Source of the DNA: Takakia lepidozioides
Lineage: Eukaryota; Plantae; Bryophyta
Assembly (NCBI GenBank): GCA_030704615.1
Contig: CM060732.1
Span: forward strand, 38,440,001 to 38,504,000
Length of the DNA stretch: 64,000 nucleotides
Direction: 5' to 3'
Part shown: positions 1 to 64,000 of the stretch, in pieces
Numbering within the stretch: the first letter of the stretch is position 1
Layout: every line of letters starts with the position of its first letter
Translations under genes and position numbers: made by a program
The notes under the pieces: model-generated
Database searches by the model: none
What the model was told of the DNA's origin: nothing
Seen by the model: only the letters and a program-made list of their open reading frames with translations

Positions 1-1304
1 CCCCATCCTCCTGCGACAACGAGTACAGGTATATAGACATGTACTCTTTGCGTTGTGTTTTTGGGCCTTTGAAAGGTGTGTATGGGAGATGCAGGCTTCT
101 TTTAGTACTTCCTCCCACTTCTTCCGTTCCTGGCCCACAGCTGGCCCGTTAATCTGCTCTTTGGCTATCAGTGATGGCTATGACATTCTCCCGGCCTCCA
201 GGGAAACCGAAAGACTTGGAACTTTTTCCTATTCTGTGGGATCCTCAGTTGTGTGCGTCGTAGTGATGCAGGCTTCATTTTGTTTATTTAGTCATCCGAG
301 TAGAAACCACACCCACTTCAGTGGAACAAGTTTACAGGAACGTGACTGTAACGGACAACCTGGTCCTCCTTAGATCGGCTCCTTGCGTGATTAGATAAAA
401 CTGATGATGAAAGTCTCTATGTCAGGCACATGCTCCTCTCAGCATTCAAACTGGCACGGATGTGATATATGTGGATGTGATGACCCTGCCAGAGATAGAG
501 ATTGATTGATACAGTAATATACATTAGGGCAATTAGGATCCGCTGAAGATCTGTATTTAGTTGTGTTGGCATGCAGGCAGAGCATAGACTGGCTTCGGCT
601 CGAGTGCATGTCAGAGTCTTTGCATTGTTGAGATAGAAGGTCTGAGAGGCTATCTCGTTTTTCAGTTTCTCAAATGGAAAGGACATTTTTCCTTCCCTGA
701 TTGAAGCTTCTAATATGTTTTTGTAGACTGAGCATGATGAGTTGCTCTGAATTATGACAGTTGGATCTTGTCTGTCCCACCTGCCATGAGTGGTGCTTGC
801 TGTAGGATCAGTTATCTGCTAACCAAAACAGTATTGAAGTTTGTATGGGCAGCATGTTGAAGATCACCACACTCAAAGACATTAGCGATTTGGATTGATT
901 GTTGGTCAATCAAGCAGAGATAGCTACCATTAGACAGTGGGATGGTGGATGGATATTAGAGGAATGCTCTAGTTCTGGCCAAGACTAATCGTCCATTGAA
1001 GTTTCAAGACAGGTGGGGCCATGCTGGTGGGATGGCAGATTATTGTCGAAGGACAGAGTTGGGTGAAACAATAGCTGAGGAGGGATGTGAGTGTTGTTCA
1101 CAATCAACCTGGCTTGAAGAGTGGCCTCCCCCAGGACAAGCTTGTTCCGTATGTTCTCAAACTTTGTTGTGCATGACGCAGAGCAAGATGACAGACTTGC
1201 AGAAATGTTACAAATAGCACTCACCATTAAAGGCTGCAGCATTTACAAATTTCTCATGCTCTTGCAGCTCTTGCTCACAGATCAAGCAATGAGCATAGAA
1301 CCGC

Positions 1305-1640
1305 CCTGGCAGGAGTTCATCTCAGATCCTTCACGCTGGCGGGACTACAGGTCTGACAAGGTAATGGTATCTTCATTTGGGACACAAGAGCAACTGAAGC
1401 TCACATGCTGATATTTTGCGGACTGGATGTAATCCAATGTACTGGCTAAGAATGTAAAAAAACAACAATAGTGGATCTTCCCATTGTTGTGAGCAGGTTG
1501 TTCTTCCTTGTGAGCAGGTCATGAAATTTGGCTGGTCAAGGTTGGCCCTTGTTATTTGATCACAGAGAAGTCCAAGAGCACCAGACTCCAGACATAGCTG
1601 CAAGAAGGAGGTCCACTGGATGGACAGTTGGTCAAACCCT
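1305..1640 (+). other. Conserved upstream (probably 5'UTR) exon blocks shared by the three PPR paralogues
   Basis: The block ggcaggag...acaggtctgacaag|gt (~1305-1362) recurs at ~11245-11300 and ~16425-16472. The block cacag|agaagtccaaga...(~1560-1640) recurs at ~12005-12085 and ~16720-16775. Confidence 0.6.
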
Positions 1641-2116
1641 GGGGAACATTTGCCTACACAAGGATGCCCTTTGGCTTGTGCAACGCACCCCTGACATTTC
1701 AGAGGTGCTACCAAAATACAAGACCAATCACAACCTGGTCGTCCTTCTACTGGCAATGTTCACCATGAAGCTCAAGACCAAGAATACAACAGGTGATTCT
1801 CTAAGAATACACGGATTTCAATTTAAACATATGTAGCTCTCACAGTTTAATTCCAACATAGATAACTGCAGCAATTTTTTAACCCTTTCCAGATGTAGTA
1901 CAAGGCCTTTCATCGTGAAGAGATCTATCTTTGAAGTATCTACAAGCTTGGATATATCATGAGATTGAGTGGAAATGTGGGTACTTCAGAGTTTTGCATC
2001 AAACAGGATGCCAGTGTTGAACCAGACAGACGTATTTGTTGAACATCAGACTGGCTGGAGGGGTAGTACATCCACCATTAGAAATGCTTCTGAAGGAGTA
2101 GCAAGGGAGGGAGTCA

Positions 2117-4849
2117 ATGACAACACTGCCAGCGCTTGTGGGGATTCTATGCAAGGCAGGACGATTGAAAGAGGCACTGCACATTCTGAACCAACGAGGC
2201 ACTCAGGCAGATTCCAACACCTATGTCCGTCTCTTGCAAGAGTGCATCAAGTTGAGAGATGTAGCACTCGGAAAACGGGTGCACGCCCACATTATCCAAA
2301 CTGGTTTCAAGCCAAACATTTTTCTACTCAATACTATTGTGAACATGTATGCCAAGTGTGGAAGCCTTGTGGATGCACTCCAAGTGTTCAACAAGATGCC
2401 TGAACGGACTTTGTTTACACAGAATATCATGATAGCAGGATATGCCAGGCATGGTTATGGTAGGAAGGCTTTCATGATCTATGAACAAATGCAACAGGAA
2501 GGAATTATGCCTGACAGGGTCACGTTCATTTGCATTCTCAATGCGTGTGCCAGCTTAGGAGCTCTGCAAAGGGGCAAAGAGGTCCATGCTGATGTCATCA
2601 AAGCCCGAATAGCGCCAGATATCATTCTTGAGACTGCCCTTGCTGACATGTATGCCAAATGTGGGAGCATGAAGGATGCACATCAAGTGTTTGACAATAT
2701 GGCTGAACGAAATGTGGTCTCATGGAACGTGATAATCGGAGGATATGCTCAGCATGGGTGTGGGAGGGAGGCTTTTGAGACCTATGAACAAATGCGTCAG
2801 GAAAGGGTGCTGCCCGACAAGATTACATTCATATGCATTTTGAATGCCTGTGCAAGTCTAGGATCTCTGGAAAAGGGCAAAAAGGTGCACGTTGACATCA
2901 TCAAAGCTAGAATTGGGGCACACATCATTCTGGAGACTGCCCTTGCTGACATGTATGCCAAATGTGGGAGCATGAAGGATGCACAAAAAGTGTTTGACAA
3001 TATGACTAAACGAAATGTTGTCTCGTGGAGCGTGATTATCGGAGGTTATGCTCAGCATGGGCTTGGTAGGGAGGCGTTGGAGATCTATGAGCTAATGTGG
3101 CGGGAAGGGGTGACACCGGACAGAGTCACATTTATTTGTGTCCTCAATGCGTGTGCGAGCCTAGGAACCCTGGAGGAGGGAAAAAAGATCCATGCAGACA
3201 TCAAACGAGCTGGAATGGGGCCAGATATCATTCTGGAGACTGCCCTTTTTGGCATGTATACCAAATGCGGGAGTATGAAGGATGCGCGACAAGTGTTTGA
3301 TAATATGGGCAAACGAGATCTGGTGTCGTGGAGCGCAATGATTGCAGGATATGCCCAGCATGGACTTGGTGCGGAGGCTTTTGATATCTATGAGCAAATG
3401 CAGCGGGAAGGAGTGAAGCCCGACAGTGTAACCTTCATTTCCATTCTCAATGCGTGTGCCAGCCTAGGAATCCTGGAGGAGGGGAAAAAAGTTCATGCCG
3501 ACATCATCAAAGCTAGAATCCCAGCATACATTAATTTGGAGACGGCACTTTTTGCCATGTATGCTAGATGTGGGAGTATAAAGGATGCCCGTCACGTTTT
3601 TGACAAAATGCCTCAAAGAAATGTGGTCTCGTGGAATGCGATGATAACAGGATATGCTCAGCATGGGCTTTGTAGGGAGGCTTTCGAGATCTATGAGCAG
3701 ATGCAACTGGAAGAAGTGATGCCCGACAGGGTCACATTCATCTGTGTTCTCAATGCGTGTGCCAGTCTAGGCGCTGTGGAGAAGGGCAAAAATGTCCATG
3801 CTGATATCGTCAAAGCTGGAATTGCGTCATATATTAATTTGGACACTGCACTTGTTGATATGTATGCGAAATGTGGGAGTATGAAGGATGCACGTGAAGT
3901 CTTTGCCAACATGGCTGAACGAAATGTTGTCTCATGGAATGCGATGATTGCAGGATGTGCTCAGCATGGGTGTGGTATGGAGGCACTACAACTATTCGAA
4001 CAAATGCAACAGGAAGGCCTGAAGCCAGGCAGTGTCACATTTATCTCTCTTCTCTCTGCATTCAGTCATTTGGGTCTAGTGGAAGAAGGCCTTCACTACT
4101 TTGATTCCATGATTCGAGATCATTGTGTCACTCCTACAGTGGAGCATTTTGGCTGCATAGTGGACCTTCTTGGCCGCGCAGGGCGATTGCATGAGGCAGA
4201 GGATTTCATAAATCAAATGCCAATTGATCCAGATGGTAGGGTGTGGGGGGCCTTGCTTGGCGCATGTAGAATTTATGGCTGTGTGGAATTAGCAGAACAT
4301 GCAGCAAAATGCCTAATGAAGTGGGATCCGCAGCATGTGGCAACTTATGTGTTACTCTCGAATGTCTATGCGGCAGCTGGCAGGTGGGCTGATAAAGCAA
4401 ATGTGAGAAAAATGATGGAGGACAGAGGTGTCACAAAGGAGCCAGGGCATAGCTGCATTGAGGTGGACAACTGGGTGCACACATTTGTCGTAGAAGACAA
4501 ATTGCATCCACAAATTGCGGAAATCCATGACGAGCTGAAGAGATTGTCTAGGCAGCTGAAGGAGGCCGGGTATGTCCCTGACATGCGTTTTTTCTTGCAT
4601 GATGTGGAGGAGGAAGAAAAGGAAGTTTCTCTTTGCCATCACAGTGAGAAGCTGGCTATTGCCTTTGGGCTCATGAGCACACCCCCTGGGACACCTATCC
4701 GTGTTATCAACAACCTGCAGGTGTGTGCTGACTGCCACACTACCACCAAGTTTATCTCGAAGATTGTTGGCCGAACTGTTATGGTACGGGATGCTAACCG
4801 CTTTCATCACTTCCAAGATGGGGCTTGTTCTTGTGGGGATTACTGGTGA
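2117..4849 (+). CDS. PLS-class PPR protein with E1/E2 and complete DYW (PG-box type, C-to-U) deaminase domain; PPR paralogue 1
   Basis: 910-aa intronless ORF. 20 PPR motifs in 101-aa L-S-P triplets ending P2-L2-S2, then PGHSCIEV (PG box), HHSEKLA, CADCH and C-terminal CSCGDYW. The ancestral start is probably ATG 1975, now out of frame (see findings). Confidence 0.95.
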   Translation: MTTLPALVGILCKAGRLKEALHILNQRGTQADSNTYVRLLQECIKLRDVALGKRVHAHIIQTGFKPNIFLLNTIVNMYAKCGSLVDALQVFNKMPERTLFTQNIMIAGYARHGYGRKAFMIYEQMQQEGIMPDRVTFICILNACASLGALQRGKEVHADVIKARIAPDIILETALADMYAKCGSMKDAHQVFDNMAERNVVSWNVIIGGYAQHGCGREAFETYEQMRQERVLPDKITFICILNACASLGSLEKGKKVHVDIIKARIGAHIILETALADMYAKCGSMKDAQKVFDNMTKRNVVSWSVIIGGYAQHGLGREALEIYELMWREGVTPDRVTFICVLNACASLGTLEEGKKIHADIKRAGMGPDIILETALFGMYTKCGSMKDARQVFDNMGKRDLVSWSAMIAGYAQHGLGAEAFDIYEQMQREGVKPDSVTFISILNACASLGILEEGKKVHADIIKARIPAYINLETALFAMYARCGSIKDARHVFDKMPQRNVVSWNAMITGYAQHGLCREAFEIYEQMQLEEVMPDRVTFICVLNACASLGAVEKGKNVHADIVKAGIASYINLDTALVDMYAKCGSMKDAREVFANMAERNVVSWNAMIAGCAQHGCGMEALQLFEQMQQEGLKPGSVTFISLLSAFSHLGLVEEGLHYFDSMIRDHCVTPTVEHFGCIVDLLGRAGRLHEAEDFINQMPIDPDGRVWGALLGACRIYGCVELAEHAAKCLMKWDPQHVATYVLLSNVYAAAGRWADKANVRKMMEDRGVTKEPGHSCIEVDNWVHTFVVEDKLHPQIAEIHDELKRLSRQLKEAGYVPDMRFFLHDVEEEEKEVSLCHHSEKLAIAFGLMSTPPGTPIRVINNLQVCADCHTTTKFISKIVGRTVMVRDANRFHHFQDGACSCGDYW

Positions 4850-6766
4850 TTCATGCATGATAGAGATGCATTGCTGCACATGTAAGGGCAGGCAGGTCAG
4901 AAAGTATCAGTCTTCATAAGCAAAGGGCGAAATTGAAAAATGATTGTGTCACTAAGTGGTGCTGCACTTTCTGTGGGCTGAACATGGTGATGACCACAAT
5001 CCCAGTGCAGTTACTGCACAATAGCGACTATACGACTTTATTGCGTAAAGTCACAGCAGACCTTACAGCAGCGATTTGTGGACATGAATGAAATTGGAGG
5101 TTGGCAATCTTTTGAAGATCGTCATTCAGACAACGGTTTTTAGGTTCTGTGATCTTGGTGGTCTTAGCAAGAGAAGGAAGTGTAACACCCAGCTGAGTTA
5201 GTGAGCATACAGCTCTACACACAACCCATGTAGGCACCAATGTATGTATAGTACCCATGAAGAAAGTCATCAAAATCTGGGGGTTCGGAAGTTTTGCACC
5301 AAAGAAGGAAGGAAATGGCCATGCTCAAAAGAGTAAGGGAAGACTCTGCTTGGAGGTGATTATCATTGGCTGAACTCCTGAACATGTACTTTCTCAATAC
5401 AGTTTCAACCAAATTCCCCCTACTTCCAAAAGAGCAGAAGATGTTGTCAAAGTTTTTACTCTGTACATGTAATGTACACTCCAAATGTTCAGATTGACCT
5501 CCCACGTTTGTATCATGATCAATCCTGACTGAAACTCTGTTAGTCTGTATAAGATTTAGAGTACCCAGGGCCTGGCAAATTTGCATGGAGCCCAGGAGAA
5601 ACCAATCTATCTGCTATGACAAACTGGTCAGAATCTCTTGCATTACACTCTACCCACAATCAGCTTTCACAGTTTGCATGTTCATGATGCCCACTCTCTT
5701 CAGTTCCACATTAGTACAGGAAATAGGATCCTGAAAGGGAGAAGCACAGCAGAGAATTCAGAAGATGTGGAATAGGGGAAGGTACACAGCAAGGAGTAGG
5801 AGTACAGTTCAGTTCTCCCCCATTGTGTTTGCTCCGCATGGATCTGGAAGACATCGAATGTGATTCTCAAATTTATGACAATCTGCTGCCGATCTTGCGG
5901 CCATAGCGGAGCACTTCACAAATTGCAAACATGAGAGACTAAGAAATTGCTCGAAAGCGTCCACGAAATGCAGATCCTCAACAGCGCAATGCTGCACAAA
6001 CAAACAGCAAATCTGTCTCCCACACCCTTCCGGCGTTGAATAGGTGTGGATGAACATCGTCCATGGCGGATGGGCATGTAATCCGCAGGGGCAAGCTGTG
6101 AATGCTCTTTTCTTTTTCTCTTGCGCAGTGGAAGGCGAGATCAAAGCAAGAATTGGATCGAGTAATCCTGGAACTCTTCATCTCAGAATTCCCTTTGAAA
6201 GAAGGCTTGTCAAGTTCGTCTGTGTGGTGTATCCTGATAAGTAGGAGTTGAAGTTTGTCGGATTGTAACTTGAAGATAGTGAGGATCACGAGATGTGTTG
6301 GAACCAGAGCAGTGTCACCGAAAGCTCTGAGGTCAGAGGATTATATTTCAAGCATGGAAAGGGTTGTTTCTGACATTTCTTGTTCAATTGAGTGTCTGGG
6401 GCAATAACCCTCAAAATGTTTTCGTGGCAGTCTGTGCGCAGTTGCAAATCGGGGATGCACTCAAGCAGTAGTAACTCTCGCCGTGGTGAAGTTTGTTGAG
6501 ACTTATTGTATAGGATTAAGCTTGGTTATCTATCTCTACTGAGCTCGTTATCGTGGGTTATGGTTTGGAATTCGTGTCAGGCCATGGAAGAGATGACAGT
6601 GGCTGGGATGGAAGCTTGAGTCAGTACTTTCGAGGACGTTTTCTTTTAATTCAGTTTCCAAGTTCTGTGGGTTCTGACAAAGCCGAGGTTTGCTTCTACT
6701 TCTCCGAGTCGATTCAAGTGCCCTGATATCATTCCCATCTGGAAAGGCGAGATTGGTTTGGCGGCC

Positions 6767-9247
6767 ATGGATGTAGAGCACCCTCAGCTGGATGGTAGGG
6801 ATACGAACCGGGATACTTGGTCAACACCGATGGAAGAGGAGAATTCTGGGCTCATAGAAAGAGCTCGCAAGGTGGACGATTATAGCTCTGCTATAGCCTC
6901 AAAGCTCTTGGAAGGCTGGACCCTCTTGAATGAGCATTGCCCCGCATGCTATACTCCTCTTGTTCGCAACCGGTAAGTCCTTGTTACGAAACGCGCCGCA
7001 TCTGTTGGAAGAAAAGGTGTGCAACAGCTTCGATCTCAGAAGTACATGACTGACCTCAGCACCTCTGTCAATATGCCTTTGTCTTATGCAAGCAGTATCA
7101 AAGTGAGGCCCTTAGTTGGGTGTGGCATGACATTGAACATGACTGCGCTAAACAGTGACCGTTTGTATTCCAGGAATGCTGTAGATGTGGTAGCTTGCTC
7201 AGAAATGTCAAGCTTCTTTCTTTGCAGTATTTTCCTTCAAACGGAAATGGATACATCGTGGAAGGTCGATCCAGTGCTGCATGAACTGCTGGTTTAGGAG
7301 AGACTCCATTTTCTCCATTTCAAAGATGGCCAACATTTTCACATGAGAATAACTAGCTGATCTGTGGTAACCTTCTGAAATGGGTTGCCACTGTATTGTG
7401 TCTAGTCTGTTCTTCAAGACATATTGTGATGATGAATGTGTGTGAATGGTGGATTCCCTGTGGCAGAAGTCAGGATGCTGGAGAAGATCCAGAGTTTATT
7501 AGTTTATGTCAACCTTGTACGCAAAGGAGATTAGGTGGACTTTCAGTGACAACTGTAGCCTGAAAATAGTGTTGGTTCTGCAGACAAAAGAAGATGAAAT
7601 GTGTGGCATGCAACCAATGGGTGGTGACAGAGGAGGAACTTGCCAGTAAACTTCAAGAGCAGAGAGTCAAAGAATCGAGAGAATCAATTGAGACGTCCCA
7701 AATAGACACGCCTCTTACAAGTGACGAAACCTCTATCCTCCGGAGCACTAACCTGCCGTTTAGTCATATCCCTTCAGCTGGTGAGGCTAGCGGGAGGTCC
7801 AGTGGTGGCAATCATGTTAGGGTTGCAAGTCGGCGTGATCAAGATCAAGAGGCTGAAGAGAGGAGCTCCAAGAGATTGGAAGTCTTTCCTGGTGAGTGAC
7901 AGGTTCTTCCTCATCTCTCGGGTCATATGGATACAGGTAGCTCTTGGTTGCTTTATCCAGTTTCTGCCATCACCAGGTTGTTGGACAATTTAAACCACAA
8001 AATAGGGTCTTTACAGGGGCGCCCTTACCTGAAAGTATCTGAAAGTACCTGAAAGTATCTGTGGTTCACAGAGGGATGTCTACAGCACAGATTTTGCGGC
8101 TCATGTGAAATTTGATTCCATGTATCCTCAACTAATACCCAATTGTTTCTTAATCACACAATTCCTGGATCTACCATGTGGACACCTTCATAGTATGGAT
8201 CTTTTTGGGTACCTTTCTGGACGTTGGAAGTGCAGGCGTTGGAGCAGTGAGGCAAGTTGAAATCCTGAACAAAGGGCAAGAGGATGTTTCTTGTCCACCA
8301 GCTTCTTCACTTTCAAAGGGTTGTATGCTTCCTAAGGTGAGAAACTCTAGTGCCACGATCACCATGGCAATGCTTTGTTCACTCTGATTTGGTTTGCTTT
8401 CTTTATGGCCCAATCACGAGTTCTTCATCATTGCCAACGGTGTCTGCAATCTTCATAATTTCAAGTTGGAGAATTATTGACAGTGGAACACACTCCCAGA
8501 AGAAGGCCATCTCACACTCAAATGTGTATTGGTTGGCGAATTGGACGACCCAGATGGGATACGAGCGTCCATGCTTTTACTAGATGAGAATGCTATTGAT
8601 TATAGGAGAAACAATTATGCAGGTGGACCTGGCAGTAGTTCCGGCTGCAGTGCTGAGAAGTACGATGTCCACCCTGTTTCAGAAGATGGAGGTGAGCTAT
8701 TGCCTCCTCTTCCCTGTTATGTCTGTTGTTTGTTTGTCTCTCTCTGTGCCTTTAGTGGACGTAATAGATTTCATTCTTGTTGGCTTGCTTCAGTGTTAAA
8801 GATTGAATGATGTTCTTATGTACAACTGCGCATGTTTGGCAGGAAATACGCCAACTTATCGCTGTGTCTCAGGATATTCATGGTTTAAGACAGGTACACG
8901 CACCTGTAACCATCTCATACACTTTTACATGCCTGTGTTTCTAAGTGTGAGGACCAGAAGTAGTATTTAGTATGATGTCAATGTCAGCCCTGAAATCAAC
9001 ACTTTATCCCATTAGAAAATTTGGCTCTGTGCATGCACAATGGCAATGTCTGGCTGGACTTAGTACCTGGTGAGTCAAAATCCCACATCTGCTTCCTTTT
9101 AGGGTATTCTGCAAGGATGCAAGAAACTGTATAATCTTCATAGTGAAATGGATGTTGACTTGTGTGCAGCTGCTTAACGCGCTTGCTGCATGTGTGCAAG
9201 CAATCGCGGGGGTGAAGTCTCTTATCAAAGAGGTTGAGCACCTATAG
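6767..9247 (+). CDS. ZNRD2: Sjogren syndrome/scleroderma autoantigen 1-like zinc-ribbon protein (Auto_anti-p27 family), 6 exons
   Basis: Motif IASKLLEGWTLLNEHCPACYTPLVRNR/QKKMKCVAC. Approximate exons 6767-6972, 7584-7891, 8236-8336, 8624-8691, 8843-8893 and 9170-9247 join in frame through GT-AG junctions and end in a helical tail LLNALAACVQAIAGVKSLIKEVEHL*. Confidence 0.85.
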
Positions 9248-9913
9248 CCTAGCTGGCCAAAGCACAGTCAAGTGAACTTCGACAGATCTATTTTCTCAGT
9301 GGGAATGGGTATCTATGAGTCATTGACTACCACCAACAGAAGGTAGAGTTTTGAGAATTCTAACACCCACCTCCACTGAAGCTTTATATAGTTCAGATGT
9401 TACGAAGATCAGTGCTTACTGGATCCTGGTGGATACGGACCAAACCCAATGAAGTACAAATCCAGATTTCAGCACCGTATTTTGTAAGAGATGACATGGC
9501 AACATGGCTGGAATCTATGATGGCTTGCACTCACCTGTCTGTTGAAACTCACGAGTCATATCCCATTTCCCTGAGCAATTGTGGAATTGACGAGTCTAAA
9601 GGCAGATTTTTGTTGCAGAGCACAAGGTTATCTTTCTGGAATCTTTCTTGGCATTTTCAATCCCTTTGCATCTCACTCCAGGTTATGATGTACAAAGCTT
9701 GCACAGTTTTCTGCTCAGAGCTCTGGTCTTGTTACATACTCTGTACAAGACTTCCACAGCCCTGTGGTGCTGGTGGCTTGTGGGGGCTTTAATCAATATT
9801 CTTCTTCCCCCAATCTGGACATAACTTCCAGGATTTCCTCATGACTAAGGTTCCGAAGAATTTGCCATCTCACTCTCACGCTTCAAGAACCTCTTCTGAC
9901 ACCTTCCTTTTTA

Positions 9914-10335
9914 CACCGCCAATCCCCAGAAGAACGGACCCCGCCTCGTAAGTGATGAAAGCGGTTAGGGTCCCCTACAACAATTGCTCGCCCAACAATC
10001 TTCGAGATGAACTTGGTGCGAGTGCCAACATTCTAAAACGATGACCCAGCTTCTCACTGTAGCGGGAAACAAGGAGTCCACATAATGCAATGAAAAGCAC
10101 GCCTCCCGCACATATCCAGCCTCCTTCACCCCTCCGTAAAGAACTGGTCTCATTTCTCGTTTCGTTATGCAGCGTAATAGCCAGCCACGAGTACGAATGC
10201 AATACAAAAAGTATAATGCACAGTGCCGATTGCACTCTGTGTAATGCACACCTACGGCATAAGATTCAAGGAATCCACTCGGCAGAAAAGCTCTCCAGCT
10301 TAGCATGGAGCTCCTCAATGCGTGGACACAATTTA
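9914..10335 (-). pseudogene. Inverted, degenerate DYW-domain remnant
   Basis: Across frames the minus strand reads IEELHAKLESFS ... VKEAGYVREACFSLHYVD ... YSEKL ... TKFISKIVGRAIVVGDPNRFHHL ... SSGDW, colinear with the DYW domain of paralogue 1. It has frameshifts, deletions and an insertion. Confidence 0.8.
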
Positions 10336-12337
10336 GGGCAGAGTGACGTGGATGCCTGACGTGTAGTAAAGTGGCTTAACTTCAGTGTGACGTGTTTCTG
10401 ATGTAGTTTGAGTAGAGAGGCCTTTGGATTGATGTGATGCGTGCATTTCTTTAATGTTGATTGCACCGATTTGCCGTAGTGCGTCTGGAGTGCAGAGCAA
10501 CAATTGAAGGGCAGAGAGAGCGAGAGAGAGAGAGAGAGGTAATTATGGCTGCCAGTGTTGACTTGACATTTCATAGTCCCTTGCATATCAACCACCCAGG
10601 AGCCAGACGCTGGGTAGGGAAGCTACGCAGCCCACGACAATCTGATTACAGGGAATTGATTGTTCATGTAAAGGCTGCATCGAACCAGACAGCACAACGT
10701 ACACTCCACCGCTGCGCTTTAGCCCCGAATCTGACGTAGAAAAATGTGGCTGTGAGGGCGGACAGGGCAATATATTCAGTGGACGGTGCTTGCTGTAGCC
10801 TTGTCGCCATACACCTGACTCCCAGTTTGGACGGACCAGAAGAGAGGCAGGGGAAGGGAGATAGAAGGAGAGCATCATGGGCCCACAGCCGGCTCTGGGG
10901 CAGAGGGGGTGATCATGATGCCCACAGGAAGCCATTATTGGACAAGAATGCACTAGAAAACACAAACAGAGAACGCACTGGAAAATTTTATTATGTTAAT
11001 CACAGTAAGTGGCCAATCATCTCTGCCCTTCAAGTTTAACTCGACATCCTCTGGAAAGACAAAGTACGCATCGCATCAGAAAAAGAGATGCCTTCTGTCT
11101 CCTTGTTGCATGATGCTTACTAAAGCAAAGGAAATTTTATCTGCACATGTTAACAACCTGTCTAGGACCTGTGGATAGAGAGAAATTTTTTGGAAACCTT
11201 AGAGCAATCCTGACCGAGACTGGAACCAACCATAGAACGGTTTTGACAGGAGTCCATCTCAGATCATTTGCTGGGGTGGGAGAACAGGTCCAATAAAGTC
11301 AGGCTATGTCTGTCATTATTCATTGTTCTGTAGTTTCTAGGACAGAAAGGACGCTAATCCTTCCCTGAATGAAACTGGCTGTATTTTGGGGACAGTTTCA
11401 GCTGCTTTGTTCAGAGTCACACCTCCATAGTGGTTCCTATTGTTTGATTTGTTGATTGTTAATACCCAACATCACTGGAGTTTATTTGTACCACGTGGTG
11501 GCTTGTTCTTTTAGTCCAGTTCAGCTACCCTGGTCCCGAATTTCACAGATATGACACATGGCTGCACAAATTCTGTGGAACTGACCTCCTTAATAACTGG
11601 TAGGAGAAGAAGAGGTTATATATTGAGAGCTTACAGTAGCATTCTTCAAGGTTCGGGCATTAGGAATCCATGTCTAGAGGTGTTGGCTTGCCGACCAAGA
11701 AATGAGACATCTGGGGCTGGAGTTCATGTCCTATCCTTCACAATCATGGGAAAACAAATCAAGTACATGATCCTTTTCTGAATGATGCTGATTGTAATGC
11801 GCCCTGGTTACTTGATTATGACTAGTACTTCTATCTGTCACACTTTCTGAAGTGATTCTAATTGCTTGGAGTAGTAGCATTAATGCACATTAGGATTGAA
11901 GTGGTTATGTTCAAACTTGTACCCTGTTATTTGAAGGGATGCTTTGGTCGGCTTTATGATACAGTGGTTAAAGGTATGGACAGTCAGCCACTTGTTCTTG
12001 GTTTTCACAGAGAAGTCCAAGATTGCCAGACTTCAGACAGAAGTGCGCAAAAGAGGCCCATTGGATTGAGAGTTGGTCAAACCATGAGCCTGCTTTAATG
12101 AGAAAAATTGGAGCGCGATCTGGTGATGGTTCTGATGCTCCAGGCCTGGAATATAACGGGTACTACTTTGATGATGATTGAAGGATTCGAACTCAAACAG
12201 ATAGAATTGGTACGGCTTATTCTCAAAGTAGATGGGTGAAGTAATTCCCTAACCATTTCAGTGTGTCCAGAAGGCTGGCCTTATGAAGAGATGTCTCTTT
12301 GGCGCATCTAGGAGCTTTGGGATATATTACGTACTGA

Positions 12338-14695
12338 ATGTATGGCATTCTAACTCAAAGTTTCGAGCTATGCAGGATGGCATTGAAGCAGACACAGTTC
12401 CTTGCTGGACATATGACTGGAAAGAAGGGTAGTACATTCAGTATCACAACTGCTTTTGAAAGAGAACCAAGAGAGCAAGTCGCTAAGATTTCTTCTGGAA
12501 ATTGTTGGGATGTGAGGATTCTATGTAAGGCAGGACAACTGAAAGATGCGGTGCAGATGTTGAACCATCCAGGCATTCAGGCAGACTCGAACACCTATGT
12601 GTGCCTCTTAGAGGAGTGTATCAACATGAAGGACTTGGGAGCTGGAAAGCAAGTGCACAGCAACATTATAAAGTGTGGATTCAAGCCAAACACCTTTCTA
12701 CTCAACACTCTTGTCAACATGTATGCCAAGTGTGGGAGCATTGCGGATGCACGCCTTGTGTTCGACAAAATGCCTGAACGAACTTTGTTCACTTGGACTA
12801 TAATGATGGCCGAATATGCCAGACATGGTTTTGGTAAGGAGGCTTTCAAGATCTATGACCAAATGCGATGGGAAGGGGTGACGCCTGACAAGGTCACTTT
12901 TATTTGCATACTCAATGCATGTGCCAGCCTACGAACTCTTGAAAAAGGAAGAAAGGTGCATGCTGACATCCTGAAATCTGGAATTGCGTCGTACGTAAAT
13001 TTGGAAAACACCCTTATCGACATGTATGCTAAATGCGGGAGCTCGAAAGATGCTCGTCAAGTGTTCAATGAGATGGCTGAACGAGATGTGGTCTCATGGA
13101 GCACAATGATAGCAGGATATGCCCAACATGGGTGTGGTAAGGAGGCTGTTATGATCTATGAGCAAATGGAACGGGAAGGGGTGATGCCTAACAGTATCAC
13201 TTTCATTTGTGTTCTCAATGCATGTGCCAGCTTAGGAGCACTGGAAAAGGGCAAGGAGGTCCATGCTGACATTATCAAATCTAAAATTTGTTCATATCTT
13301 AAGTTGGATAACACCCTTGTCGACATGTATGCTAAATGTGGGAGCATGAAGGATGCACATCAAGTGTTTGACAATATGGTTAAACGAAATGTGGTCTCAT
13401 GGAACACCATGATCACAGGATACACTCAGCATGGGTGTGGTAGGGAGGCTTTTAAAATCTATGAGCAAATGCGACAGGAAGGGGTGATTCCCAACAGGAT
13501 CACGTTCACTTGTGTTCTAAATGCGTGTGCCAGCCTAGGAGCCCTGGAAGAGGGCAAAAAGGTCCACGCTGACATCACCAAGTCTCACATTGCCCCAGAT
13601 CTCATCCTGGAGACTGCCCTTGCTGACATGTATGCCAAATGTGGGAGCATGCGGGATGCGCGTGAAGTGTTTGACAAAATGGTTAAACGAGATGTTGTGT
13701 CATGGAATGCAATGATTGCAGGATACACTCAGCAGGGGAGTGGTAGGGAGGCGTTCGACATCTATGAGCAGATGCAAGAGGCACGGGTGATGCCGAACAG
13801 GGTCACATTCATTTGCTTGCTCAATGTGTGTGCCAGTCTAGGAGCCCTGGAAAAGGGCAAGGAGGTCCATGCTGACATTGTCAGAGCTGGACTTGTGTCA
13901 TATATTAATTTGGAGAATGCCCTTGTTGACATGTATGCCAAATGTGGGAGCATAAAGGATGCACAGCAAGTGTTCAACAACATGTCTACACAAGATGTTG
14001 TTTCCTGGAACGCCATGATCACAGGATATGCTCAGCTTGGGTGTGGTAGGGAGGCTTTTGATTTCTATCAGGAAATGCAACGGAAAGGGGTGATGCCTGA
14101 CACAGTCACATTCACTTGCATTCTCAATGCGTGTTCCACTCTAGGAGCCCTGGAAAAGGGCAAAGAGGTCCATGCCGACATCGTCAGATCTGAGATTGCC
14201 TTCGATGTGAACTTAGAGACTGCCCTTATTGAAATGTATGCCAAATGTGGGAGCATAAAGGATGCGCGTCATGTGTTTGACAATATGGCTAAACAAGATT
14301 TGATCTCATGCAGTGTGATGCTTGCAGGATGTGCCCAGCATGGGTTTGGTAGGGAGGCTTTGCAACTATTTGAACAGATGCAACAGGATGGCTTAAAGCC
14401 AAATGCGATCACTTTTATATCTCTTCTCTCTGCATGTAGCCATGTGGGCCTACTGGATGAAGGCCGTCACTACTTTGATTCCATGAGTCGGGATCATGGC
14501 ATCACTCCTACAGTGGAGCATTTTGGTTGCATTGTGAACCTTCTTGGCCGTGCAGGGCGACTGGATGAGGCAGAGGACTTCATGAACAAAATGCCTATAA
14601 ATCCAGATGCAGGAGTGTGGAGGGCCTTGCTTGGTGCCTGCAGAAAACATGGCAATGTTGAGGCAGCAGAACTTGCGGCAAAAAACATTATCTAG
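12338..14695 (+). CDS. PLS-class PPR protein, paralogue 2; intact leader and 20 motifs, truncated in the E domain
   Basis: 785-aa ORF with the same architecture as paralogue 1. It ends at a TAG where paralogue 1 has AAG (near the end of E1). Confidence 0.9.
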   Translation: MYGILTQSFELCRMALKQTQFLAGHMTGKKGSTFSITTAFEREPREQVAKISSGNCWDVRILCKAGQLKDAVQMLNHPGIQADSNTYVCLLEECINMKDLGAGKQVHSNIIKCGFKPNTFLLNTLVNMYAKCGSIADARLVFDKMPERTLFTWTIMMAEYARHGFGKEAFKIYDQMRWEGVTPDKVTFICILNACASLRTLEKGRKVHADILKSGIASYVNLENTLIDMYAKCGSSKDARQVFNEMAERDVVSWSTMIAGYAQHGCGKEAVMIYEQMEREGVMPNSITFICVLNACASLGALEKGKEVHADIIKSKICSYLKLDNTLVDMYAKCGSMKDAHQVFDNMVKRNVVSWNTMITGYTQHGCGREAFKIYEQMRQEGVIPNRITFTCVLNACASLGALEEGKKVHADITKSHIAPDLILETALADMYAKCGSMRDAREVFDKMVKRDVVSWNAMIAGYTQQGSGREAFDIYEQMQEARVMPNRVTFICLLNVCASLGALEKGKEVHADIVRAGLVSYINLENALVDMYAKCGSIKDAQQVFNNMSTQDVVSWNAMITGYAQLGCGREAFDFYQEMQRKGVMPDTVTFTCILNACSTLGALEKGKEVHADIVRSEIAFDVNLETALIEMYAKCGSIKDARHVFDNMAKQDLISCSVMLAGCAQHGFGREALQLFEQMQQDGLKPNAITFISLLSACSHVGLLDEGRHYFDSMSRDHGITPTVEHFGCIVNLLGRAGRLDEAEDFMNKMPINPDAGVWRALLGACRKHGNVEAAELAAKNII

Positions 14696-15509
14696 GGGGA
14701 TAGCAGCATGCTGTGCTGCTGTCAAACATCTATGCTGCAGCTGGCAGTTTGGACAACAGAGCAAAGGTGAGGAAACTGACGGAGGACAGGTGTCACAAAA
14801 GGAGCCCGTTGTCAGTACAACCAGACGGGGACGAACAGGTGCAGGAGGGGGTTACCTACTGGTGAACTCTTTAACTCCTTGAGGTTACTCAGATTGATTC
14901 ATGGTCTCCGTTTGCATACATTAAGGTGCTAATGCGATCTGCGCAGGCACTTCTATGAACAACAGGACTTGGTCAGATTCTGTAGTTCTGCTTCTGGGTT
15001 CGAGCTCCATCAGGTCCCTGTTACGGTTCTCTGTCTACTGCAATGTACTGTCTGTACATATACACAGGGATGAATAGGCCCGAGGATGAGCTACCTGCTG
15101 GTGACCTCCCATAGGTCCTTGTGACTACTCAAATTTAACCAGGATTTCTAAGGCAGTAAGCTACAAGGATCCCTGCTCTGTTTGCTGTACATACATTTGT
15201 TGTAGAAGGCAGTTTCCGTACCCAAATTGAGGAAATTCATGCTAAGCTGAAGCAATTGTCCAGGAGGATGGAAGTTGCATATGTGGCTGACACACATGCT
15301 TGTCATTGCATCATTTGCCACCACAGTGAGAAGCTAGCCATTGCTTTTGCGCTCATCAGAAGACCACCTTGGGACGCCTATCCACATCATCAGTGTGGTG
15401 ACTGCCACACTGCCACCAAGTTCATCTCGAAGACTGTTGGACGCGTAGTTATTGTATGCAAGGCCAACTGCTTTCACCACGTCCAAGATGGTTTGGGGAT
15501 TACCAGTAA
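14696..15509 (+). pseudogene. Decayed E2/DYW tail of paralogue 2, interrupted by a ~380 bp insertion at the PG box
   Basis: Remnants LLSNIYAAAG, VTKEP, HTFVVE, CHHSEKLAIAFALI, CGDCHTATKFISKTVGR, FHHVQDG and GDYQ*, with deletions and frameshifts. Confidence 0.85.
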
Positions 15510-17025
15510 ACCACATACTACTTGTGGGGGCAAGCAGGATATTGTAGCTTAGCCATATGCAAGTAGTATGAAGGAAGATTCCCTTCATGTTCTCTTACAT
15601 GTCAAGCATGTAACGTCTACCAGCTCAGTAGTTTGGCACCTGCAATGCAAACCAAAATCACTGGATGTCCAGGAGGTTACCCCAAAATCAGCATGAATAC
15701 AATTAGGATGAATTACAAACACGGTGAACTTTCTTTCTGTCAAGAATCTCTGTCTGTGAGGTGTGCAGCTTCACAGACCAACGCAGACAGTGAAATGCAG
15801 TGACCATATCTCTATTTGGTGTCCTTGCAAGCTAGGAGGGCAAAAGCTTTTGACAAATTTGAGATTTGGCAGGCAATCAGAGCTAGTGTGATTAATAAGC
15901 ATAACCTGTAAACTTTCTTTGTAGTTTGTGACGGCCACGGAAGGAGAGACGGAAAGAACTTCATCGATCCCAGGACAAAGTACTGAGAATGACAAGAAAT
16001 GCTTCAGAGACGATCAAGCGATGCCCAAAACCCCGTGTGTGTGTAAGTGAGAGAGAGAGAGAGAAGAGATGGTTTGTGTGCATCCTTTGGGATAGACAAG
16101 TGACGCTATACATACACAAGTTCGAAGAGGCGGTTGTGGAATTTCTAGCTAGAGACCGACTGACTGCAGTCCGGCTTGGGGAATTGATTGTTGGTGGAGC
16201 ACACTATGTTGAGTAGAGCACTGCTAGCCTAGCCCCCATCCGAGATAGACAGTGCCCTGTGGGTGTGATGGCCGTGTTTCGCTCGACTGCAAGAGAGGGA
16301 GGCTTACTCCGCGGGAAGGCTACATTTATTTTCTTTCCTCATTTTGACCGAGGCATTTCGGAACTGTTCAAGGTAGATGTCATAGTGGTGTTCGCATGCA
16401 CCATGTAATGAGCCTGCAACAGGTCTGGCAGGAGTGCCTTCGCAGTGGTAGGACAACAGGTCTAATAAGGTGAGAAGGGAGCTCTGTTTCTACCCAATCA
16501 CTGAAGCTTTGAAAAGCTGGACGATTGTATTGTACTCTGCTTGATGGTTTCGGTTGCTTTGATTGATGTCGAGTCAAAGATCTTTTTTGCTTCACATGCC
16601 GTAGTGGTTTCTATTCAGTTGGTGTTGAGACAATGCTCACAGAGCTTTCAATCTTGTTTGTAGCATGGTCGTTTGAGGTTATGATTAAATCTATATCTTC
16701 TCAGCTGCGAAATACTGGTTTTGACAGAAAACTCCAAGATCGCCAATTTTCAATCGTAAGCGCACAAACGAGGTGCTTACATGGATTGTCCGTCACATCC
16801 TCTTTCGGTGATAGCAGAAATAGCTTGTCGAGCACAATCTGATGACTGGGTTTCAGGCCGAGGATTTTACAGGTATTGCTCCTATGGTGATTCAATGGTC
16901 GCAGTTCAAATGAATTGGTACAGTCATTCTCAAGGTAGGTGTCTTGAGTAGTTTTGTAGCCATGTTCATGTGTAGCGTAGAGATACTTTCTGGAGCTAGA
17001 AGATATACTATGTGCTTGAGTGTCA

Positions 17026-19434
17026 ATGTTTGCAACTAAAATTTTTGAGTCATGTAGAGTGGCAGGGTTGAATCATGCAAAGTTGTTTATTGGACATGAG
17101 ACTGGCTGCAAGTGTATGCGCACCATCACCACAGAGGCAGTCAACAACAAAATTTCTGGTACTTGTGGGCATACAAGGACTCTCTGTCTGGCAGGAGAAA
17201 TGAAAGAGACGCCGCACATTTTCAATCAACGAGGCATTGAGGCAGATTCGAACACGTATGTATGTCTCTTGCAGGAGTGCATCAACATGAAAGACCTAGC
17301 AAAGGGGAAACAGGTGCATGCCCACATTATCCGAAGTGGATTTTTTCCAAACGTTTCTCTTCTTAACACCCTTGTCAACATGTATGCCAAGTGCGGGAGT
17401 CTGGTGGATGCACGGCAAGTCTTTGACAGAATGCCTGACCGAAGTTTGTTTACTTGGACTATAATGATGGCAGGATACGCAAAGCATGGGCATGCTGAGG
17501 AGGCTTTCAAAATTTATGAGCAGATGCAATGCGAGGGGGTGACCCCTGATAGGGTCACATTTATTTGCATTCTCAATGCGTGTGCTAAGCTAGGAGCCGT
17601 GGAAAAAGGCAAAGAGGTCCATGCTGCCATCATCAAAGCTGGAATTGCTGACTATGTAAATTTGGAGACTGCCCTTATCGCCATGTATGCCAAATGCGGG
17701 TGCATGCAGGATGCACGTAAAGTGTTCGACAAAATGTCTGAAAGAGATGTGGTCTCATGGAATGCCATAATCGCAGGATATGCTCAGCATGAGTGTGGTA
17801 GAGAAGCTTTCGATATGTACGACCAAATGCAATGTGAAGGGGTGAACCCCAATAGTGTTACATTCATTTCTGTTCTCAGTGCCTGTGCCAAACTAGGAGC
17901 CCTGAAAAAGGGCAAAGAGGTGCATTCTGACATTATCAGAGCTGGAATTGTGTCGTCTATTAATTTGGAGAATACCCTTGTCGATATGTATGCCAAGTGC
18001 GGGAGCATGAAAGATGCAGAGAGAGTCTTCAACCATATGGCAAAACGAGATGTGGTCTCATGGAACGTCATGATCACAGGATATGCTCATCATGACTATG
18101 GTAGGGAGGCTTTCAAGATCTATGATCAAATGCGACAGGAAGGGGTGATGCCCAGCAGGATCACTTTCATTTGCCTCCTAAATGCATGTGCCAACGTAGG
18201 AGCCCTGGAAAAGGCCAAAGAGGTCCATGCAGACATCCTCAAAGTTGGAATTCCATCATATATTAAATTGGAGAATACTCTTGTGGACATTTATGGAAAA
18301 TGTGGGAGCATTAAGGATGCGCGTGAAGTGTTCAATAATATGGCTATACGAGATGTCGTCTCATGGAGTGCACTTATTGCAGGATATGTTCAGCAGGGGT
18401 GTGGTATGGAGGCTTTCAAGCTCTATGAGCAAATGCAACAGGAAGGTGTTACACCTGACAGGGTCACGTTCAACTGCGCTCTCAATGCTTGTGCCATTCT
18501 AGGAGTTCTGGAAAAGGGCAAGCAGGTCCATGCTGACATCATCCAATCGGGAATTGGTTCAGATGTGAATTTGGAGAATACCCTCGTCAACATGTATGCC
18601 AAATGCGGTAGCACCAAGGATGCGCATCAAGTTTTTGATAATATGACACAACAAGATGTTGTCTCCTGGAACGCCATGATTGCAGCGTATGCTCAGCATA
18701 GGTCTGATAAGGAGGCTTTTAAAATGTTCGAAGAAATGCAATGGAAAGGGGTGACACCTGACAGGTTCACGTTCACTTGTGTTCTCAATGTATGTGCCAG
18801 CCTAGGAGCCCTGGAAAAGGGCAAAGAGGTGCATGCAGACATTATGAAATATGGTATTGCATCAGATATTAATTTGGAGACGTCACTTGTTGAAATGTAT
18901 GCCAAATGTGGGAGCATAAAGGATGCGCATCAAGTCTTTGACAACATGGGTAAACGAGATGTGGTCTCATGGAGTGCTATGATTGCAGGATATTCCCAGC
19001 ATGGGTGTGGTAGGGAGGCCCTTCAACTAATTGAACAAATGCAACAGGAAGGATTAAAGCCCAATGGTATTACCTTTATGTCCCTTCTATCTGCATGTGG
19101 CCGAGTGGGCCTACTAGATGAAGGCCGCCACTACTTTCATTCCATGACGCGAGATCATGGCCTCACTCCTACATTAGAGCATTTTGGTTGCATGGTGGAC
19201 CTTCTTGGCCGTGCAGGACGTTTGGTTGAAGCAGAGCATTTGATTGACAAAATACCAATGAAACCAGATTCTGGAGTGTGGAGGGCTTTGCTTGGTGCCT
19301 GCAGAACTCATGGCAATGTGCAGCTAGCAGAACGTGCAACCAAAAGCATTCTTAAGACTGATCCACAGCACACTGCAGCTAGTGCTGCTGTCGAACGTTT
19401 ATGCTGCAGCTCGCAGATAGGACAAAAGGGCTAA
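17026..19434 (+). CDS. PLS-class PPR protein, paralogue 3; intact leader and 20 motifs, frameshifted at the start of E2
   Basis: ~802-aa ORF from ATG 17026. A 2-nt loss at ~19381 (gct a gtg ctg ctg tcg aac versus act tat gtg tta ctc tcg aat in paralogue 1) gives a non-homologous tail. Confidence 0.9.
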   Translation: MFATKIFESCRVAGLNHAKLFIGHETGCKCMRTITTEAVNNKISGTCGHTRTLCLAGEMKETPHIFNQRGIEADSNTYVCLLQECINMKDLAKGKQVHAHIIRSGFFPNVSLLNTLVNMYAKCGSLVDARQVFDRMPDRSLFTWTIMMAGYAKHGHAEEAFKIYEQMQCEGVTPDRVTFICILNACAKLGAVEKGKEVHAAIIKAGIADYVNLETALIAMYAKCGCMQDARKVFDKMSERDVVSWNAIIAGYAQHECGREAFDMYDQMQCEGVNPNSVTFISVLSACAKLGALKKGKEVHSDIIRAGIVSSINLENTLVDMYAKCGSMKDAERVFNHMAKRDVVSWNVMITGYAHHDYGREAFKIYDQMRQEGVMPSRITFICLLNACANVGALEKAKEVHADILKVGIPSYIKLENTLVDIYGKCGSIKDAREVFNNMAIRDVVSWSALIAGYVQQGCGMEAFKLYEQMQQEGVTPDRVTFNCALNACAILGVLEKGKQVHADIIQSGIGSDVNLENTLVNMYAKCGSTKDAHQVFDNMTQQDVVSWNAMIAAYAQHRSDKEAFKMFEEMQWKGVTPDRFTFTCVLNVCASLGALEKGKEVHADIMKYGIASDINLETSLVEMYAKCGSIKDAHQVFDNMGKRDVVSWSAMIAGYSQHGCGREALQLIEQMQQEGLKPNGITFMSLLSACGRVGLLDEGRHYFHSMTRDHGLTPTLEHFGCMVDLLGRAGRLVEAEHLIDKIPMKPDSGVWRALLGACRTHGNVQLAERATKSILKTDPQHTAASAAVERLCCSSQIGQKG

Positions 19435-19776
19435 GGTCAGAAAATTTATGGAAGTTATAAATGTCAGAAATGTACCAGGGCAGAGCAGCAGGTGGACAAC
19501 CAGGTGCATACATGACAGATGCTTAGCATTGCATGATTTGAAAGGAGCAGAAGGAATTTTCTTTGTGCCAGCACAGTGAGAAGCTGGCCATTTCTTCTTG
19601 GCTCATCAGCACACCCCCTCAAGCGCCTATCCATGTCATTATTCATTACATACTGTTAGGTGTGTGAAACTGCCATACCACTTTTGACGATTGTTGGGCG
19701 GCAAGTCGTTGTACAGGATACCAACCACTTTCACCACTTCCAAGATATGGCTTGTTCTTTTGGGGATTACTGGTGA
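19381..19776 (+). pseudogene. Decayed E2/DYW tail of paralogue 3
   Basis: Remnants VLLSNVYAAA, an in-frame TAG, PGQS, VDNQVHT, CQHSEKLAI, CH, FHHFQD and final GDYW*(ggggattactggtga), with several deletions. Confidence 0.85.
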
Positions 19777-20745
19777 CAGCAACAATATGTTCAGATTCAA
19801 GCTGGAGATTAACTGATCCTCGGTCTGTTATTTCAGTCTGTTCAAATTCAAGCTGGAGAGGCTGTGAAATGGACATTGGTTCCATTGTGTGAAGTAAGCT
19901 CCCAGTTTTGCCCTCATAGTTGGGTGATTGGTTGAGATTATATCTGAAGAGCACGCAACTCAAAAGGTCTCCATTATTGAGTAGTCAGTCAGCTTGTTGA
20001 GATGGAGAGCCCATGAGTTTCAGCCAGCTTCTGGTGGAGTCAAGATGGTTTCACCTAGGCTCTGAGGACCAGACTTCAGTCTTAAGGCAGTCCCGCGATT
20101 GTGGTGGCTTATGCAAGCTAGCCTGCTGCATCTCTCTTACACCACCTGCCAAAGACAACAAGTACCTGTAGTTCAGGGCCTGTTGATCCAGGTTAGACTG
20201 GTAGATATTCAAAAGACAGCTATGGAACCGACCCAAAACGTCAGCTTTTGACAGTACATATTTTGACCAAGCTTATGATCTCATGGCCAAGCTCGCAGAT
20301 CTCCACCCGTTTTCCTCAGTTTGTGTCCATTCCGAGTGCTGCTGAAAGTGTGTTGGACTTAGCAACCTTCTACTTGAGACAAAGTATACTTTATAGAGCA
20401 GTGCACAATTCTAAAAACCGCGGTGCCAGTCAAGATATATTTTGGTGGACCTCAAATCATTACAACCTTAAGTTCATATATCAGCAAGAGTTTTTGGTAA
20501 GATGCTTGAATCTGGGTGATGACAGATCACTACCAAATAGAACTGACTCATCCCTCAAGCCATACTCCAGCACTCAGCTACTCTAGCCACAATGTTCAAC
20601 ATTCTTGTCAGTCCACAGGCAAAATGTGGTGGTTATAAATCTGGTGCAATTTGGCAGTCAAAAAGTCTCAGCACAAAGTCCACATAATGTAACACCATCT
20701 CATTATCAAAAACTTTAGAGATGAGAATTCTACATTCATAACTTC

Positions 20746-23700
20746 CTAACGATCCTCTTGCTTTTGTTTCTTCCTCTTCTTCTTCTCAGTGACAGGGGTT
20801 GCAGTTGCTTCGGAAACAATGGGTATGGCAGCTGCCTCGGCACTTTGCACTCTCTTCTTCTTTTTCTTCTTCTCTTGTGGGGCTTCATCTGCTCCTTGTC
20901 CATTAGCTGTGGACGTCACCACAGGCACTTTCTCTTCCTTATCTTTTCCATTGGCTACTGGCAGAGTGCTGTCTGTGCCATTTGCTTCTGCGCCCTTGCT
21001 CTTTTTCTTCTTCTTTTTCTTCTCACCATCTGTAACCACCCCAGCAATCATTAAGACATGCCTCATATCTAAAACTGGTGCAAAATGATTGGATGTTTTG
21101 GATGCAGAAAACTCACTTTCGGGCAACTCTGGCTCAGCATCTGGCATAGCTTGGTCCACTGGTTCATCTACTTTTGGAGTGACAGCGCTCCCATTCTCAA
21201 CATTTTTTATGGCGTCTTTCATCACATCAATGTTTTTGCGGGGCGCAATACCCTTGTCGTAAAAGTCAAGTCGTTCTTCCACTTGTTCCCGTAACTTCTC
21301 CCCAAATACACTTGTATTTGTCTCTGTGCCCACACACCCCAATCCTCTAGTATTACAGACATGCAAATGCTTGTCTGAAGATACAGGTGAGAGACAAGGA
21401 GATGAGGTCACACCAGAAAGCTCTGTACCAACAAATAGGAAGCCTAAGAGAAAATCACTGCAATCATCTTCAGCAAATCTCACAACATAAGCCTATGAAG
21501 TGGAAGTTACAATGCATCATGAAGAGTCCTACAGAACAAGAGACAGGAAAAGCAAGCCCCGACCTGAGAAGCAGTCAATACGAGAAGCAATTGAGCATTT
21601 GTTTGCCAGATAGCGAGAAATGCGACCCTTGTTCTTAGTGCTTGCCCTTCCAATAAATGAGGAATGGAAGATCAGGCCATACTTTGGTGTATTGCCTTTT
21701 GTCTTCAGAGCCCTACACAGGTCCCCACAATACACAATATTATACTTCAGCCTCCAAATCAGCCCTAAAGCCTTAGAATGTACTCATAAGACGCTGTTTG
21801 CAGGCCTTGTCGCCCTAGAGAGAGAGAGAGAGTCCCTAGTTCCAGAACATGCTTTGCCAACTCCACCTCCAGGAAGATCAACACATGCCTACATCCATCT
21901 TTACAAATCCTCCAGATTTCAATGCAAGAAACAAATGCCGGAAGGGTGGCACAAGGGATACCTGAATAAGGCCTTCTCAGCACCCAGAATCTGCACGGTT
22001 GATGCTGGGTACTTGGCTAGATTAGTGAGACTGCCAGCATGCGAGATTAGGCGGGCCCCAACCATCTCACCAATCAGCACTGCCAAATTTGGGGCCACAT
22101 CTTGCATCCTCGACAACAGATAGGAGTGCAATTGCTTGCGATACTCTACCAGAGCTATCACCCTTAGTGCAAACATTTCAATGTTTATCAAATCGATTGG
22201 TGATATGTCTTGTCCTGCATTTGAACCCCGACAAATAAGAAATGAGCTTAGTCCCTCGCATTGTTTCCTCTTTGTTCCTTTTCTCAGAAATTTCCAGCAC
22301 CATGCCGGGGTGCTGATAGAAAATTACCTACCTGAATCAAAAGTTACAAGACTCGACTCAGCACCTTAAAAGTGTGCATCTTCAACTACCAGAGACAAAA
22401 ACAACCACACCTTTTTTCACATGGAGTCAAGTGTCGTAAACCAAGGCGGCCCTTCATAACAATAGAAGGTCCTAACAAGATTATCTAGAAGGCTGAAGTT
22501 CAAGTGCAGGAACGAGAAGTGGGTGACGGTAGTGGGTGCCCTATCCAGTGTCTTCCTGTGCTCCCTCTCACACCCTTACTGTCTGTGGAAACTGGCCAGA
22601 GGACTCCAGATAGTCTTCTGAAGACAATCTTACCACATTGATGATTCAAAAATGTAAAAAAACATTGTCTAGCAAAACATCTCGGTGGAAGTAATTTCAA
22701 CTAACTAGAACAATACTCACCCGGATGATCCCACAAAGTGGAGGTCTGAATCAGCCAGTAAATTACATCACTTCTGTTCAGAGATCCAACTTTTAACTTC
22801 AATTTCTCGAGAATCAATAATGATGTCAAAGTAAGTTACCACTCCAAAGCCAGAGGTTGAATGGTAAGAACTTACCCATCGAGGATTTGGCAGCCTCTAT
22901 GACCTCACGAGCCTTGTCTTCGTCACCTGTGATCTCAGAAATCTCTGACAATACATCAACAGTGAGTGATGTCTTGTCCTTCACAAACTTAACTAGTTTA
23001 GTGTACATGTAATTGTCGTTGACAATTTTCACCAGCTCTGGAAAATGCCATGAGTACCACTCCCTGCACCACCCACCACGGCATCAGCACCCTTCATTGC
23101 TGGCAACCTGCAATTTGATTTGAAACCATTTTCAAATAGTAGAACAAACCTACCAACACAAATGGTGCGCTTGTAACTAGCATGGCAACACTGACTGAGA
23201 CACTAGCAGTACACAGGGAAACCCTTACGAACTAGATGGCAAACTCAGAAAAGGAAGATATCCACCAGGAAACCCAACTGAATGAGAAAGGTCAAATCAT
23301 GATTAAGGATAAAAAAGGGCACTCTTGCTCAAATTTGCAAAGACAAGTATTTTGGAAGTGTATCTTTCCTCTCCAGTGCACTTTCCAGACTGGGTTCAGC
23401 ATTGGCAAGGTGGCAGTAAGCCAGGGATTTCTACCACTACCAGCTTAACCCACCCATGGCCAACATGGCTTCAATATGTTGGTGGTCACCTGACACGCAT
23501 GCAAAAAGTGTTGATATCCTTGTCAAGGGTATCCAGCAAGCTTATGCTTTGGATAATCATGTTATCTACTCGGTTCACATTGAACTTCACTTTGCTGCGA
23601 CTGTAGCTGTGACCCAGCCCAAGCTGTGCCTTCTCCAGATCTCCATCCTGCCAAAATGACCCTTTACAATCTTCATGAGTGGAGTACAGGGACAGAATAG

Positions 23701-24677
23701 AAGGAACTGTGGCACCGTGATTCCCTCCTCCTTTCCCAACCGTGCTTCCCCATTATTGGTTTGCTCATCTAAGAAAAATTACACAATGACCACCCTATTC
23801 CCCTTCCTCTTACTCATACAGTTCGAAGAAACCATGGAAAGGAAGGAGGGTCCCTCGAGACTTCAACTGTACTTGCTATCACCTTGAAGCTATGAACCCT
23901 GGAGTCACTGACTCTCCCTTTCACCATGATGCACGCTTGGGGCCACAGTCCTACCAGGATAACCCCTAGGGAGGATAATAAGTTTAAACCCACCAGGATA
24001 TCACCCCTGCACGGACTGTGAACTTGTAACAAGCTAATGTCAATCAGAATTCAGGGGGTTAAGAAGTGAAAAAAGTGTAATCTAACAGAAAATCCTCAAG
24101 GGGGGTTCACAACTACTGACATCGTAAGATTAGATTAGTCCTGGCAATCCTCCCACCTTGAGATCCTTGATAAAGCGGTTGAAATGGAGGCGGATACCCC
24201 GAAGAAACTCCAGGACAAAGTCATTACTTTGGCAAGGAATGCCACTGGCTTCCAGAATGGCTGAACCCAGTTTGGGTTCGGCAACTCCCAGGCTGAATTT
24301 GGCCTTCTTGCCTGACTTCACTTTCGGAAGATTCATCTCCAGAAAGTTGTGCAAGTCCTTCGTCAGTATCCCTGTAACCAAACCAACCATTCGCAATTAA
24401 AGAACCAACGTCAGTTTAAAGAACTAACAGAAGGCCACCAAGCTCAGTTCATCTTAGCCGTACCCTCAGAGACAGCATTGCACTGTTCCAACGCGTCAGC
24501 CGCCGAGCTGAAGGGCTTGAATGCGGTGAGCTTCACCACCTTCCCGAAGCGCGTTAAATCGCTCACCGATTCCTGCACACCGTCTGCAGCTTGCCCAATC
24601 TCGTCCAACCCATATGCATCAAACAGCGCATACCCCGAAGCGGATTCATACAGCAGATGCAGCGCCTGCTTCACCAT
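20746..24677 (-). CDS. NOP56: Nucleolar protein 56 (box C/D snoRNP core), 8 exons
   Basis: [13 protein letters not shown]-terminus; LGVAEPKLG; [38 protein letters not shown]; Nop domain [53 protein letters not shown]; SRIDCFS; Lys-rich tail. The start is ATG 24677 or 24686. Confidence 0.95.
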
Positions 24678-24780
24678 CCCACCCATCAATGTAATCCACC
24701 TCCTCGCCCGATCAACACTAAGAAGAAAGACGGAAGTAGAAACAGCGTCCCCCCCTTAACGGGAGGCTGCTCAAGAGGCC

Positions 24781-24794
24781 AGGGTTTAGGGTTT
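24781..24794 (-). promoter_or_regulatory. Telo-box (AAACCCTAAACCCT) upstream of NOP56
   Basis: agggtttagggttt lies ~100 bp upstream of the ATG. Telo-boxes are established features of plant ribosome-biogenesis gene promoters and 5'UTRs. Confidence 0.75.
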
Positions 24795-24908
24795 CGCAAA
24801 AACCTGCTCTACATTTTCCTCTGTATTTTTTAGGGCATGGGAGCACCAGTGGCAGAAATCGTCTTTCTCTGAAGAAATCAGGATTATTCTAGCGACGACC
24901 CAAGGTGG

Positions 24909-25098
24909 GAAGCTAGTTTAGCGTAGAGCAGGAATAGGGTGCCATAGTGCCTCGTCATCGTTGCCACGTTATCGTCGTCGTCAAGTTTTTGGGAACATGC
25001 CCAAAATGCCCGAAAAATCCAAAAATAACTTCTTGAACTGTACTTCGTCTAGACTCACCCTTTTCCTCCCTGCTTCTGTTTGTTTGCTGTCCAAAGGA

Positions 25099-25134
<36 letters not shown>

Positions 25135-25460
25135 CTACTCTAAGATTATGTTTGCCCCAGATTTGGCAAGAGAGTAGTTGTAGCTGCTGAAGGCAAGGAC
25201 ACACTTTCAAACTTGGTTCTGCTAGTCCTATTTGCAATGGCCCAGAAAGGTTGGTTTATTTTTTCCCCTCAAGACCACAATTTCAGAGCTAGTGTTTCCT
25301 TGGAAATAAAATGAAGTAAACATACGTTGAACTATTTGTAAGACTTGAATCCATCACAATGAACTAGTCTTAGTGTCGAGCAGGAATAGAGTGCCATAGT
25401 GCCACGCCATTTTCAGGGATGTCATCATCGTCTTTTTTCGAGCTGCCCTGAAGAAAACCA
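24909..25460 (+). repeat. Two diverged ~100 bp direct copies (core gagcaggaatagRgtgccatagtgcc) flanking a (GA)n microsatellite at ~25101-25131
   Basis: Cores at ~24926-24952 and ~25378-25403 are near-identical. This is possibly a transposon-end fragment. Confidence 0.6.
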
Positions 25461-27090
25461 AAAGACCGATGTTTTTTAAAAACATATTCTTGTTGATCGT
25501 CGGCAGCCGCCACACCATCGCGATCTTTTTTCTGAATCTGCGAATTTCCCAAAAGAAAAACTGAATCATTTCATAGAATCATTTTTGTCAAATCTGCTCT
25601 AATATTACTTTATTTTTTGATATTTTGATAATAAGATAGTAGAGCTTGTTTAACCCTTAAGTTCCCAAGCCCTTTTTTGACTTTTTACCAATTTTGGGTA
25701 CCCAGCTGCAGTAAACGTACCAAAAAATGAGCCAAGTCCACCGTGGAAATTGTGAGATTATAACGGTGGCCCGGACCTCAAATATCAAGTACCAAAGAAA
25801 AAGTGAGAAAGAAATTGGTTTGACCAAATCAAAGCCTAGCTTTATCCAATTTTGCTTGCCCCAAGACCCACCATTTCCAAATCAATAGTGGAGTGGCTAT
25901 GACCCCACTAAATTGCAGGTCCAACTGATTTTTTCACCTATGCTTGCTTTGCATGCAATTACATGGGGGTTGAAATCTCAAAATTGACAAGAGAAAATGT
26001 GCCTCCAAATGAAGTACTTTTTTTTCTACAATTTTTTTAAAAGCCAATGGTGGATGTGTGTATGTAATGCTCACACACCACAAGGTGAAGTGCTTTTTCG
26101 AATTTTCTGGCCTTTGGAGTGCAACACAGATTGCCACGTACATTGTCATTAGTAGTGATGCCAAAGCAACTCTGAGCCCTAGTTTATTGGCTCCTCTTCA
26201 GAATAAAGAGGAGACTACACATTAGTCAAAAATCGCTAAGTCCCTGCTGTGCCTTCCCCAGGTGTCACCTCATCTCCTATGTTGAACCTCCAGGTAGCAC
26301 CTCCCTTAAGTAACATCTCTCTTATTGATCAATTTATGAAGAATAAATTGATGATTTTCTCAAATTTATTATGAATGAAAATAAATTTAACTATTCAAAA
26401 CTGGGAGGAGCCATACGCAACTACGGTAGCCACTTGTTTACATAAAAACCACAAGTTTTAATTAACGTATTGTGATAGTACATATAAATATGATAATGCT
26501 CATATAGGGCCCACCCCCGAAAGGGGCAGTAGCCGTGAGGCGAATTGGCTCTTAGTTACGCCGGTTTCCGCCGGAGTCTTCTCTGTGATAATGCTAATAG
26601 CTGATGGTATTAAATGCCAAAACTCTTAATACTTGATTTTTGTCTCTTGTCTATATTTTATATAATTAAAAATATAGCTCTACTGCCATATGGAAGCCTT
26701 CGGGCACCCAAAGGTTTTAATTTTTTTCCCTTCAATAATGTTAATAAGGCTCCAAAGGGCTTCCTCCCCTTTCTCTAAGATAATTTTATTTAAAAAAAAA
26801 ACTATTATTATATTATGAATACACATTAACAAACTCTATGAAAATTTAAAAACATATTCCTGCCGAAGCAACCTAATTTATGATGTCACTTTACCCAAGG
26901 AACTATTATGTTGAACTTTGAATCCATCACATTATTTTGGATATTGTTTACCGAAGTCATCACTAGTAGCGCGGAGCAATGCAAAGCCCAAGATGAAGTG
27001 GAAATTGAGAGAGAGTAGCGCAGTAGATGATCAACTAAATTACCACCACTCAGTAGTTGAGTTGAATTGAGCACTAAGTGCCACCCATAT

Positions 27091-28342
27091 GATTCTAGGT
27101 GTCGGGTGTGGTAAAGAAAGAAGACGCAAGCACTGCCCACTTCACCTTTCATCTACAATCTTTTTTGAGGGTGGCCCTATACCACCCCCTATATCTTTTT
27201 TTTTGCATAGTGGGCGTGGTATTATCTTCTCATCTTTCTCTTGGCATTGTTGCTTGAGCCTTGTGGTGGGTGCCTCATGTGAGGTGATTTTGAAAGAGCC
27301 TACTATTCTCTACTCTCGCTGTAATGAAGGCACCTGATTTGTGATCTGTCTCTCCAAGGTGTTTCTCTTAAGAATAAACCAAAAATAAAATCGTACATAG
27401 TATTGAACTTCTCATTGAACAATATTAGGGTCTTGAATGCCTCCACGTGTATCTGCGGCGGGGCCCATGTGTGGCAAAAGGGGTCGCGAGGGTGGGAGCT
27501 CCCTTACCAGAATGGGCCAGTATGCTATTGGGTCTTCCCGGCAAGCTAGTCTGCTAGGACCCACAATATACACATAAAGCAATATTAGTTATTGCAAGTA
27601 TTTACAGAAAGCGGCGGATAGTGTGGTGGTTAAGAGCAATGAATAATAAACATGAGGTTTGGTGTTCAAATCTTGTCGGGTTGTACTGCGGTGATACGGT
27701 GTGTTATTAAATAAATATTTTGTCGAAGGGGTCTGCCAGTCCGCTCATCGGTCTGCTGGAGGATGCGCCCAGTTCGCTCGTTGGTCTGCTCGAGGGTCTG
27801 CCGGTCTGCTGGATGAGGGTCTGCCGAGTCCGCTCATCGGTCTGTTGGAGGGTATGTCGGTCTGCTGGAGGAGGGTCTGCCCAGTCCGCTCGTCGGTCTG
27901 CTGGAGGTCCTGCCAGTTGTTAGAAGGTTGGAGTCAATCTGTTGGAGGGTCTGCCCAATCCGCAAGAAGGGCCGAGGCGGTAAATGAACAAGGACTTAGA
28001 AAAAATTCAGAATCTAGCCGACCCAATGAATAGGCAGTTGGCTTATGAGCTCACCCAATGGGCCGTACTGGCGGGGCCCACAGGTGCATTCAAGACCCTA
28101 ATATTAAAAAATGAGAGGCGAGTACTGAAGCACAAATTTGTTTGCCGAAAAATAACACATCGTCGATGTTTCATACTCTAGTTTTTGTTTTTCTCAAAAC
28201 AAAAACCATCAGGGTCAATGAACAAATTAAAGGGTGATAAAAAAACTTGCAGAGACATGAAGGCTTACAACCTAGACTAAGTTAGTATCGGCTAATCCTA
28301 TAGGAGGTTCCATTATTTTCAAGAAAATTAATCTACCAGCAT
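27091..28342 (+). repeat. Dispersed repeat, copy A (uninterrupted)
   Basis: Aligns by eye from gattctaggtgtcgggtg to aagaaaattaatctaccagcat with 40166-41006 plus 46446-46769. Confidence 0.9.
27428..28098. mobile_element. MITE-like element with 13-bp TIRs (GGGTCTTGAATGC) flanked by TA, inside repeat copy A
   Basis: ta-gggtcttgaatgc ... gcattcaagaccc-ta. It contains internal GC-rich ~33-bp tandem units (gagggtctgcccagtccgctcgtcggtctgctg). The second copy spans 40519-46526. Confidence 0.7.
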
Positions 28343-30236
28343 AGGATTAAAAAAGCAAAGCCTCAACGTTATCGGCTGCATATCGACGGCCCGTATCCAG
28401 TAGATCGTAGCCGTTTGGAGTACTGTTGATCAACGGTGGGGAGACACCGGTTACGCTCTGGAACGCCTGTGGAGCCAGTTCCACCCAACCAGAACGCAGG
28501 CCCGCCCCTATGGGCTTGCCACGTTCCTAGGTGGAACGGGCCTTCCGATCCGTTCCATTGTACCTACATAGGGGATTGCACTTGGACTTAGATGACACTG
28601 GACACTTGGGCCAACAGCACAGGCTACCCTAGTAGTAATAATAACTGCAAGGTGGCAATCAAGTTGGGCCACACAGACCTTGCGTTTGTAAGCAAGTAAT
28701 TGGAATCCATTTATCCCATATCGTTAGTGGTTATGAGTGGCTCGTCCTTCGGGGACCGTTAAACCGCTCGTCTGCACACTCGCAGTGTTGCTCACCAGCA
28801 CTGCACGCCAGCGTCTCTTCCTCTCACCACCGCCGTCTGTGAAGCTCTGAGGAGCTTGTCAAGTTGTCAATTTGCGCTTGATGCTCTCATGAAGTCCTTG
28901 GAAGGGTATTGAAGAGTGGAAGAGCTGCTCTTATAATTGCTTTGGAGGTGCTTGGAGGTGAATTGGCTGCAGCTTGGGAAAGGCGGGGGGGGGGCAGGGA
29001 GCGGTGGAGTGGAGGGTGGGAGAGGGAGGGAATTAGGAATAGAAGGACACTGGCTTCTTCAGGGGTTGATGAATGCATGAGGTAGTGTCGCATTGGAAGA
29101 CAGACACGAGACAGCGGAGGTACTCTTTACGCATGGTCTGAATGTTCCTGCTAAATCTAATGGAAGACTAGATATGTAATGGTAGACCTTTTGCGGGTAG
29201 CATTTTTTTTTTCTGATGCTGGTTATTTGTGCAAGTTGAAGACGTGACCTGCGGTTCCTCTGATATGGGGTTGCGAATGAGGGGAATGCCCTGTCATCAG
29301 GGTCCAAACCATTTATTGGTAGTAAAATCTAATCTGTTTCAAGAGTAGGTAACAAGTCTTACCGTCTGTCTAACAATCTTGTGAAGGAATTTACCCAATA
29401 GACTCGAATTATTCATCGAATGGAGCGTTGATGAAGTGGTAGCTTGTGAGCTTTAGGCCCTTTTCACGAAACCAATCGAAATTCTGCTTTTGTCCCCACA
29501 AGAATGTTATTGCTCTTTAATCCGCGCTTTCTTTTTCCTCGAACATTCAGAAAAGGGCATCTCACAGCGTTTCCTGTTCTTTCCACTCTTAAAATTCCCG
29601 GACTTACTCAAACTAAAAAAAGGCTACTCTTGAGTCACCTTCAACCTGGGAAATTTAATGTGTGGGGCAACTGTGTTGCACTGATCGCCAGAGTTCATTC
29701 AGTCTTAATTTTTTCTGAAGAATAGGTTGGTTCAAGGAGTTTGTTCTAAAATGCTCATAATGTCCATCCATCTAAGAATTTCATATCCATTGAGGAGGCA
29801 TTTGACAGAGCCATGGAAGATGAAATTTTAGGGATGTGTGGAGAGGTGGAAGCTATTCTTTGCGAATTGAAACAAACCATATTATAAAGAAGTCCAGGAT
29901 AGATAGAATACACACACTAATATCAGAGAGGGTGGTGGCCTTTTACATATTCTCTTTGTTGTCTAATCTTTGTTGTTGGCTCTACTCCTCCAACCGCATC
30001 TTCAAACTGAAAGGATGCAGAGCGTCTTAGTAAGGACGAGTTGTGACTAGAAAGTTTCATTTGTATTTTTGTCTATGCAAGGTCAATGTTCTTGCCTTTG
30101 CAGTGTTTCTATATCAGATATATGTTTCCTTGTTTTTTTCTGGAGAGAGAGAGAGAGAGAGAGTGGCTCAACACACTTGCATATTAGTGGCATGCTTCAA
30201 CTTGTGCACATGGTTTCTTAACTGCAGCCTCCAGAA

Positions 30237-33200
30237 ATGAGTGCAGTGGGGTCCCCAGCTGTGGTTGGGTCTTTCATCAGTCACATACCCATTTCATTGG
30301 AGATTTCAGGCATTCGGCCTAAGAATCAGGCCCCCCCAACGGTTTCCACAAGCCTCAGGCATCCAAAGACTTATTTGGAGCGAACAGCGTATCGTCAGCT
30401 GAAGGTGAATTCTGTGTTAAAGAAATGTCACATAATCTCAATGTGCTTTGTGATATTGACGTGTCCCAGAGGTTCAGCCAAGTAATGTACTTTAGACAGA
30501 ACTTGTTACAACTATTGCTATTGCTTCTTGTCACTTACGATGACGTCCACTTTTGTGATCTGTTGCTTGGACAGAGGTGGCAGTTTGCAAGTGACAACTG
30601 GAAGGTCTTTGCCGCATCCAATTTCCCGAGCGAGACTGAAGAGGTAACAAAGAAGGATGACCACTCCTCGTTAGGCAACGGGAGTTTTAGTCATGATGCA
30701 GCAACTGCAGTGCTGGAGACCCCTACTCAAACAAATGAGCAGAATGAAGCCAAAGACAAATTCAACTGGACTAAGCAGTGGTATCCCATCACGGTTACTG
30801 GGGGTCTTGACAAGACTGCCCCTCATGGTGGCACTGTAATGGGACACCCTCTGGCTTTATGGTGGGATCGGATGAGTTCAAAGTGGCAAGTGTTTGCTGA
30901 CAAATGTCCCCACCGGTTGGCCCCTCTCTCAGAAGGAAGCATCACAGATGACGGGCTGTTGCGCTGTTCCTACCATGGGTGGGCCTTTAAACCTACTGGT
31001 GAATGCACAAAGATCCCCCAGGCTCCGTCTAATGGGCCTCAGGTACATCCCTGCTTGTCATATTTCCTATACTTTATAATGTCCACAAGTGTTTTAGTTT
31101 TTCTTGTGTCTCTCTTTCTCTCTCCCCCGTTGGCCTCTCGTTCACGCTATATCTCCTTCGTGCTTATGTGTGGAAATATAGTGTGAGAGGGGAAGTGAAT
31201 TCAGTACCTCCCATAACATCTGTCTATGAATCATTTTGTTGTCTCTCTCTCTCTTACACATGCTCTTACAGGGCACCCTTGTGGGGTAGCTACACTGACT
31301 CCACGTTCTGAGCAAGCCTCCCAAAGCTGTCCTTTTCGAAAGTCAAATCCAGGTCGTGAGATCAAAATTCTGAGTCCCCTCTTAAACCAAAATTCTCATT
31401 CATTATATCTGAATAATTGTGGGAGACCAAAATGCGGTAGAAAGTCTCAGCTAACAGAATTGCTATTTTTTACGCCTTATCAGTGGACCTCAAAGTGTGT
31501 TTGGTCAGCCGTGACACCAGCTCTGGTCCCACTTTGCAGCCTGCTTCTCTCCCCACAGCCGTCATACAGCATTCAATCCTCAATCACTGATTTAGGCTTG
31601 TTTTTCTTTGTTATGCCTTCTTTTCTGGGAAGCTCTCTGGTGTATATAGTTTTCATTTCGGCGGCCAATAGTACTATTTATCCCGGGACAGGCAATCCCT
31701 TGCTGAGATCTTTCGTTATGAGGACCAGAAATGCCTGGGAGCATATCTAGAGGAGGCTCTCCACCGTAGAAAAGCTTTTAATGATGAACCTTGGATATTA
31801 ATTTTTGGGCTGCTTGCTGAGGGCCCACTGCCGTCTTGCATCGTACTTTCTTTTGTCCCATAAGCTCTTTGAGCCTCCTCTGGATGTCATAAAGTTCCTT
31901 TCCTCTCCTTTCCTTTCTTTCTGTCTCGCTCTCTCCACCTGGGGGAAGTTCTCCTGGTCTCTTCCCCTTCTCTTGCTGACATCCTAAGTCTCTTTGTCCT
32001 TCCTTTCCAACTTGTCTCCTGCCAAAACGATTTACACTGCCTGAAGACGATGTCTACAATTCAATAGAGGGCTTGCAGGTGCAGAATTCACGCCGGGCTT
32101 GTGCGACCATCTATCCCAGTATGGAGCAACAAGGCATCCTTTGGTTCTGGCTTGACCTTTCAGAGGGGCCTATAAATGTAGAAGCTGCTGCTAACCCCCC
32201 TCCCTTCTTTCCGGTGCTAAGCGATCCAACCTTCAAGTTTGACCTATCTTTTCGTGATCTGCCATATGGGTAAGCTTTTCTGGAAAGCACCTTTGTCTCC
32301 TTGCTGTTTTGTCTCCTCCCTTGTCTCTGTGTGCCCTCTTTTTTCTAATGGGATCGCTGTCCATTCCAACAGGTATGATACTTTGATTGAGAACTTAATG
32401 GATCCATCACATGTTCCCTTTGCTCACCACAAGATCCAGGTTATCTCTGTCTCTGTCTCTGTCTCTCTCATGTCTTAGCTACTGTTGTTTGACTTGTGAA
32501 AGTGTCATACCAAGTGGACATTGTACTGAAGTGTTAAAGATTGTTGACAATCATTTCACAGAAGTTTGTGCCATTCCTTGGTTTTCGCGGTGGGTTTTTA
32601 CATACTTGATGTGGAAGGTCATGTCATAGTAACTAGTGTTGAGCCGTTATCAAAATTTTCAAATGCCGCCCTATCAAGGTTATCTCTGAAATTGTTGTCT
32701 TATTACCCTAAGGTTTACGGTATGATAGGGATAGTAAGATCAGGACAGTAGGTATGGGGTGGGTATACATTTTGTGAAAAATCCAGGTGTGAATTCCAGA
32801 TACAGAATGGTTATGGATGAAGGTAGGTTTAGGTCACAGATACAATCACAGTAACTAGCACAACAGTAGGTTGTATTATATCGCGGGGTATTTTAGACTT
32901 ACCCTTACTAGGTTGGGTGGTATGCAAAGATACAATCTTCCAATTATCAACATATCCAAAAACTGCTAGAGTCCTGTTATTTATTGGTCCTTACAGGAGA
33001 CCATGCACCAGTGCCAAAACCAGTTTGATCCTGTTGGACCCTTCCCAAGTAACACCTCCAATTTTACTAGTTTTTAATCTGATTATGGATGAAAGTAGAT
33101 TTCAATATTCACAAAGGAAAAGAAATTACGCTACTAGCTGCTTGTTTTCTAATTTTCTTTATTTATAAGCTGATAGCTAACCAGAAGACAATGACTGATA

Positions 33201-36200
33201 ACTGCCCAACACTGGTTCCGTCTCCACAGCCATAGGAGAGCTACCACTTGGTTCTGGCTGCCTAGGGATAGAATTTGGTCAGGCTAGGGAGTACAGGCTC
33301 TAGCTGTGCAGATGGAATATTGTTTTGCAACTTGAGTCTGAAAAATGTATATGTGTTTGTCTTGCACTGTTGCAGGGAAATCGAGATAGAGCAACACCTT
33401 TGTTTCTCAAAGTAAAAAAAGTCGACAAGTCAGGGTTTGTAGGGGAGGGTGACCGCGGCCCTGCCACTTTTTCCCCGCCGTGCTGTTTCCAACTTCATAT
33501 TGAACTTCCCACAAAAAAGGCAGTGGTAAGCTGTGAAAAGCGCTGAATGTTTAAATATGATTGCTACTATGTCCAGCCCCTTAACATTTGTGCCTTTGGT
33601 GATAAAGAAAAGAGTGAGGAATGATGTGTGCACCTTCTGCCAGCCATAGGCCTTCTGTAGAACAGTGGTATGATCCCTCGCTGGTAGTATGTAAGTCTCT
33701 GGCAGTTTGAATTAGGGGATGAACTTGCATGGTTTTTTAAGAGAAATGTTGCAAGAATCTGTGGAATGCACTCTGTTGCTGAATCTGTTGTTAGTTGTCT
33801 GAGAGTGCATGTTTGTCCTGAATGTTGGTAAATATCATTTCAATTTAACTGAAAATCTTATGTGTTGCTTGGCAAAAAAGATGCCGAACAAGGTCATATG
33901 GCAGTAATTGTTGAAATCTATCAGCTGTTTGGGCTTTGCTGCAGGGCACATCCAAATGGGCTCACATTAGCTGATCCTTTCCTTAGAAAAAAAGTCATCC
34001 ATAATTTGAAAGGGCCCTGGTGCTAGATCAAACTGGTGATGTAACAGAGGTGGACCACTGGAATGTGAAAGGTAGGTACAGTCTTGCTAAGAAAGTTGCG
34101 TGTGATATGTTTTCAGGGGGAGCGTGAGTCTAGTCCCTTGAAAAGGTTGAGGATAATGATACTGGACGCCCTCAGCTTGAGAAACAACAATACAAATACA
34201 GAGGAGTTGGTGAAGAAGATGACGCTTTTGTTCATGTGTGTGCCAGTGTCTCCCGGCCACAGTCGAGTGATATGGTCCTTTCCCCGAAATTTTGCCACGT
34301 GGCTCGTGGACATCACTCCAAGATGGTTGACACATGTGACAAATAACCTTGTTCTTGATTCTGACATGTACCTCCTTCACCTCACGGTATTTCCTACGAA
34401 CCAGATACTGATTCATTCAATGTATTTGTCAATTCTCAATAACTAAGGGATTTCCAAGTGGATACGCGATGGAAGATGTCTAAGTAGGTCTTAACCAGTA
34501 GTTTGCAGTCCTCATTCTCATAGACCTCTGCAATTCTGTTGTCAGGTGGATGTTTGTAAGACTTTATTTGTCTCAATCATGGCTCCAGTCCCAAACAGTG
34601 TGCTATATGGGGTAGTGAAGAGGGAGGTCTCGGCTTCAAGTTTGGGGAGCATCTGATGCCGAGTTGACTGGACCTTCCCTCATGACAAGTCATCTAGCTA
34701 TGATTGTCCCCTTTGTCAATGGAACTGGGGGCCTGCATCCCAGAGAGATAGATTTACATAGCATGTCTGAGCGACAAGGAAACACGAAACACAATGTGTT
34801 GTGTTTGCCTCATTTTATTGACATCAGACAGCCTACTTGGCACCATCAAACTGTCTCTAAGATCTGCCTCCATACCTCCCCTTACATACCCTTGCTGGAA
34901 AACCAAGGTGTACTAAGTGGCCATCAGATGCACACTAGGTAGGCCCTTCTCAGAAACAGACCTGCTTCCTCACTTTCATATTATAGGAAGGAACAGTAGA
35001 AGTAAGAAGAACATTAGTGTCTCGTTAAAGGTAACTCCTTTACATGTAGGTACAAGCTCATAGATCCATCAAACCATTCAGAGCAAAAACAGAAGTAGTA
35101 TGTGTATACAAACAACACATACAAACAGACTTGAGGTTTGAGGGAGCTCAAATCCTCCCTTAGTCTCTTGCCCATAGTAGCAGTTCCTATGACAAAAGAG
35201 GGTGAAGTGGCCTCACCTGGATCCATCACAGCCAACCAATCAACCCACAGGTTAGTGATCCCTGTGGAACCCCAGGCATAAACCACTTCACATCTAGGCC
35301 AGCCAACAGAGCAATGTACATTGACCGGATCATGTAGAAGTGTACAAATATACTCTAGTGTGCTCCTGCTACAGGGCCTAGCACAAGATATCATGGATTA
35401 GTAGGCCATCAAATGTCTACCAGCAGAAATGTACGTGCAACTCACGAAGCAGTTTCTCAATCACCATGACAGGATGAAGTTATCCAAGAATGGTGCTAGA
35501 CATATATGTAAGGATAGATAGAAAGAGAGAGTATGAAGGACCAGGCAAATCTTGAGTGTTGTAACAAAGATCACAGCCACATTCAAGGGAGAGAGGGCGA
35601 ATGAACTCATAAGACGGTGTTTGCCGTAGCGTATGGCCATTGACCCTGTGCCCAGTTTGAGCAGAACATAAAGGTGGGGGAGAGAGAGAGATTGTACTCA
35701 TAAGACGTTGTTTGCAGTAGAGAGAGAGAGAGGTCAAGGGGGAAGCTCTAGAAGATCCAATGGCCAGATCTTGGTCTGTGGTCCTTACTTGACTTTGAGA
35801 AAACGGGTTTAGTATGCGACTCTAGATGCGATTGATTCAGATTCCTTGCATGCAATGTGATGTGATCATGTGCTGCAGGAACGGAGACTAGAGGAGGAAG
35901 GTGCAGACAAATGGTTGGACAAGTGCTATGTACCTACAACTGCAGATGCATTTGTGATTGCCTTTCGGAAGTGGTTAAAGGACTTTGCTGGCGGTTCTCC
36001 AAACTGGGGAGGCAGATATGATGGTCAATTGCCCCCTACTCCACCAAAGCGTATTCTGATGGACAGGTCTACCTCACATCTCACTACCTTAAGAATGATC
36101 TTAACTGCCTACCTACCCTCGGCAGTAGACTGGAATTTAAACTCAGGGCGGGGAGTTTACCTTTGAACAAAGAGGGATGAAAGGGAGATTGTTAATGCCC

Positions 36201-37249
36201 TATGTGCGGGCGGTCTGAAGACAATATCCATTTTCTGATACAATGTCCGAGGTATTCTCATCCGAGAGTGACCCTCTTCATGACCATCAACCCCATAGTC
36301 CCTGCACCTCTGTTCACCAGCTTTCAAAATCTCAAGGCTGAGCCTAAAAGAGCTGGCCCTGGTGGGGTCTAATTGCTGCTCACGCACAGCAGATTGACGC
36401 TTGTGTGAAGGGCGTTCTGGAGTAAAATTGGAAAGCCTGAACCAATTGTCTATACCAAGGTAACTCCCACTACTGGAGTGAGCCCCTCACAAAGGTAGTG
36501 TCTGTTCCCTCTTGTTCCACCCGAACTGGGCGCGGGGTCTATGGCCACCAGGCTACAGCGAACAACGTCTCATGAGTACATTCCCTACCACAGTAGGATG
36601 TGCTCATGAGTTCTACATGGTGTAGCTTTGTCACCCGAAGACCGATGGACTGCCATATAGTGTCCACAGGAAAAGTCTGGCAGAAGCACAGTGACTAGGT
36701 AGGTGTGCACTATCAACTCCAAGTAACGCTAAACTGCAAGTGAGCATACCTAGCATCAGAATGTACATGTAATGTTGGGTGTGATTTCAAATTTCTAGAC
36801 TTCTTGTTCTTCCTACATTTTCTGAGCCTAGGATAGACTTGAGACGTTCGCCTCCATACCTAAGTTTGATGAATGATTTGCATGTCGTATCGCTATGAAC
36901 CTGCACCTGTGTCTATGCACTACTTCCCATACTTAATGATGGAATATATCCTCAGGCCATTTTTTTTGTTGCTTCTGGGTGCAGATATTGGTCACATGTA
37001 AAACAATGTAAGGCATGCAGTGGTGCCCTGGCTGCTTTCAGAGCATTCGAAACAGGCTTTCAAGTTCTTGCAATTGCAACGGTGGGATTGGTGGCAACAG
37101 CAGCTGTCATGCCTATATCAAGCCTGAGACCATACAGTGTGCCTTTGGTCTGCATGGCAGTTTTGTCCACACTGGTATCTCGGTGGCTCTCAGATTTCAT
37201 ATACAAAACCTTTCACTTCCATGATTATAACCATGCAGTTGTCAAGTGA
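30237..37249 (+). CDS. PTC52: Plastid Rieske/mononuclear-iron oxygenase, PTC52/ACD1-like (PAO family), 8 exons
   Basis: FNWTKQWYP; Rieske DKCPHRLAPLSEG...CSYHGW; iron site ENLMDPSHVPFAH; CVPVSPGHSR; VLDSDMYLLH; YWSHVKQCKAC; C-terminus FIYKTFHFHDYNHAVVK*. Approximate exons 30237-30404, 30575-31042, 32079-32269, 32373-32439, 33376-33525, 34117-34386, 35879-36066 and 36985-37249. Confidence 0.88.
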
Positions 37250-37940
37250 GAGAGAAAAAGTTTGGGTGGTGGATTCCAATTAATTTTGTGTGTATATTAA
37301 ACAGTTTAGGTACGGCAGTCAATTAGCAAGATTTTCCTATTCTTTCTCATATTGGTAAGGTTTTCCTGCAAGAAAAGAGCTGTCTGCTGTACTCTGTTTG
37401 CACTTAATTTTCAGTTGGTGTAGCTTCCATCATTCTCATTCTTTACAAAGTAACTCGCGTAAGAAAAGCTGACATGCAGTGCTGAGGCCCTACAATCTCA
37501 ATAGAAACATTCAATAAAGTGACTTTTACCTGACAGGCAGCATCCTGACATTTGACATACAGTGGGCCGTAGATTGTAGGACACACTTTGATCTTGACTC
37601 TGCCTGGTACCTGGTACCAGGCAATTACAATAACACTTGGATTGGAAGCTAGCTGCATAGTTTGTGTTATCTACAGTCACCACACGAGTGAGAGAAGAAA
37701 GCATTCAGCAAGATACTCCATAACGTGCAGGGGGGCTACCGGAGTGGTAGGATTGAATACATATAAGCCTCTTCATCATATACAATATTGGCGCTTGAGC
37801 AAAATGATCGTAGTTCGGAAATTTGTACAAGAGATGCTTGAACTTGCTGTACTGATGTCCAGAAGCATTTACTCTGCAAGTCAGCTAAAGTTCTAGAACT
37901 TAGTACCACATGATGACCTCTAAAATGCAAAATCTTCCCT

Positions 37941-38830
37941 CTAATCGACTTTCACCTCGATCACATCTTTCCTAGGAGCCTCCTTAGACTTGGGCACCGT
38001 CACGAGCAGCACTCCATTCTTGTACTCTGCCTTCACCATTTCCAGCTCGACGTTGTCGGGAAGGATCAAACGGGTAACGAAACTGGCATAAGACCGGGCG
38101 GCCATTTTGTCATCACCCCCGCTTTTGTCTGGATCTACTTTGTGCTCAGCCTTGATGAGCAAAGTTCCATCTTCCACAAGCACTTTTACCTCGTCCTTGG
38201 TAAAACCTGGCAAGTCAAACCTCAGCTTGAAAGCATCGTCATGCTCTATTACATCCCAAGGCGGACGCAACAATCCTGGTGGAGTGAAGTTCTGGAGGAG
38301 CTGCGAAGGGGAGCTAGGGAAGAGAGAATCGCTGAAGAATCGATCAACCGTTTCCATCATCTGCTGCAAAGTCCTTGTGGTATTGAAGATGGGATCAAAC
38401 AGGTCTGCACGATCCAAGTAAAGTTAGAGACTGTCAACATGAAACACACGTAATTTACTGTACCGTCTACATGCGCAAAACCCAACATATTGCAACTTGA
38501 GCACTAACCGAGAGGTCCCCCCTGGAATGGTGCAAGCTCATTTCTGTTTCTGCCCCTGTTTCTCCCACGGGAATAAGTAGCTGGAGCTCGGCTGCCCTCT
38601 TTTCTCTCAAGCTGCCCCGAGGCAGGATCTTTAGGATTGTTCCCAACGGCCTGCCCTGGGTTCTCATGGCCTGTGACTTTGCCCTGATCATGAGGAGTAG
38701 TTGCAGAGGTGAAGATGGGTCGAATGCATGCCTCCACCTTTAATGGCCTCACACTTTTCAATCCCCTACCCGTCAGCCTCGAAGCTAGCATCCGAGAAGT
38801 CATCATTGTACAAGTGCAAGCTGCCTGCAT
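37941..38830 (-). CDS. Organellar (plastid HSP21-type) small heat shock protein, 2 exons
   Basis: Transit-peptide-like exon 1, intron 38508-38405, Met-bristle-like DPIFNTTRTLQQMMETVDRFF and an alpha-crystallin domain (PWDV...RFDLPG...AEYKNGVLLVTVPK). Confidence 0.9.
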
Positions 38831-39080
38831 GTTTGAAAATCCGAAGTGCCTCTCCAGGGAATGTCTTTTTAATCTCTGCACCCATCGTCTTTTTCGTCTT
38901 CGTCTTCTTCAGATCAGCGCACTCAGCTGGCCAGCACCCCCATGCAGTCCACAGGGATGCCACTTGGCTGCCATAGATAAATCATCCAATCAGGCGATAT
39001 TCATCTCGCATCCGTGTGTATATCCATTCATCAGAATGCCCGTATTCAGGCTTCTTGTCAACTCCCTTTTACACCTTCCC

Positions 39081-39792
39081 CAGATAACACCTACCTTACA
39101 TTACCTCCCTGCAGGTAAATAACACCTGCCTCACATTACCTCCCTGCAGGTAAATTAAATTAACTGAAACCATCTGAGCAGTCAAACCCACCATCAACCG
39201 ACGTCACATTACCTCCCTGCAGGTAAATTAAACTAACAAACACCATCTGAGCCGTCAAACCCACCATCAACCGATGGCCAATATCGCAGAATCTAATACC
39301 AAAAAGGTGGTACAATGTTTTACTCATAAAAAGCTGCTGGGACCAGATAACACCTACCTCACATTACCTCCCTGTAGGTAAATTAAATTAACTGAAACCA
39401 TCTGAGCCGTCAACCCACCATCAACCGACATCACATTACCTCCCTGCAGGTAAATTAGATTAACTAAAACCATCTGAGCCGTCAAACCCACCATCGACCG
39501 ACGTCACATTACCTCCCTGCAGGTAAACTAAATTACCTGAAACCATCTGAGCCGTCACCCCACCATCAACCGACGGCCCAAATATCTCGCAGAATCTAAT
39601 ATCAAAAAGGTGGTAAAATATTTTACTCGTAAAAAGCTGCTGGACCAGATAACACCTACCTCACATTACCTCCCTGCAGGTAAATTGAATTAACTGAAAC
39701 CATCTGAGCCGTCAAACCCACCATCAACCCAAGCCCAAAATATCTCGCAGAATCTAATACCAAAAAGGTGGTAAAATTTTTTACGCTGCTGG
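39081..39792. repeat. Higher-order tandem array upstream of the sHSP gene
   Basis: Seven copies of acattacctccctgcaggtaaa. A ~73-bp unit A and a ~80-bp unit B are arranged as a(partial)-A-A-B-A-A-A-B-A-B. Confidence 0.9.
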
Positions 39793-42700
39793 ACATTTGA
39801 ACCCTCCTATGGGACCGTGGATGGATCCCCATTGACACAGATCTGAGGGCCCCATTGACGCAGATCTGGCCCTCCGACTCTCCACATCGACGTCTGGCCT
39901 CAGGCACGTTTCTGAAACCCTATCTTCACATTAGGCATCTTCATGCTATAAGTTTTTTGAATTAGCCACATGAAAAGAGAAAAAAATGATTTTCTTAAGA
40001 ATAAAAATGAAAAATAAAAACCAAATGTGGTGGACAAGGTAGATGGATGATGATTAGCAATGAGGATGAATATGATGACACTGTCGAGTCCATGGAGGGG
40101 CCTTTGGAAGTTACACGGAGCTCTTGCAAGATTGGGATTTTCTTGAATTTTTAGGAACTAGGCACGATTCTAGGTGTCGGGTGAGGTAAAGAGAGAAGAC
40201 GCAAGCATTGCCCAGCGTACTAAGAGCCACTTCACCTTTCATCTACAATCTTTTTTGAGGGTGGCCCTGTACCACCCTCTATATATTTATTTTTGCATAA
40301 TGGGCGTGGTATTATCTTCTCCTCTTTCTTTTGGCAGTGTTGCTTGAGCCTTGTGGTGGGTGCCTCATGCGAGGTGATTTTGAAAGAGCCTATTATTCTC
40401 TACTCTCGCTGTAATGAAAGGCACCTGATTTGTGATCGGTCTCTCCAAGGTGTTTCTCTTAAGAATAAAATAATAATAAAATCGTACATAGTATTGAACT
40501 TCTCATTGAACAATATTAGGGTCTTGAATGCCTCCACATGTATCTACGGCGGGGCCCACGTGTGGCAAAGGGGGTCACGGAGGGTGGGAGCTCCCCTACC
40601 CAGACTGGGCTAGTCTGCTAGGACCCACAATATACACATAAAGCAATATTAATTATTGCAATTGTTTGCAGAAAGTGGCAAATAGTGTGGTGGTTAAGAG
40701 CAATGAATAATAAAAATCCTGTCAGGTTGTACTGCGGCGATAATGTGTGTTATTAAATATATATTTTGTCGAAGGGGTCTGCCAGTCCGCTCATCAGTCT
40801 GCTGGAGGGTGCGCCCAGTTCGCTCGTTGGTCTGCTCGAGGGTCTGCCGGTCTGCTGGAGGAGGGTCTGCCCAGTCCGCTCGTCAGTCTGCTGGAGGTCC
40901 TGCCAATTGCTAGAAGGTTGGAGTCAGTTTGTTGGAGGGTCTGCTCAATCCGCTAGAAAGGCCGAGGCGGTAAATGAACAAGGACTTAGAAAAAATTCAG
41001 AATCTGCACTAGAAGAGAAACCGGTTTTTTTCCACGGCTTTTTCCACATTTTTTGCTGTGGAATCAGCCGCAGTCAACACCTGCCGTGGATGTAAGAAAC
41101 GACTAGTGCTTTCGGAAACCCCGTGGACGGTCTGGCTCTCGGGTGGCCCTGTGGAAAAGTCCACGGGTGGCTTTTTCCACGGGAGGTTTTTTTCACAGGG
41201 TGCATGGTGACATGGCCGCTGACATGGCCGATGGCATAGCTGACATGGCAGAGTGTGAAAAAGGCCAGTGTGGCATGTTTCACGGCGGATTTCACACCTT
41301 GAACAAGCCACTATGCGACACGTGTCATATTTCACACCTTCGACAAGTCACTATGCAACACGTGTTCGTTCCTGTGTGGTGGTACGCATTAATTAATTAT
41401 TAATGGATTTCCAATATTAAGTTTGAATATTAATGGATTTAATTTATTGTTATTATTATTATTATTATAGGGAAAATGGACAGTGGCCTTGATGAGAACA
41501 TTATTAAATAACAAAATATTGAAATTATGTTTTTAAAAACTATATTTATTCGCTCAGATACCAAAACACACCCTTTGTAGGAAAGGAGAGTTTGCCTTAG
41601 TGTCTATGCTGAGTTGCGTCTCCTACTCTCTGTAATCTAATAGGCATTCACTTTTTTCCCTCGGTTGTCCCACCCTTGACTGGGGTCAGAAAAGCATTCA
41701 TTCCACAGCTTCTCCTCGTCTCTGTTACATGTTTCTGGATACTTTCTTATTGTCACTTTGGCAGTATCATGTCAAAATCACTCCAAACTATGTACCATCT
41801 ACCCATGCAGGTTTCTTGTAGCTATCCTTCCACAGGGAATCATAAGTAATCTGGAGCTTGAAATCCGGCCCTCTTGGATGACACTCTATCCCTACTCCTT
41901 CAGCTATCCATGCCTCTGCACAGATCATGCATACATCCTTGCATTGCTGTAGATTTGTTCCAGCAAGCACCCAACTCAACTTATCACACCAGTTCCTATT
42001 CTCAATTATATTTACCACTCTGTAATCCAAAGGCATTTACCTTCCAAGACGGTTGTCCCACCATTGACTGGGGTCAGAAAAGTATTCATTCCACAGTTTC
42101 TCCTCTCTGTTACCTATTTCTGGATACTTTCATGTTGTCACTTTGGCAGCATCATGTCAAAATCACTCCAAACTATCAAAGGTTCACTCAACCAGCTAAC
42201 TTGCAGAATTCTTGAAACATGAAAATTTAGGGTGATTCTAATAAGAGGGGAAAACAGAGTGAAATGACATGGCATTGAAAAGAGAACAAGTTCATAGAGG
42301 GGGAATGGTACCTGGGAGATTCAATGAGCTGTTTCACCATGGTCGCTTGTAGTTGGATATCACTTGAGACGAAGTGGGGGGGGTATAGGGCATGTAACCT
42401 GACCTGCATTCTGGTGTTTTCATAATGTGAGAGTCCTTGGTCTGCCATTGTTGTGGATGTTTTGAGATGGTGAGCAGCAACCTGTTGTCTTAAGCATAGC
42501 GGAAATGTACATATATTGTTAGTGCTCATAATGATAAGTCCGAGTTCATGTATGGTGTGGCAGGCGCATGTGCCTTAGGGTGCATAGGTCGGAGACATAG
42601 AACGTTGTCAGCATGGTTATAGTAATTACTGGTACAACAATTGATAACATGCGCCATTTGGTAAGTAGACTTCAGATAAGTATGTAAAAATAAAGTGTTG

Positions 42701-42878
42701 ATCCAAGAACCGGGGCATGTATATCTAAATATATATCATAGGATGGAAGTGAGATAACGAAATCATAGAACAAGACAACATAAAGAACATGTACAGATAT
42801 CCTTGGATTTTTATCAAATAGAGGGGGGAGCGTGGCATGTACATTTGGAAAGCGGGCATGTGCATGAGAGTAAAATGA

Positions 42879-44126
42879 TCAGAAGTATACGGGCATGTGC
42901 CATTGAGTATACATCATAAACAGAAGGTGAAGTAAAGAGGTCACAGTACCAGACACCATCCGAAGAAAGAGACCAGGTACAGAGGTTGGGCAGCCTGAAT
43001 CTGTGAAGTTGAGAGTCCCAAGCAACGTCAAATCCCACCCACCATATATACTCAACCCCAGTCGATCGGCCTTAGTGGCAGGGAAAAGAATGGCAGCCCA
43101 CTCGCCAATGCTTCCATACCTCGGGGTGCTTAGTTTGTCAAACTCGGAGTTGAGGGAAAAACTACCAGCCAACGCGTGGGTGAAATTTGACGGAGCAACA
43201 GATTGGCCATAACCTGCACACATCTTCATACGCCCAATACATGCGGTGGCGCAGGGAGAAACAACCTCCTCAAAGAGACCATGACACAACTTAGTTAATT
43301 TGAAACCCTGATAAGTGAGAGCTTGTGCGTTGCGTTGTGCCTCCACTGGTCTAGAAATCTGGCTAGCATATGGGGCAGCCTGATGGCATGAGATCAGCCT
43401 AAGCCTGAATGGTTTTGGTGTCTTTGCCTTTTCCCAGTTCTCCTTGTCTACATGGAATGTGCCAGATCTCACTGATTGCAGAAGTTGGAGTTTATGCAAT
43501 AATACAACATCAATGTTGATCCATGCTCTTTGTATCAGGGATTGAGTTTCCTGCATCACCCCAAGGGCCTCATTAGAAGGCCTGAGATGCCATTCCGTGT
43601 TGCCATTGCCCCATAGCATCATCAACCACAGAGCCTGAAGCAATTTTAAGACTGCCTCCTGATGACACCTAGCCTTTTCCAGCAATTTGGCAGCATTTGT
43701 CAGGGATTCAAGCCGCTTGCAACCCTTGTGTTCACATGTTGTCTTTGAGATGATCAGATTATGGCCACCAAAAGGTGTTTGAGAGGGTTGATCAATGAGA
43801 ATGTAAGCCCAGATTTGTGACGTTCTTTCCTGAGAATTAGTGTGATACCGTTCACAGATCTGGCTAATGTCACCGAGGTTGGCCTGGCCCATAACAACTT
43901 GGAGATAGTGGCACAGCTCGATGCTCCTCATTGGCTCGTAGGGTTGACTAAAAACAGATATGTCCTTGCCCACGCAATGCTGCCGCAAGATCTGAAAGCA
44001 ACGCTTGAATTTGTCCTTGACAAATTTGGTTCTGGGAATGGATTGTAGAGCATAATGGGCTTGGAATCCACAAGCTGCAGACAGGCTTGAAAATCTATGA
44101 CTGAGTTGGTGGTACTGCCACAGCAT
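42879..44126 (-). CDS. Unrecognised 415-aa ORF inside the CACTA element
   Basis: Long stop-free frame, continuing upstream in the same frame past one TGA (44136-44318). No family recognised. Confidence 0.45.
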   Translation of the reverse strand: MLWQYHQLSHRFSSLSAACGFQAHYALQSIPRTKFVKDKFKRCFQILRQHCVGKDISVFSQPYEPMRSIELCHYLQVVMGQANLGDISQICERYHTNSQERTSQIWAYILIDQPSQTPFGGHNLIISKTTCEHKGCKRLESLTNAAKLLEKARCHQEAVLKLLQALWLMMLWGNGNTEWHLRPSNEALGVMQETQSLIQRAWINIDVVLLHKLQLLQSVRSGTFHVDKENWEKAKTPKPFRLRLISCHQAAPYASQISRPVEAQRNAQALTYQGFKLTKLCHGLFEEVVSPCATACIGRMKMCAGYGQSVAPSNFTHALAGSFSLNSEFDKLSTPRYGSIGEWAAILFPATKADRLGLSIYGGWDLTLLGTLNFTDSGCPTSVPGLFLRMVSGTVTSLLHLLFMMYTQWHMPVYF

Positions 44127-44499
44127 AGCCCTTGGTCAGGTCCTCTCCATCCACCACCAAAAGCCCCAGAAGGCCATCATGAACAAAGCCGACCTTGGCC
44201 ATTGTGCTGACGTGGAGCACGAAATCAACACCCAAGGGTTCCCTGCAACCAGAAAGCCAACGAACAGACTGTCAGAAATTGAGGAGAACCTTGTATAAGA
44301 ACAGATTGAAGCACTCATCTTACAAGCTTGTGACCATTTTCTCTTGCCTATAAAGTTACGCTCTGTAATGTAGACATATTCCCAGTTCCTACTACCTTTT
44401 AGTACCTACGCTCACAGACACATCCAAAGCTTGCTTCATGCCTCACTCTATCATTACAGCTCTGTCTATTTTTCCATAGGGAATCACCCATTCCCGCAT

Positions 44500-45195
44500 C
44501 ATTGCTCATAGGTCTCCAAAGCCTCCATCCGCGCCTTTGCTGTGCATATCTTGCAATCATCGCACTCCACGACACCACATCTCGTTCAGCCATACTGTCG
44601 AACACTTCCTTTGCATCCTTGATGCACCCATATTTGGCATAAATGCAATCCACCAGGGCAGTGTTCAGAATGACATCGGGTACAGCATGGTACTAACAGG
44701 AGCCAAAAGCCCACATTTGTAGGATGGACAAACTTCTTTACATCCTACATTAAGAAAAAGCCACACCTGGCGATTGCAATTGTCCCACCATCGTGAAGAA
44801 ACTCATGCCAGCTCTGCTCCGTGCTGCAAATTCAGGGCCGAGTCTGATGAGAGGGCAAAACAGGCTGAAATAGGTCGAAGAAGAAAGTGCCCTCACCACC
44901 TTGTCCTCGACCTTGTGTCATGACCCATGGAGGATTTGACTGACCATGAACCCAAGAGGACCTCTCGTGTCTGCTGCTTGTGTCTGTAGTCTGGCAATGT
45001 CGGATTGGTCAATGAGAACCACCACGGTGCAGTTGAGCGGGCAGAGATTGAAACACATGATGCGTTAGGGTTCAACCTGTCTGGCATAATTTCCTCATAT
45101 GTCTCCAAAGCCTTCGTACCACACTGCGATCATTGCATTCCACGACATGACATCTTGGCAGCCATTTTGTCGAACACACCCTTCGCATCCTTGGA
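44500..45195 (-). pseudogene. Two captured PLS-PPR (S-P motif) fragments at ~44500-44685 and ~45060-45195
   Basis: PDVILNTALVD..YAKYGCIKDAKEVFDSMAERDVVSWSAMIARYAQ..MEALETYEQ and KDAKGVFDKMA..SWNAMIA..ALETYEEIMPDR, both with frameshifts. Confidence 0.85.
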
Positions 45196-46779
45196 AAACT
45201 CATGGCTATTGTCCCACCATCGTGAAGGGTAAAACTCATGCCAACTCTGCTCTGTGCTGCAAATTCAGGGCCGAGTCTGATGAGAGGGCAAAACATGCTG
45301 AAATAGGTCGAAGAAGAATGTGCCCTCACCACATTGGCCTCGAGTTCCTGCTATCACGATGCTTGGCACTAAGAAAGACCGGACCCCAAAAAATGCTAAG
45401 TCCCGGCCCTGTACATCGCGACCTAGCAGCCCTAAATTCGAGCCAACTTTTGAAGTTTTTGAATGTTTTGCACCCTAACATTATATTAAATAATTATATG
45501 GTCCATGTAATTATGTGAAGGTATTTTTAGCTATATATATATGTTAGGGTGCAAAACGTATATATATAACAAGGTACAAAGGCCCTGGTTAATTTATTTA
45601 CTGGGTAAGGTTCATAGTCATGAAATGAGTAGTTAAAACAACTATTTCTATCTAATACTGATTTATATATTTCAATTTATATGAATTTAAAATATAATTG
45701 TGGAGTTGCTAATGAAGTTGTTGAAACCACTTACAATTTAAAATAAATCACCTTGTATAGAAACTCACCATGCTACCCACCTAGACCTGGGTTTCCTTTT
45801 TGGTCTCTTGTTAAAATTCTATATATCTTTTCGAAATATTCTGGTTTTTTCTTTGATGTGTGAGATGACAAAGTCCAAGCATGTCACATAAACAAGGAGT
45901 TCAACGTAAGGATGATGCAAGTGATTTGTGGCAAAAAATGTAAATAATGCCTATGCTTGTTTGTCCTAGTTGTATCATAGGTTGCAACGGAACAGGGCCA
46001 CCTTTGAATGTGATCCCCATGCTCATTTCACCAAGGGCATTATAGACTTCATAATGTAGAGATTGAAAATGGGGTGTAGTAGGGGGTGATTCTTCACTTG
46101 CTAGTAGCCCATCGTGCAGATTTCTAAACATGAATATGAAACTCATGATCATTTTCCAAGGGCATCATTCTCAAACTCCCCATACACCACAATGTGGAAA
46201 TTCTATGGTCCCATTTCACACATGTGTGTAACATGCCATGTAAACTAAGCCAACTCCCGCCACGCTCATGCCTGTTTTCACACCGTTCTTGCCTCGGGTG
46301 TGGATCACATGTGAGACACCCCACAGTTAGGGCATATTTTGACCCACACCTTGGCTCACTCTACAGACCCGTGATAAAAGCCGTGGAATATGTCAGGTGT
46401 GAGATGGCAGAGCCGTGGAAAAAGCCGGTTTCTCTTGTCCAGCTGGCCGACCCAGTGAATGGGCAGTTGGCTTATGAGCTCACCCCATGGGCCGTCCCGA
46501 GGGGGCCATAGGTGCATTCAAGACCCTAATATTAAATAATGAGAGGCAAGTACTGATGCACAATTTGTTTGCCGAAGAAATAGCGCGTCGTCGATGTTTC
46601 ATACTCTAGTTTTTTTTTCTCAAAACAAAAAATATCAGTGCCAATGAACAAATTAAAGGGTGATAAAAAAAACTCGTAGAGCCATGAAGGCTTACAACCT
46701 AGACTAAGTTAGTATCGGCTAATCCTATTGGAGGTTCCACTATTTTCAAGAAAATTAATCTACCAGCATCCCATGACCC

Positions 46780-47907
46780 ATGAGGAGAAATGGAGAAGCA
46801 TGTGCACTGCAGCAAGTGTGGGGAAGCCTTCACCCGTGAAGAGCTAGGCAAGCACATGAAGGTGTTCCATGAGCCTCTCAAGTGTGGGTGCGGGGAAGTT
46901 CTTGAGATGGAGGAGATGGTAAGCCATTCCATTTAAACCCATGTGAAGCAAAGTTTCTTGTCGATAAGGATTCTCTTGAAGATGTATATGGAAAACATCT
47001 CTTTTGTGGAGCTGAAGTGTGACTGCAGCCAGGAGCTGAAGGTAAGGTGAGGGTAGCAGCATGTACAGTGGCACCATCTGTCTCTGTCATGGCACCTGGA
47101 GATGGTCAATTAATCTCAAAGAAACATAGCCGATTAGTGACTGAAGCCAAGTAAATTGCAAGGCTCTTTGATCTTACCATGGAAATGGAGGAGAGCTAAG
47201 CAGAAGTACACTGATTGCAGGTTAAGCATCGCGCCACGTCTTGCCCGCAGCGCATGATTACGTGTCGCTTTTGTGGAGATCTGTTCCAAGCAGGCACTGT
47301 TGCAGAAAATATGCGCGACAGACTAAGGGGGCTGACTCATCATGAAAGTTCATGTGGGGCTCGAACTGCTGTTTGTGATACCTATGGCCGTGCAATTATG
47401 CTGAAGGAGATGGACCTTCATAGAGCTGCAGCTCATGGAGGCCAGCAGTCAATGGTAGATGTATCTGCATGAGCTAACCGGGGTTTGGTGGCTGGCTCTA
47501 TTGGTCAGAAAACTTCTATCTTCTCCGTTGATGCTTCACCAGAAGCGAATTGGGCTGGGAGCCTTATGGCAGACAATATGGCAAACCAGGTTGCAGGCCT
47601 TGCAGTCAATCAGGTGATCAACCAGGCAGCAAACCACATGCAAAAGCAAATGGAGTGCCCCATTTGTGGGATACAATTTGGAGGGGCAGATGGAGAGACA
47701 CGACTGAACTTGCACTTAGACAACGAGCATTTTTCTCCTCAGGCTTCTGCCGGAATGGACATCGATACTGTCCCTTCCACCTCATCAATCATACCAACCC
47801 ATACTGAAAGCACAACAAGGAGAACACTGTCTGTCTCGTGCCCTATTTGTGGTATGGCTGTTCACAGTGAGCGTGATCGCAGTTCCCACATTGACCTGGT
47901 GCATTAA
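46780..47907 (+). pseudogene. 3' fragment of a plant UFD1-family/TRAF-type zinc-finger gene (At4g15420-like)
   Basis: MEKHVHCSKCGEAFTREELGKHMKVFHEPLKCGCGEVLEMEEM | intron | VKHRATSCPQRMITCRFCGD...RDRLRGLTHHESSCGARTAVCDTYGRAIMLKEMDLH, then two CPIC zinc fingers. There is an in-frame TGA at 47470-47472, a Cys-to-Tyr change, and no 5' exons. Confidence 0.8.
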
Positions 47908-49859
47908 GTGAATTATCTTCATTGCTTTGTACACACTACCCAATTTTGTTTCAGTTGGACAGGATTTACTCACCGTCAGCATACCTCTCTCAGGGATTGC
48001 AACATGGGCTGGACAACTCCCATAATGTTTTGCACATTGTGGTCAATGTCAATGTGCAAGACTATGCAATATTGCTTGCAGCTGTAGACTTAGTTGGGGA
48101 AGAGAAACCCCATTATTGTTACTTGGCCTGATGGGCTTGTGGATAATGATCTTTGCATACTCAAGCTGGGCAACTGAGCAGGTGCGGATGTTGGTTTTCT
48201 CTCACCCCCTTTTTCTTTGTTGGCCCTGTGCCCAGGCAGAAGGGATTTGGAGATTTTATTCTGGGGATCAATTTTCACGGAACGAGTTAGTTGAAGACAA
48301 GTGTAGATGCATCCCATCCGTATTTACAGACGAACACACCAAAAATGCGGCGATCCACCGGTCTCTTCATCTCTTATTGACATGGCAGACGAAAAACTGC
48401 CCCATAGATAAGTTTACTGAAGATATCACATTTGCGTATAAACTATAAACCTGCACCATTTGCCATTTGTACCCAGTTTGGCAGATCTGCACATGCACCA
48501 AAGTTTATGCTTATTGTCGAGGACAATTCATGACATTGCCCACATTCTGAACCGCGCACAAATTCATGTCAATCTAGCATTTCAGATAGCCAGGAAAAAT
48601 TAAACGTTGCCAGAAAGACCATGAACTTGTACATATCCTGATGATTATATTAATGACATCGCTTGGACAAGCAGATAAATAATGTAAGGTGGTGGTATCT
48701 AGAAGTGTGCTTTTGAGCGGTGTGCACTGCTCAAAGGGTGCAGTGTTACAAAAATTACATTAGCACAATAGCAAATGAAGCAACAATCACTTGTGCAAAG
48801 CTCATAATTTTCCAATCACAGATGTATATTATATGTTTAAAAAAAAAAATTAGAACAGGGGGATTGTAGCCCTGTAAAACTTTATAAAAAGGTAAGGAAA
48901 AAATAATCTCACAAGAGCCATGACGGCAAAGAATAGAGGTTCCACTCATAACCAGCAGTCGATGAAGGGGCAAAGCCCAGGATAGAAGGGAGCTAAAGAG
49001 AAGCACTAAAACTACATTACGACGATTCCATTGGAACATGAACCAAAAGAAGCCAACAGTCATAAGGAAAGATGAAGGGGGTGAGTCCAAAGACAAAAGA
49101 GAGCTACCAAAGAAGCACGACAACTATATGCTACCACGCTTTCTTTTGGGAGCATCAAAAGATAATTGAGCCTTAGATTTTCCTTTTCTAAGACTACGCT
49201 TATGTCTCCAATTGACCTCGTCAAGAGGTGAACTCTTAGCACTGACGGAGCTGCACACCACTTTCAGGGATATATATATATATATCTATTGGCAATTGCA
49301 GCTGAAAATGGTGTCGCCTTATTTGCAATATGCAGCATGGGTCAGTAGTTGACAGTCCTAACCTACTCATTGAAGCCATGTGCTCTTCTTTCATAATGGG
49401 GTCTAATTTCATCATACTTTACATGTCTATTCCCACCATTATAGGTTCAGCGGGAATAGGTGCCCTTTCTTCGACCGCCCGTCCTGTGCCATTTGTTGAC
49501 ATGGCCTGAGCGTGGGCTCACGCCATGTCAGCCCCGCGTGAGCGTGCGCTCACCGCTCACGCCGTAGCGTTGTTCCATGCTCCAGGTTCAAATTGGAGAA
49601 TGCTCACTGGGGCAGAAAGGAACCAGAAGAAGATATTCCTTTAATGGTGAAGCTCAATGGGGGGATGGGATTAGATTTATCAGAGGAGGAGCAAATGACT
49701 CTAATGTCATAACAGTCAGCATTGGCAGCAAGGTTGACTGTGTGCGGGCAAGATAAGACACCATTACCATTGACATAAAAACCCATGCCTGAGATGCTGC
49801 TTTGAGTCAAGGAAATCGCATAAACAGCTTTTATCGTAAGCCCATCCGAGAACCCAAGC

Positions 49860-50760
49860 CATTTGGGAGTTTTAATAAGATGCCGCTGGGAGATGAGGTC
49901 AGTCCATCTTTGGGGAGGTTACCCATAATGGTTTCCCATCCCAAGTTGACCCTCTTAGCAAGAACCCAACAACAACTTCATGAATTGAGATTGGAGAGGA
50001 CGAGTTCAGATCCCAAAAGTGCAAAAGGTGAGCTAATCCTGCAGGCTCCCAATGTGAATCTTTCTGTGCAACGCACAAGGTCCTTGGAGTCCCGATTATA
50101 ATTCCCAAAAAGAGGGTGGCCAAAGGGCTTGCTGCAGCCAAATGATGCTTTACCAGCCTACTCCAAGAGCTGGAAAGGTGCATGAAGACTCTTGGCACCC
50201 ACTTTGCCAATAAAGCAATAATTTGGGATTGTGGGTCCAGAACACCCAAAACACCATGCTTCCATTTTTGACAAATCTGGTTCTAACTAACCAAAGCCCT
50301 CTTATTCGCAAAGGCAGTAGTGGCTCCCCAAATAAAGTTCCTTACTAAAGATTTGATATTTTTAATGATGGAGGTCATGGAGCCCATACTAAAGCGATGA
50401 ACCACTAATAAGCATAATTTGATTGGCCACCAAGGCCCTGCCAACCATCGTTAAGTGCAAGGAACTTCAGTAGGAAAGTTTTCTTTTAAGTCTGGAGAGA
50501 ACGGCTGCAGCAAAACGACAGTCATCATTATGCTCATATCCAATATGATGTCCCAGACACACGTGAGACTACCCGTAGTAAGCCATTTCAACCCCAAATC
50601 TGATCCCCACGAAGCACAATGATTGGCTCTACTATCGTCATACAGGCGACTCAAGATCCCCATCGATTTCTCCCAATTGATTTTCAAGTCAGAATCGTCG
50701 CAAAAACATCCAAGAGAATCCAGGGTAGAGCTCACATTGGAAACTGGAAGAACTAATGTA
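49860..50760 (-). mobile_element. Degenerate non-LTR (L1-type) retrotransposon ORF2 fragment
   Basis: LDSLGCFCDDSDLKINWEKS (late RT motif) and downstream GVLDPQSQIIALLAKWVPR; fragmented by stops and frameshifts. Confidence 0.7.
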
Positions 50761-50929
50761 GAAGGTGCTCCGTGCTGGACAATTCGGAAAGAGGGGAATC
50801 CAGTTGATTGGAGAAAAGCGCAACGAAATGAGAAGCAGTCTGATCCACAGCCATATCTTTGGGTTTGCAATAACATTGCCCTGAGCATTGGTGATAAAGC
50901 TGATTAGAGAGGCCTCTCGTTTTTGCTTT

Positions 50930-51800
50930 TTTGAAAGAAGTACGCATTCATTTTCTCCCCTTTCACAGAGCAGTTGGCTCCATAAGTACATGCCTCCCAA
51001 CGCTGAATTTCGGTGCATGGAGGACCCAAAACTTTCCCTACATGGATGACGACATGTGCAAAATATGACCCTACACGTAACAAGTAGGACCCCTAAGTCT
51101 GCGCCTAACTTGATTTTGAATCAGCAATCTCGAACTGGTAAGATTCTAGATATTTAATACTCATGAGATATCTCATGTAGAGAGAGAAAGAGGACTCCGG
51201 CCCAAGCAGGGATAACAAAAGAGCCACTTCACCTTGCAGCTACTGGCCCCTTTCGGGTAGTATATTAATGTAGAATTGTAGAGGCTGAAAATTATTTCAT
51301 CTAATATCTACAAACACTCCGTCAAAGTGATCCATGGCACGTTGCACCTTCAATTATTCCTGTAGTGTTTGACAAATTGCTCCGTGAAAAACTGATAACC
51401 AGCTCCGTGGAACTATGATCTCGATATTGAGTCAAGCTTTCTTTCTCCTGTTTCTTCTGTTTGCTTTTAGGATTGATGTTATACTCAGGATAAGCATAAG
51501 TAATCACCGGCGCTACATGGTATACATGACCATCATCTACATGTCTTTGAAAAGCCACTGGCTGAATTCCCAAATTATTGTGACTTGACCTCGCACCTCC
51601 ATCCTCCTGAACTGCCATCCCTCCCATAGCCCGGGAGAGTGGTAATATAGTAGGTGGGGTACTGGATCATGAGTGAAGAGCTGGTTGACTCTGTGCAAGC
51701 ACTTGGTTTCGCAGAGGGCCAGACCAAGCGGTCTCAATAGCCACGCACAAAGGATGAGATGCACGAGAGGAGGTGACAGACATACCTTGAAATTGTGGAT
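50930..51800 (-). mobile_element. Possible highly decayed PIF/Harbinger (HARBI1/ALP1-like) transposase remnant
   Basis: Ordered weak similarities: NFKV..LCAWLLRPL..LLYYHSPG; LSNTTGIIEGAT (compare xPNxxGAIDGT); RNSAL..LCERGE. Judged by eye only. Confidence 0.35.
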
Positions 51801-54577
51801 TGTCATGCAGAAAAATAGGCCTCAATTCTGTCGGTGGAGCGGAACTGAGGTTGCCAAGTAGTGGTGAGTAGCCTACTAGTAAGGTGGTGGCAATGTAAGA
51901 AGTGAAGGTGACTCTTGATGGGTGTCTAGTGTATAACCCAGGTCCCTGTCACCCCAAAATGTGTCACCCCGTGTCTTGTGTAACTCCTATTATTAATATA
52001 TTTTGTACTTAGCCAGATTTGGACTTAGTCACATTGGAGACCAAGTGGGATTAGGTGACTCAGTGGAGTTACGCTCCCTTCATTGTCACCCCACCGTCTG
52101 TCACCTTAACTTATAGAAGTTACTTATACTCCATTTAGTGTATCATCCAAGGCTCAACCCGTTCCATGTCACTCTAGAGAAATGGGAAAGATTTGACATG
52201 CCCAAAACCAACGGAACGTCTTGTCAGATATCGCACTTGTGCATTAAGTTCCTAGTACGGAGCTAGCTAGTAACACCAATTCATTCCGGAGATCTTGCTT
52301 GATGCATCTTGCAGCTCTCTGATCTTTTAATTCTACTGGCTATGGTGGAAGTCCACCTTACAGTTGGAGCTGGCTAAGTGTTACCTCTAAGTAGAAGTAT
52401 TAAAAACTTCTACTCCCACAGAAAATACACTAGCAAGTGTTAAGTGTTATAAAAGTCTTACTCCCTTCTTCATTAAAATGATCCATGTAAGTGTTAAGGG
52501 TGAGGATAATGGATTATGATCATGATAAGGCTTGCATGAAAGTAGCCTGTAATAATCCATATCAGCTGATCTAAAACAAATCATCTTGATGTGGGCACAA
52601 TTTGCTTACTAAAACCACCAACCAATCCTGACCATACCTTCATTAGCTCCTCTTGGAGCAAAGGCCCAATGAAGTCATGCCATTTATCAAAAGTGTCCGT
52701 GCATTGGAAAGGAACTGGAAATTTGGCGAGTAGGAGAATCCCACCTAACCAGGATAGATTCATTCTTCCAGCATGCATAGATTGATGCCAGGCCATCTCA
52801 ATCAGGTGTGATACTCACCGCAACGTTGATCATCGATCGATTTATTTTTATAAGTGTTAATTTTGTAAGTGTTAAAGATTGTTAGTGGAAACTTCCTGTT
52901 AAACTGTTAATACTCTATTTCTATTATGTATTTTCCTACTCCCAACCCCCTAACACTTATTAGCCAGGTCTGATTGTATTTAGGAACAGGAGTGCACAGT
53001 GATGGGTGGGCTTATTGAAAAGGTTTGCATTCACAACTTACATGCGCATTCATTCACCATAACTAATCTGTATCTTGGACACGACACCTTTGTTGGACTG
53101 TCAAGTGTACACAGCATGACCCACCACCAACTGTAACCTGTTAGTCCCAGTAGCCGTTAAATAATTATGAACGCTTCATTCCCCTGCTCTCCAGGTTTCA
53201 TCCACACACACCTCCAACCCACTGACACATCTGCAAGCATCTGTTTCAAAAAATATATCTATATATATTAAAATTGTTATTTAACTATTTATTTTTATTT
53301 TTTATGGGATGTCTCATGGATGATGGCACTACCATGAATGAGGGTTTGAACTTTTTCCCTTCCATAATTTAAAGTAATTTGCTTTATTTGCTTAAAATAT
53401 ATTATAGACCATGTAACTGACCCTATCAACACATCAGTACCCTATGGCCGCTAACATTTGTACTCCTGTTGTAAACATAATACCGAGCCCTAAGTTAATA
53501 ACTGTGAATTGTGCTGGTGCCAGCTTTTTTTTTTTTTTTTCTTAAGAGAATAGGGGACAGAGGCCCTGAAAACTTTATTAATAAGTGGAAAAAAGTGGGA
53601 CAAGCAAGGAAAAAATAACCTTGCAGGGGAGCCATAAGAGCAACAAAGAGGCACTGCTCAGTAACCAGAGTTCAGAGGCAGGTCCTATCAGAACAGTAAG
53701 GGAGAGAAGTGCCTAATAAGCCAATCACATCCTCATAGAGGGCTCAAATGAAAGATGAATCCTAGACTTTGTCTTAAGGAAACTTTATCTTATCTTATCT
53801 TCCTGCTAAGTCTTCACCTTCAGCAGGGGAGATTTTTGCACTATGTAATGGAACTGAAGAAAAGGAAAACTCCCAGGTTGTGAACTCTGGTGCAGAGGAC
53901 ACCTCCCTTTCCCCAGCTTTTTCTTGCTCTGCTCAGTACTCTGGTGCCATGTAATAAGGGTTTTTAATTTTTTTCCCTTCAATAATTTTAATAAAGCGTA
54001 TAGCCAGCCTGGCAGGTTGTACGCTGGGCCACATTGACTACAGCAGGGTGACCTTCTGACACATGGCAGCACAGGACAGGAAAAAATAAAAATTGTACAA
54101 CGGCCTGACTTATGAGCGGTACTTATCACCTGACACGCTGGCACCTGAAAAACATTTTTCGCATGAGAGCAGCCACAATAGTGTACGTTAGGAGGGTACA
54201 TGAGCGGGCCACTCTGTACATGAGGAGGTAGGAGCCACAAATCCGTTGCTCATGACGTCATGACTCATGTGGCAGCAGCAAGAGGGGGAGGTCGTTGCGA
54301 AGCTGCCGACTTTTCTGCAGCTCCACCTTTGTAGGTGTTCTCGAAGTGGAGGTGTGCTCAGCTCCTTTCTCGGCTCGACAGTTTGTTCTGCTGAATCTTG
54401 CTCAAAGTTTTGGAAAGTGGCAGAGTCGCTGGTGCACTGTGGTTGCGGATGGAGTGTCACTGCCACAAGACACAAAAATCGAACTGTCGATTCCCCGTGG
54501 ACTCCCCAAGTGGGTGCCAGGCGTTAGAATGCGAGAGTAGTTCGTGACAGTAGTACTAGTAGAATTTGAAAGACAGA

Positions 54578-62768
<8,191 letters not shown>

Positions 62769-63718
62769 GTCTTTCTTTCAATGTTGCACAACCTCAATTT
62801 GAACTCAAGGGCGGTCTCTCACAGCTCCTTCACCTTTTAGTCTAGTGGGTTGCAGACCAGTGCAGGGCTTTTCCCCTATATGACAACCTTTCTATTGTTT
62901 CCTCTTCCCAGTGGCTTTGTTTGTGAGTCAAGTAATTGATCCTGAGTAAGATGCTGAAAGTATCCAATTGGGGAGTAAGTATGCTGCTCATATGCTTTTG
63001 GAGAGTGGCTCCGTGACGAGTACGTTGATGGAGAGAGTGACGTTTTCTGTGAAATCTTCAAGGAAATATTGTGAGGTGACTAGTTGAGGTTTATGTGTGA
63101 CAGGTTGTGGTACTTTTGACGATTTATTGTAAAGCACTCGTACACTGATCACCAACTGATTAACCACCAACTAATTGATTAAAGCTGTCACAAGCAATGT
63201 CAAAAATCATATTTACTGCTAGGTGTTTGATGCTATTGTTGTTCCAGGAGCTGAATTGTATAGTAGTCGTTTTGCTATTCCCATGTGAATAGCATCAGGT
63301 CCCCAGGTTCCCCCAGAGATTGTTACATTCAGCCACGGCCCAACAGAGCGTGCTGCTCAACACAAGCCATGAGGGCCTTTTGGGTGAAGAGACACCATAA
63401 TTTACGCTTCCTTCGGGGGGATGTGTCAAATATTAAAAATATGAATTGGTTTTTACAGGAGGGACCAGCCTACTGAGCAGTAGTTGGATAATATGTATTT
63501 GATAAGCAATATATAGTACATCCGCAATATCAAAAATTATGTGCTTTGCACTAGTGATCCTCGGTGATTGGGTGTTCAGTTTACAGCTTGCCTATGATGG
63601 CTGGATTGGGGCTTTATCCCATCTTCCTGATGTATCCCTCATGGACCCCACATGGTTAAATTTTCCATGTTTTATTAAAATGATTTACAGGGCGGGCAGC
63701 TTCCTTCCCCTTTTTTAT

Positions 63719-63739
63719 TTTAGGGTTTAGGGTTTAGGG
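63719..63739. repeat. (TTTAGGG)3 interstitial telomere motif / telo-box
   Basis: tttagggtttagggtttaggg seen directly. Confidence 0.7.
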
Positions 63740-64000
63740 ACCCAAAACCTCGCGGACTCCATTCCTATCACCTTACCATCACACTCCCCACCTCAACTTA
63801 CAAGACATTTGGATTCATAAGTATTTAATAGTGAAACCCAGATAATACGGGGTGTGGAGGATTTGGCAGGAGCCTGCCAGAGGTTGCCGGAATCAAGCGA
63901 AAGTACTGTCAGATCGCGAGCGTCCATTAAGTTCTTACATTATTCCTATTATCTTCCGCCATAAAATCTAGAAAATTCCTTAAGTTGTGCTGGAAGTGTT

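Follow-up and report, generated by a model that had tools for sequence, protein, structure and literature searches.

Evidence for purifying selection on two deaminase-less PPR arrays in a triplicated editing-factor locus of Takakia lepidozioides

Comparison of three neighbouring PLS-class PPR paralogues in T. lepidozioides strongly supports the view that the RNA-binding arrays of two of them, copies 2 and 3, have been under purifying selection after the loss of their deaminase ends. The three genes lie within a window of 64,000 nucleotides on contig CM060732.1, and the remaining gene, copy 1, has an intact deaminase in a frame that is cut off from its leader. We think it probable that the locus descends from a triplicated editor, with copies 2 and 3 retained as DYW-less binders, copy 1 a fresh null, and the lesions of the three genes independent of one another. 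All the main elements that a sequence-only reading of this stretch had observed are present in the sequence. Where that reading had suggested complementary lesions and a locally split editosome, the age of the lesions and the RNA codes of the arrays point elsewhere.

Anatomy of the three copies

The paralogues are all encoded on the + strand and are colinear across 724 codons of protein alignment with 0 indels (Table 1). The proposal that they share a 20-motif architecture holds: in every copy the motif parse gives a degenerate first P motif, an L-S pair, five P1-L1-S1 triplets, P2-L2-S2 and E1, which amounts to 21 PPR-type motifs, or 20 when the degenerate first P motif is left out. Pfam finds numerous PPR repeats in all three (E-values of 1e-105 to 1e-113 for the PPR families in copy 1), while an E motif, an E+ motif and a full-length DYW_deaminase match are confined to copy 1. 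Canonical pairs of fifth and last residues occupy 13 of 13 P and S motifs in each copy. The codes that these pairs spell are mostly different, with 4/13, 3/13 and 6/13 in common between pairs of copies, and copy 1 shares only 3-4 of 13 with either of the others. The PLS triplets are about equally alike within a gene and between genes (70-82% identity), which leaves some doubt about the positional orthology of the units.

In a word search the closest relatives of copy 1, from Diphasiastrum, Cryptomeria, Ginkgo and Ceratodon, were only 48-57% identical to it, and by hand count about 35 of the best 120 matches had no DYW Pfam hit. Exact look-ups of the three ORFs in a public assembly collection returned no record, a result that says nothing on expression. 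Pfam detected no transposon domains in 20 further ORFs lying between the copies or around them, so there is no evidence that the three genes rode in a transposon. Elsewhere in the window are a Rieske-domain ORF at 30425-31183 and a 414-aa ORF at 42879-44123, for which the Protein Atlas gave no usable match.

Table 1. Features of the three PPR paralogues and of the relics upstream of them (positions in the window)
Feature	Position	Strand	Details
Copy 1 PDF relic, first half	1295-1363	+	found by tblastn of Diphasiastrum PDF-PPR proteins; donor-like site AAG|GTAATG follows
Copy 1 PDF relic, second half	1566-1792	+	PDF changed to PDS; copy-1-specific insertion of ~90 nt; in-frame stop 1689-1691
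Copy 1 leader	1975-2141	+	ATG at 1975; homologous to N-terminal leaders of copies 2 and 3
Copy 1 main ORF	2117-4849	+	910 aa; PLS array, E1, E2, DYW (Pfam and alignment)
Copy 1 E1	4235-4336	+	intact
Copy 1 E2	4337-4438	+	intact
Copy 1 DYW deaminase	4439-4846	+	intact
Copy 2 PDF relic, first half	11711-11767	+	diverged; 1-bp loss at donor-like site, out of phase with second half
Copy 2 PDF, second half	12011-12159	+	LPDF kept; open frame
Copy 2 ORF	12338-14695	+	785 aa; leader ~12338-12490, 21-motif PLS array, E1 from 14609
Copy 2 truncating stop	14693-14695	+	TAG inside E1
Copy 2 fossil tail	14696-15509	+	E2 remnant 14713-14808 (shifted frame), extra bases, DYW remnant 15187-15509
Copy 3 PDF relic, first half	16422-16469	+	frameshift and in-frame stop
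Copy 3 PDF relic, second half	16728-16872	+	PDF changed to PIF; frameshifted within block
Copy 3 ORF	17026-19434	+	802 aa from first ATG (open frame 17020-19434); leader, 21-motif PLS array, complete E1 19270-19371
Copy 3 fossil tail	19381-19776	+	E2 remnant with TAG in old frame, then DYW remnant

Copy 1 has the anatomy of a PLS-class protein of the DYW subgroup, with P-L-S triplets running to P2-L2-S2 and followed by E1-E2 and a complete DYW domain in which HxE, CxxCH and the terminal DYW are all present. Its Pfam scores are 67.9 bits for E_motif, 24.3 for Eplus and 144.4 for DYW_deaminase, the last covering profile positions 1-93 of 93. What this frame lacks is an in-frame N-terminal organelle-targeting sequence. 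Relative to copies 2 and 3 the alignment places an 8-bp deletion at about 2141/2142, as a result of which the leader frame that opens at ATG 1975 is out of frame and runs to a stop at 2403; the first ATG of the PPR-DYW frame, at 2117, lies only about 9 residues ahead of the first motif. The sequence-only reading had described this copy as alone in having an intact E/DYW and yet frameshifted off its leader, and it was right on both counts. Beside the 8-bp deletion we see 0 further lesions in 2730 nt, and if copy 1 is now evolving neutrally the deletion would be younger than about 0.01 substitutions per site. The most likely reading of copy 1 is a null allele or pseudogene of very recent origin.

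Copies 2 and 3 have the make-up of truncated E1-type proteins: an open PLS array with canonical nucleotide-specifying residues, E1, and no deaminase. Behind the truncating stop of copy 2, roughly 350-380 extra bases (about 14809-15186) stand in place of the PG-box region; they occur only once in the window and lack terminal repeats. Its DYW remnant has deletions of 29, about 13 and 10 bp, part of a total of 10-11 indel events in the tail, and still scores 48.9 bits to DYW_deaminase over 15187-15492; the E motif of this copy, at 19.3 bits, is below the cut-off. The frame of copy 3 is broken just after E1 by a 2-bp deletion at ~19380, which is followed by 18 out-of-frame codons and a stop at 19432-19434. 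Its tail bears 7 indels as well as stops, the DYW remnant alone having a 95-bp deletion and five more indels, and no single frame any longer covers the zinc-site region. The last 30 codons of copy 3, ending in the family's terminal motif at 19773, nonetheless score 33.6 bits to DYW_deaminase, and the old stop codon is still in place at 19774-19776. The claim that these two copies retain a leader and a stop-free array ahead of independently decayed tails is borne out, for the 10-11 and 7 indels of the two tails include none in common. A shared founding lesion was considered and set aside, as no indel or stop is common to the two; the branch that they possibly share is short (~0.06, by rough arithmetic), and there may have been an invisible first hit common to both. 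An intron is ruled out as the cause of the tail lesions, because these are many, small and frame-changing in both directions. Under uniform placement, the chance that all lesions would fall in the tail is 4e-8 for copy 2 and 9e-7 for copy 3.

Exon-like blocks upstream had also been described as shared, and such blocks are indeed conserved ahead of all three copies, though as relics of an OSB-type PDF motif with lesions in each copy. Examined singly, the blocks show matches to PDF-PPR proteins annotated in Diphasiastrum, Ceratodon and Calypogeia; Pfam assigned no family to the PDF pieces. Acceptor-like and donor-like sites around the second half are conserved in the three copies, and in copy 2 the nearest conserved acceptor-like site gives no in-frame join to the PPR ORF. 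Should these PDF exons have held the ancestral start codon and targeting signal, the present genes would depend on a putative internal ATG.

Selection on arrays and tails

The sequence-only reading had proposed continued selection on RNA binding after tail loss, to be checked by comparing dN/dS and indel density between arrays and tails. We ran that comparison on the three paralogues of this one genome, from which alone selection was estimated because no close orthologue was at hand, and the proposal is supported: the arrays give values of about 0.3, which is not near 1, the tails behave as neutral sequence, and lesions are confined to the tails. The maximum-likelihood omega of the arrays is 0.319, with terminal-branch values of 0.24-0.30 (copy 1), 0.30-0.37 (copy 2) and 0.29-0.32 (copy 3). 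The direct comparison of the copy 2 and copy 3 arrays, whose path consists of the two DYW-less branches only, gives a dN/dS of 0.29 (bootstrap CI 0.24-0.39). Changes specific to these branches fall on first, second and third codon positions in the ratios 51/41/86 (copy 2) and 61/48/109 (copy 3), a clear third-position bias.

The DYW remnants have no such bias. Their changes by codon position are 12/10/10 in copy 2 and 10/8/8 in copy 3, against 1/3/13 in the DYW domain of copy 1 (Fisher p=0.0015), and this last distribution is that of a domain under constraint. Branch lengths in the tails are 0.18-0.19 per site for copy 2 and 0.16-0.19 for copy 3, and they equal or approach those at 4-fold-degenerate sites of the arrays (0.15 and 0.25, respectively). 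Neutral evolution of the tail takes up approximately the whole terminal branch of copy 2 and 64-78% of that of copy 3. Arrays neutral for the same time as the tails should carry 45-50 disabling lesions; 0 are seen (P about 1e-20), which leaves room for a neutral phase of the arrays lasting at most about 6-7% of that time. The leaders of copies 2 and 3 are less telling, since they evolve at an approximately neutral rate with no codon-position bias, and their only sign of coding is that stops are absent and that every indel is a multiple of three.

Interpretation and alternatives

On the reading that we prefer, a PLS-E-DYW gene for organellar RNA editing would have been triplicated locally (in tandem or proximally) long ago, in a land plant whose genome carries a very large PPR family. 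Copies 2 and 3 would each have lost the deaminase end independently, early on their own branches, and would have persisted as genes for DYW-less PLS-E1 proteins made up of leader, 21 PPR motifs and E1, purifying selection keeping these parts while E2 and DYW decayed neutrally behind the new stops. Copy 1 would have been a normal, constrained single-protein editor until very recently, when an 8-bp deletion of microhomology type in the first motif put its PPR-DYW frame out of register with the leader start codon. The three lesions would then be separate birth-and-death events in a large gene family, and not functionally complementary. What the sequence shows is the anatomy, the lesions, the rates and the selection, while the expression and function of the shortened proteins are inferred: copies 2 and 3 most likely still bind specific organellar RNAs, and they may stabilise, splice or block these RNAs or guide the deaminase of another protein. 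An editing role is doubtful for proteins that end with E1, because they are without the E2 that angiosperm E-type editing factors carry.

It is also conceivable, though unlikely, that all three copies are pseudogenes at differing stages of decay, copies 2 and 3 having died when the deaminase was lost or being silent now. Each of the three copies has broken PDF relics upstream, and copy 1 demonstrates that single fresh lesions arise at this locus, but arrays with a dN/dS near 0.3 and without a stop or frameshift, where neutrality predicts dozens, are not what one would expect of long-dead genes. A full branch of neutral change in the tails beside clean arrays excludes death at the time of DYW loss; a very recent silencing of copies 2 and 3, in the last 6-7% of the branch or less, is possible. 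Open array frames might alternatively be maintained by gene conversion from functional, near-consensus PLS paralogues rather than by selection. In favour of this stand the similarity of PLS triplets within and between genes noted above and the about 2000 PPR genes that the Takakia genome is reported to contain (PMC13386178). We nevertheless hold conversion to be very improbable: no conversion tract is visible in the three genes, where the top identity in any 150-nt window is 85%, and comparison of these genes and of 15 triplet units gave no tract above that identity; the DYW domains, no less conserved from one paralogue to the next, went unrepaired; and copy-specific specificity codes were retained. 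The chance that the lesions are assembly or sequencing errors seems close to negligible. For the lone 8-bp deletion of copy 1 an error, or a variant between haplotypes, is conceivable in principle, but the two tails have 7-11 indels each, the deletions reaching 95 bp and the insertion about 350 bp, and the neutral substitution spectrum of the tails is one of evolutionary decay.

A different kind of alternative is a local split editosome, in which copies 2 and 3 would recognise RNA and copy 1, or another protein, would supply the DYW domain in trans. Such complementation is already established in angiosperms, where E/E+ PPR proteins receive their deaminase in trans from DYW1, DYW2 or MEF8, and at this locus E1 and canonical binding residues persist in copies 2 and 3, with an intact and constrained DYW domain 10 kb away. 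We consider this arrangement highly unlikely, however, because the RNA codes read by the three arrays differ and the sole deaminase copy is cut from its leader. The donors expected of such a system are site-unspecific and reside in the same organelle, whereas the only local DYW domain sits behind a full 21-motif array of its own, with the different code described above, and without its leader copy 1 would probably not reach the organelle, and so would probably not be in the same compartment as copies 2 and 3. The E1+E2 region for docking is also missing from the supposed acceptors, since copy 2 stops inside E1 and copy 3 shifts frame just as E2 begins, the old frame of E2 containing a stop. 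Complementarity of the lesions fares no better: that of copy 1 is very recent and the DYW losses are old, so a partnership founded on them cannot account for copies 2 and 3 having been kept so long. A broader version, which we judge to be quite unlikely, would make copies 2 and 3 the site-recognition factors of an independently arisen, bryophyte-grade form of split editing, with another of the hundreds of DYW proteins as donor and no MORF. If this were true, RNA editing in plants would have come to a division of labour at least twice, and the fossil tails would date the transition to it.

Relation to known systems

Returning to the preferred reading of retained DYW-less binders, the closest precedent is CRR21 of the Brassicaceae, whose gene is C-terminally truncated, with the PPR part under strong negative selection and the sequence beyond the truncation diverged (Hayes, Giang and Mulligan 2012, PMC3441922). 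The authors linked the truncation to loss of an editing site and inferred an unrecognised function for the shortened protein (PMC3441922). The likeness lies in a truncated editing-factor PPR gene whose array is selected and whose 3' part has diverged. CRR21, however, was followed through orthologues across species and was already of the E class, whereas here two paralogues occur in one non-seed plant genome, and the part that they lost, a complete E2-DYW deaminase, can still be recognised in fossil form. The truncate-and-retain pattern having been described for CRR21, the locus is a further clear example of it and not a new kind of system.

What the locus adds is an internal clock, in that the dead DYW remnant times the loss of the deaminase while the adjoining array reveals selection throughout. 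Very large PPR families of early-diverging land plants include many annotated deaminase-less proteins, and the comparison of an array with its fossil tail could be used genome-wide to part retained truncated PPR genes from pseudogenes. Copies 2 and 3 themselves are two concrete candidates for finding out what a former editor does when reduced to RNA binding.

Angiosperm E/E+ factors (CRR4 with DYW1, or E+ proteins with DYW2 or MEF8) resemble copies 2 and 3 in having a PLS array, E motif(s), no deaminase of their own and a DYW-type ancestry. They differ in keeping E1 and E2, often with E+, whereas copy 2 ends within E1 and copy 3 just behind it. The angiosperm factors work with MORF proteins and with DYW donors that have a short array or none, unlike copy 1 with its full-length, site-specific array; MORF-type partners are not known in mosses. 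Copy 1 resembles PPR56, PPR65 and similar proteins, which are single-protein PPR-DYW editors of mosses: it shares with them a complete PLS-E1-E2-DYW structure, zinc-binding motifs and a DYW domain under purifying selection, and it departs from them in having its frame cut from the leader by the 8-bp deletion and PDF relics upstream.

Deaminase-less PLS-class proteins with non-editing roles in organellar RNA metabolism are known from the moss Physcomitrium patens, where, as described in a paper citing the original work, DYW-less members of the class serve as splicing factors (Ichinose et al. 2020, cited in PMC9459714). The Physcomitrium factors are conserved and experimentally characterised. 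PDF-PPR fusion genes, in which an OSB-type PDF motif precedes a PLS array, may also be related: PDF motif relics lie ahead of all three arrays, each of them now bearing stops, frameshifts or a break of phase.

Arrangement of the three genes

Three paralogous PLS-class PPR genes (copies 1, 2 and 3) lie between 1.2 and 19.8 kb, all on the + strand; they share 74-79% DNA identity, and their flanks can no longer be aligned. PPR repeats fill all three by Pfam; copy 1 alone also has E, E+ and a DYW_deaminase match that covers the whole profile (144 bits). The protein alignment extends over 724 codons with zero indels, and each copy parses into a degenerate first P motif, L-S, five P1-L1-S1 triplets, P2-L2-S2 and E1, which agrees, to within the first motif, with the 20-motif architecture that the sequence-only reading had assigned to all three. 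Identity among the 303-bp P-L-S triplets is 70-82%, within a gene as between genes, an odd feature of this family, and the arrays of PPR repeats look like triplets that were either recently amplified or strongly constrained to a consensus, with variation concentrated at specificity residues. Triplet units within a gene are about as similar as same-position units across copies.

Features of the PPR cluster and its surroundings (window positions)
Feature	Positions	Strand	Remark
Copy 1 ORF	2117-4849	+	910 aa
Copy 2 ORF	12338-14695	+	785 aa
Copy 3 ORF	17020-19434	+	first ATG at 17026
PDF relic, copy 1	1295-1792		intron-like gap between halves
PDF relic, copy 2	11711-12159		intron-like gap between halves
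PDF relic, copy 3	16422-16872		intron-like gap between halves
Triplet units, copy 1	2343-4054		
Triplet units, copy 2	12717-14400		
Triplet units, copy 3	17369-19100		
Insert in copy 2 tail	14809-15186		
DYW remnant, copy 2	15187-15509		
Isolated DYW C-terminal fragment	9919-10032	-	38 codons, 32.5 bits
PDF-like pieces	41646-42108	-	
Lone PPR fragment	44477-44683	-	~70 codons, S/P motifs
ORF between PDF-like pieces and PPR fragment	42879-44123	-	414 aa
Rieske-domain ORF	30425-31750	+	pheophorbide a oxygenase-like
Small heat-shock protein	37941-38417	-	HSP20
ABC transporter exons	54566-59425	+	ABC_membrane domains

Each copy is preceded by two exon-like blocks whose acceptor- and donor-like sites are conserved; one block codes for the first half of an OSB-type PDF motif and the other for the second. 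Such blocks are, as claimed for the upstream exons, common to all three copies, but examined one by one all are damaged: copy 1 has PDF changed to PDS and an in-frame stop (1689-1691) inside a 90-nt insertion, copy 2 has lost 1 bp at the first donor, and copy 3 carries stops and frameshifts. Annotated PLS-PPR proteins of a lycophyte, mosses and a liverwort (Diphasiastrum, Ceratodon and Calypogeia) have this motif in front as well. A TGA directly ahead of the leader start region is conserved in 3/3 copies, so the full protein can be reached only from ATG 12338 in copy 2 or ATG 17026 in copy 3. The N-terminal leader evolves at a roughly neutral rate with no codon-position bias; targeting peptides often evolve at such rates. 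It is free of stops, and every indel that it carries in copies 2 and 3 has a length divisible by three, which is modest evidence that it is translated.

Decayed tails and constrained arrays

The frame of copy 2 ends at a TAG (14693-14695) close to the end of E1, and past it lie 1-bp and 9-bp deletions, ~350-380 extra bases in place of the PG box, and a DYW remnant that has small insertions as well as deletions of 29, ~13 and 10 bp and still scores 48.9 bits against the DYW profile. The inserted bases have no terminal repeats and no second copy within the window. Copy 3 has a whole E1, then a 2-bp deletion at ~19380; farther along, the old E2 frame is broken by a TAG, and 95 bp are deleted besides five other indels; its final 30 codons, ending at the old stop (19774-19776), score 33.6 bits (DYW). 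The two tails have no indel in common in their alignment, and the proposal that they decayed independently, by stops, deletions and an insertion, probably holds. The contrast in lesions between array and tail exceeds chance: under uniform placement, every lesion would land in the tail with a probability of 4e-8 (copy 2) and 9e-7 (copy 3).

Substitutions were placed on branches by three-way parsimony and then sorted by codon position. Changes in the DYW remnants are flat (12/10/10 in copy 2, 10/8/8 in copy 3), whereas the DYW of copy 1 is under strong constraint (1/3/13; Fisher p=0.0015 and 0.011). In the arrays the counts are 51/41/86 (copy 2), 61/48/109 (copy 3) and 79/53/121 (copy 1), the third-position excess of copies 2 and 3 resembling that of copy 1. 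Terminal-branch dN/dS is 0.30-0.37, 0.29-0.32 and 0.24-0.30 for copies 2, 3 and 1, array omega by ML is 0.319, and omega along the path from copy 2 to copy 3, which comprises the two DYW-less branches only, is 0.29 (bootstrap CI 0.24-0.39). Comparing tail branch lengths over all sites (0.18-0.19 in copy 2, 0.16-0.19 in copy 3) with those at 4-fold degenerate array sites (0.15 and 0.25) gives the duration of neutral tail drift: about the whole terminal branch of copy 2 and 64-78% of that of copy 3. At tail densities of substitutions and indels the arrays would be expected to carry ~45-50 stops and frameshifts; 0 are observed (P ~1e-20), and the arrays can have been neutral for at most 6-7% of that time. 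Canonical 5th/last residue pairs are kept in 13/13 P and S motifs of every copy.

With array dN/dS at ~0.3 and not near 1, the core of the sequence-only reading, continued selection on the arrays, stands. Together with the missing lesions and the flat tails, this value supports the view that copies 2 and 3 have been selected for RNA binding alone since they lost their deaminase. Gene conversion might instead have kept the arrays open, and triplets 70-82% identical within and between genes do offer many potential donors, but we consider this explanation of low probability: identity never exceeds 85% in any 150-nt window among the three genes, no pair among the 15 triplet units exceeds 82%, and the DYW parts went unrepaired although they are at least equally conserved among paralogues.

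Copy 1 and the split-editosome proposal

Copy 1 is missing 8 bp at ~2141/2142, inside the first motif, that are present in copies 2 and 3, and the homologous leader frame (ATG 1975) is consequently out of frame up to 2403; this deletion and the full DYW_deaminase match agree with the description of copy 1 as an intact E/DYW frameshifted off its leader. Its PPR-DYW frame starts ~9 residues ahead of the first motif, at ATG 2117, and ATGs at 1975 and 2008 lie upstream in another frame, so that the ancestral transcript would probably yield little product of the PPR-DYW frame. The deletion is the sole lesion in 2730 nt, and the DYW is constrained; if the deletion killed the gene, death fell within the last ~0.01 substitutions per site, very recent against branch lengths of 0.15-0.33. 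From its sequence, we read copy 1 as probably a null allele or pseudogene of recent origin; it could also be an editor with neither leader nor targeting, a possibility for which there is no support.

A locally split editosome, in which complementary lesions would leave copy 1 as DYW donor for copies 2 and 3, is not supported. Between copy 1 and copies 2 and 3, identity is 42-46% at nucleotide-specifying residues as opposed to 67-69% in the scaffold, and only 3-4/13 codes are in common (6/13 between copies 2 and 3, chiefly the five most C-terminal motifs); with codes so diverged, the three proteins would read different RNAs. Copy 1, the one deaminase copy, lacks the leader and is built unlike the array-poor DYW donors of angiosperms, its lesion is recent where the DYW losses are old, and E2 is absent from copies 2 and 3. 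That a donor for these two is encoded elsewhere in the genome seems to us improbable.

Precedents and neighbouring features

Truncation with retention of the array is already known and is not a new principle. The pattern in copies 2 and 3 matches that of truncated CRR21 genes in Brassicaceae that lack the editing site; these genes end near the 17th repeat, their coding part is under strong negative selection, the sequence past the truncation has diverged, and a function not yet recognised has been proposed (Hayes et al. 2012, PMC3441922). DYW-less PLS-class proteins of Physcomitrium are mitochondrial splicing factors, according to the mention of Ichinose 2020 in PMC9459714. Early land plants have C-terminally truncated PLS and E proteins in large numbers, and Takakia lepidozioides has 2016 PPR genes and 750 DYW genes (PMC13386178). 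The present cluster is a clean, quantifiable example because its fossil tails date the loss of the deaminase, and copies 2 and 3 are two testable candidates.

Elsewhere in the window, an isolated DYW C-terminal fragment is ~80% identical in DNA to the end of copy 1 and has no PPR array attached. The minus strand carries three further pieces of a PDF-like motif, two of them first halves and the third a second half, one of which contains a stop; a lone ~70-codon fragment of S/P PPR motifs lies ~2.4 kb from these halves, and the ORF between the halves and the fragment has no Pfam or Atlas match. The Rieske-domain ORF, HSP20 and ABC transporter are ordinary host genes adjoining the PPR cluster.
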